A stretch of DNA of 64,000 nucleotides from a candidate division Kazan bacterium GW2011_GWA1_50_15 (lineage in GTDB: Bacteria; Patescibacteriota; Kazan-3B-28). The stretch is from the NCBI GenBank assembly GCA_001029795.1, contig CP011216.1:6903-70902 (forward strand), read 5' to 3'. Below the pieces are notes generated by a model. That model ran no database searches. It saw only the letters and a list, made by a program, of their open reading frames with translations, and had not been told where the DNA came from. The position numbers and the translations under genes are program-made. Position 1 is the stretch's first letter; every line of letters begins with the position of its first letter. Positions 1 through 64,000 of the stretch are shown here, piece after piece.

Positions 1-2
1 AC

Positions 3-197
3 GATATCCGTGACCGTCGGGAGAACATCCGGTGTATGGCCGAACTGATGGCTTTTGCTCTGCACGAGCGGGGGTATAGTGTGGAACGAGCGTTAGGGTG
101 GTACAATACCGGCCAATCTTGTGAGAATGATTACGCCCGACTCGTTGCTCGGCGGTATCGGCGGTGGGCTAAACAGGATGGCGTGAAGTCGATTTAA
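3..197 (+). CDS. 3' end of a CDS truncated by the window edge; hypothetical protein (C-terminus ...GWYNTGQSCENDYARLVARRYRRWAKQDGVKSI)
   Basis: Open frame 3 from the window start to TAA at 195-197; no start codon in window. Weak resemblance to SLT/lysozyme-like C-termini (WYN.G), not relied upon. Confidence 0.35.
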   Translation, partial: DIRDRRENIRCMAELMAFALHERGYSVERALGWYNTGQSCENDYARLVARRYRRWAKQDGVKSI

Positions 198-295
198 ACG
201 GCTCTCAGTGCCGACTAGGGCTAGTTAGATGGGGTTGCCTGTCTGACTAGCCCTTTATAGTATCCGGAGTGTATAATTGCTCCGTAAGTCATCAT

Positions 296-342
296 TCCCG
301 TGTAGCTCTCCGCCAGCTGGCGGAGGTAGAGCAATCGCCTGT
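296..342 (+). repeat. Duplicated 5' half of tRNA-Asn (acceptor/D-arm/anticodon stem to nt ~35) with a 16-nt perfect palindrome (tccgccagctggcgga, 309-324) replacing the D-loop
   Basis: Runs cattcccgtgtagctc and ggtagagcaatcgcctgt are identical to 588-603 and 608-625 of the intact tRNA-Asn at 591-665. Similarity stops inside the anticodon loop, exactly where the GIY-YIG ORF begins. Confidence 0.7.
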
Positions 343-346
343 GGAC

Positions 347-601
347 ATGTATACCGTTTATGTTATTTATAACCAGCAGCACGACAAGATTTATATCGGT
401 CAAACAGAAAGTCTGGCGGAGAGGTTGGTTCAACACAAAAATAAACTCCTTGGAGATAAGAGTTACACGGCTCGGTTTGATGGGGGGTGGGCGGTTATTT
501 ATACTGAACAGGTGGCTAGTAGGGTATTAGCAATACAGCGAGAGCGCCAGTTGAAAAGTTACAGAGGACGGCAGTTTGTCAGAGAATTCATTCCCGTGTA
601 G
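347..601 (+). CDS. Small GIY-YIG (URI-domain) nuclease family protein, 84 aa
   Basis: Motifs VYVIYNQQHDKIYIGQTESLAERLVQH (GIY...YIG) plus R and E downstream. The listed ORF (269-601) reads through the tRNA fragment; the likely start is ATG at 347 (MYTVYVIY...). The stop TAG lies inside the first nucleotides of tRNA-Asn. Confidence 0.6.
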   Translation: MYTVYVIYNQQHDKIYIGQTESLAERLVQHKNKLLGDKSYTARFDGGWAVIYTEQVASRVLAIQRERQLKSYRGRQFVREFIPV

Positions 602-665
602 CTCAGCGGTAGAGCAATCGCCTGTTAAGCGATGGGTCGCTGGTTCGAATCCAGCCGCGGGAGCC
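591..665 (+). tRNA. tRNA-Asn (anticodon GTT)
   Basis: Cloverleaf: acceptor tcccgtg/cgcggga, D-arm gctc/gagc, anticodon stem atcgc/gcgat with loop ctGTTaa, T-arm ctggttcgaatccag, CCA encoded. Resembles E. coli tRNA-Asn (UCC... CUGUUAA loop). Confidence 0.8.
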
Positions 666-756
666 ACATAAAAACGAGTCAAATGACCGAGGTGTCTATC
701 TTGGTTGATTTGGCGTTTGTTTATTAAAGCCTGTAAATCTGGTAAAATAAGTCGTC

Positions 757-1785
757 ATGAGCACAACTGATTTAATTAAAAAAATTGAGGAATTGCGAGG
801 ATCAAAGGTGGTAACCTATATCACTAGCGATCGCCCAGGTCCAGTCAGCGCAAAGGTTGCTATGGATGTCGTTCCAATTATTAGTCGCCAACTACGGGCA
901 ATCGGTAAAGTTGAAAAGATTGACCTGTTTTTATATAGTTCGGGTGGAGATACTTTGGTCCCGTGGCGGTTAGTGTCCATGATAAGAGAATATTGTGATC
1001 ATTTTTCTGTACTGATTCCATATAAAGCTCATAGTGCAGCCACTATGATTGCTTTGGGTGCTGATGAAATCGTAATGACTGACTTATCAGAGCTTTCTCC
1101 AATTGATCCATCAACTGCTAATGTCTTTAATCCAGTAGATCCGCAAAATCCTCAAGGGCGAATCCCAATTTCAGTAGAGGATGTAATGGCTTATTTCGAT
1201 TTAGTGAAGAATAAGTTTGGCATCAAGAATGATCCAGATCTAGCGGCCATGTTTGCCAAATTTACCGAGGCCAATCCACAGATTCATCCGTTAGCATTAG
1301 GGAATATTAATCGCATTCACAATCTTATTCGGATGATTGCCCGACGGCTGTTAAAAAGCCACCGAAACCCAATGGAGGAAGAAAACATCACTAAAGTGGT
1401 TGACGATTTGACTGAAAAGCTCTATTCACATCAGTACTTCATTGGCAGGAAAGAGGCGAAGGATGATATCGGCATTAAATCAGTATCAGAGGCGGGCGAT
1501 GATTTGGCCAAGGCGATTACTGATCTGTATGAAAATTATGAAGTCGAGGTTGGACTGGGAATTTCTCAATGGAATCCAGAAGAAGAACTTGGCGTTGGTA
1601 ATCCTCAGGGCCAAAAGGACTACACTATTGCAGTGATAGAGAGCATTTCTAACAGTCGGAAGTTTCATATAAATATGGAGTTTAAACGACAGGTGACTCC
1701 AGCTGTTCAGCAAACTCCGCAAGGTCCTATACAAATTCAACAAGAGCAGATCAGTTTTCGAGTTATTAATCAAGGGTGGAAGTAA
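757..1785 (+). CDS. ClpP/crotonase-fold serine protease of the SDH (serine dehydrogenase proteinase, S49-like) family
   Basis: N-terminal 120 aa match the family pattern: VVTYITSDRPG, DLFLYSSGGD, SAATMIALGADEIVM, SELSPIDP (catalytic Ser in the GxSAAT-type motif). A long C-terminal extension is present. Confidence 0.6.
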   Translation: MSTTDLIKKIEELRGSKVVTYITSDRPGPVSAKVAMDVVPIISRQLRAIGKVEKIDLFLYSSGGDTLVPWRLVSMIREYCDHFSVLIPYKAHSAATMIALGADEIVMTDLSELSPIDPSTANVFNPVDPQNPQGRIPISVEDVMAYFDLVKNKFGIKNDPDLAAMFAKFTEANPQIHPLALGNINRIHNLIRMIARRLLKSHRNPMEEENITKVVDDLTEKLYSHQYFIGRKEAKDDIGIKSVSEAGDDLAKAITDLYENYEVEVGLGISQWNPEEELGVGNPQGQKDYTIAVIESISNSRKFHINMEFKRQVTPAVQQTPQGPIQIQQEQISFRVINQGWK

Positions 1786-1791
1786 GGTATT

Positions 1792-2379
1792 ATGATTGTT
1801 AATTTTTTGAAGTGGATTCAAGAGTTTCTTAACAGCAATATAGGATTGGTGACTTTTGTAGTCAGCTTTTTGGTCATTTATCTTTATGCGAAACAAAAAG
1901 CTGATAAAAAACGTGATGCCGCGAGTTTGATATTACAAGAAATTAGATTCGCCGAGCAGTGCATTAGGACTTATTTAGAGAAATATCAATACCAATTGTC
2001 TGATAGGCTATTGCCAACGAATAGTTGGAATGATAATGTTCATATTTTTATTAATAATCTCGATCAAACAGAATTAGACTTGATTAATCGGTTCTATTCC
2101 AAAACCGCTTACATAGATGTTTTGATTGGTAAAATCTCTGATTTTAAAAATGCTCCTATTCAAATGGGCCAAACCGTCACACCTTCTCAATCAGTGGTAA
2201 TTGGGTCTCCTCCAATGTCGGGTGGCCAGCCTGCACCGATGGTTGTACCTTTTGACCCCCTATTTAATACACAAAATACTCTTGCGAGTGTTTCTCAGAG
2301 TGTAGAACAAATCTACAATACTCCGGCAGGGGAAAAACTTAAGAGAATAGCTAAGAGAAAATGGTACCAGTTAGTTTGA
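1792..2379 (+). CDS. Hypothetical single-pass membrane protein (N-terminal TM helix; Gly/Pro-rich C-terminal segment)
   Basis: Starts 7 nt after the protease stop, forming an operon. Hydrophobic segment IGLVTFVVSFLVIYLY. No recognisable domain. Confidence 0.45.
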   Translation: MIVNFLKWIQEFLNSNIGLVTFVVSFLVIYLYAKQKADKKRDAASLILQEIRFAEQCIRTYLEKYQYQLSDRLLPTNSWNDNVHIFINNLDQTELDLINRFYSKTAYIDVLIGKISDFKNAPIQMGQTVTPSQSVVIGSPPMSGGQPAPMVVPFDPLFNTQNTLASVSQSVEQIYNTPAGEKLKRIAKRKWYQLV

Positions 2380-3654
2380 GTCGGTATTTTTGAGATGTCC
2401 ATTTTGTAAGATTAATCGGTTGGCGATATTTGATAATATTTCTCTTTTTTCTTCCGGCTTGCCTTCTCGGAGGATGTATTTGGCATAAAGCTTGAGGTCA
2501 ACTCTTGGCAATTTTGTTTCTTCTGATGTCAGCCCAAGTATTCCTTGGGTGAATTTATGGTAGCGATCAATTTCTTCTTGGAGTTTTTCTTTCATTCCGA
2601 TTTGATCCAGTTCCAACTTGTCGATTAGTCCAACAAATTGCTCAATTAGATCGGCTTCTCGGGTATATGGCTGGTTACATCCAATTCTTTTACTATCAGT
2701 GCAGTGGTAATAGATATGGCGTTTCATATCACCATTTTTAAGTCGCTTGAATTTCTCCTCGGCAGTTATTCCTGCCCCGCAAGCTCCGCAAACCATTAGT
2801 TTGGTAAAAGCGAAACACTTTTCGCCATGCCGACCATGGGCTGGTCTGGACATTCTAATCTGCACCTCATCGAACAACTCTTTGGTAATAAGCGGTTCGT
2901 GCTTGCCTTGATAGCTTTCTTTACCATAAGTATAGTCGCCATAGTAAAAGGGATTTTTTAGTATCAGGAAGATTGAACTTAAGACTACTTTCTTGCCACT
3001 TCTAGTCGTGAAGTTAGTTTCGGTATTCAGCCAATTGAAAATATCTCTGCCAGAATAGCCCTGCTTGGCCACTTTATTGAACATTTCTTTAATAAGTGGG
3101 GCCCTATCGGGATCAACTTTAATAGTATTGTCTTCCTTAATGTTTAAATATCCCAGTGGAGCTACGCCTGGTCGCCAACCCATCTCGCATTTGGTTCGCA
3201 TACCTCGTTTGACATTGACGCCTTTGTTGTCGTTCTCTAGTTTGGCTTGACTACATAGAATCATTAAGAGGAACTTCTCGTTAGGGGAGTTACGGAATAT
3301 CTGCCCATGGGTACGGATCTCTTGCAGCAGTCCTTGATCCATTAAATCCACTAAAGAACCAAGATCACCAGCATTTCTGCTTAAACGGTCAGGAGCCCAA
3401 GTTAGAATACCATTGAATTCTCCAGAGCGGATTCTCTGCAAAAGATCCATATAGGCAGGCCGTTGGCCAGAATCTTTGGCCGAATGACTTTCTTTGATGG
3501 TTTCTACTACTTCCACTCCATCTCTCTCGGCAGCAGCCATCATCTCCTTGATTTGGGAATCAATGGAAAGGGCTTGTCTTTCGTCCTGTTCGGATGACTT
3601 CCTGGCATATAGACAGTACTTCACGGGCTCCTCTAAAATCTCTTCTTGCGTCAT
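2371..3654 (-). CDS. Large serine recombinase (resolvase/invertase N-domain + recombinase domain + zinc ribbon)
   Basis: YCLYARKSSEQDE...SIDSQ catalytic-Ser region, a recombinase domain and CGACGAG...HIYYHC Zn-ribbon. The ORF extends to 3759; I prefer the ATG at 3654 (MTQEE...) preceded by aaggagaagaat. Confidence 0.75.
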   Translation of the reverse strand: MTQEEILEEPVKYCLYARKSSEQDERQALSIDSQIKEMMAAAERDGVEVVETIKESHSAKDSGQRPAYMDLLQRIRSGEFNGILTWAPDRLSRNAGDLGSLVDLMDQGLLQEIRTHGQIFRNSPNEKFLLMILCSQAKLENDNKGVNVKRGMRTKCEMGWRPGVAPLGYLNIKEDNTIKVDPDRAPLIKEMFNKVAKQGYSGRDIFNWLNTETNFTTRSGKKVVLSSIFLILKNPFYYGDYTYGKESYQGKHEPLITKELFDEVQIRMSRPAHGRHGEKCFAFTKLMVCGACGAGITAEEKFKRLKNGDMKRHIYYHCTDSKRIGCNQPYTREADLIEQFVGLIDKLELDQIGMKEKLQEEIDRYHKFTQGILGLTSEETKLPRVDLKLYAKYILREGKPEEKREILSNIANRLILQNGHLKNTDSN

Positions 3655-3801
3655 ATTCTTCTCCTTTTGTCCATAGGGGTATATTAAGGGTAAGGATGCC
3701 CGAAAGAGGCCTAAAGTCCAGCTATTTTCAGATTTGGAAAAAGCTTCGCAAAGGGCCATAATGGAGTTAAGGTTAAGGCATATTTTATCTACTCATAGGC
3801 C

Positions 3802-4566
3802 ATGAAGAAGCTCAAATATCCTACAGATTTTCTCAATAAAATAATCTGCGGTGATGCCGTAGAGGTTATGAAACAGATTCCCGATGGATCTGTAGATTTG
3901 ATCGTTACATCGCCGCCTTATAATTTAAAAAATTCAACTGGCAATGGAATGAAAGATGGTCGTGGTGGAAAATGGGCCAACGCTGCTTTGCAGAATGGTT
4001 ACACTCATCACGATGACTGTATGCCCCATGATGAGTATGTGAAGTGGCAAAGGGACTGTCTCGCTCAAATGTTAAGGATAATTCCGGAAGAAGGGGCAAT
4101 TTTTTATAACCATAAATGGAGAGTCCAAGATGGTTTGCTCCAAGACAGACAGGATATTGTTAGTGGTTTTCCGGTCAGGCAAATTATTATTTGGAAACGA
4201 AAGGGTGGGCTGAACTTTAACGCCGGGTATTTCCTACCCACTTACGAAGTAATTTACTTAATAGCCAAGTCTAAGTTTAAGTTAGCTGATAAAGCCAATG
4301 CCCAAGGTGATGTATGGGAATTTACACAAGAAATGGGGAATGACCACCCCGCTGCTTTCCCAGTCACTTTAATTAATCGTATAATTTCATCTACCAATGC
4401 CAAGATGATCCTAGATCCCTTTATGGGATCAGGTACCACGGCAATTTCAGCCATAAATTATAATCGTAATTATATTGGGATAGACCTATCGCCAGAATAC
4501 TGCAAGATGGCAGAGAGAAGGATCGAGCTTCGTAAAAAACAAGTAAAATTATTAATAGAAGTATGA
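3802..4566 (+). CDS. Beta-class amino-DNA methyltransferase (N4-cytosine or N6-adenine); motif IV SPPY precedes motif I DPFMGSGTT
   Basis: DLIVTSPPYNL early and DPFMGSGTTAISA late, the same order as M.PvuII/M.MvaI/M.BcnI-type enzymes. Confidence 0.8.
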   Translation: MKKLKYPTDFLNKIICGDAVEVMKQIPDGSVDLIVTSPPYNLKNSTGNGMKDGRGGKWANAALQNGYTHHDDCMPHDEYVKWQRDCLAQMLRIIPEEGAIFYNHKWRVQDGLLQDRQDIVSGFPVRQIIIWKRKGGLNFNAGYFLPTYEVIYLIAKSKFKLADKANAQGDVWEFTQEMGNDHPAAFPVTLINRIISSTNAKMILDPFMGSGTTAISAINYNRNYIGIDLSPEYCKMAERRIELRKKQVKLLIEV

Positions 4567-5357
4567 AAAAACCGATTATTTACACTAAACCGTTGTTGAT
4601 CAAGAAGCTCAAGGAAATTTCCGAATTGGGCTGGATTCCCAATGCAAGAAAAGGCAACGCTGGCGGGATTGGGAACACCCTGGAGGATTTATTGGGGATA
4701 ACAGAAAATAACTTGCCAATACCTAATGCTGCCGAGTGGGAATTAAAAACCCAACGATTAGGTACTAGCTCGTTGACAACACTGTTTCATACAGAGCCGT
4801 CACCCCGTGCGATTAAATTTGTGCCCCAAATTTTGTTACCCAAGTATGGTTGGGCCCATCAGGAAGCAGGGGAACAATATCCTAAGGGCGAAATGAGTTT
4901 TCGTCAGACCATTCATGGGCAATCGAGAAGTGACAGAGGTTTTAATGTGGTGATAGATCGTGCAGAGAAGAAAGTACTAATCTCATTTGATGCCAAGAGT
5001 GTGGATATACGCCACAAAAGATGGCTAGAGTCAGTTAAAAAGAGGGTAGGGCTTAAAGAGCTCGATCCGCAACCGTATTGGGGATTTGACGATCTTGAGC
5101 ATAAGGCAGGCACGAAATTACTTAATACTTTTTATGTACAAGCAGAGACAAAGATTGAACGCAAAAAAGAATACTATCATTACACAAAAATAATGATGCT
5201 TCAGAAGTTCAGTTTCGAGGGATTTCTCAAAGCGCTTGAAGAGGGGTATATTTTAGTGGATTTTGATGCTAGAACGGGCCACAACCACGGAACAAAGTTT
5301 AGGATGCGCCAAGATGCTTTACCAATGCTGTACGAAAAAGTTACTACTATTTTGTAG
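4563..5357 (+). CDS. Type II restriction endonuclease, MvaI/BcnI-like family (putative)
   Basis: Start overlaps the MTase stop (ATGA). N-terminal region GNTLEDLLGITENN...AEWELKTQRL...LTTLFHTEP parallels the BcnI/MvaI pattern GQILERQFG.QENN...GEFELKG...LTLFHKKP (from memory of BcnI). Confidence 0.55.
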   Translation: MKKPIIYTKPLLIKKLKEISELGWIPNARKGNAGGIGNTLEDLLGITENNLPIPNAAEWELKTQRLGTSSLTTLFHTEPSPRAIKFVPQILLPKYGWAHQEAGEQYPKGEMSFRQTIHGQSRSDRGFNVVIDRAEKKVLISFDAKSVDIRHKRWLESVKKRVGLKELDPQPYWGFDDLEHKAGTKLLNTFYVQAETKIERKKEYYHYTKIMMLQKFSFEGFLKALEEGYILVDFDARTGHNHGTKFRMRQDALPMLYEKVTTIL

Positions 5358-5362
5358 AGGAT

Positions 5363-5956
5363 ATGGCAGTAGATAGCATTGCAGATAAACTGGGCAAATA
5401 TCTTGCGAAGGATATCCCTATCAATAACGAGGCCGAAGTCTTATATTTTTTAATTGAGATCGGAAAAATTCTGGAACGAGATGAGAATATAAAATTTCCA
5501 CTCATAAAATTTTATAGGGATTGGGCTTGTCATCCTCGTAAGGACGGAATGATTCAGGAGATGTTAGATATTGTTCAGAAGATATATCAAGACGCTAAAA
5601 ACCACATGCAATCTCCACATGGATTAGGTAAACCTGTGGCTATACTAGATTTTACAAGTGGCGACCATCTTAAGAAGCAGATGAAGATGTTTTTGGCGGA
5701 ATATGGTTTATCGGACGATAATTTACTGTCCGATAAGAATTGGAAGTGGTTTGCCTCGATGCTATGTAATGTCTTAGCCGAACAGCCTCTATATCCTAAG
5801 TCAGAAGGAGTGGATCATGTTGAGTTTTTGCCAGTTGTTCAGGGTGCAGTTGGAGTAAAAGTGATATTCACTGGTGTTGAGAAAGGATGGGACGATAAGG
5901 ATTATGAGTATTATCAATTTCTGAACTATTTAGGCTCTCTGTCAGATGATTCATAA
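5363..5956 (+). CDS. Hypothetical protein, 197 aa; third gene of the RM operon
   Basis: Starts 6 nt after the REase gene on the same strand. No recognisable motifs. Confidence 0.4.
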   Translation: MAVDSIADKLGKYLAKDIPINNEAEVLYFLIEIGKILERDENIKFPLIKFYRDWACHPRKDGMIQEMLDIVQKIYQDAKNHMQSPHGLGKPVAILDFTSGDHLKKQMKMFLAEYGLSDDNLLSDKNWKWFASMLCNVLAEQPLYPKSEGVDHVEFLPVVQGAVGVKVIFTGVEKGWDDKDYEYYQFLNYLGSLSDDS

Positions 5957-5980
5957 ATGAAACATTTTGTGCCCTGGTTG

Positions 5981-6173
5981 CCACTGTCTCATTTGTCTCA
6001 TTTTCAGGTATGGGGGATAGCGCTTAGTACTGTCGCATTTGTCGCATTTTCTCCTATGGTTCTACAACTGACCGAGCCAGGTTGTCTCATTCCTAAAATC
6101 CCCAGATTATCTCCTTGGGAATCCAATCTGAACCGACCTGTTGAGCCATTTAGGACAGTTAGCTACTTCAGCC
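5981..6173. repeat. Repeat copy 1: degenerate tRNA-Asn 3'-end-like (T-arm/acceptor) segment preceded by tandem ctgtc(t/g)cattt motifs; att-remnant-like
   Basis: Shares ctgtcgcatttgtcgcattttctcctatgg...attatctcct.tgg...ctgaacc.a.ctgttgagcca with copies at 15187-15343 and 17450-17596. The 3' flank taggac.gttag.ta.ttcagc is shared with copy 3. Overlaps the 3' end of the recombinase gene 6107-7606. Confidence 0.6.
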
Positions 6174-7606
6174 AGTAGATTGAAAGGAGAACTAAGCTCG
6201 TAGAGCAGGTTTTTCCCTTGTAATCGGCAGTTCCGAAGTAAAAGACTCAAAAGTTGCCGTTTTTCAGGCACTTCCGAACTTTCAAATATCTCGCAAGCCC
6301 GTTTTGCCAGATTGAATACCATATTTGCCGTTAAATAAAACTCTTCGTCAGCCTGACTGTGGGTATTCATTTCAGCCAATAACTCTGACTGTCTACCTTT
6401 CCACTCTCTCAGCTTTTTGTCGTATTCTTCCTGTGTAATACTACCGTCGAGCTTGTCCACATACATTTTGGATATGCGATTTTCAAGGCGGTCATACTCA
6501 GCCTTAAGGCTATCCATACTATCACGATGGTAGTGAGATTCGCTTTGCCCGATGGCTTTGAGCTCCCTTGTTAGCCCGTCTATGGTGTCTTGGGGCAGTT
6601 GAATGGCTCTCAGGGCATCGTAGACAGGCTTCAAGAGCTCCTTCTCGGGTATCCAAGCCCTTTCGCAGAGCCCCTTATAGTTAGTGCAACTGTAGTAGAT
6701 ATACTTGCCCTTCTTAAGCTCTGGGGTGATTAAACATCCGCACTTGTCGCATCTTATGAGACCTCTAAAGATAAAGGGTTTAGCTTTGGATTTAAATGAC
6801 TTCTTGTTGTAGCCCGCCATTATGGTTTGGCACTTATCAAATAGCCACTTGGGAATCAGTGGCTCGTATTTGTGAGGATATTCCTTACCCTTAACGACCA
6901 TAACTCCGTGGTAAAAGGGATTTTTCAGATTCTTATGAACAAGACTGTTAGGGATTTGTTTCCCGTTTCTGGTCATCAACCCCGTCTTGTCTAACTCTTG
7001 TTTAATAGTTTTGACTGAATGCTGACCTGTCGCATAAAGCTCAAACATTCTTCTTATTGAATGGGCTCTTTCTGGGTCTGGGATGATTGTCTTTTTACCA
7101 TCAGGCAGGTCTTGGTTGATGTAGCCGATTGGAGCCATCCCTGCCCACTCCCTATTTAATATTTTTTGACTAAGGCTACGCTTCACATTGTCGCTTAGTT
7201 GCAAAACATAGCTTCGGGCAAACATTACTCCCATATCCCAACGAAGCAGGTCGGAGCTATTAGATTGGTCGTTGAGTATCAGGTTCTCTCGGATAAAGTG
7301 GATTTCTAATCTGCCATTCTTGCGGAACTCGTCCAATGTAACTGATTCCTTAAAACTGCGCTGTAGGCGGTCTATGGTTTCTACTACTAAAGTTACGGGT
7401 TCCTTGGAGGTGCTAATCTCGTTAATAACTAACTCAAACTTTTTGCGTTGGTCTTTAGTGGAAGACTCGTCAAATTGATATTCGCTCTGGACATCTAAAT
7501 TTCTGTCTTGGCACCATTGTCTTGAGCGGGCAAGTTGGGCGGGGATAGACTGTCCGTCCTGTATTTGTTCTTCTGTTGAAACTCGGGCTAAGATGACGGC
7601 TTTCAT
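6107..7606 (-). CDS. Large serine recombinase (second copy, distinct sequence)
   Basis: MKAVILARVSTEEQ...SIPAQ N-terminal resolvase motif, recombinase domain and Cys-rich zinc ribbon CDKCGC...YYSCTNY. Confidence 0.8.
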   Translation of the reverse strand: MKAVILARVSTEEQIQDGQSIPAQLARSRQWCQDRNLDVQSEYQFDESSTKDQRKKFELVINEISTSKEPVTLVVETIDRLQRSFKESVTLDEFRKNGRLEIHFIRENLILNDQSNSSDLLRWDMGVMFARSYVLQLSDNVKRSLSQKILNREWAGMAPIGYINQDLPDGKKTIIPDPERAHSIRRMFELYATGQHSVKTIKQELDKTGLMTRNGKQIPNSLVHKNLKNPFYHGVMVVKGKEYPHKYEPLIPKWLFDKCQTIMAGYNKKSFKSKAKPFIFRGLIRCDKCGCLITPELKKGKYIYYSCTNYKGLCERAWIPEKELLKPVYDALRAIQLPQDTIDGLTRELKAIGQSESHYHRDSMDSLKAEYDRLENRISKMYVDKLDGSITQEEYDKKLREWKGRQSELLAEMNTHSQADEEFYLTANMVFNLAKRACEIFESSEVPEKRQLLSLLLRNCRLQGKNLLYELSSPFNLLAEVANCPKWLNRSVQIGFPRR

Positions 7607-10600
7607 AGATTATTTTCTTTTGCAATTTGTAGGTATAAGCGGTTGACCTCTTTGTCCACATCACGCATTTTAGAATCATTCTTATAGCCAAGATGAGCTT
7701 CCTTCGATAGGTTAACAAGTGCTTTGTGCGCACTATTGTTAGGGTCATACTTGGGGATATATACAGGGGGTCGAATCTTAAAGGTCCGACTGTCTGAGGA
7801 TAATAACACAAATTTTTGTGTGATAGGGGCATTTAGGATGGCACAAATGAAGTGGGCTTCGTCGATTGTGATAAAGCCTCCCTTGGCATCTTCGCAGATA
7901 GATACGGCGTGGTTCTGAAAGAGCGGATGTCTTACCCCGCCCCATTCAGTATCCACGTCGGACACGACCACAGCCTGCCATTTTGTGTTGTCTCGAAAAC
8001 AGACATAATTTCTTGCAAAGCTATAAGCCCCCACCCTTGCTAAGGCGTAAAACTCCTGCTCTTTTTTGCCAATAATCTTTGCATTGTATTCTGTTTGATT
8101 CTCAAACATCTTTTTGTAGTTTACGAAATAGGTGGCGAGTAAGGGACTTTTTTCTTTTAATATTTTGAGATTCAAAGGGACACGAGTGCTAACCTCCTTA
8201 TCGTATGGAAATGGAACAACATAATTGTCGTCTGTGTTGAGATGATATCTTTCAATATCGACACCCTTGATTAGGGGGTGTAGATATTCTTTCTCTACTA
8301 AAATAGTTTGCTGACCTATCTTATACTTTGACTTTTGATTTTGATAATTGTTAAGATATACCTTCCCAGTTAGGGCTTTTATCTCTAAATCGGCTTTGAA
8401 CAGAAGGAGCTCCTGTGGATAGAATTCGATGCCCTCTCTACCTAAATAATAAGAGCTACCCGAGATTGAATTGAAATCTTGTATGTCAGATTTATTATTA
8501 GCATAAGTAAAAGCCGTGTTTTCATCATTGCACTGACCAAGATACCCCTCTTTTTTAATAAAGAATTCTTTTACATTCTCAAACTTAGAGTAATGATTGA
8601 TTTCCTCAATCGGCTTTTTAGTGTTTTTCTTGTAAATCTCTAAGTTAATGCCTTTCTTGTAGTCAGTTTTGTTGCTTGATATAAAGTAGGTTAAAAACTT
8701 ATGCTGGACAGGTTTGAAAGGATGACCCGCTCCTGTCCAATCAACAATTTTTTGGAAGTAAAATCTTGTGCCATCTGAAATATAAAAATTCCTAAAACCC
8801 TCATAAGTCTGTTGGAATAGGAGATTCTGTGGCATCAGGAAAGAAAGCACCCCGTCTTTTTTTAGCCAGTTATCAACAGCGACATTCGCAATAAGAGCAC
8901 AGATATTGAGATTAATACCCCCAGTAATACCATCGCCTGAGAATAGGTGTCTTTCGATGCAGAGAGATTTCACCCTTTCTCGATAACCCTCAGGTAGGCT
9001 TTTCCAGTCAATCCAGGGCGGATTGCCGACTATCAGGTCAAATTTGCCGAGATTGGCAGTGGTAAGAAAATTCGTAACAATACGAGCCCAGATACCATTC
9101 CACTCGTTTTTCTCGAGTTCAACGAATCTGCTGGACAAGTCCTGGATATTTGAAATTATATCGTTGTTAATGTCTGCCTTGTTTACTAAAGCAACTATCT
9201 TATTAAAAACCGCCTTTTCATCTAATGCTTTGATATCTTGTTCGATTGCAGTCATTGTCCTTGAAAATAGACCAGAATCAGCCACTGCACTTTTGGGTAA
9301 GGTAACGTCGAGGTATCCTTTAAGGGTTTTGATTTTGTAGTTTAAGCAATCAACACCTGAGACCTTGGTTTCTTCTGGAACATATGAAGAATCGCCCAGG
9401 TAAACTGGGATTTCTATGTCTCCATCGTCAGTAATCAAATGAGCGATATTGATAAAGTAGTTTATTCTACAAGTCAGCACTGCTAACGGGTTCAGGTCAA
9501 TTGCCTTAACACGATTCAATATGCTCTTTAAGCGATTCTCTTTGCTGTTATCAGATGCTTCTTCGTTGATAATTTTCTCAATCAGAACAGTTATAAATGT
9601 TCCAGACCCAGCACAAGGGTCTAATCCTCTCCAATTTGGCTTATTATCCAACATTTCGATTGTCTCTGTAACAAGGTGGTCGGCAAGCCAAGCTGGTGTA
9701 TAGAATTCACCTAAGCTATGCCTAACTTTTAATGGGATTATTTGCTCGTATAGTTCTTTAAATAAATCTTGAGCACGGGTCTCTTCCTGAGATAAAATCT
9801 TGTCTTCATATTTTGTAAGAGTATGAAAGGTTTCCTTAACTATTTCATAAATGTCGTCGCTCCATTGACCAGGTGATGCATACCAAGAGAAAAAGTCTCC
9901 CTCAAGGAGATTAGTGATACCCAGAGACCTAAAGACAGCTCCATCTTCAAGTGCCTCCATTTGCTTCTGAATGACGGAACTGTTGCTGACAGCCAGCTCG
10001 TTGAATTGGATGATATTTTTCTTGAACTTAATTTTACTTGTAACCTTATAGGCAATTATTTTGATAATTATTGCATAAGCCGTTTGTAGAGAATATAGGG
10101 CTAAATATTCCTCTGCATTGGTTTTGATTTTGATACCCAAACTCCTCCCCAGTGCATGTCTTCTTTCTTCAATAGCCAATTGTTTAGACTTGTCGTTATG
10201 TGCAAGTCTAAACAATTCTCGCCACTCTTCAAAGAGCATCAGAGTTTTGCCAGTAGCTTTATTGTTAAGGGTGTCAAAAAGAATTTTTGCCAACCTTTTT
10301 GATAGAGAGCAATCAAGAGGTTCACAAAAATCTTTGACAAGGTTTTTTGAGTTAAGGGCTACTAAGTCAAGGATTAGTATCGACCTAATTATTCTGTCCA
10401 AATATCTATCCGAGATATCTCCCCAAGCTTCCTCATAAATTTTACCGTGTTCACATCTTATAAACTTTAAAATAATCCCGTCTGTAACAAGACCAAGATA
10501 GTCGTTCTGATTTTTTGCATATAAACCAGAAAGATAGTCAGTTAATTGTTGGTCCGCACTATCCTTATGTGCTTTTGTTTTTAGTTTACTCGGGTGCTTG

Positions 10601-10863
10601 AATTCAATAATGAATCCACCATACTTGCTGTCTATCCTTCCTTTGGTTATGTGCCGTTCAGTATTGACCAACTTTTCCTTCTGGGGATAGTATTTAATTC
10701 CTAAGTGGTCAGACAAAAAGGCAAATAAGTTGATTTCAAAAACACTTACAACAGTAGCTTCATTTTCTGCCGTCTCTGAGCCTCGGCGTATAGACAAAGC
10801 CAAGTCGACAAGCTTTTCTCTGTATTCAGTAGTGTCTAAAAAACTAAGGTTTTTGCTTTCCAT
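7603..10863 (-). CDS. Type IIG/IIL-like fused restriction-modification enzyme (N-terminal PD-(D/E)xK nuclease + gamma-class N6-adenine MTase + C-terminal target-recognition region), 1086 aa
   Basis: IDSKYGGFIIEFK (D...ExK) near the N-terminus. MTase motif I LDPCAGSGTF and motif IV IVGNPPWIDW. Size and layout resemble MmeI/BpuSI-type enzymes. Start overlaps the recombinase stop (ATGA). Confidence 0.6.
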   Translation of the reverse strand: MESKNLSFLDTTEYREKLVDLALSIRRGSETAENEATVVSVFEINLFAFLSDHLGIKYYPQKEKLVNTERHITKGRIDSKYGGFIIEFKHPSKLKTKAHKDSADQQLTDYLSGLYAKNQNDYLGLVTDGIILKFIRCEHGKIYEEAWGDISDRYLDRIIRSILILDLVALNSKNLVKDFCEPLDCSLSKRLAKILFDTLNNKATGKTLMLFEEWRELFRLAHNDKSKQLAIEERRHALGRSLGIKIKTNAEEYLALYSLQTAYAIIIKIIAYKVTSKIKFKKNIIQFNELAVSNSSVIQKQMEALEDGAVFRSLGITNLLEGDFFSWYASPGQWSDDIYEIVKETFHTLTKYEDKILSQEETRAQDLFKELYEQIIPLKVRHSLGEFYTPAWLADHLVTETIEMLDNKPNWRGLDPCAGSGTFITVLIEKIINEEASDNSKENRLKSILNRVKAIDLNPLAVLTCRINYFINIAHLITDDGDIEIPVYLGDSSYVPEETKVSGVDCLNYKIKTLKGYLDVTLPKSAVADSGLFSRTMTAIEQDIKALDEKAVFNKIVALVNKADINNDIISNIQDLSSRFVELEKNEWNGIWARIVTNFLTTANLGKFDLIVGNPPWIDWKSLPEGYRERVKSLCIERHLFSGDGITGGINLNICALIANVAVDNWLKKDGVLSFLMPQNLLFQQTYEGFRNFYISDGTRFYFQKIVDWTGAGHPFKPVQHKFLTYFISSNKTDYKKGINLEIYKKNTKKPIEEINHYSKFENVKEFFIKKEGYLGQCNDENTAFTYANNKSDIQDFNSISGSSYYLGREGIEFYPQELLLFKADLEIKALTGKVYLNNYQNQKSKYKIGQQTILVEKEYLHPLIKGVDIERYHLNTDDNYVVPFPYDKEVSTRVPLNLKILKEKSPLLATYFVNYKKMFENQTEYNAKIIGKKEQEFYALARVGAYSFARNYVCFRDNTKWQAVVVSDVDTEWGGVRHPLFQNHAVSICEDAKGGFITIDEAHFICAILNAPITQKFVLLSSDSRTFKIRPPVYIPKYDPNNSAHKALVNLSKEAHLGYKNDSKMRDVDKEVNRLYLQIAKENNL

Positions 10864-11041
10864 AAGTGTTCTGATGCAAGAATTGGCTAAAAGTTTTTTT
10901 GTCGATTCTATATTCTTTGCCGAATTTATAGACCTTTAACTTGCCAGCTTTTATATAGCGGTAAATCGTCATTATGTTGACCTGCAGTTTCTCGGCTAAC
11001 TCCTGGGCTGTATAGAAATCTTTTTCCATAGTAATCCTCAT
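10844..11041 (-). CDS. Excisionase-family helix-turn-helix DNA-binding protein (AlpA/Xis-like)
   Basis: YTAQELAEKLQVNIMTIYRYIKAGKLKVYKFGKEYRI matches the excisionase-family HTH pattern. 3' end overlaps the start of the Type IIG gene. Confidence 0.6.
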   Translation of the reverse strand: MRITMEKDFYTAQELAEKLQVNIMTIYRYIKAGKLKVYKFGKEYRIDKKTFSQFLHQNTYGKQKP

Positions 11042-11068
11042 TACGTTAGTATTATACTTTACAATGCT

Positions 11069-12190
11069 TTACATCTCAAATCTGGGTTTGTAAGGTTGAA
11101 ATTCATCAATCTGAGCAATGACTTGCTTAACCCAGCCGTCATATTGGGCGGGGGATTTGTTGAGGTTTTTTAGCTCTTTTACGATTCGAGTCCAAGTGCG
11201 AGGGTTGGCTCTGTTGTTTAGCATTTGTCGTAATTCTCTTATGCCTGTTGCGTCTTTAGCCAAGAGATATAAGCCCGTAAGAAAGATGGCTTGTTTGTGT
11301 TTGATTTTAGGGTGGTTAATCAGGATGGTATTAAGAATTTGCTTGGGCTTAATGTCGCTGGTAAAGATAAATAAGTTGTGGTTGGCTATGAGCTCTTGCC
11401 AGTAGTAGCTCACTACCTTTTGCGAGGTGCCGCTACAGAAAACATCTTTAAATGTGGGATTCTTGGGGTATCCGAGTTTCTGGAGTAAAGAATTGAGTTT
11501 ACGCCTGTCAGCAATGCGTATTTCCACTCTAAGAATTTCAAGTTTTTGTTCTTGGGCTTGTTCAAATAAAGAGCGTTGAATATAGTTTTGGTCTTTGTCT
11601 ATGGAACGGTTTTTGGTCTTCTGGATGTCTTGGATTTTGTCATAAAAGACAAGGGAATTCGAGGTGGCATAGTATTGCAGGGATTGCCCATCGTTCTGAA
11701 ACCCGTGCCGTGTAATATCCAGTTTTTTAGATATGTTTACCTTCATTAGCTCTTTGATTACGAAGCTTGGGGTGTAGCCATCCTCAAGTTCAATATTTTT
11801 GGAGTAGTGGACTGCGGATACCTGTGCAGTGGCTAACAGGGGTTTTAGTATGTTAACCCCAATATCCCTAAGACTGTTGGTTAGTCTTTCAAGCACGGCA
11901 TCAAAGTCGCTATCGGTCAGTTCTTCCAGATTGTTGCCGTATAGCAGTTTAGGGGCTGAAAACTGGATAGTTAGCTCCTGTGCTATCTGACCATCTTTTG
12001 TCCATCTTTTCGTAAGGGTTAGGCAGGGTCTGTAGTGATGCAACCGTCTTTCTTCGGCAGTCGGGTTGTTTGTGATTTTGCTTATGGGTTTTTCATACTT
12101 AGTGAAATCATCAGCATTTTTGCTGAATTTATCGGGTTTTGAGATGTAATATTGCCCCTTAGGAATTTTTAGGACGATTGTGTCTATCAT
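11069..12190 (-). CDS. Hypothetical protein, 373 aa; possibly a replication/mobilisation initiator of the integrated element
   Basis: No firm motif. Position within a recombinase-bearing element and basic/Tyr-containing segments suggest a Rep-like role; this is an unverified guess. Confidence 0.3.
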   Translation of the reverse strand: MIDTIVLKIPKGQYYISKPDKFSKNADDFTKYEKPISKITNNPTAEERRLHHYRPCLTLTKRWTKDGQIAQELTIQFSAPKLLYGNNLEELTDSDFDAVLERLTNSLRDIGVNILKPLLATAQVSAVHYSKNIELEDGYTPSFVIKELMKVNISKKLDITRHGFQNDGQSLQYYATSNSLVFYDKIQDIQKTKNRSIDKDQNYIQRSLFEQAQEQKLEILRVEIRIADRRKLNSLLQKLGYPKNPTFKDVFCSGTSQKVVSYYWQELIANHNLFIFTSDIKPKQILNTILINHPKIKHKQAIFLTGLYLLAKDATGIRELRQMLNNRANPRTWTRIVKELKNLNKSPAQYDGWVKQVIAQIDEFQPYKPRFEM

Positions 12191-12399
12191 TGCGTTTATA
12201 TTTTTGGGGATTATTACGCTGGTCTACTTTAAAGAGAATTGCCATAAATTGGACGAGTTTACCCCAGTCCTCTTGAGAGAGATTTTTCAGGGTCGGATTA
12301 CCGAGGCTGGATTGTTGGTTGTTTGCAGACATAAAAATAACCTCTGTTTTGAGGTTACAAAATGCTGTGTTTGCAGAACTCTGCGAGGTAGTCTGCAGA

Positions 12400-13551
12400 C
12401 TATTCGAGGTATTTTTTGTTGAGCTGGAGCGTAGTTTTTTTCATAATTACAAAATCCCTAATCCTGGTTTGCTTGGCTATCTCCTCGTTGAGGTCATAGG
12501 TGGCATTGTAGAGCTTCTTCCAATGCTTGCGAGGGTTATACTCAATGCTCTTGCCAAAGAGTTTTTCCCAAAGTTCATCGACATCCCAGACTTTTGTGGG
12601 GGCTTTGAATACTGCTTTGAGTAGATAGTGGGGGTTGCTGTCGAGAGTTTTAGAGATGATAGCTCTGTGAACCTGAAATACCAACTCGCTTGTTTTGGGG
12701 TTGAAGGCGGTTGGGCATTTTGTCAGCACTTTGGTTGGCTGGTTTTCTTCTTGGAGAGTTTTGTTTTTTAGCGTAACCCTGACCTTATAAGTCATTGTTT
12801 CCTTCTCGGGAGGGACATCCCAGTCCGTTACCCAGATTGCATTAACATCAAAATATCCCTGCTTTTCCAAGGCAATCAGGGTATGTATGAACAGACCCTG
12901 TCTCTCTGCCAAGATATAACTTGGGAATGGATTGGGGGTATTTTGACCAGGGTTTTGCACCACAAAGGTGTTGCCAAGGTCTCTGCTCTCCATTTTGAGC
13001 TCCCGTAACATCCGCTCCTTTTGTCTATCGAATTTGTAGTAATTATCTTTTTCTACAGCCAGGTTATCAGATATAAATGCTTCAATGTAAGATGTCAGAA
13101 AACTATCCAGCCTATCCTGGGTTTTCTTGCTGAGTATAGTTGGGAACTCAAACCACTCTGCCAACTTGTATTTTTCGGATATCATTCCTATCGCTATAAA
13201 GTCTTGATAGGTAAACTCATTTTTCTTCAGGGCTTCTATCGAGTTTGCTATTCCTTCGCTAACACCATCTTCAATGTGCTGGCTCCACTCATCATCATTG
13301 GTGTAGGTGTAATATCCTTTAGAGTTGAAAGAGAGACCATCTATCTCGATACCCATATTTTTCATATGGAGGCTTAGTAATGCCAAGCACACGCCCAAGG
13401 TCGAGAAGTCGGGAGCAGCGAGGTCTTCAAATCCTATGGGGTTTTTGGTGGTCAACCTGTGCGCATTAGCATACTTCCAGAGTCCATATAGGATTTTCTC
13501 TGGCAGATAGGGGCACTGCTTCAATTTTTGGGGGTTGGACGCTTGCTTCAT
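12400..13551 (-). CDS. Hypothetical protein, 383 aa
   Basis: Long ORF in the AT-rich island with no recognisable domain. Confidence 0.35.
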   Translation of the reverse strand: MKQASNPQKLKQCPYLPEKILYGLWKYANAHRLTTKNPIGFEDLAAPDFSTLGVCLALLSLHMKNMGIEIDGLSFNSKGYYTYTNDDEWSQHIEDGVSEGIANSIEALKKNEFTYQDFIAIGMISEKYKLAEWFEFPTILSKKTQDRLDSFLTSYIEAFISDNLAVEKDNYYKFDRQKERMLRELKMESRDLGNTFVVQNPGQNTPNPFPSYILAERQGLFIHTLIALEKQGYFDVNAIWVTDWDVPPEKETMTYKVRVTLKNKTLQEENQPTKVLTKCPTAFNPKTSELVFQVHRAIISKTLDSNPHYLLKAVFKAPTKVWDVDELWEKLFGKSIEYNPRKHWKKLYNATYDLNEEIAKQTRIRDFVIMKKTTLQLNKKYLE

Positions 13552-13652
13552 ACTCTCTTTACTTTAGTTTACAACAGTATGATAGTCGACCTATGATGTA
13601 GGGGATGTATAAGCGAAGAAGACAGCCAGCACTAAAACTGAGGCAATCACTT

Positions 13653-13728
13653 GCCTCTGTAGCTCAATGGACAGAGCAACTGTCTTCTGAACAGTAGGTT
13701 GAGGGTTCAAATCCCTCCAGAGACACCA
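13653..13728 (+). tRNA. tRNA-Arg (anticodon TCT), embedded at the right end of the island
   Basis: D-arm gctc/gagc, anticodon stem actgt/acagt with loop ctTCTga, T-arm gagggttcaaatccctc, CCA encoded. One C-A mismatch at acceptor pair 2:71. Confidence 0.6.
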
Positions 13729-13787
13729 AGGGCAATGACGGCACTTTCTGATTGTGCTTTTTCTGCTTGTCCTGCTACGATGTAGGC

Positions 13788-14294
13788 ATGACGATGAAGA
13801 CTACCAAGCTACCCCCGAAGGCACTCAAAGCAGTTGATGTGGGGCGGTATTTTATACATCTCTCCAATGAGGCAGGGAAGCCAATAACCAACAAAAAGCT
13901 ACAAAAGCTGGTCTATTACTCTCAGGCTTGGTCATTGGTGCTTAACGATAAAAAGCTCTTTGGTGAGCCTATTGAAGCGTGGGTTCACGGACCTGCTGTG
14001 CGAAGCCTGTATGTTCAATACAAGCCATTTGGCTTTGGTCCAATACGGGAAACGATAAGCGTTCAGGATGTCAAAAAAATATCTGGCAAGGTCAAGAAAC
14101 TCCTTGATGACATCTGGCAGGTTTATGGCAAGTTAGATGCCAGTTATCTTGAAATGCTGACCCATTCTGAACAGCCTTGGCTGACTGCTCGGGATGGACT
14201 ACAGGGGCACGAGAACTCTGAGAAGGAAATATCTTTAGACAGTATGAAGAGCTTCTATACCGACAAGCTCCAAAAGTCTAAAGGTAGAAAATGA
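13788..14294 (+). CDS. Panacea-domain (DUF4065, SocA-like) antitoxin-type protein
   Basis: KLQKLVYYSQAWSLVLNDKKLFGEPIEAWVHGPAVRSLY matches the DUF4065/Panacea core. The ORF is listed from 13752; internal Met preferred. Confidence 0.55.
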   Translation: MTMKTTKLPPKALKAVDVGRYFIHLSNEAGKPITNKKLQKLVYYSQAWSLVLNDKKLFGEPIEAWVHGPAVRSLYVQYKPFGFGPIRETISVQDVKKISGKVKKLLDDIWQVYGKLDASYLEMLTHSEQPWLTARDGLQGHENSEKEISLDSMKSFYTDKLQKSKGRK

Positions 14295-14737
14295 CAGATA
14301 TTCCCAAAGGTGTAGTTCAGCCCTCTGAAGAGGGGGGTATAGAGATAACCCAATCGGTTGCTGAACTGCCCGAGGAAAGCGAAGCTCCAGAGGCGAGCCC
14401 TTATTTGATTTCTTTTGCGAAGTATAACGAGAGAGAGTGCCAGATTGCTGATTTGCAGGGGAATATGGGTAAAAAGGCGTTGTTAATACTAAAGGCAATA
14501 GGCACTAAGATAAAGTGCATTGCAGACTTTGCTACTCATAATGTTGAAAGGCGTCCCATAAGGCGGGAGGGGGACTATTTGAAACTGTATAGGGGTCTCA
14601 GTGATGATATTGACCTTCACGAAGCCAACCTACAAAGCACGGGTAGGATTTTCTATTTTGATGTGGAGCCAGACAGGTTGCTCTATGTGGTCGCAATTAC
14701 CAATCGCCATTTTGAGACGGGCAAGGTTAGGCGGTAG
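14291..14737 (+). CDS. Putative RelE/ParE-fold toxin partner, 148 aa
   Basis: 4-nt overlap with the upstream Panacea gene. C-terminal RIFYFDVEPDRLLYVVAITNRHFE resembles the RelE/ParE C-terminal motif (R.YY....L.v..I.H). Confidence 0.4.
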   Translation: MTDIPKGVVQPSEEGGIEITQSVAELPEESEAPEASPYLISFAKYNERECQIADLQGNMGKKALLILKAIGTKIKCIADFATHNVERRPIRREGDYLKLYRGLSDDIDLHEANLQSTGRIFYFDVEPDRLLYVVAITNRHFETGKVRR

Positions 14738-14857
14738 CCAGCCCCCGTTCCAATAACGGCAGGATGCCCGAATACCCCAATTCCTGTTTGATAACCTTCC
14801 AGTCAACTGTTCTAAACTTGTCCAATAGGGGGAGCCAACCAGTGCGCGAGCAAAGCG

Positions 14858-14890
14858 ACCCAGATGCGTTAAATCAGTCCAGTAGCCCAA
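14858..14890. repeat. Partial copy of the tRNA-3'-end-like repeat (gacccagatgcgtt ... cagtagccc)
   Basis: Matches the central block of copies 2 and 3 and the leader of copy 2. Confidence 0.4.
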
Positions 14891-14992
14891 AACCCCTTCC
14901 CGGAGGGCTGTTTTGTGCTACTATCTAAGTGTTCACCCACAACTTAAAAATCCGAAGGATTTCTCTATTTTGGAAGAGATTCGTCATGGGTA

Positions 14993-15190
14993 AAGGCGGG
15001 CAGATGCTCGAATAACTGACAAAGAAATAGCTAAGTTCCAGCAGATTTACGAGAAGGAGTTTGGAGTCAAAATCAGCAAGAAGGACGCCCTGGAACAGGG
15101 CACTAAGCTGTTGGTTTTAATGAAAGCCATTTGCCAGCCCATTCCATCACGAGGCCACGAAGATAGTCCAAAGTCCAGCCCAAGACAGTA
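14993..15190 (+). pseudogene. Gene remnant without start codon (…KEIAKFQQIYEKEFGVKISKKDALEQGTKLLVLMKAI…) in a degenerate, ORF-poor zone
   Basis: Open frame with no ATG. Lies in 14740-15190, which carries repeat fragments. Confidence 0.25.
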
Positions 15191-15343
15191 GCCCTTGCCA
15201 CTGTCTCATTTGTCTCATTTCCTCCTAAGGTTCTATAACTGACCCAGATGCGTTCGGGCCCATCCAAAACCTCCGAATTATCTCCTTTGGTGGGGGTTCT
15301 GAACCCAGCTGTTGAGCCAAACAAAAACGAGTCAAATGACCGA
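15187..15343. repeat. Repeat copy 2: tRNA-Asn 3'-end-like segment followed by a 21-nt flank identical to the flank of the intact tRNA-Asn
   Basis: ggttctgaacccagctgttgagcca mimics ctggttcgaatccagccgcgggagcca. aaaaacgagtcaaatgaccga (15323-15343) is identical to 669-689 immediately 3' of tRNA-Asn. Confidence 0.65.
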
Positions 15344-15392
15344 CCCCCTAAGGGACGGGCATTTGGCGGTTCTCAGAAAAAGTCGCTTCCAG

Positions 15393-15421
15393 TTGACTTA
15401 AGAGGTAATTTATGATATAAT
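15393..15421 (+). promoter_or_regulatory. Consensus sigma70-type promoter (TTGACT - 17 nt - TATAAT)
   Basis: ttgact at 15393-15398 and tataat at 15416-15421 with 17-nt spacer, 28 nt upstream of the 15449 ORF. Confidence 0.55.
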
Positions 15422-15448
15422 AAACAAGCTTTTAAAAACCAAAATAAA

Positions 15449-15778
15449 ATGGCCGAGAAATCACTTGAGTCCCCTCTGGAAGAAGAAGTCATCAAACGCT
15501 TCAAGCTGTTTAGGGATTTGCGTGATAATGAGGAAGACGAGAGAATATTGAATCTGGTGGAAGAGGGGTTGCGGGAAGAGGCATTGCGAGCTGTCGCGGA
15601 GATGATACCCGCGGGCCAGGCTGAGTCAGTCAAAAAGAAACTAGCTCAGGCAACTACAGCGGATGAAGCCATGGGAGTACTGGCTAGTTTTGCGCAGGAC
15701 GATTTGACTCGTTGGCAATTGAGAAATCGACTGATGGCTTATCTGGACAACCTATTAGTGAAAAGTAAAGCAATGTAA
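15449..15778 (+). CDS. Small acidic hypothetical protein, 109 aa
   Basis: ORF preceded by the consensus promoter. Stop overlaps the start of the next gene (TAATG). Confidence 0.45.
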   Translation: MAEKSLESPLEEEVIKRFKLFRDLRDNEEDERILNLVEEGLREEALRAVAEMIPAGQAESVKKKLAQATTADEAMGVLASFAQDDLTRWQLRNRLMAYLDNLLVKSKAM

Positions 15779-17391
15779 TGGTAGAACGATTCGGGGGATA
15801 TACTCAGGAGCCTATGCCCGACGATGAACAGTCCGGGCTTGGGCACGAACACGGGAAAAGTTTCCTCCTGGATACACTTGCCGAAGAGCAGGTGGAGAGT
15901 CTTCTCGCGGATAAGCACTTGTCGAAAGAGGGCAAAGAGTTTGCCCGAGATTTTTGTGCCAAGGTAATGGAGCAAGTGCCCGAAGAGGCAAGCTTGTCTG
16001 AGATTAGAGAAATTTTCGCGCAAGTTACAGACACCTTTCCGCAAGAAGGGCGAGAGGGCAAGCTCTACAATCTGCTAGAAAAGTCGATCGAATTTCGTTT
16101 GCGCAATCTCGAGGAGGCTAAGGATGTGGCAGGGCTGCAATCATTGAACTCGCCACTGCTAGCAATGGTGGGCGAAATCAAGGAGCGCTATGCCAGTCTT
16201 CCGGATCAACCTGCAAACAACTCCATTATTACATCGGTGGTGAGCGCTAAGCGATTTCTATCGAGGATGGCGGAGGAGGTGCCGGAGCGCAACCTGTCTT
16301 TTCCCGATCCGACAGTGTCGGGAATATTCAAGGCCTTTCTTGAGGAGAAGTTTTCGATTCGGTTGCGGGAAGAATTGGCAACTAATCCTGAAGCAAGCCT
16401 AAAAAAACTAATGCAGTCGGTCGAGGCACGCATGAATCCGGAAGCGCTGACAGGCGAGTTTGCCGACTTTCTTAAGCAGGTGCCTTCAGTGAGGGCGGTA
16501 GAGCAAGCAGTACAAGATATAGTGACGGAACAGTCTCCTGCCGAGCGGTCGACCGAACGCAGGAGGAGAGGATGGCTCGGCGATGCGGTGAAAAAGTTGA
16601 GGTTAGGCGTAACTAAGACGGCTGTATTAGGTACTTTGCTCATAGGGATGGCCGCAGGTAGTCCGGGGGTTGAGCCGCAGGGACGCATGGTTGGGGACCA
16701 GGACGTAGCAAAAATTACTTTTACCCTGCCGGAGTGGACATCAACAGTAGAGTCAGCTCCAATTTACGAAGCTGGGGTAGTAAAAAATGAAAAAGATTTA
16801 GCGGTCGAAGTCGACCGCAGAGTCAATGAGGCTGCTGAGTTACTAGGTGAACCTTACGCCAGCCATATAAAGCAGTTTCTGGAAGACTCTAAGTGTTCTG
16901 TGGAGATTCTCCCAGAGGGCGATGCTTGGGGGGATCTTATTACACCCGATGATCCCGAGATTGAACTGCCCGATGGACACTTCATTATGCGTGTTAACGC
17001 TCAAGCTTTCAGCTCTCCAGAACGACTCGCGTCAGTGGTATTGCATGAAACGACTCACTGGCGTAATCATGAAGTTTTCGACCAAATGCTTCATAGTGAC
17101 GACTCTCAGATGAGCCTCTCAGAAAATTGGGAGCACTCGGTTTTAGTACATACTGCTGATGAAATGGCATCGTATGCGACTCAAATCCGGTGGTCGGATG
17201 AGCATCCGGAATTCGCTATCGGAATTGATGATTTACCTCAAAGTATCGTCGATGGTTACCGAGAATCGGACGAAGCCTTTGCCAGAGCAATTATGCTCAG
17301 CTATGGATTTTCCAGTAGATGCGTCATTAGCCATGAAAAAGCTCCGGAGAAAGTCGTACCTATTTATAGGTCCCTTGCTACAATTCGATAA
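15778..17391 (+). CDS. Hypothetical membrane-anchored protein with HExxH zinc-metallopeptidase-like motif (LHETTHW), 537 aa
   Basis: Acidic N-terminal half, one TM segment (TAVLGTLLIGMAAG), C-terminal domain with HETTH. Translationally coupled to the upstream ORF. Confidence 0.45.
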   Translation: MVERFGGYTQEPMPDDEQSGLGHEHGKSFLLDTLAEEQVESLLADKHLSKEGKEFARDFCAKVMEQVPEEASLSEIREIFAQVTDTFPQEGREGKLYNLLEKSIEFRLRNLEEAKDVAGLQSLNSPLLAMVGEIKERYASLPDQPANNSIITSVVSAKRFLSRMAEEVPERNLSFPDPTVSGIFKAFLEEKFSIRLREELATNPEASLKKLMQSVEARMNPEALTGEFADFLKQVPSVRAVEQAVQDIVTEQSPAERSTERRRRGWLGDAVKKLRLGVTKTAVLGTLLIGMAAGSPGVEPQGRMVGDQDVAKITFTLPEWTSTVESAPIYEAGVVKNEKDLAVEVDRRVNEAAELLGEPYASHIKQFLEDSKCSVEILPEGDAWGDLITPDDPEIELPDGHFIMRVNAQAFSSPERLASVVLHETTHWRNHEVFDQMLHSDDSQMSLSENWEHSVLVHTADEMASYATQIRWSDEHPEFAIGIDDLPQSIVDGYRESDEAFARAIMLSYGFSSRCVISHEKAPEKVVPIYRSLATIR

Positions 17392-17449
17392 TCGATCCCG
17401 ACCAGTCATACAATTGCGAGCTACAGCTAGCCTAAATCCCTAGCCTCTG

Positions 17450-17596
17450 CCACTGTCGCATTTGTCGCATTTTCTCCTATGGGTTCTTCAACTGACCCAG
17501 ATGCGTTCGGGCCCATCCAAAACCTCCGAATTATCTCCTTTGGAGTGGGTACTGAACCGAGCTGTTGAGCCAACTAGGACGATTAGTTATTTCAGC
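17450..17596. repeat. Repeat copy 3: tRNA-Asn 3'-end-like att-remnant repeat
   Basis: About 90% identical to copy 2 over the central 110 nt. 3' flank matches that of copy 1. Confidence 0.65.
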
Positions 17597-17843
17597 GGTG
17601 GGTGCAGCCGGCCCAACAGCAGGGGCGGCGCATACCGGATTTAAGCTTCGACAGCGTTTTTTCGATTCTGATGCCTCTGGTCTCAGATTTTTTGCCCGAG
17701 GTCACCCAACAGATCCATTCGTTGCGAGCCAACGGGGTAATGTCCTCCCAGGCGGCTAACGCCGCCGGGGCAGAGATGAGGGCTTGGCGTAAATCGGGCG
17801 GCAGCTTGTGAACTACGCCATCGGCAACTTCCGGTTTGGTCAT
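17592..17843 (-). CDS. YdeI/OmpD-associated (OmdA) family small protein
   Basis: ITPLARNEWICWVTSGKK.ETR..RI and the C-terminal RRPCCWAGCTH fit the YdeI/OmdA family pattern. Confidence 0.5.
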   Translation of the reverse strand: MTKPEVADGVVHKLPPDLRQALISAPAALAAWEDITPLARNEWICWVTSGKKSETRGIRIEKTLSKLKSGMRRPCCWAGCTHR

Positions 17844-17919
17844 AGATTTATACTATCGCAAGTAGAGTACCGTGTGTCTAATTTGCATAGATGAAGATAC
17901 TTGGTGCTAAAATACCCGT

Positions 17920-18894
17920 ATGCCACAAGGATTTTGGGGAAAATTGAAGCGGCCGATTTTGGCGCTAGCGCCGATGGCGGATGTGACTGACGCGGCTTCT
18001 CGGCGGATTATTGCCAAATACGGCAAGCCGGATGTGATGTGGACCGAGTTTGTTTCGTGTGACGGATTGTGTTCGGCGAAGGGGCGGAAGGCGTTGTTGG
18101 TGGACCTAAAATATAGCGAGGCCGAGCGGCCGATAGTGGCGCAGATTTTTGGGAGTACTCCAGCGCATTTTTATGAATGTGCTAGATTACTGAAAAAACT
18201 AAAGTTTGATGGGATTGATATCAATATGGGCTGTCCTGACCGCAAGGTAGAAAAACAAGGCGGTGGGGCCAAGTTGATGTTAAATCCCCAGTTAGCCCAA
18301 GAAATTATCCGCGAGACCAAGCGCGGGGCCGGGGGTCTGCCGGTGTCGGTCAAAACCCGCATCGGCTATAACCAGCGCGATGTTGCCAAATGGATAGGGA
18401 CGTTGATCGAGGCCGAGCCGGCGGCGATCACTATTCACGCTCGGACGCGTAAGGAAATGTCGAAAGTGCCGGCGGACTGGCAGGCGATCGCCGAAGTGGT
18501 GAGGTTGGTGCGGGCGTCGGGCAAAGACATTCTGGTCATCGGTAATGGGGATGTGAAGAATTTGGCTGACGCCAAGCGGAGGGCGAAGGAATCCGGGGCT
18601 GACGGGGTGATGATCGGTCGGGGGATATTCGGCAACCCCTGGTTGTTTAGTCGATCAAAAAAACGGATAACACTGGCAGATAAACTAGCCGTGCTGGCAG
18701 AACACGCCAGATTATTTGAGCGGCTGACGCCCAAAAAGAACTTTTCCGTTATGAAAAAACACTTCAAGGCCTATGTATCCGGTTTTGAGGGTGCAGCCGA
18801 GTTAAGAGCCCGATTGATGGCGGCGAATAGTGCCGTGGAGGTGGCCAAATTGGTACGAAGTGTCGGCCCGGCCCGCCGACATGGAGGACTTTAG
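17920..18894 (+). CDS. tRNA-dihydrouridine synthase
   Basis: LAPMADVTDAASRRI N-terminus and the TIM-barrel FMN-binding pattern of Dus proteins. Confidence 0.8.
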   Translation: MPQGFWGKLKRPILALAPMADVTDAASRRIIAKYGKPDVMWTEFVSCDGLCSAKGRKALLVDLKYSEAERPIVAQIFGSTPAHFYECARLLKKLKFDGIDINMGCPDRKVEKQGGGAKLMLNPQLAQEIIRETKRGAGGLPVSVKTRIGYNQRDVAKWIGTLIEAEPAAITIHARTRKEMSKVPADWQAIAEVVRLVRASGKDILVIGNGDVKNLADAKRRAKESGADGVMIGRGIFGNPWLFSRSKKRITLADKLAVLAEHARLFERLTPKKNFSVMKKHFKAYVSGFEGAAELRARLMAANSAVEVAKLVRSVGPARRHGGL

Positions 18895-18977
18895 GGACTT
18901 ATCCACACTTTCTTGTATTTACTTTTGACGCAAAAGTCCAATAATTAATTTGATATCATTAATCATTGGGGAGCTCC

Positions 18978-19016
18978 AATGCCAGCAAAGAAGAAGAAGA
19001 AGAAAGCAAAGAAGTA
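18978..19016 (+). CDS. 12-codon poly-lysine mini-ORF (MPAKKKKKKAKK)
   Basis: ATG preceded by gggga; followed by hairpin agcgggg...cccgct + T-run at about 19040-19078. Coding status uncertain. Confidence 0.25.
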
Positions 19017-19152
19017 GTCTTTATTTGCAATGATAATGAGCGGGGTCTCTAGGTTCGTCTGGCGGTCCCGCTTTTTGATACCGGCCCAGGCAGTGGTAAA
19101 ATATGGCTAGGGTCGAGAGACTATAACAGTTTTATCAAGGGCATTATTCATT

Positions 19153-19344
19153 ATGAAGTGGTTAATCTTTATTCTGGTGGTGATCGGGGCCTTGAACTGG
19201 GGATTGTACGGCTTCTTCGGTTTTGATCTGGTTGCCGCCTTGTTCGGCGCTACCGGTATTCTGTCCCGGGTCATCTATGACTTGGTTGGTTTAGCCGGTC
19301 TGTACATGCTGTTCACTTATGGCATGTGGATGGGTAAGAAGTAG
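19153..19344 (+). CDS. DUF378-family small membrane protein
   Basis: WLIFILVVIGALNWGLYGFFGFDLVAALFG is the DUF378 signature. Confidence 0.6.
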   Translation: MKWLIFILVVIGALNWGLYGFFGFDLVAALFGATGILSRVIYDLVGLAGLYMLFTYGMWMGKK

Positions 19345-19368
19345 TCTTTTTATCGACCGATAAAATAA

Positions 19369-19399
19369 AGGCACCCCGCCTGCGGCGGGGTGCCTTTGC
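19369..19399 (+). terminator. Rho-independent terminator
   Basis: ggcaccccgcc-tgc-ggcggggtgcc hairpin followed by tttg. Confidence 0.6.
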
Positions 19400-19420
19400 A
19401 GAATGATATACTGATGACCG

Positions 19421-20113
19421 ATGGCTACTGAACGTCTACATAAGTTTCTGGCTCGGGCGGGGATAGCAAGCCGACGATTAGCCGAGGATATGATCCGACA
19501 TGGCCGTGTCAATGTGAACGGAGTGGAAGCGACTCTGGGCATGTCGATAAACCCTGACATTGACAAGGTAACTTGTGACGGCAAATCTGTGGAGCAGGCG
19601 GAGGCCGTTATTTACGCTTTCAATAAGCCGGTTGGGGTTACATCTACGGTCCGGGATCGATATGCGGCAAAAACAGTGGCAGAGTTCTTCCCTAAGAACC
19701 AACGGGTTTATCCCGCAGGACGGCTCGATAAGAATAGCTCTGGGTTATTGCTGATTACTAACGACGGCGAGTTGGCGAACCAGCTGATGCATCCCAGATA
19801 CAGCCACGAGAAGGAGTATGTGGTGGAGCTGAGCGGGGTTAGTTCCGATAACATTAAGAAGTTTACCCATCGATTTCGCTTGGATGGCGCGCAGACTCAG
19901 CCGATGAGGGTTGCTAAGATCAAACGAGTGATGGTTGGCCGGTGGTTAGTGAACTTGGTTTTGAAAGAGGGGAAAAAGCGGCAGATCAGACGTGTTGCAA
20001 ACCTTCTAGGCTATACTGTGGAGCAGTTGGCTCGAGTGCGAGTGGGTAAGTTGCGGTTAGGCGATCTCCGGCCGGGTGAGTGGAGAATTGTTAAGCGGGA
20101 AGATATAATCTAG
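19421..20113 (+). CDS. Pseudouridine synthase, RsuA/RluB family (S4 domain + catalytic domain)
   Basis: N-terminal S4-like LHKFLARAGIASRR and GRLDKNSSGLLLITNDGELANQL catalytic motif. Confidence 0.75.
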   Translation: MATERLHKFLARAGIASRRLAEDMIRHGRVNVNGVEATLGMSINPDIDKVTCDGKSVEQAEAVIYAFNKPVGVTSTVRDRYAAKTVAEFFPKNQRVYPAGRLDKNSSGLLLITNDGELANQLMHPRYSHEKEYVVELSGVSSDNIKKFTHRFRLDGAQTQPMRVAKIKRVMVGRWLVNLVLKEGKKRQIRRVANLLGYTVEQLARVRVGKLRLGDLRPGEWRIVKREDII

Positions 20114-20115
20114 AC

Positions 20116-20190
20116 GGGTCCGTAGCTCAGTGGTAGAGCAGTCCCCTCATAAGGGATGGGTCGTAGGTTCGATCCCTACCGGACCCACCA
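20116..20190 (+). tRNA. tRNA-Met, elongator (anticodon CAT)
   Basis: Acceptor gggtccg/cggaccc fully paired (G1-C72), anticodon loop ctCATaa, T-arm gtaggttcgatccctac, CCA encoded. Confidence 0.75.
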
Positions 20191-20200
20191 ACAGATCAGA

Positions 20201-20932
20201 ATGTCAGAATTCACACAAGACGGGCTAACTTGGTCTATGTCTGGTATTGCGGACGGCAATATGTCTTTCTTGTGGGGTAGTCACGACGAAGTACTTGAGA
20301 GCCGGAATAAGTTTTTAGAATCGGTCGGGCTGAGTTTGGATGACTGTGTAGCAGTGCGGATCCAAGATGGTGATAAAATCGCTTTAGTGGGTCAGGATGA
20401 TCTAGCGAAGGGCGCGAGAGAGATTGACACGGCAATTCGGGCCGATGCGATGCTCACCGACAGAAATGGTTTAGGTTTGTTCTTGGTGGTCGCCGACTGC
20501 CTTCCGATTATTTATTGGGACTCGGCTAGGCGGGTATTGGGCTTGGCCCATCTAAGTTGGAAGACGAGCATGTTGGGTCTGGCGGGAAAAGTTGTGGCTC
20601 AGATGCAGCAGCAGTTTGATTGTAAGCCGGAAAATATACAGGTATTCATTGGCCCAGGAGCGAAACCAGAGTCCTATACTTTCTCTGACGCGATCCAAAG
20701 GGGTTTAAAGGAGTGGCAACCGTTCATCAGACAATTATCTGATGGGCAGACGGCGATAGATCTATTTGGTTATAACCAATTTATTTTGACGAAGTATGGG
20801 ATACCAGAATCAAATATCGTTGTAAGCCAAGTAGATACAATCGGGGATGAGAGATTTTTTTCTCACTATCGTGCCGAAACCAAGCAACGGGGGGATAATG
20901 GCCGCAACGCTGTCGTGGTTATGATGAAGTAG
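20201..20932 (+). CDS. pgeF: YfiH/PgeF (DUF152) purine-nucleoside phosphorylase / laccase-domain protein
   Basis: LFLVVADCLPIIYWD...LAHLSWKT and a C-terminal His motif typical of DUF152. The listed ORF starts inside the tRNA; start moved to Met at 20201. Confidence 0.65.
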   Translation: MSEFTQDGLTWSMSGIADGNMSFLWGSHDEVLESRNKFLESVGLSLDDCVAVRIQDGDKIALVGQDDLAKGAREIDTAIRADAMLTDRNGLGLFLVVADCLPIIYWDSARRVLGLAHLSWKTSMLGLAGKVVAQMQQQFDCKPENIQVFIGPGAKPESYTFSDAIQRGLKEWQPFIRQLSDGQTAIDLFGYNQFILTKYGIPESNIVVSQVDTIGDERFFSHYRAETKQRGDNGRNAVVVMMK

Positions 20933-21021
20933 AATAGGACGCCAACGCACGAACCCATGCTGCGCAGGGTTCTCGTCCATACCCCCAAAATTAAAATAGC
21001 CCCTAGGGGGCGATTTTAATT

Positions 21022-21096
21022 TGGATGCGGGGGTGGGATTCGAACCCACGACCTGAAGGTTATGAGCCTTCCGAGCTACCACTGCTCTACCCCGCG
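21022..21096 (-). tRNA. Initiator tRNA-fMet (anticodon CAT)
   Basis: Reverse complement cgcggggtagagcagtggtagctcggaaggctCATaaccttcaggtcgtgggttcgaatcccacccccgca-t-cca. C1 x A72 acceptor mismatch and near-identity to the E. coli tRNA-fMet acceptor/T arms. Confidence 0.75.
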
Positions 21097-21127
21097 GGTA
21101 GATATTAGCAGGTGATAGGTGATTTGT

Positions 21128-21541
21128 CTATCCAAAGAAGTAGCGCCACCACTTCTGTGGGTTGTTGGGGACGAGGGATCCATTCGTGTCGGGCTGTTCT
21201 TTGATGTTACCCTCTTGAAATCTGGCGGTGTCGTCATCTGGGATTATCAGAACGATCTCGCCGGGTTTTTGATAGTTGAGTTTAGCGCGCGCTTCCTTGT
21301 CTTTGAATGACTCTGTTTGGCGATAAGCGATCAGATTTTGCAGATAATTATTCTGCAGCTTCAGCTCAGCGTTCTCATCCCGCAGCCGGATCAGTTCTTT
21401 GTTGATCTGGTAGTTCTGCCACAGGGCTTGGATAGTGGAGACTATCATATAGACCGCTATCACCACCCCAATGGTCATGATCATGCGGACTCGCAGTTCG
21501 CGACCCTGAAGGAGTTGGATTTTTGGGAGTTTGCCCGACAT
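21128..21541 (-). CDS. ftsB: Septum formation initiator FtsB/DivIC family protein
   Basis: Single TM then coiled coil LWQNYQINKELIRLRDENAELKLQNNYLQNLI typical of FtsB. The true start may be an internal Met. Confidence 0.6.
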   Translation of the reverse strand: MSGKLPKIQLLQGRELRVRMIMTIGVVIAVYMIVSTIQALWQNYQINKELIRLRDENAELKLQNNYLQNLIAYRQTESFKDKEARAKLNYQKPGEIVLIIPDDDTARFQEGNIKEQPDTNGSLVPNNPQKWWRYFFG

Positions 21542-21599
21542 AGCAACATAAGTGTAACAAAAAGATACATCCTATCTGGTCTTGAGCTACAATTAGAAT

Positions 21600-21893
21600 A
21601 TGGAACTAGAGGATACGCATTTTAAGCCAGAAGGGGGGCCGGCTAATGTGGGGGGCTATGAGGGAGAGACTGAAGCCCAACGCAAGCTACGGCTGCACCC
21701 CGAAGAGGCCATCTTGGAGCAGACGATCGAGACATTGTGGGAGAAACTAGGGGCTGACGGCGTGGAGATGTTATTTAGAGTCCACAACTACGATCCGGAC
21801 AATCCCCAACAGCGGGACGAAGATAGGATCTACCGTGCTCTCCATGAAAGATTGGCCAAGGACCAGACTCAGCGCAAGAACAAGAAGCAGTAG
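21600..21893 (+). CDS. Hypothetical small charged protein
   Basis: ORF only. Confidence 0.3.
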   Translation: MELEDTHFKPEGGPANVGGYEGETEAQRKLRLHPEEAILEQTIETLWEKLGADGVEMLFRVHNYDPDNPQQRDEDRIYRALHERLAKDQTQRKNKKQ

Positions 21894-21960
21894 CGGTAAT
21901 GGTAGCCAGGCAATATTGCAACTAACCCGTCAATGGACAGGTTAGCCTTAAGTTCTATTT

Positions 21961-22035
21961 TGGTGCCAGCGACAGGATTCGCACCTGTGACCAACGGCTT
22001 ATGAGTCCGCTGCTCTACTGCTGAGCTACGCTGGC
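21961..22035 (-). tRNA. tRNA-Ile2 (anticodon CAT, presumed lysidine-modified) or a third tRNA-Met
   Basis: Reverse complement gccagcgtagctcagcagtagagcagcggactCATaagccgttggtcacaggtgcgaatcctgtcgctggcacca. It is the third CAU tRNA and lies next to tilS. Confidence 0.65.
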
Positions 22036-22192
22036 TCGTCGCAACAGCTTCGCGTGACGCACGAACAGGATGAACCTGTTCGGCTTTTGTCGCTCAGCGT
22101 TGCTCCTCTCCCCAACCTGTTCGCTTCGCTAGACCAGGTCGGGGACCCCCCACGGGATAAAACTGCAACTTTAGTATAGTAGAGTTGGACAA

Positions 22193-23176
22193 ATGAAAAA
22201 ACAAGACCTGTCACAATTGGCGCGTCTAGGACTGAGTAGTGCTGGCGTGAGGCGGGGCGAAGTGTTAGTGCTGGCCGTCTCGGGCGGACCAGATTCAATG
22301 GCGCTTCTGGAAGTGATGCGTAAGCTGGCCCCATCAGTTGGTTGGCGGCTGCAGATTGTCCACGTTAACCACGGTCTGCGTCCCGCATCGAAGCGGGAGG
22401 CTAAACTGGTGCAGGCTTACTGTGCAAAGTATAAGCTCGCATGCTCAGTCGAAACGCTCCGCTGGCCAGCCAGGCTGCGTCAGGCTAAGACGCGGGTCGA
22501 GGAGACGGCGCGGGAGTTGAGATATCAAGTTTTACGTAAGATGATTAGCCAACTGGGGGCCAGATGGATAGTTACCGCGCACAACGCGGACGATCAGGTT
22601 GAAACGGTGGTCTTTAATTTTCTGCGGGGTAGCGGGGTGAGAGGCCTCGGCGGGATGCGAACAGTGTCTGGTGACGTGATCCGGCCATGGTTAACCGTAC
22701 CGAAGACCGCCTTGCTGAAATACGTGAAACAGCATCGTGTACCATTCGCGGTTGACGAAACTAACCTTCAGCCACGGTTTACGCGGAATCGGATCCGTCA
22801 CCAACTACTACCGATTCTGCGATCGTATAATCCAAAAGTTGATGAGATCCTCCTCCAAAATAGCGGTCTGTTCCAGCAAGCTGATTGGGTGTTGCGAGAT
22901 CTGGCACGGCAATATATGAACTTGATAGGAACGGTAAAGAGTGATAAGGTGAACATCTCGATTTCGCGGCTGCGAGAACTAGTGCCGCTGATGCAGATGG
23001 AGGTGGTTAAGGTGGCGATCGAGAAGGTGGCTGGGCCGGCATACAACTGGCGGGGGAGTCATTTCCAAGAGGTAATGAAGCTGCTGGCTGGGCCGGGGAC
23101 TCAAGGTGAAAAGAGGCTGCCGGGTAAATTGTTGGTGGCCAGAAGCCGTGATACGATAACCATTAGTCGAGGATAG
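22193..23176 (+). CDS. tilS: tRNA(Ile)-lysidine synthetase TilS
   Basis: PP-loop [13 protein letters not shown] and overall TilS length/pattern. Confidence 0.8.
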
Positions 23177-23180
23177 GAGT

Positions 23181-24971
23181 ATGAGATCCAATTTTGTCAG
23201 AATAGTGGGGTACGCCCTGGTCGTGTTGGTGGTGATGGCCCTACTTTATAGTTTGTTTGGTTACAGTGGGACTGCACCGCAGTGGGTGCCAATTTCTGAT
23301 GTGGCAAGATTGATCGATGCTGGCAAGGTGGACAAACTTGAGATCAAAGGCAGTGAGATAACGGTCATTACGACCGATGGTAAGCAGTTTTTGGCTCGCA
23401 AAGAGGATAACGTGTCGCTCAAAGATAGCGGGATAGACACCTCTCGGGTAGAAGTCGAGGTGTTAGACGATCAAACGAGTGCTCTGTGGCTGGGGGTGTT
23501 ATCGTCGTTTCTTCCATTCCTGCTCATATTGGGATTTTTGTGGTTTATGTTCCGCCAGGCGCAAGGGTCAGGCAATCAAGCGTTGTCTTTTGGTAAATCC
23601 CGGGCGCGGCTCCAGGTCGGGACAAAAAATCGCATTACCTTCAAGGATGTAGCTGGATCGCACGAGGCTAAACAAGAATTAGTGGAGGTAGTCGAGTTTC
23701 TGAAATACCCAAGCAAATTTATTAATCTCGGCGCTAGGATCCCCAAAGGAGTATTACTAGTAGGCCCGCCTGGGACGGGGAAAACTCTCATGGCGCGCGC
23801 GGTGGCTGGCGAAGCCGGTGTCCCATTCTTTAATATTAGCGGTAGTGAGTTCGTGGAGATGTTTGTCGGCGTAGGCGCTTCGCGAGTGCGCGATTTGTTT
23901 ACTAAAGCCAAGCGCAATGCGCCGGCTATCGTCTTTATTGATGAGATCGACGCGGTCGGCCGCCAGCGGGGAGCGGGACTCGGCGGTGGCCATGATGAAC
24001 GCGAACAGACTCTCAACCAGATCCTGGTTGAGATGGATGGGTTCGAAACCGATACCAATGTTATCGTGATAGCAGCCACTAACCGGCCAGATGTATTGGA
24101 CCCAGCCCTACTTAGGCCGGGGCGGTTTGACCGGCGAGTAACACTGGAGCGGCCAGACATTAAAGATCGCGAAGATATTTTGGCGGTGCATACTAAAAAC
24201 AAGCCGCTTGATTCAACGGTTGATTTGCACCAGGTCGCCGCCCATACCCCAGGGTTCTCCGGTGCTGACTTGCAGAACTTGGTCAACGAAGGCGCTATTC
24301 TAGCGGCGCGGCATAATCAAAAGGTAATTACGCGCCAAGACCTCGATGAGGCGGTGGAGAAGGTGCTGCTGGGGCCGGAGCGTAAGAACAAGATTCTATC
24401 CGAACAAGAGAAAGAGATCACGGCCTACCACGAGGCTGGCCACGCTGTGGTAGCCCACATTCTGCCTCACACTGATCCAGTCCACAAAGTGTCGATCGTG
24501 AGCCGTGGGATGGCTCTAGGGTACACCTGGAGCATGCCAGAGCGGGATAGACATCTGCATAGTAAATCTCAGTTCATGGACGAGCTGGCACACATGTTGG
24601 GTGGCCGAGCGGCGGAGAAACTGATATTTAAAGAGGTGACTACGGGTGCCTCCAACGATCTGCAGCGGGCTACCGAGTTAGCCCGAGAGATGGTAACTCG
24701 ATTTGGGATGAGCGAGCGACTGGGTCCAATGACCTTTGGCCGACGTGAAGAGATGATATTTTTAGGCAGAGAGATCCACGAAGATAGGAACTATAGCGAC
24801 AAGATAGCGTCCATCATCGACGAAGAGGTGTCTAGTATTATCGATACGGCTGACAAGCGGGCAGAGAAGGTGTTGAAAGAATACACCAAAGAGTTGCGGG
24901 CTATCGCGGCTGAGTTGATCAAAAAAGAATCCCTGTCACGTGATGAGTTCGAAAGTTTTTTTGACGAGTAG
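23181..24971 (+). CDS. ftsH: ATP-dependent zinc metalloprotease FtsH
   Basis: N-terminal TMs, Walker [12 protein letters not shown] region, HEAGHAVV zinc site. Confidence 0.9.
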
Positions 24972-24974
24972 TGC

Positions 24975-26552
24975 ATGATCAAACATCTGATCACTAGAAA
25001 ATCCACTGTGTTGGAGGCAACAGCTATCTTGGCGGTTGCCTCTTTAGTTAGCCGGATTTTTGGGGTTGTCCGCGATAGCGTGATCGCAGCACGCTACGCG
25101 GGAGATGTCTCGGATGCCTATCTGGCCGCTTTTACTATCCCAGACTTTATTTTTAATCTACTAATTCTCGGGGCATTGTCGTCGGCCTTTATCCCGATCT
25201 TTACCGAATATCTACAGAAGAACGGATCAGATAAAGACGAGGCGTGGGGGATTGTTAACTCAATCGTGAATTTAGGGGTAATGGTGTTGGCGATTATTTT
25301 ATTGATTGTCGCGGTGTTCGCTCCAACTCTTGTCCATCTAGTAGCGCCAGGGTTCGAGAACGAGAAAAAAGAGATGGTGGCCAGTTTGATGCGGATAATG
25401 CTTCTGTCGCCATTGTTCTTTGGAGTCAGTAACCTGGCTGGCGGGATCCTCAACTCATTTAAAAATTTCTTTACCTATGCCATCGCGCCGATTTTATATA
25501 ATCTCGGAATTATTGTCGGAGCGATCTATTTGGTTCCGCAGTTTGGGTACATTGGGCTAGCTTACGGAGTGGTGTTGGGAGCGTGCTTACATATGTTGGT
25601 GCAGCTGCCGGGAGTGTTCGCGTTCGGATATCGCTATCGATTACATATGGATCTGCGTCATCCGGCTATCCGGCGGATGGCGGTTTTGATGGTCCCGCGG
25701 ACTCTTGGGATCGGAATAACCCAGATCAGTACCATTGTGAATACGGTTATCGCCTCGTTTTTGGCTGGCGGGGCAGTGTCGGTATTTAAGTGGGCGGATA
25801 ACCTGCAAAGTTTGCCGATCGGAATATTCGGGGTATCGTTCGCGGTGGCGGTGTTCCCGACTTTGGCCGAGAAATATAGCTTGCAGAAACTCGACGAGTT
25901 CAAAGATGATGTAGTGCAAGTTCTCCGCCAGGTGATATTTTTTATCATCCCATCGATGATGCTGTATTGGGTGCTAAGAGCCCAGATCGTTCGGTTAGTA
26001 TTTGGATATGGGTTGTTCGGCTGGGACTATACTCGATTTACTATATCGGCGCTAGCCTTTTTTACCTTTGGGATGCTCGGCCAATCAGTGATCCACCTGT
26101 TGGCTCGGTCTTTTTATGCTCTACACGACACCAAAACCCCATTGCTGGTGAGCGCCGGGTCATTGGTTTTGAACGTGGCCCTGGCTTTGGTCTTGGTTCA
26201 GTATCTCGATGTGGTAGGGTTGGCTGCGGCTATCTCTATTTCAGCGACAGCTAACGCGGGATTACTTTTGGTGATACTTGGACGGCGGCTGGGCGGGATG
26301 CCGTGGCGCGAGCTGGCAGGGTATCTGGGCAAGATCGGGTCAGCTAGTTTAGCGATGGCAGGAGTGGGCTACTTGATGTTGCGAGTGATGAACCTGATCG
26401 TTACTACTCATACAGTCTTAGGGTTATTCGCCCAAACGGCGGTAGCCGCCAGTGTCGCGGGGTTGACCTATTTGGCAGTAGCTAGACTGCTCAAAATCCC
26501 CGAGGTGAGTCAGATACTTCAGCCATTTAGGCGACTATTCAAATTTAGATAA
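24975..26552 (+). CDS. murJ: Lipid II flippase MurJ/MviN
   Basis: N-terminus ...LVSRIFGVVRDSVIAARYGAG..DAY..AF.IP and multi-pass topology. Confidence 0.8.
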   Translation: MIKHLITRKSTVLEATAILAVASLVSRIFGVVRDSVIAARYAGDVSDAYLAAFTIPDFIFNLLILGALSSAFIPIFTEYLQKNGSDKDEAWGIVNSIVNLGVMVLAIILLIVAVFAPTLVHLVAPGFENEKKEMVASLMRIMLLSPLFFGVSNLAGGILNSFKNFFTYAIAPILYNLGIIVGAIYLVPQFGYIGLAYGVVLGACLHMLVQLPGVFAFGYRYRLHMDLRHPAIRRMAVLMVPRTLGIGITQISTIVNTVIASFLAGGAVSVFKWADNLQSLPIGIFGVSFAVAVFPTLAEKYSLQKLDEFKDDVVQVLRQVIFFIIPSMMLYWVLRAQIVRLVFGYGLFGWDYTRFTISALAFFTFGMLGQSVIHLLARSFYALHDTKTPLLVSAGSLVLNVALALVLVQYLDVVGLAAAISISATANAGLLLVILGRRLGGMPWRELAGYLGKIGSASLAMAGVGYLMLRVMNLIVTTHTVLGLFAQTAVAASVAGLTYLAVARLLKIPEVSQILQPFRRLFKFR

Positions 26553-26558
26553 AAAAAT

Positions 26559-26619
26559 CCCGCCAATTTGGGGCTAGTCATTGAGGTGTATCCTCGCAGA
26601 CCAACGCTAAATTGGCGGG
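26559..26619. repeat. Hairpin with 13-nt arms cccgccaatttgg / ctaaattggcggg, the same arms that bound both 16S expansion segments; likely also a bidirectional terminator
   Basis: Inverted repeat 26559-26571 and 26607-26619 around a 35-nt loop, between convergent genes. Arms match 41038-41050/41123-41135 and 40859-40871/40945-40957. Confidence 0.6.
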
Positions 26620-26634
26620 ACGGCGGCGACGAGG

Positions 26635-26973
26635 TTAGTAGTGGGTCATCTCCGTATCTTCCCCGTAAAATCCGGGAAAGATTTTTGCGAGCAACCCACT
26701 GGCAGCGAATATCGCGAACAAAATACAAATGTCCAGCGATACGCCATTTTTTGGATTATCTAACGGTCCCGGTAGCATGACGAGAAGCCATACTACCACC
26801 GGGAAGACAATCCCAAAAGTAATTAGCCACATACCAATACGGCGTAAGCCGTAACGGAGTGGCGCCATCGGCTTGGTCAGCCAACTGGCGAGGATGGCGA
26901 GGACGCCAACGCTAGCCAGAATAGCGGCCCCCACGACGGGTCCGTTCCAAAAAATGTACCACATTGCCGACAT
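26635..26973 (-). CDS. Hypothetical small membrane protein
   Basis: Hydrophobic helices. The long ORF to 27291 has a non-coding-looking N-terminal extension, so it is trimmed to the internal Met. Confidence 0.35.
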   Translation of the reverse strand: MSAMWYIFWNGPVVGAAILASVGVLAILASWLTKPMAPLRYGLRRIGMWLITFGIVFPVVVWLLVMLPGPLDNPKNGVSLDICILFAIFAASGLLAKIFPGFYGEDTEMTHY

Positions 26974-27224
26974 TGCACCGGCCTCCTTCGCTAAATTTGG
27001 CGGCGAAAGGATAGGAAAGGATAGAACTTTTTCAAATGGCGTCCGGGGGCCTCCAACCCTAGCTTCTCGGTTCTCCTGGAGGAGAAAAGTGAGACCTAAG
27101 AGGGAAGCCCCGCGGATCATCTGGAATGTACTCTTTTCCGCCTGATTTGTCAAGAGGTTTCTTGCTCTGGGAGCGAAAAAGGGATAAGCTATGGATATCA
27201 GTTGGCCGACAGGAGGTGATAAGA

Positions 27225-27638
27225 ATGGCAGAGAAGTCGAAGCCAACACCTTGGTACTTTTTGTGTCCGGAGCAGGGTTGTCATGGTCCATTGGTTTATG
27301 CCGGAGAAGAGCATCACGATGATGAGGGTCTGTTAATCGTTCTGAGGTGCACAGAGTGCGGGCATGTGGTTAGACGGCGCCACACGCCATTGCTGGCGAT
27401 GATGGCTCCCTCGTCAGAGAAAAGACCTGGTCAAGACGAAGCAGTGGATCAAGCACTGACTCTGGGTGAGGAGATTAATTGTCCCGCGTGTAAAGCTGGG
27501 ATGCTGATTTCCGCCAAATCATTGCGCGATTGGCACGGACCGATCATCTGCGGTAGCTGCGGCTCTATCTACGAGCCAAAGGAGCGTGACGGCAAGATCG
27601 AACTGGAGGAGGCGTATGTCACCAGCTCTTGCGGCTAA
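27225..27638 (+). CDS. Zinc-ribbon protein (two CxxC...CxxC pairs), hypothetical
   Basis: Strong RBS aggaggtga before ATG 27225. CPEQGC...CTECGH and CPACK...CGSCGS. Confidence 0.5.
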   Translation: MAEKSKPTPWYFLCPEQGCHGPLVYAGEEHHDDEGLLIVLRCTECGHVVRRRHTPLLAMMAPSSEKRPGQDEAVDQALTLGEEINCPACKAGMLISAKSLRDWHGPIICGSCGSIYEPKERDGKIELEEAYVTSSCG

Positions 27639-27649
27639 GGACGCATAAT

Positions 27650-27690
27650 GAGGGCGACCTTTTTCGGCCGCCCTCTATTTTGTCTAGTAG
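27650..27690 (+). terminator. Rho-independent terminator (candidate)
   Basis: gagggcg...cgccctc hairpin followed by a T-rich tract. Confidence 0.4.
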
Positions 27691-27699
27691 AATAGATTT

Positions 27700-29508
27700 A
27701 TGGAGAAAATTAGAAACTTTTGTGTAATCGCGCATATTGATCATGGTAAGTCCACGCTGGCTGATCGGCTTTTGGAGTTGACCAACACCATCTCTTCTCG
27801 GGAGATGCGAGCGCAGTATTTAGATACGATGGATTTGGAACGGGAGCGGGGCATCACCATCAAATTGCAACCCGTGCGAATGACCCATAAAGGGTTTGAA
27901 TTAAATTTGATCGATACTCCCGGGCATGTGGATTTTTCCTATGAGGTCTCGCGGTCATTGGCGGCGGTGGAGGGGGCTCTACTGGTGGTGGACGCCAGCC
28001 AAGGTATCGAGGCCCAGACACTGGCCAATCTGCATTTGGCGAAAGAGCAAGGGCTGACGATTATCCCGGTCATTAACAAGATTGACTTGCCGGTGGCGGA
28101 TGTCCAGCGGGTGAGCGAGGAGATGAAGAAGATCTTGGAAGTGACGGATGCCGATATTCTAAAAGTATCGGCTAAGACCGGAGAAGGTGTGGAGAAAATT
28201 TTGGACGCCATCGTGGAACGGGTTCCAGCTCCAACCGGCAACATCAACGCACCTCTGCGGGCGTTGGTATTCGATTCTTATTTCGACGCATTCAAGGGCG
28301 TGGTGACTTATATCCGGGTGGTGGATGGCAGTGTGGGCGAGGGAAAGCAGGTGCGCATGATGGCATCTAACGCTACCGCAGAAACATTGGAAGTGGGTTT
28401 CTTTGCGCCTAAACTGACTAAACGCCCGGAGCTTGCGACGGGAGAGATTGGTTATTTGGCGACGGGGTTAAAGGATGTGCGGAGTGTGCGGGTGGGGGAT
28501 ACCGTAACGCTGGCGAAACCAGCGTTGAATGACAAATTAAAAATGACAAATGAAAAATTAAAAGAGGTGGAGGCATTGCCGGGGTATAAGCAGGTGATGC
28601 CGTTCGTTTATGCTGGCATCTTTACGGTGGACAATGCTGACTTCCCTGAACTGCGCGAGGCGTTAGATAAACTTCAGCTCAATGATTCCTCTCTGGCCTT
28701 CGAGCCGGAAAATTCGCCGGCGTTGGGGTTTGGGTTCCGCTGTGGATTTCTGGGCCTGTTGCATATGGACATTGTGCAGGAGCGGCTGGAACGAGAGTTT
28801 AATTTAAATTTGGTCACCACGACCCCCAGCGTGAGTTATGAGGTGGTGCTAACTAGCGGGCAGACCAAGATCATTCACAACCCAACGGAACTGCCGGCAG
28901 CTAATTTTTATAAAACCATTGCTGAACCGTGGATAAAGCTGGATCTGGTGATGCCGGTGCGGTATATGGGCGGGGTGATGCAGTTAGTGCAGGACTTGCA
29001 CGGAGTCCAGCAAAATGTGCAGTATCTGGATGCCGAACGCGTGCTGCTGACTTACGAGATCCCTTTGAGCAGTGTAGTTGTTAATTTCTATGACAAATTA
29101 AAGAGTGTGTCATCCGGCTACGCTTCGATGGCGTATGAGTTTATCGGGTTCAAGGTGGGAGAGTTAGTGAAAGTGGATATGTTGGTAAATGAGCGACCGG
29201 TAGATACGCTATCGGTAATCGTCCACAAAAAAGAAGCCCAAAAAATTGGTTGGGAAGTGGCAACTAAATTAAAAGATCTTATGCCGAAGCAAAATTTCAA
29301 AATTGTGATTCAAGCGGCGATTGGCGGGAAGGTGATCGCGCGGGAGGAGCTCTCGCCCTATCGCAAAGATGTCTTGGCGAAGTTGTACGGCGGAGATAGA
29401 ACGCGCAAAGATAAACTGTTGGCTAAGCAGGCCAAGGGTAAAAAGCGGATGAAGATGGTCGGACAAGTCGAATTACCCCAGTCGGTATTTAGAAATATTC
29501 TTTCCTAG
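27700..29508 (+). CDS. lepA: Elongation factor 4 (LepA)
   Basis: IRNFCVIAHIDHGKSTLADRLL G-domain and the LepA-specific C-terminal region. Confidence 0.9.
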   Translation: MEKIRNFCVIAHIDHGKSTLADRLLELTNTISSREMRAQYLDTMDLERERGITIKLQPVRMTHKGFELNLIDTPGHVDFSYEVSRSLAAVEGALLVVDASQGIEAQTLANLHLAKEQGLTIIPVINKIDLPVADVQRVSEEMKKILEVTDADILKVSAKTGEGVEKILDAIVERVPAPTGNINAPLRALVFDSYFDAFKGVVTYIRVVDGSVGEGKQVRMMASNATAETLEVGFFAPKLTKRPELATGEIGYLATGLKDVRSVRVGDTVTLAKPALNDKLKMTNEKLKEVEALPGYKQVMPFVYAGIFTVDNADFPELREALDKLQLNDSSLAFEPENSPALGFGFRCGFLGLLHMDIVQERLEREFNLNLVTTTPSVSYEVVLTSGQTKIIHNPTELPAANFYKTIAEPWIKLDLVMPVRYMGGVMQLVQDLHGVQQNVQYLDAERVLLTYEIPLSSVVVNFYDKLKSVSSGYASMAYEFIGFKVGELVKVDMLVNERPVDTLSVIVHKKEAQKIGWEVATKLKDLMPKQNFKIVIQAAIGGKVIAREELSPYRKDVLAKLYGGDRTRKDKLLAKQAKGKKRMKMVGQVELPQSVFRNILS

Positions 29509-29573
29509 AAACTTGCTCTGGGGGCAGGTTTGTGGTAGGGTAAAGGCATCTTATTAGCAGGAGGTGTACCTTA

Positions 29574-30053
29574 ATGTTGATCGCGGTCTCGATTGTGCTG
29601 GCAATTTTGGCTCTTGGCGCATGCATCGCAGGGTACGATTATTCGGAGAAGGGCGCAAAGGCCAGGATGGCTTTTGACGATGTTTTGTCAGACGATGCGG
29701 CTAAGTTCAGACATCAACTGTTCTGGTTCGTGTTCTGGGCGGCTGTACCAGCGCTGATGTCGCTCATAACTACGGGAGCGCTGCATAACGGCTGGCGAGC
29801 AATATTCGCCGTTGCTCCTTTGGTGGTGGGGGCAATATTCTGGCTGATGTCCGGTGAGGTGTTTCGGCTATGGCATTTGCTGGTCGGGGTTATTTCTGCT
29901 GTAGCCATGGTTTTCACCACCCTATCTTATCCTCTAGTCGTTGCGGGTATCTGGGGCGTGTACCTAATGATCGGATGTTTCTGGTTCCTCTCCGATATGA
30001 CGGCGGCGGCGTCAGCCAGCAAAGAGGTGCGCCGGTCGGTGCGAGAACCATGA
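29574..30053 (+). CDS. Hypothetical membrane protein (4 TM)
   Basis: Hydrophobic ORF, RBS aggaggtg upstream. Confidence 0.45.
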   Translation: MLIAVSIVLAILALGACIAGYDYSEKGAKARMAFDDVLSDDAAKFRHQLFWFVFWAAVPALMSLITTGALHNGWRAIFAVAPLVVGAIFWLMSGEVFRLWHLLVGVISAVAMVFTTLSYPLVVAGIWGVYLMIGCFWFLSDMTAAASASKEVRRSVREP

Positions 30054-30194
30054 ATGGATTTACATAGGGAGCTAAAGCCGGCTCCCTATTTTTAGCATCA
30101 TTAGCACTTACTTGACAGGACTGCTAACGGGGTGTAGAGTGGGCTGGCAGATAACTTTTGGGGGGTTGGTGGTTTTGTATTAAATACGACTGCG

Positions 30195-30878
30195 ATGACG
30201 AAGTTGAATGCCAGGCAAAAACAGGTCCTGAAGGGCGTAGTGGAGGAGTATGTCAAACATTCCGAGCCGGTCGGCTCTGCCCGCGTGGCGGAGATGTTAC
30301 CTTTTTCAGTTAGTTCGGCCACCATCCGGGGGGATATGGCCGAGTTAACCGATTCCGGTTATCTGGTCCAGCCGCATACTTCGGCGGGCCGTATCCCGAC
30401 CGAGGCCGGGTTCAAGGAGTACATTGAAACGATGATGAAAGAGCACAAAGAATTATCTCTGCGTCAGCAGGAGGTGCTGTCGGCGCACTTTAAGCGGTTG
30501 AAGAATCTGCAGGAGCGGTTCAAAGAAGCGGCGCGGATGCTGTCCGAACTGTCCGGCAGTGTGGGTCTCTTAATGGATGATGCTAACCAGGTGTATATGT
30601 CAGGTCTTAGTAAACTGCCGCAGTTGCCGGAGTTCCGCGATGAAGAGTTCGGCGCTGACTTTATGGAGATGTTAGAAAATCCGGCGGAGAGTTTTAGATC
30701 GATTATGAAGCAGACGACAGGTCAACCGCAGGTGGTGCTGGGCAAGGCGAGTATGGTGGTGACCAAGTTCGGGCCGGGCGGGCGGCAGGTTATCTCGGTC
30801 ATCGGACCGATGCGGATGCATTACGGTAAGACACTGCCGGCGGTGGAATACATTGCTAAATTGCTTAACAATAAATAA
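30195..30878 (+). CDS. hrcA: Heat-inducible transcription repressor HrcA (short form)
   Basis: N-terminal winged helix LNARQKQVLKGVVEEYVKHSEPVGSARVAE...SSATIRGDMAEL...GYLVQPHTSAGRIPTE matches HrcA. Position upstream of grpE-dnaK. Confidence 0.7.
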   Translation: MTKLNARQKQVLKGVVEEYVKHSEPVGSARVAEMLPFSVSSATIRGDMAELTDSGYLVQPHTSAGRIPTEAGFKEYIETMMKEHKELSLRQQEVLSAHFKRLKNLQERFKEAARMLSELSGSVGLLMDDANQVYMSGLSKLPQLPEFRDEEFGADFMEMLENPAESFRSIMKQTTGQPQVVLGKASMVVTKFGPGGRQVISVIGPMRMHYGKTLPAVEYIAKLLNNK

Positions 30879-30930
30879 TCTTTGTCATGCTGAACTTGTT
30901 TCAGCATCTATATCCTGAAATAAATTCAGG

Positions 30931-31401
30931 ATGACGGAATGGGAAGTAATGGATAAAAAGCACGATAAAAAATCAGAGTCAGCCAAAGAACAGCTCGTCG
31001 ACTGGGAGGATGTGGCGAAAAGGGCGATGGCCGATCTGGATAACTACCGCAAAGATGCCGAGAAGCGGCAGATGGAGATGGTCCAGTTCCTGAAGGCGAA
31101 TTCTTTGATTAAGTTTTTGGAGATTTACGATGATTTGAATCGGGCAGTTGAGTTTGTGACAGATGAAAAAGCTAAGCAAGGTTTATTGGAAGTCCAGAAG
31201 AAGTTTAAAGATTATCTGCATCAAGATGGGCTGGATGAAATTGAATTTAAGGCGGGAGATGAGTTTAATCCTATTCTTGCCGAAGCGGTGAGTTATGAAG
31301 AAAACGAAGTCGGCGAGGGGAAGGTGATTGAAACTTTGGAAGTTGGTTTGAAATATAACGATAGGGTAATAAAGCCAGCCAGAGTTCGCGTTGCGAAATA
31401 G
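30931..31401 (+). CDS. grpE: Nucleotide exchange factor GrpE
   Basis: DNYRKDAEKRQMEM and the C-terminal beta-domain pattern. Confidence 0.75.
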   Translation: MTEWEVMDKKHDKKSESAKEQLVDWEDVAKRAMADLDNYRKDAEKRQMEMVQFLKANSLIKFLEIYDDLNRAVEFVTDEKAKQGLLEVQKKFKDYLHQDGLDEIEFKAGDEFNPILAEAVSYEENEVGEGKVIETLEVGLKYNDRVIKPARVRVAK

Positions 31402-31443
31402 CTGGCAATCTAATCAACTTCTCCAATCTAACCAATCTAATCA

Positions 31444-31767
31444 ATGAATGGAAACCAAGTAAAAATTGTTGTTTTTGTACCAGAATCTCATGCTGATGCC
31501 GTACGCAAGGCGATGAATGATGCAGGGGCTGGGAGGGTTGGTAATTACACCAACTGCAGTTTCTCGTCCAAGGGTGTGGGAAGATTCTTACCACAGGCTG
31601 GCGCTAACCCCGCGATTGGCGAGGTCGGTAAGCTCGAAGCCGTCGAAGAAGAGCGCATAGAAATGGTTTGCCCCAGAGAGGTTCTAACAAATGTAATTTC
31701 CGCGATGAAAAAAGCCCATCCATACGAAGAAGTTGCCTACGATATTTATCCGTTAGAGATTGAATAA
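31444..31767 (+). CDS. Conserved small protein, PII/Nif3-insert-like fold (hypothetical)
   Basis: VKIVVFVPESHADAVRKAMNDAGAGRVGNY..CSFSSKG.G.F.P..GANP.IGEVG pattern. Family assignment is tentative. Confidence 0.3.
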   Translation: MNGNQVKIVVFVPESHADAVRKAMNDAGAGRVGNYTNCSFSSKGVGRFLPQAGANPAIGEVGKLEAVEEERIEMVCPREVLTNVISAMKKAHPYEEVAYDIYPLEIE

Positions 31768-31792
31768 TTAATTTTTGATGTGAGGGAAGAAA

Positions 31793-32287
31793 ATGAATGA
31801 TCAAGAATTGGGTGTAATTTTTTCCAATCTTGTAAAGTTGGAAAAAGAATCGTTTCAGAATCTCAAGATTAACCGCAGACTTGGCGTGTCTGCGGCCCTA
31901 TCGGCAGCCACCATCGTGGCGACTTTGGTTGCAGCTGTCGGTCTAAGTAGGGGAGATTTAAGTGGTCTGAGTTCAACTTTAATAGTTGTATCTTTGGTGG
32001 CCCTAGCAGGCACAATATTGTTTGCTCTTTATATATTAAATGGGTTTGCCATAACAGAGCAGACCATGGCTGATGGGGCCAGGGAAGAGATAAAAAGGAT
32101 ACAAGATGACCTCCCGGGGTTTAAAAAGAAAACACTTATCGATGCCAGAATTGAGATTGAAAACGCAATAAATCCGAGTATTGATAAACAGTCTCGTACG
32201 GGCAAGGGGGCTTTCCGATGGTTCGTTTTGTCTATTCTCGCGACCGTAGTGATGACAGTGGCAACCTGTATATCGCTAGTGATTTAA
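31793..32287 (+). CDS. Hypothetical membrane protein
   Basis: Two hydrophobic helices, ORF only. Confidence 0.35.
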
Positions 32288-32313
32288 ATAAATTTTTTAA
32301 GAAAGGAAATACT

Positions 32314-34320
32314 ATGAATAAAATCATTGGAATCGATTTGGGGACAACGAACAGTGCCGCGGCTGTGATGCGCGGTGGGAAGCCGGAGATTATTCCCTCA
32401 TCTGAAGGGGGTAGAACGGTGCCGTCAGTGGTAGCACAGAATAAGACCGGTGAGATTTTGGTGGGGCAGGTGGCGAAGCGGCAGGCGGTGACGAATGCCG
32501 AGAATACGATCTATTCCGCCAAACGGTTTATCGGGCGGAGATTTTCTGACCAGTCGGTGCAGTCAGACATTAAACTAGTACCGTTCAAGGTGGCCGAGGG
32601 CAGTAACGGCGGAGTGGTGTTTGTGATGGGTGACCGTAACTGGCAGCCAGCCGAGATTTCGGCCAAGGTGTTGCAGAAGATCAAACGGGACGCCGAGGCG
32701 TTCTTGGGCGAGCCGGTCACCGAAGCAGTAATTACCGTGCCGGCCTACTTTGACGATTCCCAGCGCCAGGCCACTAAAGATGCTGGTAAGATCGCTGGGT
32801 TAGAGGTGAAGCGCATCATTAACGAACCAACAGCGGCCACGCTGGCTTATGGTTTGGCAAAAAGTCCGCCAGTTGGCGGAGAGAAAGTTGCCATCTATGA
32901 TTTGGGCGGCGGCACTTTCGACATCTCTATTTTAGAGATTGGCGATAGTGATGGAGAATCCGTGTTCGAAGTGAAAGCCACCAATGGTGATACGCACTTG
33001 GGCGGGGATGACTTTGACCAGAAAATTATCGATTGGATTATCGAAGGATTCAAGAAAGACCAAGGCGTGGATTTGAAAGAAGACAAATTGGCTATCCAAC
33101 GACTGAAGGAAGCGGGGGAGAAGGCCAAGATGGAGCTGTCCACCGCATCTGAAACGGAGATCAACATTCCATTTGTGACGGCGGACGCCTCTGGCCCAAA
33201 ACATCTGACAATGAAACTGACCCGGGCGCAATTGGAACAATTAGTGGCCGACTTGATCGGGCGGACGATCGAACCGATGAAGAAAGCTTTGCAAGATGCC
33301 GGTCTTTCGACGTCTGACATTAACGAAGTTATCTTGGTCGGCGGGATGACGCGCATGCCGGCGGTACAGGCATCAGTAAAAAACTTTTTTGACAAAGAAC
33401 CGAACCAGAGCGTTAACCCGGACGAGGCCGTGGCTTTAGGCGCGGCTATTCAAGCCGGCGTGCTGCAGGGTGATGTCAAAGATGTTCTGCTTCTGGATGT
33501 GACACCGTTGTCGTTGGGCCTGGAAACCTTGGGCGGGGTGGCGACCAAACTCATCACACGCAATACGACTATCCCGACGAGTAAATCACAGGTATTTTCC
33601 ACGGCGGCGGATAACCAGCCGAGCGTGGAGATCCATGTAGTGCAGGGTGAACGGGAGATGGCCGCGGATAATAAATCGCTGGGTCGCTTCGTATTGGACG
33701 GCATTGCCCCGGCCCCGCGTGGGATGCCCCAAGTAGAAGTCACTTTTGACATTGATGCCAACGGTATTCTAAATGTCAAAGCCACTGATAAAGGCACCGG
33801 CAAGGAACAGCACATCACTATTACCGGTTCTTCGGGTCTATCCAAAGACGAAGTGGAGCGGATGGCCAAAGAGGCCGAAGTCCACGCGGCGGAGGACCAG
33901 AAGAAGCGGGAGGCCATCGATGCCCGCAACCAGGCGGATAGCTTGGTCTACACCGCGGAGAAAGCCCTGAAGGATGCGGGGGATAAGGTGGATGCGGCCA
34001 CCAAAGGCCAGATCGAGGATCGAGTAAAAGCTCTTAAAGACGCATTGGAGAAAGATGATACAGAGGTCATTAAGAAAGCGACCGAAGAATTGTCGAGCGT
34101 AATTCAGAAGATCGGGCAGGCGATGTACGGAAACCAGAATCATGAATCAGGAAGTATGAATCATGAGGCAGAGCAGAAAGATGCCAAAGAAGCGGACTTT
34201 ACGCAAGAATCTAGTTCGGAAGAACCTTCATCCGACTCCGCTGAAGCTACGACGGACAAGTCCGACTCCGCTTCTGGCGAAGCTTCGACGGACAAGCAAC
34301 CCAACGACGAGGCACTTTAA
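32314..34320 (+). CDS. dnaK: Chaperone DnaK (Hsp70)
   Basis: [22 protein letters not shown], and a full Hsp70 signature set. Start set at [10 protein letters not shown] (the ORF is listed from 32218). Confidence 0.95.
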
Positions 34321-34383
34321 TAACCAATTGGTCTAAAACGACCAAATAGAATGTGCTATGATTTAGGGGAATTTGGGGGACCT

Positions 34384-35103
34384 ATGGGGAGATCAAAAGC
34401 AATACTGTTATTGGTTGGCATCTTTACCACCATATCGTTGGTGGGGATTAGTTGTAGTCGCGGTCCCAAAGCGGACAATACTGCCGTAGACAACACCATT
34501 ACTAACACTGCGATTGATAATACGGCCATTAATAACACAGCGGTGATCAATCCAACTGATCAAACTACTACCACGGTATCCGGTTCTGGTCTGCCGGACC
34601 CATCCAGCATCAAGACTAGTTTGGCGGCTGAAACCACCAACGCCGAGAGTGCGGTGAAGACGCTGCAGCCAGATGCGATATTACAGTTGGTATCGATCAA
34701 GTTTATTAACTCTTTGTCAGATCAGACCGGACTAGCGACCAACTACTACATCTATGCCTCGGCCAGCAACCCCAACTTCTACTATCTGGTGAATATGCCC
34801 AGGAATGGTGAGCGGTTGAAGCGGTTCCTGATGCCGGTAGAGGATTTGGATCTACCGTTTGATCTATTGCCCATCCCAGCTAAGTATTGGAAGTTATCGT
34901 ACGCTGACGCGCTCAAAGCAGCGGAACAGCGTGGCGGAAGTGACTTTCGGGCCAAGCACAAAACTTTTGAAGTATCAGCTATCCTAGCTATCCCGGCTGG
35001 TCAGTACTTGAGTTGGTTCGTGACTTACAGGGCAACGGATGGGACGGGCGATGTGCTGAAAGCGTCGGTGGATGCAAATTCTGGCGCAGTCTCACTCATA
35101 TAA
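34384..35103 (+). CDS. Hypothetical secreted/lipoprotein with DNTA(V/I) tandem peptide repeats
   Basis: Signal peptide and lipobox-like LVGISC. Repeats TAVDNTITNTAIDNTAINNTAV. Confidence 0.4.
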   Translation: MGRSKAILLLVGIFTTISLVGISCSRGPKADNTAVDNTITNTAIDNTAINNTAVINPTDQTTTTVSGSGLPDPSSIKTSLAAETTNAESAVKTLQPDAILQLVSIKFINSLSDQTGLATNYYIYASASNPNFYYLVNMPRNGERLKRFLMPVEDLDLPFDLLPIPAKYWKLSYADALKAAEQRGGSDFRAKHKTFEVSAILAIPAGQYLSWFVTYRATDGTGDVLKASVDANSGAVSLI

Positions 35104-35254
35104 GGGGAGCACGAGGTGTGTTCTCCCCTCATCGGCGGTTGGCAAAAGCCACCCCTCGCCTTTAGCTCGGGCTAGCCGCCTGCTCCCCACTCCACCTTTG
35201 GAGAATAAATGAAGCTAGCAGACCAGCTGATTCCATCGCTTGCGATTAAACAAT

Positions 35255-36331
35255 ATGTCCAAGGATTATTATCAAATCTTAGGCGTGGCAAAAGGTGCCA
35301 CGCCTGATGAAATTAAACGAGCTTATCGGAAGCTCGCTTTAAAATACCACCCCGACAAGGGGGAGAACGGCAACGCTGATAAGTTCAAAGAGGTGAATGA
35401 GGCCTATCAGGTGTTGGGTAATGCCGATAAGCGTCAGCAGTATGACCAGTTCGGGCACAGCTTCGAAGGCGCCGGCCCGGGTTTCGGCGGATTTGATTTT
35501 AGTGGGTTTAACACATCCGACTTCGGCGGGTTTGAAGATGTTTTTAGCACTTTTTTTGGAGGTCGCACTTCCACTCCTCGGCGTAGCCGTGAAGATATTA
35601 AGCGAGGCGAAGATCTAGAGATAGCTATTGAGATATCGTTTGAAACCGCGGTGTTTGGCGGTACACAGACTATTCATCTCGCGAAAGACACATTATGTGA
35701 ATCTTGCGGGGGGACTGGTTCTATTAACAAGCAAATGAAGCGTTGCGCAAAATGCAACGGCAGTGGTCATGTTGAACAGGTGCGTCAAACTATGTTAGGA
35801 GCGATCCGTCAGAGTAAGACCTGCTCCGAGTGTAAGGGTTTGGGCGAGATGCCAGAACAGACTTGCCGGCACTGCACAGGCACGGGACGCACTAAACAGC
35901 CAGTAGCGGTCAAAGTAGAGATCCCTGACGGGATAGACGACGGCCAGACCGTTCGTGTGCCAGGGGCTGGAGGAGCTGGCTTCCGGGGCGGTAAGCCCGG
36001 CGATCTATATGTTACGGTTCGAGTTATTCCTAGTCGCGAATATAGGCGCGATGAATTTAATTTGTACAAAGTCGTAACCGTACCGTTTACGGTTGCGGCG
36101 CTGGGTGGCGAAGTAAAGACTCAGACTTTGGATGGAACTATCAATTTAAAGATTCCACCAGCCAGCCAGCCGGGTGACGTGTTGCGCGTGAAGGGTCACG
36201 GGGTACCAAAGATCAGCGCTACCGGCCGCGGCGACTTGTATTTAACAATAGAGATCCAAGTTCCAAAAAGGTTAACCTTAAAGCAACGAAAGTTGTTGCA
36301 GGAATTGAATAAAGAGTGGGGCAAGGAATAA
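35255..36331 (+). CDS. dnaJ: Chaperone DnaJ
   Basis: J-domain YYQILGV...HPDK, G/F region, four CxxCxGxG zinc repeats. Confidence 0.9.
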   Translation: MSKDYYQILGVAKGATPDEIKRAYRKLALKYHPDKGENGNADKFKEVNEAYQVLGNADKRQQYDQFGHSFEGAGPGFGGFDFSGFNTSDFGGFEDVFSTFFGGRTSTPRRSREDIKRGEDLEIAIEISFETAVFGGTQTIHLAKDTLCESCGGTGSINKQMKRCAKCNGSGHVEQVRQTMLGAIRQSKTCSECKGLGEMPEQTCRHCTGTGRTKQPVAVKVEIPDGIDDGQTVRVPGAGGAGFRGGKPGDLYVTVRVIPSREYRRDEFNLYKVVTVPFTVAALGGEVKTQTLDGTINLKIPPASQPGDVLRVKGHGVPKISATGRGDLYLTIEIQVPKRLTLKQRKLLQELNKEWGKE

Positions 36332-36398
36332 CTTTACTTTTACCCCCTTTTTTGGCACACTGGGGGCGACATTTTTCTAGGGTTTATAACTAGTTTAG

Positions 36399-36914
36399 AT
36401 GGTTCCAACATGGGATTTAGTACTGCTGGTCTTTGGGGGCGCTTCGGTTGTCTATGGTTTAATGTTGCGCGAAAGGGTGGTGGTGACTCTTCTTGGTGCC
36501 TATGCGGCGATGATCGTAGCCGACCGCTGGGGTGAGGCTATTTATCAAATGGTGACCAATCAGAGCGGAGCGGTCTTAAACGAGCAGTTCGTTAATGGCA
36601 ATATCTCGGTTTTCACGGTGCAGGTAATCCTGTTTGCTGCGGTACTCTTGATAGTGGCGTTAAAGGGCGGGATTCTTATTCACCCGGAGTCTCTAGGCAG
36701 CGGATTTATGTCGTATGGTGTGCTGGGATTGTATGGGCTGCTCTCGGCTACCCTGATCGCTTCGGCCGTACTGAGCTTTTTGCCAGCGGATCAACTCCAA
36801 GCGATCTACGACCATTCCCGGTCGGCCAAGTACCTGGTCGACTACCAAACCTGGTTACTGATAGCTCCCTTGTTGGTGATGTTGGTATCGGGATGGGGGT
36901 ATAAGGCGGACTAG
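36399..36914 (+). CDS. Hypothetical membrane protein
   Basis: Multi-TM ORF. Confidence 0.35.
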   Translation: MVPTWDLVLLVFGGASVVYGLMLRERVVVTLLGAYAAMIVADRWGEAIYQMVTNQSGAVLNEQFVNGNISVFTVQVILFAAVLLIVALKGGILIHPESLGSGFMSYGVLGLYGLLSATLIASAVLSFLPADQLQAIYDHSRSAKYLVDYQTWLLIAPLLVMLVSGWGYKAD

Positions 36915-36993
36915 GCAGAGTAGCGGTTAGCATCTAGCGGCTAGCATCTAGGAGAGCCGCTTTCAAATACTAAATACTAGATACTTCTTCAGA

Positions 36994-37386
36994 ATGCAGA
37001 TCAAATTTCTGGGGTTAAAAGGAGAGAATGTGCCGTGGCTCCAATGGAGCCGGTTTAAACGTCAGGAAGATAGTCTATTTGTGTTTATCTGGAGCGCGGT
37101 GCTCTTGCACGTGATATTTTGGGTGTTGTGGTATTTCTTTATCGCTCCCTATCCGATAGCTCTGACCATCCCGCTGGCCGCTAACTTAGGCCAGTTCAAT
37201 TTTTTGTATGACTACTTCTGGCCGTTGGCTAACACCTGTATCCTGGCTCTGAATACGACTTTAGCTTTTAGGATATATCGGAAGGACATCTTCTCGGCCT
37301 GGCTCTTGATCGGGGCCAACATTTTTTTGCAGATAGTCGTACTGGCCATTACCCTGTTTCTTATATCTTTTAGCCGTCCCGTCTAA
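36994..37386 (+). CDS. Hypothetical membrane protein
   Basis: Multi-TM ORF abutting the GT2 gene. Confidence 0.35.
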   Translation: MQIKFLGLKGENVPWLQWSRFKRQEDSLFVFIWSAVLLHVIFWVLWYFFIAPYPIALTIPLAANLGQFNFLYDYFWPLANTCILALNTTLAFRIYRKDIFSAWLLIGANIFLQIVVLAITLFLISFSRPV

Positions 37387-39041
37387 TGTTAAGTCCTGCC
37401 GCTCGTCGGTTTTGGGAGATCTTGCCGGGTGCCATCAGTTGGACAGTTTTATTGGCTCCGTTCGCTATGTCGTTCTTGTGGCCGGCGGGGGTGGCCTATT
37501 TTATTATCGTGTTTGATGTCTATTGGCTAGTTAAAGCCCTGGTGATGGGCGGTCACCTGATATTTGGCTATGTCCATATGCAGAGGGCCATGCGCATCGA
37601 TTGGTTGGATCGGTTAACGCAAACCGAGGATATGGAGGCCTTTGGCGATGACCTGTTGCGCCGATTCCATTTGGCGCGAGGCTTTGAAGCCAGGCGTTTA
37701 AAGGAAGAGTGGGAGCAGGTTGAAGTGATACGGCGCAGTCCCGAGATACGCAAAGATTGGCGTCAAGTAACCCATGCGGTTATCTACGCCATCTACAAAG
37801 AAAGTTTCGAAGTGGTGGAGGGCAGTCTCCGTGCGTGTTTTGAGAGCAACTATCCGAAAAATAAAATGGTGATAGTGCTGGCGTTGGAGGAGCGGGCAGG
37901 AGCGCCAGCGTTGGCCGTGGCTAAACGGGTCCAGGAAACATTCACTGGCGTATTCCAAGATATCTTAGTGACGGTGCACCCTGATGGCATTGTGGGCGAG
38001 CTGAAGGCTAAGGGAGCCAACGTCTACCACGCTGGGCAAGAGCTGAAAAAATACGCGGACGGCAAACAGTGGCAATACGATGATGTGATGGTGTCCTGTT
38101 TCGATGCCGATACTCTGCCGAGCCGGCAGTATTTCGCCAACGTCACTTACAACTATATTTTGGCGCCGGAGCGGACATATCGCAGCTATCAGCCCATCCC
38201 GCTGTTTAACAACAACATCTGGGATGTGCCGGCGATCAATCGGTTAGTGGCGTTCGGTTCATCTTATTGGCAGATGATCGAATCTACGCGCCCGCATCGT
38301 TTAGTCAACTTCTCATCTCAAGCGATGAGCTTAAAGACATTGGTAGATATTGATTTCTGGGATCGGGCGGTGGTGAGTGAGGACTCCAAGCAGTTTTATC
38401 GGGCTTTCTACCAGTATCGCGGCAATCATCGCGCCATTCCTATCTTTACGCCGGTTTCAATGGACGCGGTGTTAGGACGGACTTATTGGGACACGTTAAA
38501 GGCGCAATACATTCAAAAACGCCGGTGGGCGTGGGGGATAGAGAACTTTCCCTATGCGATAGAGAAGTTTTTCACTATGCGCGGTCTGATGACCTTGCAG
38601 GATCGCATCATCCATCCCTTCCGGATGTTAGAAGGCCATGTATCGTGGGCGACCTCGTCTCTTTTGATCGCGCTGGGCGGGTGGCTGCCGATCCTGTTGA
38701 ACATGGACTTTCGGAGTTCGATCTTGGCCTATCACTTGCCGGTGTTGGCCAGAAATCTTTTAAGCTTAACGTGGCTGGGAATAATCATCTCTACAGTGAT
38801 AGCTTTTCAGCTGCTTCCGCCTCGGCCAGCCAAGTACGGTAAAGCTAAAGTAGCCGAGATGCTAGTGATGTGGGTGTTAGTTCCAATCTCTGGTATCTTC
38901 TTTGGTTCTGTTCCAGCCATCGACGCGGAGACGCGATTAATGTTGGGCAAATACTTAGGTTTCCACGTAACTGCCAAAGAACGCAAGACCGTGTTTGCGC
39001 CTGCTTCGGTGGATAAAACCGTGGCCTCCAGAGTGGCCTAA
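37386..39041 (+). CDS. Family 2 processive beta-glycosyltransferase (cellulose/chitin/hyaluronan-synthase-like membrane GT)
   Basis: CFDADT (DxD), QxxRW as IQKRRWAWG, N- and C-terminal TM clusters. Confidence 0.6.
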   Translation: MLSPAARRFWEILPGAISWTVLLAPFAMSFLWPAGVAYFIIVFDVYWLVKALVMGGHLIFGYVHMQRAMRIDWLDRLTQTEDMEAFGDDLLRRFHLARGFEARRLKEEWEQVEVIRRSPEIRKDWRQVTHAVIYAIYKESFEVVEGSLRACFESNYPKNKMVIVLALEERAGAPALAVAKRVQETFTGVFQDILVTVHPDGIVGELKAKGANVYHAGQELKKYADGKQWQYDDVMVSCFDADTLPSRQYFANVTYNYILAPERTYRSYQPIPLFNNNIWDVPAINRLVAFGSSYWQMIESTRPHRLVNFSSQAMSLKTLVDIDFWDRAVVSEDSKQFYRAFYQYRGNHRAIPIFTPVSMDAVLGRTYWDTLKAQYIQKRRWAWGIENFPYAIEKFFTMRGLMTLQDRIIHPFRMLEGHVSWATSSLLIALGGWLPILLNMDFRSSILAYHLPVLARNLLSLTWLGIIISTVIAFQLLPPRPAKYGKAKVAEMLVMWVLVPISGIFFGSVPAIDAETRLMLGKYLGFHVTAKERKTVFAPASVDKTVASRVA

Positions 39042-39045
39042 TAGT

Positions 39046-39711
39046 CTACATATCCAAGCGATACTCAGCCCAGAACTTTTGGCCGGGCCGATTTTTGCGA
39101 ATCAGCTGATAGATCTCCATAACCCCCGGCATCAACCGACCGCTCGTGATAGGCAGCTTGGACCAGAAACACTTACCCATGATAGTTTGCGGGCGTAGCG
39201 TGCCGGATAGATGGCTGGTAGTGAAGATGTGGCAGAGCATATGGGCCAGTAACTCGCCTTGATCGTTGATGACTAAATAAACATCACCGCGATGAGTTAG
39301 TCTTGCGACCAAGTCGGTTTTTTCCATTAACTCGCGAGTAGCGGCCGTAGTGAGAGTTTCGCCCAAATGAGTTTTGCCGTAAGGGAATCCGCACATACCA
39401 TAGAACGGTTGGTGATGACGTTTATAGAGAAGATATTCCCCCTTGGCGTTTTTGCAAACTATTAGAGTAACTATCTTTGGCTGCACTCGCGGCCGAAAAT
39501 GCTTCAAGCTAAGTTTGTCGACATAACGGCGGCCGCGCGCGGACAAGTCGTAGAGATGTTCGCTGGTTTTAGTTACCAACCCTTGTTTGATCAAAAGATT
39601 TAAGTGGTAGGTAAATAAATTACCTTCCACTTCGCGAGGCTTGATCTCGGAGTATTTTAATCCCGGGTTAAAGGTCAGCCGGGCCAAGATCTGCTTTTCG
39701 AGGATATGCAT
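39046..39711 (-). CDS. NUDIX hydrolase with N-terminal winged-HTH
   Basis: Nudix box GKTHLGETLTTAATRELMEKT. N-terminal LARLTFNPGLKYSEI...LIKQGLV wHTH. Start set at the internal Met. Confidence 0.5.
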   Translation of the reverse strand: MHILEKQILARLTFNPGLKYSEIKPREVEGNLFTYHLNLLIKQGLVTKTSEHLYDLSARGRRYVDKLSLKHFRPRVQPKIVTLIVCKNAKGEYLLYKRHHQPFYGMCGFPYGKTHLGETLTTAATRELMEKTDLVARLTHRGDVYLVINDQGELLAHMLCHIFTTSHLSGTLRPQTIMGKCFWSKLPITSGRLMPGVMEIYQLIRKNRPGQKFWAEYRLDM

Positions 39712-39853
39712 ACCTCCATCATGGCACAGGTCGGCAGGGGGCTGACAAGTCAAATTAATTTGAGTCAAAAATGCTTGGCTAGACGCTATTTCTGCGCTTG
39801 CCTACGCTTAAGAGGGAAGCGTTCTTTACCAATTAGATCGAAGGAGAGTAGAG

Positions 39854-40483
39854 ATGATCATGTCTGAAAGCAGCATTCTGGAGTTGTTGAACGGCCTAGG
39901 CCATAGAGCGATGGATCTGACCCGCCAGCGTGACGACTTGCGTGTGGAGGCAGAGCCGATCGTGGACGTGGCCGATCAGCTGAGACAGAAGCTGACCAAT
40001 GCCGAAACGAGTTTGCTGGTGGCCCAAGACACTCTGCAGGAGTGGAAGGTACTCTTGCTGACAGCGAAGCTGGCTGACCGAGGATTGGGTTGGTGCAGCC
40101 AGTGTCTTCGGGTGGTGGAGAGCCCTAACTTTATGTGGGTGGAAGTGATTTACAAGGGCACTTCGCATCACCACGAAAGCTGGGATGGCGAGCGGACTGA
40201 GTACAGCCTGAAACATCTATGTGCGGCTTGCCAGGCGGCCGTGAAAGAGCAGTACAAGCGGTTCTATCCGTCGGAGGTAGAGGTGATAGATGGTCGCTGG
40301 GGAGTACGCTGCGGGGGGACTAATATGTGGATCCCGGCAGCTGAGGCGTGCGCTGGACGGCTGTTCAATCTGACCGCCACCCACCCCCAAAAGGCGTTTC
40401 TGCCCCAGAGCCATATCTTTAAGGAGCTTTGGGCTGAGCACTGCTCATCTTTGCTCTGGTTGGACCAGTCGGTCCCAGCCTAG
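39854..40483 (+). CDS. Hypothetical Cys-rich protein
   Basis: ORF with CSQC...CAAC pairs, followed by a terminator. Confidence 0.35.
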   Translation: MIMSESSILELLNGLGHRAMDLTRQRDDLRVEAEPIVDVADQLRQKLTNAETSLLVAQDTLQEWKVLLLTAKLADRGLGWCSQCLRVVESPNFMWVEVIYKGTSHHHESWDGERTEYSLKHLCAACQAAVKEQYKRFYPSEVEVIDGRWGVRCGGTNMWIPAAEACAGRLFNLTATHPQKAFLPQSHIFKELWAEHCSSLLWLDQSVPA

Positions 40484-40500
40484 TACCTTGCTGCGGCTCA

Positions 40501-40535
40501 GCCGCCTCGTTATGCGACGAGGCGGCTTTTTCTTG
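40501..40535 (+). terminator. Rho-independent terminator
   Basis: gccgcctcgttatgcgacgaggcggc hairpin + ttttt. Confidence 0.6.
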
Positions 40536-40792
40536 TTGCCTAGCCGTCTATTGACAGAGGTAAGAGATGGGCGTATCTTACCTCTTGGTATACAAGTAAT
40601 CTTTTAAAAGGAGTCTAAACAGGGTTTCTAACCCCGACTTGTCGGGGTGATAGAGGTCCACCGGTTCCTGAAAGTCAGGAGCTGCGTTTTGTTTGTTCGT
40701 CCTAGATTACTTGGCAACGTACTTTTCCAACCAGAGAGCACTCAGTGAGCTTTAGTTTTGTTGGTTAACTTGTCCGTTTAATAACGGACACA

Positions 40793-42675
<1,883 letters not shown>

Positions 42676-43153
42676 CTAGGGAGACAAATCCAATGTTTGG
42701 TGATCTTGCACAAAGAAAATCGAACATTCATTTCTTCCAAGAAATTGGTCGGCCCTGCCTTCGGGCAGGGGATAGATAGTTCGCTGAGTGCTCTCTGTGT
42801 GGAAGGGTTTTCTATAGAGATTCCGGCGAAAGCAGGGGTTTCTTTATGTTGTTTATTTTTCAAGCGTTCTCACCGCGCTTGACCCGGTGGCAACTTTTCT
42901 AGAAAAGTTGCACAAAAGTTCCCGCCAGTCGCTTTCGCTATTCAGCACAAACAATCCGTTCATCTGCTTATCACCAAACTCGCTACGCTCAAACATGGGC
43001 ACGCAGATTTGAACGATTGTTTGACTTCAGGACGCTCAAGCCCCAATGGCGGATGGAGATATGCTAACCCAATTTGCTCGATGGGTCCCAATAAGAAAGG
43101 ACGACCTTATACCAAAGGGCCGGATAGGGAATAGACAATTTGCTTAACAGGGG

Positions 43154-43774
43154 TTAACTAATGGCCGACTTGATCGCTTCTAAAAAGATATTGGCATTGT
43201 CGGTAGCATTTTCTTTGCCACTGAAGTGTCCAGCATGGTTGTAGGTAATAAGCCTGGCTCCTAATTCTTTACTTATATCTACCGCCTGTTGATAATCGAT
43301 GGTGTCGTCATCTTTTGAATGGATGACAATGAAGTGATTGGCTAAATTTTTAATTTTCTTGATATCTAACTTATATTCAAAGAAGCTAGCATAGTGCTGA
43401 TCTTTTCTATCGCGATTTGTTTCAATATCATTATTGAAAGTGGCTATCAGAATAACCGTGTCTACGACTACGTTGTATTGGTCGAGATATAAAAGAATAG
43501 CTCTAGTTCCCAAACTATGGCCGACTAGGACAATTGGCAGGTTGGTATTTTTAATTTCTCGGTTAATAGTTTCTAACCACTCTTTGGCCTGTGGGTCTTC
43601 GTCGCCCGGTAGAGCGGGGATAGCATATTCAATGCCTAAGCGGTTGAGTTCCTCGGCAATGATTTGGTACCTCTGTTTACTGGGGGAAGAAGTATATCCA
43701 TGGACTAGAACAACTTTTTCATAGCGTTTTTTGGTGGACCCGGGCGGACTTCCGCCGGCGTTCACTCTCATCAC
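43154..43774 (-). CDS. Alpha/beta serine hydrolase, YdeN/RBBP9-like family
   Basis: VVLVHGYTSSP...VLVGHSLGT nucleophile elbow GHSLG, with Asp/His downstream. Confidence 0.55.
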   Translation of the reverse strand: MMRVNAGGSPPGSTKKRYEKVVLVHGYTSSPSKQRYQIIAEELNRLGIEYAIPALPGDEDPQAKEWLETINREIKNTNLPIVLVGHSLGTRAILLYLDQYNVVVDTVILIATFNNDIETNRDRKDQHYASFFEYKLDIKKIKNLANHFIVIHSKDDDTIDYQQAVDISKELGARLITYNHAGHFSGKENATDNANIFLEAIKSAIS

Positions 43775-43882
43775 AAATAGGTCATTTGCCTCTTATGATA
43801 TAGATATCACTTTGGCGGACCTTGCTTCTCGTCCGTCCATATTCATAATAACAAAACAGAGCCAGACAGCTCGGTTTCGTTA

Positions 43883-43958
43883 TGGTGGACCCGGGCGGAC
43901 TCGAACCGCCTACCTCCGCATTGCAAATGCGATGTTCTACCGGGTGAACTACGGGCCC
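43883..43958 (-). tRNA. tRNA-Ala (anticodon TGC)
   Basis: Reverse complement gggcccgtagttcacccggtagaacatcgcatttTGCaatgcggaggtaggcggttcgagtccgcccgggtccacca. G3-U70 identity pair present. Confidence 0.8.
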
Positions 43959-44179
43959 TAAATCCCAAAGAAGCCAAGCGTAACGCGGTCAAATCCTATC
44001 AGAAAACCCAGAGCTATGGCAATCAGACCGAACAAGATGTAGGCGGTGTAGGTCCCGCCGCCGCCCAGATAACGCTCTGCCCAGCCGATTTTGAAACCGA
44101 TCAGTTCCGCTACCTTGCGGTGATAGATGACGAGAAGGATGCCGCCGAATACGCCCAGTACAAAGAAGAAAAATCTCAT
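43958..44179 (-). CDS. Small hypothetical membrane protein
   Basis: Two TM helices. The long ORF extends into the tRNA-Ala, so it is trimmed to MRFFFF.... Confidence 0.35.
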   Translation of the reverse strand: MRFFFFVLGVFGGILLVIYHRKVAELIGFKIGWAERYLGGGGTYTAYILFGLIAIALGFLIGFDRVTLGFFGI

Positions 44180-44243
44180 ATAGGCATTATAGCAACTTCG
44201 TTGCTGGACGTTGGTTTTTCTGCTAATCTGGCTGGTGTTGACG

Positions 44244-44320
44244 GGCGTGTAGCTCAGTTGGTTAGAGCGCTGTCCTGATAAGACAGAGGTCCCTGGTTCG
44301 AATCCAGGCACGCCCACCAG
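44244..44320 (+). tRNA. tRNA-Ile (anticodon GAT)
   Basis: gggcgtgtagctcagttggttagagcgctgtcctGATaagacagaggtccctggttcgaatccaggcacgcccacca. Confidence 0.85.
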
Positions 44321-44348
44321 ATATTCCGCTCCCAGAGCGGGTTTTTGC

Positions 44349-44377
44349 TTGACTTGAATCCGATTTTGCGATATAAT
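44349..44377 (+). promoter_or_regulatory. Consensus sigma70-type promoter (TTGACT-17-TATAAT) followed by a hairpin (44388-44410)
   Basis: ttgact 44349-44354, tataat 44372-44377. ggtgcccgttacgggcggcacc hairpin lies downstream, before the 44464 ORF. Confidence 0.5.
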
Positions 44378-44463
44378 GAAAATGATTGGTGCCCGTTACG
44401 GGCGGCACCTTGATACTCTAAATTCCGGGACCATGGGGTCCATCGTAAAGGATGTGATGAACA

Positions 44464-45465
44464 GTGGGGAAGAGCAACAAGCGGCGGGGTGCCGTGCCGA
44501 TTAATGTGGTCACGATGCACGAGCGGCCACATCTGGATGAGATCTGCGCGCTGTGGATGCTGCAACGCTTTGGGGAAAAGTTGTTCCCTGGAGTTGGTGA
44601 GGCTAAACTGGTTTTTACTACCAACGGAGCACGTTGCCAAAAAACTCCTGAGCAGTTGGAGTCAGAGGGTATTCTGTTGCTGGGCTGCGGGGGAGGCCGC
44701 TTCGACGATCACCGTGAGATGCCAGAGATCGGACAAGTGAGGCAACGCTGTACCGCCGATCTGGTAGCTGAGTATCTAGGGGTGGATCAAGTTCCGGAAC
44801 TTACGCCATTGCTTGATTTTGTCCGGAGAACGGATTTGGGCAAAGCACAACCGTTCGATTTATCGTCGCTAGTTAAGATGTATCATGCTGAGCCCAGTCT
44901 CTCGGGTGGCGATGTTGTGGATCTTGTAATGATCGCTCTGAACGCCAACTACATCAGTCAGCAAGCTTTCCACGACGGTGCCAGACGGGATCTGGAATCG
45001 GCTAAACGCCGGGAAGTACAAGATCCACGGACAGGAAAGACTTGGTTGATTATCTATGGTCAGTCGAATGACGAGAGATTCGCCAAGTCGGCGAGATTCT
45101 ACATCAAGAACACGGCTCTTGTTGTCCAGCAAACTACCAAGGGCAATATCCAAATCTTTGGGAGCGATAAGTTGAAGTTCAAGCTGTTCGGGTTGGCTGG
45201 AGCACTGCGGAAGCTCGAGGAGGAAATTCGGCTGGGCGAGGTTCAGGAGATTGACCCCAAGAAGCGGATGGTAGCTGGCAAAATGCATGAACTGGATGTC
45301 TGGTATATGCACGAGTCCGGCACCTTGCTCTTGAATGGGTCGTTGACGACGCCCGATGTCGATCCGACCAAGATCGATCTAGAGGCGATCGCCGACACGG
45401 CGGTCAAAAGTCTGCAGATTTTCTTTGGCCCAGACAAGACGAACCCAAAGAAGCCTCGAAGTTGA
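44464..45465 (+). CDS. Metal-dependent hydrolase, possibly MYG1/UPF0160-like
   Basis: N-terminal TMHERPHLDEICALWML resembles the MYG1 H....H.DE..A..LL motif, and the size (333 aa) fits. Weak. Confidence 0.35.
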   Translation: MGKSNKRRGAVPINVVTMHERPHLDEICALWMLQRFGEKLFPGVGEAKLVFTTNGARCQKTPEQLESEGILLLGCGGGRFDDHREMPEIGQVRQRCTADLVAEYLGVDQVPELTPLLDFVRRTDLGKAQPFDLSSLVKMYHAEPSLSGGDVVDLVMIALNANYISQQAFHDGARRDLESAKRREVQDPRTGKTWLIIYGQSNDERFAKSARFYIKNTALVVQQTTKGNIQIFGSDKLKFKLFGLAGALRKLEEEIRLGEVQEIDPKKRMVAGKMHELDVWYMHESGTLLLNGSLTTPDVDPTKIDLEAIADTAVKSLQIFFGPDKTNPKKPRS

Positions 45466-45473
45466 ACATTGAA

Positions 45474-45503
45474 AAAGGGGGCGGCAACGGCCGCCCCCTT
45501 AAT
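45474..45503. terminator. Bidirectional rho-independent terminator between convergent genes
   Basis: gggggcggcaacggccgccccc hairpin flanked by A- and T-runs. Confidence 0.6.
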
Positions 45504-45514
45504 TTATCTACAAC

Positions 45515-46075
45515 CTATTTCTCCCAGTATTTTTCCTCAATATGTCCGGCAAAGTATTCGTGGCGTTCTAGGGTAAAAAGTAAGTCCGATAGCCGGTTGA
45601 AAAATTTGCGGATGGCTGGGTCGACATCTTCGATCTCGGATAACGCTACTATCATGCGTTCGGTCCGGCGGCAGGTGGTGCGGGCGACTGACAAAAACGC
45701 GCCGGCCTTGTTCTGTCCGGGGACAATGAAGGTGGAAATGGGCGGCAGGTCTTGGGCAAAATAGTCGATGCATTTTTCTAACCCCGTGACATCCGCTTCG
45801 GTCATCACTGGTAGACGAGCGGGGTCGGTGTTGTTTAAGGGACTGGCCAGAATCGAGGCCGTGTTCATCAGTTTATGCTGGAGGCGTTCCAGCAGTTTTT
45901 TAATGTCCGATACATTGGAAAAAACTTTGGCCACTCCGATAGCGGCATTGAGTTCGTCGATGGTGCCGTAGGTCTGAACCCGGAGCGAGGTTTTGCTAAC
46001 CCTGGGTCCCCCAAATAGGCCGGTAGTGCCATCGTCGCCTTTGCGGGTATAGATCTTAGGTAGGTCCATGACCAA
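45515..46075 (-). CDS. PduO-type ATP:cob(I)alamin adenosyltransferase family protein
   Basis: IYTRKGDDGTTGLFGGPRVSKTSLRVQTYGTIDELNAAIG matches the PduO/MMAB N-terminal signature. Confidence 0.7.
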   Translation of the reverse strand: MVMDLPKIYTRKGDDGTTGLFGGPRVSKTSLRVQTYGTIDELNAAIGVAKVFSNVSDIKKLLERLQHKLMNTASILASPLNNTDPARLPVMTEADVTGLEKCIDYFAQDLPPISTFIVPGQNKAGAFLSVARTTCRRTERMIVALSEIEDVDPAIRKFFNRLSDLLFTLERHEYFAGHIEEKYWEK

Positions 46076-46107
46076 TCATTCTACCAGGCCTCTGTTAGAA
46101 TTAAAAT

Positions 46108-46860
46108 ATGGCGACTATCAAAACATCAGGGATAGTTATCCGCAAACTTAACTTGGGCGAGGCAGATAAGATCCTGACCGTGCTGACCCGAGACCGGGGC
46201 AAGATTCGGGTGCTGGCTAAGGGGGTTCGGCGGCCAAAGGCCAAATTGACCGGGTTTGCAGATTTGTTCCAGCACAATGATTTTATTCTCGCCGAAGGCC
46301 GCAACTGGGATATTGTCACCGCCGCGACTACAGTTGAGCGGCTCGTTGGTGACGACACCGATTTGGGGCAGATCGGTTTGATGTACTATGTTTGTGAGCT
46401 GGTTGACAAATTAATCGAAGAAACCCAGACAGTAGCAGGCAGTTTTGAACTACTTCGCGAAACGTTGGCTTATATTAAACATCATCCGGAGTCCAATGCG
46501 GTGCGGGCGTATTTTGAAATGAAGCTACTGACGATGCTGGGTTTTGCGCCGGAGTTGGGACATTGTATCATCAGTCGTTCGTCGCTTAACGAAGATCAGC
46601 CAATTTATTTCAGTGCGCATCTGGGAGGACTAGTATCAGAGGCGCACAGATCGGCGGATGATTTTGCCAGACCGATATCGGTCAATGGGGTGAAATGGCT
46701 GCGGTTGCTGCAGCGGTATCCTCTGGGAGGGATAGATAAAATAACGATTGAACCGGGCGTGGCCAAGGGAGCCAATCAATTATTGGCGGACTTTGTCGAG
46801 TACGCGACGGAGGTCAAGACCAAATCACTATCAGTTTTAGCGGAGCTGGAAAGCGACTAG
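46108..46860 (+). CDS. recO: DNA repair protein RecO
   Basis: N-terminal OB-fold pattern GIVIRKLNLGEADKILTVLTRDRGKIRVLAKGVRR and a C-terminal zinc/helical region. Confidence 0.75.
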   Translation: MATIKTSGIVIRKLNLGEADKILTVLTRDRGKIRVLAKGVRRPKAKLTGFADLFQHNDFILAEGRNWDIVTAATTVERLVGDDTDLGQIGLMYYVCELVDKLIEETQTVAGSFELLRETLAYIKHHPESNAVRAYFEMKLLTMLGFAPELGHCIISRSSLNEDQPIYFSAHLGGLVSEAHRSADDFARPISVNGVKWLRLLQRYPLGGIDKITIEPGVAKGANQLLADFVEYATEVKTKSLSVLAELESD

Positions 46861-47822
46861 CGCCGTCTTCGGTTATGGAATGCACTATGCACCTCTCTAA
46901 GCTGTTTGTTGGTGATGTGGGTGTAAACCTGCGTAGTGGTGATAGAGGCGTGACCGAGGAGGGCTTGGACCGAACGGATGTCGGCGCCGTTGATCAGAAG
47001 ATCGGTGGCATAGGAGTGACGCAGAGTGTGGGGTGTCACTTTTTTAACGATACCGGCCTTGGTGGCATATTTTTGGATAATGCGCTGAACCGAGCGAGGA
47101 GTCAGATTTTCAGCGTTGGTGTTAGTGCCGTGTGAGATAAAGACAAATTCGTTATTGTCTTTGCGTTTGTCCAGATAGCGATGCAGGGCGGCTTTGGCGT
47201 CGTTGGAGAGGAAGACCACCCGTGGTTTGTCGCCTTTGCCCCGCACCATAAACTCGCCGCGGTCGAGATTGATCTTGTCGCGGGTGAGGGAGGTAAGTTC
47301 GGATACCCGCAAGCCGGTGGAGAAGAGGGTTTCGAGAATAGCCGTGTCGCGCAGATTTTGTAGGCGGTCAGTTTGCGGAACAGCAGCCAAAATATCTTCT
47401 ACCTCTCGCGCGTCCAAAAACTCGACCGTCCGCTCAGGGATCTTGCTCAATTCGATCTTTTCAGCTGATAGAGTTTTAATATCCTGTTTGGCCAAAAACT
47501 TGAGGAAGGCCCGCAAGGCGATGACATGATAGTTTTGAGTGACTAGTTTTAATGGTCGGCCGTCGCCATCAGTGGTGCGATTTAAATACAACCGGTATTT
47601 GCGTACCAGGGGCAGGGTGATATGGGCAGGAGAGGGGACACCGCCGGACTCTTTGGCAAATTCTAAAAACCGCCGCAGGTAGTGATCATAGTTGCGTAGG
47701 GTCTTGGGACTGCGGTTTTTCTCGATCTCCAAATAGTCGAGAAAATCAGTCAGATGATCTTTTAATGTCACCACAATTATTATTGTACGACATTTCCAAG
47801 CAACGCCTCCGCCGCGTTGCAT
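46857..47822 (-). CDS. Tyrosine site-specific recombinase, XerC/XerD family
   Basis: R...HTLRHSYATDLL...LLGHASITTTQVYTH catalytic box. The listed ORF may include a spurious N-terminal extension. Confidence 0.8.
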   Translation of the reverse strand: MQRGGGVAWKCRTIIIVVTLKDHLTDFLDYLEIEKNRSPKTLRNYDHYLRRFLEFAKESGGVPSPAHITLPLVRKYRLYLNRTTDGDGRPLKLVTQNYHVIALRAFLKFLAKQDIKTLSAEKIELSKIPERTVEFLDAREVEDILAAVPQTDRLQNLRDTAILETLFSTGLRVSELTSLTRDKINLDRGEFMVRGKGDKPRVVFLSNDAKAALHRYLDKRKDNNEFVFISHGTNTNAENLTPRSVQRIIQKYATKAGIVKKVTPHTLRHSYATDLLINGADIRSVQALLGHASITTTQVYTHITNKQLREVHSAFHNRRRR

Positions 47823-47824
47823 CG

Positions 47825-47995
47825 GCGGTTACTTTCCTCTTGGGGAAAGTAACCAAAGCCGTGGCCCTGTTCGCTCGGTCTAAATAAAGAGCCAAATCTC
47901 CTTGGCGTTCTCGCCGAACTCGCCTTCGGCTCAAACATGCGGCTCCACCCCAGGAGATTTGGCTATTCATGAACGACCTCGCTCCAAAGGGCCGA
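47825..47995. repeat. Intergenic structured repeat, copy B (partner at 53978-54155); candidate ncRNA
   Basis: About 75% identical to copy A in the same orientation. Hairpin ggttactttcc/ggaaagtaacc, then inverted repeat gccaaatctcc (47891-47901) / ggagatttggc (47953-47963). Copy A has compensatory changes. Confidence 0.5.
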
Positions 47996-48006
47996 GTGGG
48001 GAATAC

Positions 48007-49062
48007 TTATCGGGGGAGGTAGGAGAGTGGGTTGAGGGGAGTGCCGTTGTAGCGTATCTCGAAGTGGAGATGAGGGCCAGTCGAGCGGCCGGTGGAGCCC
48101 ATAATCCCGATAAGCTGACCTTGTTGGACATAGTCGCCCGAGTTGACTTTGAATTGGCTTAAGTGGGCATAGCGGGTGACCCAACCATTGCCGTGGTTGA
48201 TGTCGATATAGTTGCCGTACCCGCCGCGGACCGAGTAAGTGCGGACGATGCCAGCCGCTGAAGCGTAGATACCCCAGCCGTTCAGCCGGTTTAAGTCGAG
48301 CGCCTTGTGATAGGCCCGATAACCTTGGGAGATAAAGTGAGTCGGGGATTCAAGCGGCCAGATGAACTGCCCGGTTCCAGAGGTAGGATTGAAGTTAGGC
48401 AAACCTTGAATGTTGCCCGACGGTACGTATTGGCTGCCGCCGGAGGATTTGGGCGCTACCATGCCGGGGATCAAAAGTTCCTGACCGGAAAAGATGGGCG
48501 CATTTTGATCAATGGCATTGTATTTGACAATGTCGGCCACGTTGACTTTGTACCGCTTGGCGATGGTACTCAAGGTATCATTTTTGTTGACGGTGATATA
48601 GATACCGTCAATCGGAGGGATCTTTAGTTTTTGTTCAGCGGTGAGGCCGTTGCCGGTGAGCTTGTTAGCATACCGCAGGGTATCGGGGCCAAGACCGAAG
48701 TCACGGGCGACAGAGGAGACCGATTCGCCGGGCTTAACTTCGTAGACGATAGTTTCATGACGCGAGTTGCGAGAGATGATGGTTTCAGTGGCACCAGTTT
48801 TGAAGATGTAGTCACCGTTGTCGCCAACTGTGGTAATCACTTCGTCGTAAACGACGTCTTCATTGAAATATTCGGTCGAGGCCAACTCGGCTACGGTGCG
48901 ATAACGAACCCGTTCCTGGCCAACCTCGCCACCGACTGCTACGGCGGCAGGGCGAGGGATCAGACCAGAGAAGATGACCGTAATGGCCAGCGTAACAATA
49001 GCCCAGTGACTGCCAAAACTGTTGAGTGAACGGTAGATGGGCTTGAACGAGAGGCGAGGCAT
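48007..49062 (-). CDS. M23 family metallopeptidase with two LysM domains
   Basis: LysM motifs YEVKPGESVSSVARDFG and ITVNKNDTLSTIAKRY. M23 motifs HGNGWVTRYAHL and GPHLHFEIR. Confidence 0.75.
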   Translation of the reverse strand: MPRLSFKPIYRSLNSFGSHWAIVTLAITVIFSGLIPRPAAVAVGGEVGQERVRYRTVAELASTEYFNEDVVYDEVITTVGDNGDYIFKTGATETIISRNSRHETIVYEVKPGESVSSVARDFGLGPDTLRYANKLTGNGLTAEQKLKIPPIDGIYITVNKNDTLSTIAKRYKVNVADIVKYNAIDQNAPIFSGQELLIPGMVAPKSSGGSQYVPSGNIQGLPNFNPTSGTGQFIWPLESPTHFISQGYRAYHKALDLNRLNGWGIYASAAGIVRTYSVRGGYGNYIDINHGNGWVTRYAHLSQFKVNSGDYVQQGQLIGIMGSTGRSTGPHLHFEIRYNGTPLNPLSYLPR

Positions 49063-49375
49063 CGGAATGTGTTTCAGGGTCGATAAATCCAGGCCGCGGA
49101 GCGACCTGGTGAGTTTGGCACGAGTTGCCTTGGCGAGACCGGTATGAGTTGGGGTCTGACGCCTAGTTGTATCTCGTCTGGTCTTTAGGCGGTCTGACAG
49201 CTTGGTGAAACGAGATGGTTTGTCGGTACTAATGACGGTGTCATTTAGTGGTATGACGGGGTTTATGTAACCCCCCTGAAACCAAAAAGAGCTCCTACGA
49301 TAAGCGCTCTAGAACCTTTATAATCCTACCAAAAACCCCACATTTGTCAAGGTGGAGGAGGACCGCACGAATGGT

Positions 49376-50377
49376 CTACGCCGAGACCACGGTGAGCCTA
49401 ATTAATCTGTCAAATCGGCTGGTATTGCCGGCCAGGTCAGTAGCTGTTAGCGAGATGGAGTATGTTCCGGGTTGTTCTGGGGCTGGCAGGGTGCCGGTGA
49501 ATATACTGGAGTCATTATGGTCAAATAGTTCGAACGATCTACCTTCCAGCTCGGCTACCACTTTGGCGGTGTTGAGAGAGCTAGGTACGAACAGACCGAA
49601 ACTTTCTCCAGCGATGGGACGGCTGGGGACCAGACGAATGTTAGCGGTATCTAGTTTGACGGGGGCGGTCTGGACCGTGATGGTGACCAAGTTGCTTACT
49701 GGACTACTTATCCCTAGGTCGCTTACAGCTACGGCTGAGAGGGTATGCTGACCATTGTAGAGAGGCTCATCGAGATGAACTCTGAACTGACCGTTAGCGT
49801 CGGTATGGGTAGTGGTGTTAACGGTTCCGTTATTAGTAATAATGATCTTTATGTTAGGCAGCCCGGTACCTACAACCTCTGGTTTAGGAGTATCAATGGC
49901 GACGCCGTCGGGCGGGCTGGTGAGAACTGGGGTAGCTGGGATGGTTGCTTCTGCTAACGTGATAGTGACGGTTTGCTCGATCGAACCTGACTTGATCAAG
50001 ATCAGGGTCTTGCCAGTTGTTGTACCTGCGGTGTAGGTAAAGATATAGGGTTGGTCAGCCGAGGGAGTGCGGGCGATATTTCCATCTCCCTGGATCAGGC
50101 TAGCGGTAACGGTTTGACGAGAACGGGTGGGCGTAACGGTGATCACGGCTTGGCTTTGGCCATCGGCCGGGAGCGTGTCGCGATCCACTTTGACCACTAG
50201 ATTCCAGCCCAAGACTCGAGTAAGAGTCTGGTTGATCTGGGAGAATACTTGGCGTCCGCTAATCCCACTTTGAGCAACGGCCACGATCGATCCAACGATA
50301 ACTATGACCACTGCCAAAGCGATGGCGGAGTAAAGTATGGGGCTGGGCTGAAACCGCGGAGGTTTAATTATCGGCAT
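49376..50377 (-). CDS. Hypothetical secreted/anchored protein with Ig-like repeats
   Basis: N-terminal TM/signal, Thr/Val-rich beta-strand repeats (TVTITL, VTITV). Confidence 0.4.
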   Translation of the reverse strand: MPIIKPPRFQPSPILYSAIALAVVIVIVGSIVAVAQSGISGRQVFSQINQTLTRVLGWNLVVKVDRDTLPADGQSQAVITVTPTRSRQTVTASLIQGDGNIARTPSADQPYIFTYTAGTTTGKTLILIKSGSIEQTVTITLAEATIPATPVLTSPPDGVAIDTPKPEVVGTGLPNIKIIITNNGTVNTTTHTDANGQFRVHLDEPLYNGQHTLSAVAVSDLGISSPVSNLVTITVQTAPVKLDTANIRLVPSRPIAGESFGLFVPSSLNTAKVVAELEGRSFELFDHNDSSIFTGTLPAPEQPGTYSISLTATDLAGNTSRFDRLIRLTVVSA

Positions 50378-50482
50378 GCGTCCATATTGTAGCGGTATCG
50401 TAAGCCTGTGAGCAATTGTATTTGCTCCATCTGTTTTGTGCTATATTATGGATACGTATAACAAGCACTAATTATTTTTGAT

Positions 50483-51907
50483 ATGGTCAGGATCAAAGAG
50501 GATTCACCCGGTCGATCGGTAAAGGTAACTAAACCAGAAATGGCACGCAAGTCTCAGCCAGCCGAGCCAGAGGTGTCGGCGGGAGCTAGCCGGTTGCGGC
50601 GATCACAACGGGGGCGGTCAGCCCGCCGGGGGATTTTTGCCACTATTTTGATCATTCTGTTATTGGGAGTAGGTTGGTTTACTGCTCGGGCCGCATTGGT
50701 CTGGCTCAATATTGATACCGGCAGCGGTTTCCTGGCCACCCTATTTAATATCAAAAGCACTAAGTTGATCGGCGAAGAAGATGGCAGGGTTAACTTCTTG
50801 TTGATGGGGAACCCCGGAGGCATGGATAACGACGGTCCGAACCTGACCGATACGATCATGTTGGCCAGCTACAACTCAACCGATAAGTACCTGCATCTAT
50901 TTTCGATCCCACGCGATCTCTACACTAATCTTGATGGCTACGGGATGACCAAAGCCAACGCGGTCTACGAGTTGGGTGATTCCAAGTTCAGTGATGGTTC
51001 AGGTACGGCTTTGAAGACGTTCGGAGATCTACTGGGTGTAACGATACCGTACTACGTCAAAATTGATTTTGACGGCTTTAAACAAGCAGTTGACGAGTTG
51101 GGTGGTGTGACGGTTGAGGTTAAGAAGGATCTTCTGGATACGCAGTACCCTGACGGGAATAAGGGTTATGTTACGGTTGATATCAAGGCCGGGACATACA
51201 CTATGGATGGCGAGATGGCATTAAAGTATGCCAGATCGCGCCAGAGTACTTCGGACTTTGATCGGGCCCGGCGGCAGCAGCAGATCCTGGTGGCGCTCAG
51301 AGATAAGGCCAAGGAGCTTGATCTGCTCACTTCTCCGACTAAGCTACTGGATATCGCCGGGATAGTCCAAGACCACTTCTCGACCAATCTGACCAACCCG
51401 GAGATGGGGCGTCTGTTGCAGCTATTGTCGGACTTTGACAGCACTCAGATCACGAACAAGGTCTTTGACGACAGTCCGGCCGGCGGGTTATACGGGACCA
51501 AAGTTGACGGTCTGTTCGTACTGAAGCCGGTTGGTGACGACTACAACAAACTGAAAGAGATGGTTGAGGCAGCTCTAGCGACTACCATGCCGGGTACAGA
51601 ACAGCCGGTTGAGGACGCAGTGACAACTCCGTTAAAAGTTGAGGTGCTCAATGGTACTAACGTTACTGGTTTGGCTGGCAAGATAGCAGCGACCTTAAAG
51701 ACGGGTGGATTCGATGTGGTCAAGACGGGTAACAACGCGACCAAAGGATTTACCGACTCCATTATTTATGACGGCACGGGGGGCACGCGGCCTAACGCGA
51801 TCCGGCAATTAGTAGAACTGACCGGCGCGACCTTGAGCACGGAAACGGTTACCCTGTCGGCCGGCGCTGAGGTGCGGTTGGTCGTGGGTGAATCGGCCAA
51901 CAAGTAA
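50483..51907 (+). CDS. LytR-CpsA-Psr (LCP) family protein with C-terminal LytR_C domain
   Basis: RVNFLLMGNPGGMDNDGPNLTDTIMLASYN...FSIPRDLY is the LCP core. N-terminal TM. Confidence 0.7.
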   Translation: MVRIKEDSPGRSVKVTKPEMARKSQPAEPEVSAGASRLRRSQRGRSARRGIFATILIILLLGVGWFTARAALVWLNIDTGSGFLATLFNIKSTKLIGEEDGRVNFLLMGNPGGMDNDGPNLTDTIMLASYNSTDKYLHLFSIPRDLYTNLDGYGMTKANAVYELGDSKFSDGSGTALKTFGDLLGVTIPYYVKIDFDGFKQAVDELGGVTVEVKKDLLDTQYPDGNKGYVTVDIKAGTYTMDGEMALKYARSRQSTSDFDRARRQQQILVALRDKAKELDLLTSPTKLLDIAGIVQDHFSTNLTNPEMGRLLQLLSDFDSTQITNKVFDDSPAGGLYGTKVDGLFVLKPVGDDYNKLKEMVEAALATTMPGTEQPVEDAVTTPLKVEVLNGTNVTGLAGKIAATLKTGGFDVVKTGNNATKGFTDSIIYDGTGGTRPNAIRQLVELTGATLSTETVTLSAGAEVRLVVGESANK

Positions 51908-51916
51908 CCCCTGCAC

Positions 51917-52702
51917 ATGCAAACAATCGGTGCTTGGCTCTGGGACAATCGTAAAAGCTTAATTACCACGGCGCTCTTCGGGGCGCTGTTGGAGTTGTTG
52001 TTTTTCTTCCCGGTTTATCTCACCTGGTGGTTGGTTGGCTTAACGATAATTTTATTAGTGGGAGTATGGTGGCTGGCTAGTTTTACCAGAGCCTGGCGAC
52101 GTTGGTGGTGGCTGTGGGCGGAGGCTATCTGGGTGGTGGTCGGCGGGTTGGGTTTGGTGGTGTTTAGTCTGCTGAATATGTGGCAGTTCCAAGCGATCAC
52201 ACTGGGGATAGTGTTGGTGCTGTTGGCTTTACTGCATACCTATGATAAATATCTCCAGACGGGGAGTTGGTCAGTAAAATCTTTCTCGCTTTTGAGTTTT
52301 CTTGATCTGGTGGCGTTCTTCGCCGCTGGAGCTGCCATATTAACGGCTACCGACTTCTATAATTTAGACCCGGCCTGGCTCATGCTGGCTTATCTGGGAC
52401 AGGTGATCTTGGCAGCTAACTTACGATTCTGGCGGGAGGAGGTGGTGAGTGTCCGGAAATGGTTTTATGTGCTAGTGACGGCCGTAGTGGTAGAAGAATT
52501 GCTTTGGGTTATCGCTTCGTGGCATCGGGGGGTCTACCTGAAATCATTCTTGCTGGCCATGATCTTCTACGTGTTCCTGGACTTTATTTTGCACTACAGC
52601 CGAGGGACGCTGACGATTAAGGTGGTAGTTGAGTATGCCAGTCTGGTCGCGTTCCTGCTGGTGGCTATCTTTGTTTTTGACTGGCTGCTGATCTTGCAGT
52701 AA
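51917..52702 (+). CDS. Hypothetical polytopic membrane protein
   Basis: Multi-TM ORF. Confidence 0.35.
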   Translation: MQTIGAWLWDNRKSLITTALFGALLELLFFFPVYLTWWLVGLTIILLVGVWWLASFTRAWRRWWWLWAEAIWVVVGGLGLVVFSLLNMWQFQAITLGIVLVLLALLHTYDKYLQTGSWSVKSFSLLSFLDLVAFFAAGAAILTATDFYNLDPAWLMLAYLGQVILAANLRFWREEVVSVRKWFYVLVTAVVVEELLWVIASWHRGVYLKSFLLAMIFYVFLDFILHYSRGTLTIKVVVEYASLVAFLLVAIFVFDWLLILQ

Positions 52703-52763
52703 TACTTATACGGTAATTGCGGATACATAGTAATATAGCGATATGCCTAATTGAGGTATTTTT

Positions 52764-53939
52764 ATGGACTTAAATCAATTTGATCGGGCGAACCTGGGCC
52801 TGAAGGTAAAGCGGTTCGACTGGAAACAACTGGGGATGTTGGTAGTAGCTGGGGCGGTCGGAGGGGTGATGACTTTATCTGGCTGGCTCTGGTTGGGGCC
52901 CGAAACCACTGTGCCAGGGAATAATACGGCTGCGGCGGACAGTACGATCCAGCCAGGCGGCGGCAGTACATTAGTCCAAAATTCGCCTACGGTTGAGAGC
53001 GCGGTCAAACAAGTTTTGCCGGCTGTGGTTGCTATTACTAGTAAAGACAAAGTGCAGAGCTTCTTTGGCGGAACCTACACCCAGACGGGCGGCGGGTCCG
53101 GGTTCGTTGTCAGGCAGGACGGTCTGGTAGTAACTAATAAACACGTGGTGAGTTCGACTACCGCGACCTATACAGTGACGACATCGGCTGGCAAAACCTA
53201 TTCGGCTTCGGTAGTGTCGCGCGACCCGGCGGCTGACTTGGCGTTGATCAAAATCAATGCCAGCAATCTGACTGTGGCGAGTTTGGGCGACTCCAGCAAA
53301 CTATCACTGGGCCAAGATGTGATTGCGATCGGTAACACTTTGGGCGAATATCAGAACACGGTGACTACCGGAGTGATTAGCGGGCTGAACCGGAGTATCA
53401 CGGCAGGAAACGGTTATGGCAGCAGCGAAAGCTTAACCGGGATGATCCAGACCGATGCGGCCATCAACCCAGGCAACTCGGGCGGGCCGTTGATCAATTT
53501 GAGCGGTGAAGTAGTTGGGATTAACACGGCCATCGACGCGCAGGGGCAATCGGTAGGGTTCGCTATCCCTATCAACAGCGTCCGCAGTCAGATCCAAATC
53601 GTGGCGGCGGGTGGGACTATCTCCCGTCCGCAACTGGGCGTTCGGTATGTGCCGGTCACGGCCGATTTGGCCACCGCTAATAAATTAAGCGCTAAAACCG
53701 GCGCTCTGGTAGTGCACGGGAGTGGGATAGGGGATGTGGCGGTAACGGCCGGTGGTCCGGCGGACTTAGCCGGGATTAAAGAAGGGGATATTATTGTTTC
53801 GATCAATGGTGAGAAAATCATCGAGACCAACGACCTGGGCACGGTAATTCAAAAGTATAAACCAGGCGATAGCGTGGCGGTAGTTTTAAATCGGCAGGGG
53901 CAAGTTAAGACGGTGAGTGTAAGGTTGGGGACAATGTAA
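52764..53939 (+). CDS. htrA: HtrA/DegP-family trypsin-like serine protease with PDZ domain
   Basis: Catalytic triad context VVTNKHVV...DLALIKI...GNSGGPL and a C-terminal PDZ. Confidence 0.85.
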   Translation: MDLNQFDRANLGLKVKRFDWKQLGMLVVAGAVGGVMTLSGWLWLGPETTVPGNNTAAADSTIQPGGGSTLVQNSPTVESAVKQVLPAVVAITSKDKVQSFFGGTYTQTGGGSGFVVRQDGLVVTNKHVVSSTTATYTVTTSAGKTYSASVVSRDPAADLALIKINASNLTVASLGDSSKLSLGQDVIAIGNTLGEYQNTVTTGVISGLNRSITAGNGYGSSESLTGMIQTDAAINPGNSGGPLINLSGEVVGINTAIDAQGQSVGFAIPINSVRSQIQIVAAGGTISRPQLGVRYVPVTADLATANKLSAKTGALVVHGSGIGDVAVTAGGPADLAGIKEGDIIVSINGEKIIETNDLGTVIQKYKPGDSVAVVLNRQGQVKTVSVRLGTM

Positions 53940-53977
53940 TTATTTTTTCAAGCGCCAAATTGCGCTTAACCAATTGC

Positions 53978-54155
53978 TACTTTTGTCTTGCCAAAAGTAG
54001 CCAAAAGCGTGGCCCTGGCGGCTCCGGTTCTATTTATTGGCTAAATCCACTTTCCGTTAATGGTCGAAACTCGTCGGCCTAAAGTCCTCCTCAAACATCT
54101 CCCCGCAGCGAGGATTTAGCTCAATTCAGAACGAACCTACGCCGAAGGGCCGGCT
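53978..54155. repeat. Intergenic structured repeat, copy A (partner at 47825-47995); candidate ncRNA
   Basis: Hairpin ctacttttg/caaaagtag, inverted repeat gctaaatcc (54040-54048) / ggatttagc (54112-54120), shared blocks gtggccctg, ctcaaacat, aagggccg. Confidence 0.5.
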
Positions 54156-54210
54156 AAGAGCAAGAAAAAGACCCCCGGAGGGGTCTTAGTCGAGTCGGTC
54201 AACCTTGTTG

Positions 54211-54585
54211 CTATGAGAGAATTCCAATGGTGCAGAAGCTGTTTCTGGTTTCTCCGCTGCGGATATTAGTCCAATGACCTTCCCAGTCCCACTCAGAGTT
54301 ATTGAGCTTCTTGTGATACTCGTACTGGTAACCAACATCGGATAGCCCGAACCAGAATTTCATTGTCGTGGAAACGGAATCTGATGAGTAGGCCTTTTTG
54401 AAGCTTAACTTGTCTGCCCCAACATTTCCCTGAATAGCAGAGGCACCATAGCGATCACTGATCGTGCCACTGAATTCGCCGGTGTCTTCTGTGATTGTGA
54501 TTTCTCCAACAAAATCACTTCCTCCCAAACAGTCCTCATAGATGCCACGGATTTGGTAGCGCCTATGACATGTTGCGCCTTCCAT
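54211..54585 (-). CDS. Hypothetical protein, 124 aa (low-GC orphan)
   Basis: ORF in a locally AT-rich patch. Trp/Tyr/Gly-rich, possibly beta-rich. Confidence 0.3.
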   Translation of the reverse strand: MEGATCHRRYQIRGIYEDCLGGSDFVGEITITEDTGEFSGTISDRYGASAIQGNVGADKLSFKKAYSSDSVSTTMKFWFGLSDVGYQYEYHKKLNNSEWDWEGHWTNIRSGETRNSFCTIGILS

Positions 54586-54681
54586 CGCCAGTACCTCCTT
54601 TAAGGTTCAATTGGACGTTTCAGTGTATCATCTAAAACCCCACTTGTAAAAGTGGGGTTTTAGTGATAACCAAAAGTTTGA

Positions 54682-55377
54682 TTACTTCTTGTGGCCGACT
54701 TCTTTGCGAAGATCGTCCAACGTCTCAGAGGCGGTTTTCTGTCCACCCAAACCGAAGGCCAGACCACCAGCCAAAGCGATCATAAAGAAGATGGCAGTGA
54801 TCAACCGGTCAATGATGGAAGCCGCGATACCGAGCTGATTCAAGGCAACCAAGATAGTGAAGACATAGATCACCCACTTGGTCATCGCTCCCAAGAACTG
54901 GGCAGCCCGCACGCGGGCGGCGCCGATGGTGCCACGGACCACTCCAGCAAAGAAGTGAGCCGCCAACACGCCGATCAGTAGGATGGCGATAGCCACGAAC
55001 ACGTTCGGGATGTAAACCAAGATCTGATTTAAGAAATCAGTTACCCTGGACAGGCCCAAGATATCAGACGCAGCTAGGAAGGCGATCAACAAAATGGTCC
55101 ATCTTACTAGGTTGCCGATGACCTCAGATACTTCCAGGTCAACGCCGGACTTGTCGAAGAAAGTCTTGGCGCCGATCTTGTTCAGGGCCCCGTCGATTTT
55201 AAGTTGCTTGAAGATCTGGGTAACTAACCGGTCTAAGCCGGCGGCTACGATCCAACCGATTAGCAGGATGACGATTGCGCCAACCAGAGCCGGGAGGAAG
55301 AGCAAGAAGCGCCCCCAAATATCTTGCAACGGGTTCAGGACGGCATTGCCCCAAACTGTGAAAAGATTATCCGTCAT
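54682..55377 (-). CDS. TM-helix-repeat membrane protein (MscS-associated conserved TM helix family)
   Basis: Repeated ...I.LL.IG...A..L...V hydrophobic units, Lys-rich C-terminus. Confidence 0.45.
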   Translation of the reverse strand: MTDNLFTVWGNAVLNPLQDIWGRFLLFLPALVGAIVILLIGWIVAAGLDRLVTQIFKQLKIDGALNKIGAKTFFDKSGVDLEVSEVIGNLVRWTILLIAFLAASDILGLSRVTDFLNQILVYIPNVFVAIAILLIGVLAAHFFAGVVRGTIGAARVRAAQFLGAMTKWVIYVFTILVALNQLGIAASIIDRLITAIFFMIALAGGLAFGLGGQKTASETLDDLRKEVGHKK

Positions 55378-55528
55378 TACGATTCCTTTTGTTTAATTTA
55401 TATATACGCGTATAGATAAATCCGATTTGTTTTTCGACCCTATGTGCCAAGGGCTGCCGCCCAATTGACGACAACATTATAACCAAAAACTGTCCAAATC
55501 TCAACTTTGGAAGAGAGGATATCTGGTT

Positions 55529-55612
55529 TGGTGGGCGAGAGAGGAGTCGAACCTCCATGGGTTGCCCCGCTAGCTCCTAAAGCTAGTGCGTCTGCCGTTT
55601 CGCCACTCGCCC
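55529..55612 (-). tRNA. tRNA-Leu (anticodon TAG), class II with long variable arm
   Basis: Reverse complement gggcgagtggcgaaacggcagacgcactagctttTAGgagctagcggggcaacccatggaggttcgactcctctctcgcccacca. Confidence 0.8.
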
Positions 55613-55616
55613 GTTT

Positions 55617-56291
55617 TTAAACGTCGACTAGATTTTTCAATTGTTCGAATAACTTGTCGCCGATGCCCGGAACTTCTTGCAGTTCATCAATACTCTTATA
55701 GGGGCCGATTTGCAAGCGGTAATCCACGATGCGCTGGGCCAGCACCGGGCCGATGCCGGGCAGGAGCTCCAGTTCGGCGTTGTTGGCGGAGTTGATATTC
55801 ACCTTAGTTCCGCTCTCTGGCGTGAGATTGGTGGCCGGGACATAGACACTACCCGTCGGCACATAACTTTCACCGATTTTAGGAATGTATATTTTGCCGT
55901 GATTGGTTAGCTCCTGTGCTCGATTGATGGAGTGAGCGATGGTGTCCATGTCGGCACGCCGGTTAAATCCGCCGGCTGAGTTGATTGCGTCCTCGACGAT
56001 CTTTCCCGCGTCTAACCAATATACACCGGGTTTGACTACCGCGCCCGCAATGTCTACGACCAGTTTTCCGTTGGTTGTGGCGGCGGCCTCTGGCGCAGCA
56101 GTCGCGTCAGCGCTGCCAGCAGGTTTCACATCCGGTCCAGCCAAGGTACTTTTGGGAGGTGTAAGAATTAGATATACTCCCAAACTCAATACCAGTAACA
56201 AACCGCCAAAGATGTAGTAGCGGTATCTTTCGAACCAATCGGGCGGGTTATCCTCGGGCGTGGGTGTAAAAGGTGAGAGCAGTGTCTCCAT
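55617..56291 (-). CDS. comEA: Competence protein ComEA (tandem helix-hairpin-helix DNA-binding)
   Basis: C-terminal INSANNAELELLPGIGPVLAQRIVDYR...ELQEVPGIGDKLFEQLK HhH motifs, N-terminal TM. Start uncertain (the ORF is listed to 56345); it overlaps the rsmD 3' end. Confidence 0.7.
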   Translation of the reverse strand: METLLSPFTPTPEDNPPDWFERYRYYIFGGLLLVLSLGVYLILTPPKSTLAGPDVKPAGSADATAAPEAAATTNGKLVVDIAGAVVKPGVYWLDAGKIVEDAINSAGGFNRRADMDTIAHSINRAQELTNHGKIYIPKIGESYVPTGSVYVPATNLTPESGTKVNINSANNAELELLPGIGPVLAQRIVDYRLQIGPYKSIDELQEVPGIGDKLFEQLKNLVDV

Positions 56292-56778
56292 AGCGTTTGT
56301 TATTCCAAATGCGCAAATTAGGATTGGCCGGCGGCGGTTTGGCACTACTGTGTTCGATGACTAAAATGCCACCCTCGGCCAATAGGTTTTCCCAGCCGAT
56401 GATAGTAAGCTCATCTTCGTACCACGGGTCGGCAAAAATAATGTCGTATGGGTACTGGTTGGCGGGAATAAAATCTTCTACTAACATCATCCGCACAGCC
56501 GCCTTGTCTGCGATGCCGAGTTTGTTTAGATTTTGTTTGATCAGATTATAGTGGGCGCGGTCTTTTTCTATGAAGACGACGCGCGCCGCACCGCGGCTTA
56601 AGGCCTCGATACCGATTGCGCCGCTTCCGGCATAGAGCTCCAGAAAGTTGGCTCCAACGATTTTATCGCCCAGCACATCAAACACGGCCTTGCGCACCAT
56701 CTCCATCGCCGGTCGCAAGGTTGGCAGCGTATTGATGAGATGACCTTTAAATTGTCCGCTGGTAATTCGTAATTGCAC
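56248..56778 (-). CDS. rsmD: 16S rRNA (guanine966-N2)-methyltransferase RsmD
   Basis: LELYAGSGAIGIEALSRGA SAM motif and FADPWY (DPPY-like) motif. Confidence 0.7.
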   Translation of the reverse strand: MQLRITSGQFKGHLINTLPTLRPAMEMVRKAVFDVLGDKIVGANFLELYAGSGAIGIEALSRGAARVVFIEKDRAHYNLIKQNLNKLGIADKAAVRMMLVEDFIPANQYPYDIIFADPWYEDELTIIGWENLLAEGGILVIEHSSAKPPPANPNLRIWNNKRYGDTALTFYTHARG

Positions 56779-56844
56779 GATTGAATTATGAATTAGGAAT
56801 CATGAATTATGGGGTAAAATCTTCATACTTGATAATTCCTGTTT

Positions 56845-58869
56845 CTATTCTGAGTGGGCGGTGATAGTTTCTAGGTCAATTCGTCTAGCCAATTCGGGGT
56901 ATTTTTCTAAAGTGGCATCCTCGTCCAATATAGCATTGGCGGCGTCTTGGGCTTGTTTGATAGCCCGGGTATCAGTCCAGTCGGCCAACCGATAACGCAA
57001 AAATCCAGATTGAGAGTGACCGAACAACGCGCCGGGACCTCTAAGCTGCAAGTCCAGTTCGGCTAGTTTAAATCCATCGTCAGTTTTAGAAAACATCCCT
57101 AACCGCTCCATAATTTCTGGATTCGCCTCGCTTGGTGCGATGAAACAATACGACTGCAAGTCACTCCGGCCGACCCGGCCGCGGAGCTGATGCAGTTGCG
57201 AGAGGCCGAATCGCTCGGCGCCTTCAATTAACATCACGGTGGCGTTAGGGATGTCGATGCCAACCTCGATGACGGTAGTGGCCACCAAGATCTGCAATTT
57301 ACCGGCCTTGAAGTCAGCCATCACATTGGTTTTTTGCTCCGAGGTTAACCGGCCGTGCAGGAGGCCCACCGTAAAATGCGGGAAAAGTTTTTGGATATTC
57401 TTGTACTCGGCTTCGGCGGACTTGGCCGATAACTTGGCGCTGGTTTCGATCAAGGGCGTGATGACGAACACTTGATGGCCACTCTCCAGTTCGCTCATCA
57501 TTCGTTTGTAGGCCAACTGTCGCTGGTCGGGTTCGAGGGCTTGGGTCAAAATCGGTTTGCGGTTTAAGGGTTTATGGGGAATAACCGAAATATCCAAGTC
57601 GCCGAACGCGGTTAACGCGAGCGAGCGGGGGATAGGGGTGGCGGTCAGTGAGATGAAGTGAGGAGTATGGCCTTTGGTTTTGAGCGCTTCTCGTTGTTTA
57701 ACGCCAAAACGATGTTGTTCATCAATAATGACCAAATTCAGGTTTTTAAATTTTACAGTTGATTGGATAAGCGCATGCGTACCAATGAACGCATTGGCCG
57801 TGTCAGACCCCTCTTGGTAGGCCTGCGTGCGCAAAGCGCAGTTAACGCCAAACTCTTTTAAGAGCGGGGCGACGGATAGATAATGCTGGCGAGCCAGTAC
57901 CTCGGTCGGCGCCATCAGTGCCGATTGAAAGCCTTGTTTGGCGGCTTGAATCATAATAATTGCCGCTAAAATGGTTTTGCCGGAGCCGACATCACCCTGC
58001 AGCAGGCGATTGGTCGGCTTGCCGTCGGCAAGATCTTGTAGAAGTTCCCATAGGGCCCGCTTCTGGCCGTTGGTTAAAGTAAAGGGCAGTTTGGCTAAAA
58101 TTTGTTTGACCAACTCCACATCAGCCGCGATCGGACGGGCAGATTCTTGTTTCAGAAATCTTTTGACACTCTGGACGGCGAGTTGGGTCAAAAGCAGTTC
58201 GTCAAAACCCAGCCGGTCTTTCGCGGACTGCAAGAGCTCGAGCGAGGCAGGGAAGTGGATCCCTTCCAGTGCGGTCGCTAGGTCGACTAGTTGGTACTTT
58301 TGGCGGATGCCGTCTGGGAGATAGTCGGGGATAGCGCGGATGGTCGGAAGCAGGACTTTGATCAATCGCCGGAAGATCTTAGTGGTAACTCCCAAGCTTT
58401 CCGGATAGACCGGAACGATACGGCCGCTATGGAGGGGAGTTCGCTCCTCGCCGGACGCCAAAGCTGGTTCCAAGCTGGGGCTGACTAGGGTCAGGCCTTT
58501 GGCGTTCTTTTCCACTCGCCCGGTCAGGTAGTACTCGGCTCCTTTTTTGAGAGTGGTGCGGAGGTAGGGCTGGTTGAACCAGACCACGGTGATGGAACCG
58601 GTGCCGTCGCTCAATACTCCCTGGGTCAGCATCATCCGTTTGTGGGGAGTGCGGAAGGCCGAAAAGGTCGTGAGAACGGCCCTGATGGTGTACTTAGACC
58701 CGTCTGCCTGGAGGCCGGAAATGGGGGTCAGGTGGGTGAGGTCCTCCCAAGTCCGGGGGAGGTAGTAGAGGAGGTCAGAAGCCGTTTCCAGGCCCAAATA
58801 GCCCAGCTTTTGGGCTATAGCGGGGCCGACCCCGGGGAGGTGGCTTAAGGAGGAGGCGGGGGAGAGCAT
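56845..58869 (-). CDS. recG: ATP-dependent DNA helicase RecG
   Basis: Wedge/OB N-terminus, Walker A GDVGSGKT, DEQHRFG, and the helicase C-terminal QLRGRVGR motif. Confidence 0.9.
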   Translation of the reverse strand: MLSPASSLSHLPGVGPAIAQKLGYLGLETASDLLYYLPRTWEDLTHLTPISGLQADGSKYTIRAVLTTFSAFRTPHKRMMLTQGVLSDGTGSITVVWFNQPYLRTTLKKGAEYYLTGRVEKNAKGLTLVSPSLEPALASGEERTPLHSGRIVPVYPESLGVTTKIFRRLIKVLLPTIRAIPDYLPDGIRQKYQLVDLATALEGIHFPASLELLQSAKDRLGFDELLLTQLAVQSVKRFLKQESARPIAADVELVKQILAKLPFTLTNGQKRALWELLQDLADGKPTNRLLQGDVGSGKTILAAIIMIQAAKQGFQSALMAPTEVLARQHYLSVAPLLKEFGVNCALRTQAYQEGSDTANAFIGTHALIQSTVKFKNLNLVIIDEQHRFGVKQREALKTKGHTPHFISLTATPIPRSLALTAFGDLDISVIPHKPLNRKPILTQALEPDQRQLAYKRMMSELESGHQVFVITPLIETSAKLSAKSAEAEYKNIQKLFPHFTVGLLHGRLTSEQKTNVMADFKAGKLQILVATTVIEVGIDIPNATVMLIEGAERFGLSQLHQLRGRVGRSDLQSYCFIAPSEANPEIMERLGMFSKTDDGFKLAELDLQLRGPGALFGHSQSGFLRYRLADWTDTRAIKQAQDAANAILDEDATLEKYPELARRIDLETITAHSE

Positions 58870-59635
58870 AGAGGATAGTTAAAAGTGGTAAGTGATAGGT
58901 GAAAAGTTAAAGAGGGGGAGGGGAGCCATAGGAGGGAAAGTGGCATAAAGTGGCTCTGGGAGCGATAAAACTCTTGACCAAACCCGATAAAAGGAGTATA
59001 CTTAAAGGATACCAGATGACGGGTAAGGAGGGTGGTCATATCAGATAAGAAGAACCACCTTTAAATGCAGAAGTCACCAAAGATAATCGATTTTTCTGGG
59101 ATGCAGTTTGATGTTAATAGGCGTCCGGGTTGGCGGTTGCGCCGCCGGGCCTGGGCTTTGAAATCTCGTAACTATGTCGCTCACAATGTCCGCACTATTT
59201 TCCAAAATCTATTTGGTGTCTAAATTGGCCTTGACCCGTTCGAGCATTTGGGTCAAAGATCAGTTTGAAAGTTTAGTGGTGGCGATGGAGTCGTTTGCCG
59301 CGGGACTTGGTTTGTAATTTTTTTCTGTCATGCTGAGTTTGTCGAAGCATCTAGGTCGAAAGGCCGTTTTTTTGTTTTATTTCCAAGGGTTTACACCACC
59401 CTTGATGGGAGTTCTTTTTGCCACCATTTTGCTCACCCAAAACGGTGGCGCCAAAAGGGTGCCCCACTCCCAAACTGCTATCCGAAAGGCAAAATCTTCT
59501 TTCTGGCTTTCGGCGAACTCCTCCTCGCCGACTCGTCGTTAGACAACGCCTTCGCTGCGAAGATTTTGCTATCGGAGAACGCAGTTCGCTCGATGGGTCC
59601 CAAGCAGATAGGATGGGCCCACGCCAAAGGGCCAA

Positions 59636-60829
59636 TTATTTGAGTTGGATAAATCTCCGTTTACCGACTTGGATGATGGTGCCTTTGACTGGTTCCACCA
59701 TAAAGTTGATGTCGGAGATGATGTGGTGGTCCACCCGCACACCGCGCTGTTCGATCAATCGCTTAGCCTCGGATTTAGAATTAGCCAAGCCGCTGTCCGC
59801 TAACAAATCAGTTAGTCCCCTGGCTTTTTTCAAATTGTAGGATTCCATCTCGTCCGGCTCGCCTTTCGTTCTAAAGACCCGGATGAAATTTTCTTCGGCC
59901 TTTTTAGCCGCCGCTTCGCCGTGGTACATTTCAGCGATGGCAAACGCCAACCGCATTTTAATATCGCGCGGGTTGGTTTTGGCAGACTTGAGTTCCTTTT
60001 TGATGGCGGCGATTTCTGTGGCTGGCAGATTGGTGACCATTTCAAAATAAGTCGCGATGACGGAATCCGGCAGAGACATAATTTTGCCGTACTGACTGCC
60101 GGCATCCTCAGTGACGCCGATGTCATTACCCAAACTCTGGCTCATCTTTTGTTTACCATCAGTGCCAACCAGTAAGGGTACGGCCAAGATGGCCTGCGGG
60201 GCCTGGCCAAAATCAACCTGCAGGTCACGGCCGCGCATCTCGTTGAAGATCTGGTCGGTGCCGATGACGGTGGCGTCCGATTCAATAGCGACCGAGTCAT
60301 AGCCCTGCAGCATCGGATAGACCGGTTCGTGAAAACCGATCTCTTGATGGGCCTTCATCCTACGCTGGAACATATCCCGCTCGATCATTTGAGCATAAGT
60401 AAAATGTCCCATCAGGCGGATGAGGTCTTCGGCCGACAGCTTATCGAGCCACTCGCCGTTGTAGCGGATCTCGGTTTTTTTGGGGTCTAAAATCGTTAGG
60501 GCCTGGCGGATGTAATGTTCGGCCATCTTTTTCACCTCCCGGGCATCACGGAGTTGGCGAGTTTTTTCCTTACCGGTCGGGTCGCCGAAGCGGGCGGTAA
60601 AATCGCCAATGACATAGACCACCGTGTGGCCGAGTTCCTGGAATTCGCGGAGTTTATGGTAGACCACCGAGTAGCCCAAGTGCAGGTCGGGTGTGGTTGG
60701 GTCCACCCCGTGTTTGATGCGGAGTTTCCGGCCGGAGGTCAGTTTGGCTCGCAGTTCCTTCTCGCCGATGATTTTGTCCACTCGGCGGGTCAAGAGGTCT
60801 TTCAGCTGGGTTTGACTAGGTTTTAGCAT
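59636..60829 (-). CDS. tyrS: Tyrosyl-tRNA synthetase (class I, with C-terminal S4 domain)
   Basis: HIGH-type HLGY, KMSQS (KMSKS), C-terminal S4-like LANSKSEAKRLIEQRGVRV. Confidence 0.8.
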   Translation of the reverse strand: MLKPSQTQLKDLLTRRVDKIIGEKELRAKLTSGRKLRIKHGVDPTTPDLHLGYSVVYHKLREFQELGHTVVYVIGDFTARFGDPTGKEKTRQLRDAREVKKMAEHYIRQALTILDPKKTEIRYNGEWLDKLSAEDLIRLMGHFTYAQMIERDMFQRRMKAHQEIGFHEPVYPMLQGYDSVAIESDATVIGTDQIFNEMRGRDLQVDFGQAPQAILAVPLLVGTDGKQKMSQSLGNDIGVTEDAGSQYGKIMSLPDSVIATYFEMVTNLPATEIAAIKKELKSAKTNPRDIKMRLAFAIAEMYHGEAAAKKAEENFIRVFRTKGEPDEMESYNLKKARGLTDLLADSGLANSKSEAKRLIEQRGVRVDHHIISDINFMVEPVKGTIIQVGKRRFIQLK

Positions 60830-60950
60830 ACCTGTATTGTATCAGAACGACAGGTGGGACGGATGGTATAATAGGAGACGTTCTCCCCTGTCATCCTGAA
60901 TTCATTTCAGGATCTGGATTCTGAAACTAGTTCAGAATGACGATACTTAT

Positions 60951-63491
60951 ATGAGCGAGTTAATGCCCTTTGGGCCCAATTACGACAAGATTAGGCAAAA
61001 AATGCTGGGACGCAAGGTGGCCCGCCGCACCCGCCGCTGGTTGTTTTCATATTTGGGCAATATCGGCATCGACACCACTCCCCGGCTAATTTTAGCTATC
61101 GGTATTGCGGTGTTGTTCGTTTTTAGCTTTTTTACGGCAGCCTTTTCGATCGGACTCCCCAACCCGGCTCGGCTGACCATCTACACCGCGACTGAATCGA
61201 CTAAGGTCTATGACCGCAACGGCGAGGTACTATATGACATCTTTAATCAAAAGAATCGGACAACGGTGGCCTATGATGACATTCCGGAGGTGGTCAAGCA
61301 AGCGACGATCGCCATTGAGGACAAGGATTTTTATCATCACAAAGGATTCGATATCAAAGGACTGTTGCGCGGGTTGATATTAAAACCATTAACCGGCAGC
61401 GGGTTCCAGGGTGGTTCAACTATCACTCAACAGTTTGTTAAGAACGCTTTGCTCACTTCTAGCCGGACCATCGCGCGCAAGACCCGAGAACTGATTCTTG
61501 CCTTTGAGATCGAGCAGATCTACTCCAAAGATAAAATTTTGGAGTTGTATCTAAATGAGATTCCTTACGGCAATTCAGCCTACGGTATCGAAGCCGCGGC
61601 TCAGACATATTTTGGTAAGGATATCAAAGATATTGCCTTGCCGGAGGCTGCGCTGTTGGCGGCTCTGCCGCAAGCTCCCAGCCGGTACTCTCCTTATGGC
61701 CAGAATCCGGATTTGTTGATGGCCAGAAAAGATCTGGTCTTAACCCAGATGCAGAAGCAGGGCTACATTACCGCTAAGGAGATGGATGAGGCTAAGACTG
61801 CGGAGATAGTTATCCAGCCGCGGAAGGACTCCATCCGCGCGCCGCACTTTGTCATGTATGTTAAAGAACTTTTGGCCGACAAGTATGGCGAAAAAGCGGT
61901 TGAGGAGGGCGGTTGGAAGATTACCACAACGTTAGATTGGGATAAACAAAAAGCAGCCGAAGACGCCATCACTACTTACGGCGAATCAAATATGACACGG
62001 TATAAAGCCAGTAACGAATCATTGGTGTCGATCGATCCCAACACCGGCGAGATCCTCGCCATGGTGGGAAGCCGCGACTATTTGAATATGGAAATTGATG
62101 GTCAGTTGAATGTCGCGCTGAGGCCGCGCCAGCCAGGTTCAGCTATCAAACCCATCGTCTATGCGACTGCGTTTAAAAAAGGTTATGGTCCAGCTACGAT
62201 GCTGACGGATGTGTCGACCGATTTTGGGCAAGGGTATCAGCCGCGTAATTTTGACGGGACATTCCAGGGACCGCTGCCTTTGCGTGAGGCATTGGCTAAC
62301 TCAATTAACATCCCAGCGGTCAAAACTTTGGCCTATGCCGGTATTCAAGATGTGATCGATACCGCTCATGATATGGGGATAACGACTCTTAACGACGGGC
62401 CGGATCGGTACGGCTTGTCGCTAACCTTGGGTGGTGGCGAAGTGACCTTACTTGATCTAACCTCCGCCTACGGCGTGTTCGCCACGGGCGGGATGTATAG
62501 CCCACCAATGGCGATATTGAAAGTGGAAGATAAGAACGGTAGGACCATTGAAGAGTTTACGCCGGCCAAACCCAAACGGGTATTGGACGCACAAGTGGCA
62601 TATCTCATCAATAATATCTTGTCTGATGACAGCGCTCGGGCGCGTATCTTTGGGATGGGAGGCCCCTTAACATTGCCAGGACGAACCGTGGCGGCCAAGA
62701 CAGGTACTACTAACGATTTTAAGGACGGTTGGACTCTTGGGTATACACCTGACCTGGTGGCGGGGGTGTGGGCTGGGAACAATCGTAATGCCGAGATGAC
62801 GGCGGCATCGGGGCTAGTGGCCGCACCGACCTGGAACCGGTATATGAGGACGGTATTGAGCGGTGTCGGCAATAAATCGTTCCCCCGCCCGGATGGAATT
62901 CGCGATGTAGAGGTAGACGCACTGTCCGGGAAATTGCCAACCGACGCTTCTCCGTCCAGAAAGACAGAAATCTTTACTAGTTGGGGTGTGCCGACTGAAA
63001 GTGATGGCATTCATATAAAGGTAAAGGTTATGGCGGCTGACCCAACTAAATTGGCACCCGCGAATGCGCCAGATAGTTTGGTGGTAGAAAAAATATTTAG
63101 CGTTATTCACTCCGAACGACCGGATAATTCTAATTGGGAGAACCCGGTTATCGCTTGGGCCAAGGCGCACGAGATGAATAATGTCCCCACCGAAACTTAT
63201 TCTGGGCCATTGGACGGCAGTGTCCTGCCGGGGATTAGCATTGTTTCCCCTACCTCCGGACAAAAAATTACCGGGGATTTCGCGGTGACAGCGACCGTGG
63301 GTGACGCTGGGAGTGTTAAACGAGTGGACTTTTTGTATGACAACACGCTGATGGGGCAAGTCAGCGCGCCGGGGCCGTTCATATACACTATTAAACCGCC
63401 GAAGTTGGATGGGAAGGCACACACGGTGATGGTGCGGCTAGTCCGGAACGATACAACCACAGCCGAGGCTAGCACTCAGGTGGGCGCTTAG
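60951..63491 (+). CDS. Class A penicillin-binding protein (PBP1A-type: transglycosylase + transpeptidase)
   Basis: GT51 motifs ATIAIEDKDFYHH and RKTRELILA. Transpeptidase SxxK context PGSAIKP, SxN, KTGT. Confidence 0.9.
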   Translation: MSELMPFGPNYDKIRQKMLGRKVARRTRRWLFSYLGNIGIDTTPRLILAIGIAVLFVFSFFTAAFSIGLPNPARLTIYTATESTKVYDRNGEVLYDIFNQKNRTTVAYDDIPEVVKQATIAIEDKDFYHHKGFDIKGLLRGLILKPLTGSGFQGGSTITQQFVKNALLTSSRTIARKTRELILAFEIEQIYSKDKILELYLNEIPYGNSAYGIEAAAQTYFGKDIKDIALPEAALLAALPQAPSRYSPYGQNPDLLMARKDLVLTQMQKQGYITAKEMDEAKTAEIVIQPRKDSIRAPHFVMYVKELLADKYGEKAVEEGGWKITTTLDWDKQKAAEDAITTYGESNMTRYKASNESLVSIDPNTGEILAMVGSRDYLNMEIDGQLNVALRPRQPGSAIKPIVYATAFKKGYGPATMLTDVSTDFGQGYQPRNFDGTFQGPLPLREALANSINIPAVKTLAYAGIQDVIDTAHDMGITTLNDGPDRYGLSLTLGGGEVTLLDLTSAYGVFATGGMYSPPMAILKVEDKNGRTIEEFTPAKPKRVLDAQVAYLINNILSDDSARARIFGMGGPLTLPGRTVAAKTGTTNDFKDGWTLGYTPDLVAGVWAGNNRNAEMTAASGLVAAPTWNRYMRTVLSGVGNKSFPRPDGIRDVEVDALSGKLPTDASPSRKTEIFTSWGVPTESDGIHIKVKVMAADPTKLAPANAPDSLVVEKIFSVIHSERPDNSNWENPVIAWAKAHEMNNVPTETYSGPLDGSVLPGISIVSPTSGQKITGDFAVTATVGDAGSVKRVDFLYDNTLMGQVSAPGPFIYTIKPPKLDGKAHTVMVRLVRNDTTTAEASTQVGA

Positions 63492-63718
63492 GGGTTCTTT
63501 TCTTGCTCTGGGAGAGTTTTTGCAGTACAAGATAAGCGCCTATCTTTTCGGGTAAAGTTACTTTCTCCGCGCCGACCAGCGCGGAGTTTTCTTAAATAGG
63601 AGAATAGGTGAGATAAGATTAGGGTTGTCATCTCGGATGAGGCGTGTTAAGGTGGGTGCGCACAACCTGATCCAGGTCGTGTTATCCGTTATATCAGGTT
63701 AAGCGAGGGAGATCTCAC

Positions 63719-63913
63719 ATGAACGACGAAATGAATGTGAACCCGGCTGACGACCAAGCCACTCCGGCCGTTTCCGCTGACGCGGAGATGGAGACCGAGG
63801 TAGCGGAAGAGGAAGCCGAAGCCGAGGCCCCCATGGCCGAAGCGACCGAAGCCGATGATTCGGCTGAGGCCAAGGAAGCCTCTGAAGAGGGTTCCGACGA
63901 GATGGCTGCCTAA
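63719..63913 (+). CDS. Small highly acidic hypothetical protein (Ala/Glu/Asp-rich)
   Basis: ORF with low-complexity acidic composition, followed by a terminator. Coding status uncertain. Confidence 0.3.
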   Translation: MNDEMNVNPADDQATPAVSADAEMETEVAEEEAEAEAPMAEATEADDSAEAKEASEEGSDEMAA

Positions 63914-63934
63914 TTAGGGAGTCGTTTATCGTAA

Positions 63935-63962
63935 AAAAGGCGGCCGTGAGGCCGCCTTTTGA
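63935..63962 (+). terminator. Rho-independent terminator
   Basis: aaaaaaggcggccgtgaggccgcctttt. Confidence 0.6.
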
Positions 63963-64000
63963 AGTTTTGACGCCAATGTTTAACCCCCGAGCCGTTAGGC

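Follow-up and report, generated by a model that had tools for sequence, protein, structure and literature searches.

The 64-kb stretch of DNA analyzed here (hereafter the window) carries four copies, c1 to c4, of a repeat whose length across copies is about 200–280 nt. All four are on the + strand, and their neighbours are housekeeping genes: 16S rRNA, a serine hydrolase, RecO, a Xer-type integrase, an M23 peptidase, HtrA, RecG and TyrRS. Judged from its neighbouring proteins, the window belongs to a candidate-division Kazan (CPR/Patescibacteria) bacterium. Identical strain contigs are present in GCA_003531415.1 and GCA_003484385.1, and the protein encoded at 51917-52702 shares 74% identity with a protein of Kazan bacterium RIFCSPHIGHO2_01_FULL_44_14. 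The core of c1 (42861-43052, +) lies about 180 nt 3' of the 16S rRNA end, with a serine-hydrolase gene (-) convergent to it, and is followed by a tail, 'module X' (43061-43135, +). The original prediction, made for c2 and c3, had placed both of these copies 3' of minus-strand genes and one of them 3' of htrA, which is half right. Copy c3 (53950-54165, +) indeed follows htrA (+), whose stop codon (53937-39) is about 1–10 nt from the start of the element, and converges with a gene (-) for a 124-aa protein, whereas c2 (47800-48006, +) sits between the stop of the M23 peptidase gene (-) and the start of the Xer-type integrase gene (-), its 5' end overlapping the predicted integrase start and its 3' end abutting the peptidase stop codon at 48007-48009. 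Copy c4 (59384-59645, +), which belongs to a divergent subfamily, lies 3' of a conserved 47-aa ORF (+) and overlaps the stop codon of the TyrRS gene (-).

The four copies were recovered by repeat finding and by searches with an nhmmer profile built from 20 copies from other genomes, with zero window sequence in it. This profile matched c2 at 47799-48001 (E 2e-38) and c3 at 53940-54169 (E 1e-35), as well as two copies that had been missed before, c4 at 59370-59604 (E 3e-25) and c1 at 42848-43061 (E 2e-24). In the rest of the window the next best match to the same profile (E 0.006) was the palindromic hairpin P2 of c2 read on the opposite strand, and pattern searches allowing mismatches retrieved no further P2 hairpins in the window. 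The two copies noted at first are where they had been placed and share the same orientation, both being on the + strand with a mean column identity of 76%. Their true start lies about 25–30 nt further 5' than had been proposed, which adds two helices, S1 and S2. The idea of a two-copy family was an understatement: the window alone holds four, and the total gathered from Kazan-lineage genomes and metagenomes is at least 28 distinct copies.

An alignment of 20–22 diverse copies provided the anatomy of the element. Its 5' module consists of two overlapping helices, S1 (for example, CAAGCG/CGCTTG) and S2, followed by the sequence-conserved hairpin P2 (consensus YTACTTTnnTCTTGnnnAAAGTAR). S2 pairs the 3' part of the S1 loop with the bases directly before P2 (for example, CACCG/CGGTG) and hence crosses S1. 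As the intervening loop is just 2–4 nt long and S1 has 6–7 bp, general pseudoknot geometry suggests that S1 and S2 are more likely to be alternatives than to form simultaneously as a pseudoknot. After P2 and a linker, CCAAAG(C)CG, comes a rod-like irregular hairpin of about 140 nt made up of the closing helix P3, then P4 and then the A/U-rich P5. Its apical region carries (G/A)AACTCG...CTCAAACA, its returning strands carry TTCAGRAC and CTCCAAWGG, and the element ends in a purine-rich tail of 15–20 nt. Loop and linker motifs are conserved (CCAAAG, AAACTCG, CTCAAACA and TTCAGAAC); outside those few motifs, paralogues are about 25–40% different even in loops. Several parts of the original description can be recognized in this scheme: the hairpins ttactttcc/ggaaagtaa and tacttttg/caaaagta are P2, the inverted repeats gccaaatctcc/ggagatttggc and gctaaatcc/ggatttagc are P5, and one of the three blocks said to be conserved is real as the apical motif CTCAAACA. 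Two blocks that had been taken as single-stranded, gtGGCCCtg and aaGGGCCg, are in fact mutual partners, the two strands of helix P3. In other copies GGCCC/GGGCC is replaced by CCGCCA/TGGCGG, CGACCA/TGGTCG or TCCCCA/TGGGGA.

In c1, S1 is formed by 42861-66/42876-81, S2 by 42871-75/42885-89 and P2 by 42890-42911, with P3 at 42922-27/43047-52, P5 at 42948-56/43015-23 and the apical motif at 42976-42997. Its tail is built of 3' fragments from further copies: CCCAATTTGCTCGATGGGTCCC corresponds to the 3' strands of P4 and P3 in the subfamily of L062a, L174 and c4, and GGACGACC..CCAAAGGGCCGGATAGGGAATAG to the 3' end of c2. Copy c2 comprises S1 (47800-06/47814-20), S2 (47809-13/47824-28), P2 (47829-52), the linker CCAAAGCCGT (47853-62), P3 (47863-67/47989-93), P4 (47877-80/47975-78), P5 (47891-901/47953-63), the apical motif (47916-39) and a GA-rich tail that runs to 48006. 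The arrangement of c3 is equivalent, with S1 at 53950-54/53963-67, S2 at 53958-62/53971-75, P2 at 53977-54000, the linker at 54001-10, P3 at 54011-15/54147-51, P4 at 54027-31/54128-32, P5 at 54040-48/54112-20, the apical CTCAAACATC at 54090-99 and a GA-rich tail to 54165. Copy c4 has S1 (59384-90/59398-404), a variant P2 (59420-49), P3 (59463-66/59594-97), P4 (59471-78/59581-88), P5 (59489-99/59559-69), a variant apical motif (59538-48) and an extended tail with ..CCAAAGGGCC.

Base pairing was assessed in two MAFFT alignments made from sequence only, A6 for the 5' module (22 sequences; S1, S2 and P2) and A5 for the 3' domain (20 sequences; helices from RNAalifold). In the 5' module 96.6% of the cells were paired, compared with 75.1% in shuffled alignments and 34–51% with slid partners, and both sides had changed in 16 of the 20 pairs; in the 3' domain the figures were 81.5%, 64.3% and 30–52%, respectively, and both sides had changed in 23 of 27 pairs. 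The covariation score, which like the other covariation statistics comes from related sequences, was 0.564 in the 5' module (shuffled 0.163) and 0.508 in the 3' domain (shuffled 0.213), and none of 500 shuffles reached the observed value in either part. S2, which was never used in building any alignment, was 93% paired, with covariation in all four of its pairs, and in folding, single copies outperformed shuffled versions of themselves (z -2.1 to -6.2). The helices are therefore kept by compensatory substitution in both parts of the element. The observation on which the original prediction was founded, that the stems of two copies change in sequence and stay complementary, thus holds in 20–22 sequences with controls, and the covariation remains strong once more homologues are aligned.

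Pairing statistics were also inspected for signs of the transcribed strand. The 5' module contains 417 Watson-Crick pairs, 4 G-T and 4 A-C, and isolated mismatches comprise 8 G-U and 7 A-C; in the 3' domain there are 35 G-T against 20 A-C, an excess that comes partly from a mis-aligned bulge. With G-U about as frequent as A-C, wobble pairs give no strand signal. The reverse complement was the more stable in 14 of 14 copies, but that strand is also richer in G and U. A G-U share below 1% in the 5' module is odd for an RNA and compatible with a constraint acting on DNA. As wobble pairs are undecisive, it is the gene context that leads us to favour transcription of the + strand, probably as the 3' UTR of the upstream gene. 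Against this, hairpins with T-runs that resemble terminators lie just 5' of c1 and c4 and would limit read-through from upstream.

That context was quantified for the 20 copies whose upstream neighbour is no more than 400 nt away. The upstream neighbour was co-oriented with the element in 16 of the 20, and in 17 once a spurious ORF in the rRNA region was swapped for the 16S gene (c1), which corresponds to a two-sided binomial p of about 0.003; c2, L075 and L109 are the exceptions without a co-oriented upstream gene. The 5' end of the element often falls 0–20 nt past the stop codon. Downstream neighbours were convergent in 14 cases and co-oriented in 8. Upstream genes are diverse and of housekeeping type, encoding 16S rRNA, HtrA, RecO, DnaJ, a DUF5656 protein and TyrRS, as well as FtsZ, GreA, a glycosyl-transferase-4 (MraY-type) protein and methyltransferases. 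Even the lone inverted copy in the related locus L007 comes after a minus-strand TyrRS gene and so obeys the same rule. At c3 and its counterpart in L007, the convergent gene's own intrinsic terminator (54168-54187, - in the window; AAGACCCCTCCGGGGGTCTT then TTTCTTG) lies between that gene and the element. A minus-strand transcript of the 124-aa gene should therefore stop before c3, and the gap of just ~3 nt between the tail of c3 and this terminator leaves no room for a minus-strand promoter.

A consensus scan of 42600-60000 detected no sigma-70-like promoter upstream of any copy, bearing in mind that CPR promoters may deviate from the sigma-70 consensus. The same interval yielded no terminator belonging to the copies themselves, the terminator-like calls being internal helices or the terminator of a neighbour. 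Nor does the element have the make-up of an intrinsic terminator: T-rich tracts are located 5' of S1, in about half of the copies, and the 3' tail is purine-rich. A coding role was rejected: ORFs on the minus strand span c2 (74 aa) and c4 (94 aa) but have no counterpart in c1 and c3, and c2 and c3 differ by indels of 1, 2 and 11 nt that disrupt any frame. A cassette formed with the adjacent 124-aa gene was rejected, as the small ORF next to the copy in L013 is not similar to this gene, and targeting of 16S rRNA was rejected because no complementarity to it was detected in the conserved motifs.

Comparison of the window with related loci (labelled L007, L012, L056 and so on) revealed considerable turnover. 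A copy following recO is present in L007, L012 and L013 and absent from the window and L056, where recO overlaps the integrase gene; where present, it has been kept across three genomes whose neighbouring proteins are just 53–74% identical. The copy following htrA is present in the window and L007 and absent from L011, L012, L055 and L057. At these filled and empty sites (recO/integrase and the htrA 3' end) the genomes are too diverged for junctions to be aligned and read for target-site duplications. L056 has one copy after dnaJ and another after a DUF5656 gene, metagenomic copies are found after ftsZ, greA, a glycosyl-transferase-4 gene and genes for methyltransferases, and a c2-like copy, L163, is 3' of a methyltransferase gene. 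Membership of a subfamily follows neither genome nor locus: c1 is like L56b at a different locus, L56a is like L7d, L12b like L55a and c2 like L163, and the site between the 16S rRNA and hydrolase genes is occupied by different subfamilies in the window and in L055. Inverted tail-to-tail pairs occur in L007 (19397-19935, with another repeat nested inside), L166 and L061, and truncated fragments are found, for example in the c1 tail. Within the syntenic region 13 of 14 copies share one orientation, and the GC skew of the window is uniformly positive. Such a pattern is typical of an element that either multiplies or recombines.

Terminal inverted repeats were not detected: pairing between leader and tail amounted to -9.35 kcal/mol within a copy, compared with -8.31 +/- 3.5 kcal/mol between copies. 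An outer helix between the U-rich leader (T-rich in about half of the copies) and the GA-rich tail was rejected on the same ground, within-copy pairing being no better than between-copy pairing. The loci examined, up to 21 kb around chosen genes, contain no transposase next to a copy, and the adjacent integrase is a syntenic Xer-type gene. Taken together, the polymorphic sites, the subfamilies at differing loci, the fragments, the inverted pairs and the wider multi-copy family described below are what a dispersed repeat would show, more than a set of sRNA genes. Of the structured ncRNA family originally proposed, the family defined by structure thus stands; a small set of independent ncRNA genes is not supported, as neither a sigma-70-like promoter nor an intrinsic terminator was detected at the flanks of the copies, most of which start at stop codons, and as copies come and go between relatives and include fragments.

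A scan of metagenomes with a pattern of P2 plus linker retrieved at least 118 loci. Among the matches listed, full Kazan-type elements accounted for about 18 loci; about 90 others, with GC contents of 0.38–0.71, have a hairpin abutting a near-identical P2, then CAAAACCG, and many of these carry several copies in both orientations. These relatives form three large clusters among the matches listed. Cluster A has at least 38 copies with a GC content of about 0.6; its elements are about 300 nt long with a sharp 5' boundary and flanking tandem repeats of 6–7 nt, and we regard it as Pseudomonas-type since it includes L166, which carries RsmZ. Pseudomonas-type copies start with GAGCTTATCCATT and end with ..GAAGTCGCA, the ends being sharp and without an inverted match. 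Cluster B, with at least 25 copies and a GC content of about 0.7, also has the apical motif, AACTCGCnnCGCTCA(A/G)ACA. The sequence AACTCG..CTCA(A/G)ACA was found 70–101 nt after P2 in 21 of 108 copies among the matches listed, mostly from cluster B and also in L072, and in none of the upstream or reverse-complement controls; motif, distance and orientation equal those of the Kazan copies. Among the matches listed, 60% of the GC-rich copies have a perfect stem of 4 bp or more directly next to P2, compared with 11% of shuffles, with 12 distinct stems. This comparison was run per sequence, since MAFFT split the stems into two registers. The bias in gene context is weaker in the GC-rich relatives, with 35 upstream genes co-oriented versus 19 among the matches listed, as judged from crude gene calls, and in Pseudomonas-type relatives the nhmmer alignment to the Kazan profile is restricted to P2. 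Judged from these shared sequences, the Kazan elements form one branch within a larger superfamily that also occurs in Pseudomonas-type and other bacteria.

Database searches gave no known family. The Rfam search that had been suggested as a check found only rRNA and tRNA in the whole window (Rfam 15, gathering threshold) and in seven related loci, and E-value scans of c1, c2 and c3 returned noise only (E >=0.09). Blastn searches of 5,426 E. coli genomes with the superfamily 5' module gave no match, and a phage, plasmid or E. coli origin was rejected on the lack of blastn matches in those collections; 41 pattern-scan matches in viral contigs were all noise by profile. The literature searched, on P. 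fluorescens repeat families, TwoAYGGAY and CPR repeats, contains no description of the element.

Our tentative reading is that of a dispersed, structured 3'-UTR repeat, comparable to ERIC and BOX, that acts in cis on mRNA 3' ends; argued by analogy, it stands close to an even balance between right and wrong. The element would be transcribed on the + strand within the 3' UTR of the upstream gene, and the folded RNA would act in cis on the 3' end of that mRNA, where it might stand in the way of 3'-to-5' exonucleases, offer a site for RNase III-type processing or act as an insulator for convergent transcription. It would itself multiply as a non-autonomous element. ERIC and REP elements share transcripts with the genes next to them and change mRNA decay or termination, and roles at mRNA 3' ends (exonuclease block, RNase III-type processing, insulation) have been reported for REP, ERIC, BOX and Correia elements.

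Somewhat less probable in our judgement is a mobile element that is recognized as DNA, its single-stranded hairpins serving a trans-acting transposase or recombinase as in HUH-type systems (IS200/IS605 PATEs, REP/RAYT), so that selection for competence in transposition, and not for an RNA function, would lie behind the compensatory changes. The near-pure Watson-Crick helices, with no excess of G-U over A-C, are in keeping with such an element, as are the lack of terminal inverted repeats in Kazan copies and the sharp, non-inverted ends of Pseudomonas-type ones. The polymorphic copies, the subfamilies at new loci, the inverted tail-to-tail pairs (L007, L166, L061) and the truncated fragments (c1 tail) point the same way, together with the orientation shared by 13 of 14 copies of the syntenic region under a uniformly positive GC skew in the window, and the cross-phylum distribution suggests horizontal spread. 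However, no candidate transposase lies beside any copy examined, where the neighbours are housekeeping genes and the integrase is syntenic; the overlapping S1 and S2 both covary, which is more typical of RNA folding alternatives; conserved loop motifs and starts near co-oriented stop codons fit a role at the transcript level; and the post-recO copy has been kept in three genomes with neighbouring proteins of 53–74% identity. Mobilization as DNA and the 3'-UTR reading are not exclusive of each other.

The original view of the copies as paralogous, independently transcribed small RNAs acting in trans seems to us improbable. Such RNAs would need signals that we did not see, since no promoter- or terminator-like sequences bracket the copies, a start at or within a few nucleotides of the upstream stop codon leaves a promoter no room, and at c3 the ~3 nt to the convergent terminator leave none on the minus strand either. 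The loops of paralogues are about 25–40% different outside a few motifs, those motifs showed no complementarity to 16S rRNA and copies are dispensable between related genomes. What speaks for small RNAs is the conserved, covarying structure, the loop and linker motifs that could be seeds or protein-binding sites, the several copies per genome, as in multi-copy sRNA families, and the proposal of TwoAYGGAY, which partially matches the Pseudomonas-type relatives, as an RNA that is probably not cis-regulatory. A decaying duplication or chance similarity with unselected structure is scarcely credible. It is an a priori possibility to which some fragmentary copies (c1 tail) lend colour, but a profile without window sequence gives E-values down to 2e-38, the core is conserved over genomes of GC 0.38–0.71, and 82–97% of cells are paired, with both sides changed in 16 of 20 and 23 of 27 pairs, against 30–52% in slid controls. 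With such slid-partner controls and so many distinct pair types, an explanation of the family without structure is untenable.

A bolder and rather unlikely proposal joins the Kazan elements with the ~300-nt Pseudomonas-type repeats and those of the high-GC cluster B into one class, ancient or spreading horizontally, whose core would be read by a conserved factor and in which S1 and S2 would form a conformational switch. The universal core would comprise the hairpin, P2 (ACUUUnnUCUUGnnnAAAGU), CAAAASCG, CCCUG..GCU.CUCG and AAACUCG..CUCARACA. The factor could be a new enzyme mobilizing single-stranded nucleic acid, or a widespread RNA-binding or RNA-processing protein that marks mRNA 3' ends. 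If true, this would be an undescribed class of RNA or mobile element spanning CPR and Proteobacteria. CPR genomes are about 0.6–0.7 Mb in size with very little non-coding DNA, so keeping several folded elements of 200–280 nt is unexpected in them, and their retention points to a useful role or to effective spreading. The family is absent from Rfam, yet its core is common to abundant repeats of Pseudomonas-type and other bacteria, Pseudomonas being experimentally tractable. Were the elements to shape mRNA 3' ends, they would constitute a widespread layer of post-transcriptional control; were they mobilized as folded single strands, an unrecognized mobilization system would be common to several phyla. 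The repeats also yield spurious ORFs (74 aa and 94 aa in the window) and can mislead annotation and assembly.

Several known systems can be set beside the element. Integron attC sites were rejected, as the element has 200–280 nt versus 57–141 nt and the RYYYAAC...GTTRRRY cores are absent from the alignments; where attC sites come in arrays of promoter-less cassettes, its copies lie 5–6 kb from one another between syntenic housekeeping genes of either strand. A group IIC intron (inserted after terminators; >=600 nt, 5' GUGYG, domain V) was rejected too, the element being about 200 nt long, starting with CAAGCG or similar and having no group-II match in Rfam. A MITE requires terminal inverted repeats, which were not detected in the Kazan element. 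IS200/IS605 PATEs and REP/RAYT elements are alike in having sub-terminal hairpins instead of terminal inverted repeats, a strand or orientation bias, stems of almost pure Watson-Crick pairs and non-autonomous intergenic copies. The Kazan element differs in being larger and more complex than REP, in showing neither a conserved GTAG nor another recognizable cleavage tetranucleotide and no evident target-site rule, and in that the loci examined contain neither TnpA nor RAYT genes.

Cluster A shares with the Kazan elements a hairpin abutting the near-identical P2 ACTTTnnTCTTGnnnAAAGT, then CAAAACCG and then CCCTnnGCTnCnCG, followed by a long irregular hairpin; its copies are likewise multiple and often in inverted pairs. 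It differs in lacking helix S1, in its extra hairpins, including one with an AUGGAU loop, and in being about 100 nt longer. Cluster B shares the apical motif at an equal distance after P2. Long 'R' intergenic repeats have been described in P. fluorescens, including R200 (320 bp) and R26 (352 bp) (PMC2718517), and cluster A may correspond to such a family (R200/R26). The 3' domain of Pseudomonas-type relatives matches positions 45-113 of the TwoAYGGAY model (RF01731), a motif proposed earlier as a probable non-cis-regulatory RNA, with scores that reach or approach the gathering cutoff of 43 bits (L059 49.2, L071 43.5 and L166 39.3 bits), on the opposite strand and over part of the model only. 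It is the one link between the wider family and Rfam. None of the four window copies matched TwoAYGGAY, even with E allowed up to 10, and they have no AYGGAY loop.

The closest parallels are with repeats of the ERIC/IRU, BOX, RUP, Correia and RPE type, which are alike in being non-coding, 100–300 nt long and present in several to many copies per genome. With ERIC/BOX-type repeats the element further shares a predicted fold into a long imperfect hairpin, an intergenic position at gene ends, a tail-to-tail bias, modular and truncated copies and presence/absence polymorphism between relatives. It is set apart by the lack of sequence similarity (E. coli genomes searched by blastn) and of detectable terminal inverted repeats, by its strong preference for an orientation with the 5' end at the stop codon of a co-oriented gene, and by a 5' module with two overlapping, covarying helices; we know of no match to BOX or Correia. 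In sum, the Kazan element is multi-copy, non-coding and polymorphic in presence between relatives, as interspersed repeats are, and, as in ERIC and BOX, a long imperfect hairpin conserved in structure is located at gene 3' ends, where it is probably transcribed. Named repeat families are confined to a genus or family, whereas the core of the Kazan element spans a CPR lineage and Pseudomonas-type bacteria.

Two minus-strand ORFs, of 74 aa (47746-47970) and 94 aa (59351-59635), lie wholly within c2 and c4, respectively, two of the four plus-strand copies (c1-c4) of the large structured repeat element, and are thus on the strand opposite to the element. Both probably arise only as by-products of the repeat sequence, and annotation pipelines could mistake them for genes. 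The predicted ATG of a Xer-type integrase gene (47820-47822, minus strand) is also found inside c2, in the region of the two overlapping helices of the 5' module, S1 and S2; therefore, the reverse complement of c2 would form the minus-strand 5' leader of this integrase gene. Upstream of c4, which represents a divergent subfamily, there is a small plus-strand ORF (about 59170-59316) with the C-terminal end ..SFAAGLGL*. Gene calls on strain contigs include this ORF as a gene of 47 aa, with no protein family assigned, and its counterpart in the related Kazan-lineage locus L007 is conserved, ending in ..SFTAGLGL*.

Short hairpin repeats that follow the pattern TGTCATSCTGA-N-TCAGSATCTA occur at scattered intergenic sites in the window (30872-30910, 59315-59353 and 60890-60941) and also in the flanks of L007 and of another Kazan-lineage locus, L056. 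They often adjoin the large elements and constitute a small repeat family separate from them. Another family, of ~145 nt (repeat families D1 plus D2), is likewise unrelated to the c1-c4 element and is present in three copies (5960-6149, 15177-15320 and 17429-17573), two of which share 80-93% identity; it contains CACTGTCNCATTTGTCNCATTT and has the terminus ..GCTGTTGAGCCA.

One of these ~145-nt copies is located at the edge of what looks, from sequence features, like a putative island of ~14.6 kb integrated at tRNA-Asn. We read the region as an island because, within the tRNA-Asn region (592-690), a segment at 661-690 made up of the tRNA-Asn 3' end and the next 25 nt recurs at 15314-15343 with 93% identity, and because GC content is 0.38-0.45 across 1 to 16 kb compared with ~0.51 in the remainder of the window. 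Three tRNA-Met(CAT) genes, one on the plus and two on the minus strand, are found within 2 kb (20116-22035). The 16S rRNA region spans 40792-42680. The full Rfam 16S model aligned over 1,633 nt and ended at 42424, and the anti-Shine-Dalgarno end CACCTCCTTTCT is found beyond this point, near 42665-42678; judged from its sequence, the gene appears to carry insertions. No 23S gene follows the 16S rRNA in the window, and a similar long gap after the 16S gene was observed in the related Kazan-lineage locus L055.

Pseudomonas-type relatives of the element, found in metagenome loci, are often arranged as tail-to-tail inverted pairs around the REP-like sequence GGGAGCGGGCTTGCCCGCGAAGAGGC, as in L166 (3838-4580) and also in L061, L094 and L149. 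These relatives are flanked by tandem repeats of 6-7 nt (for example, CCAAAGA and GCTGGT), and in L166 RsmZ is located ~400 nt from the inverted pair.
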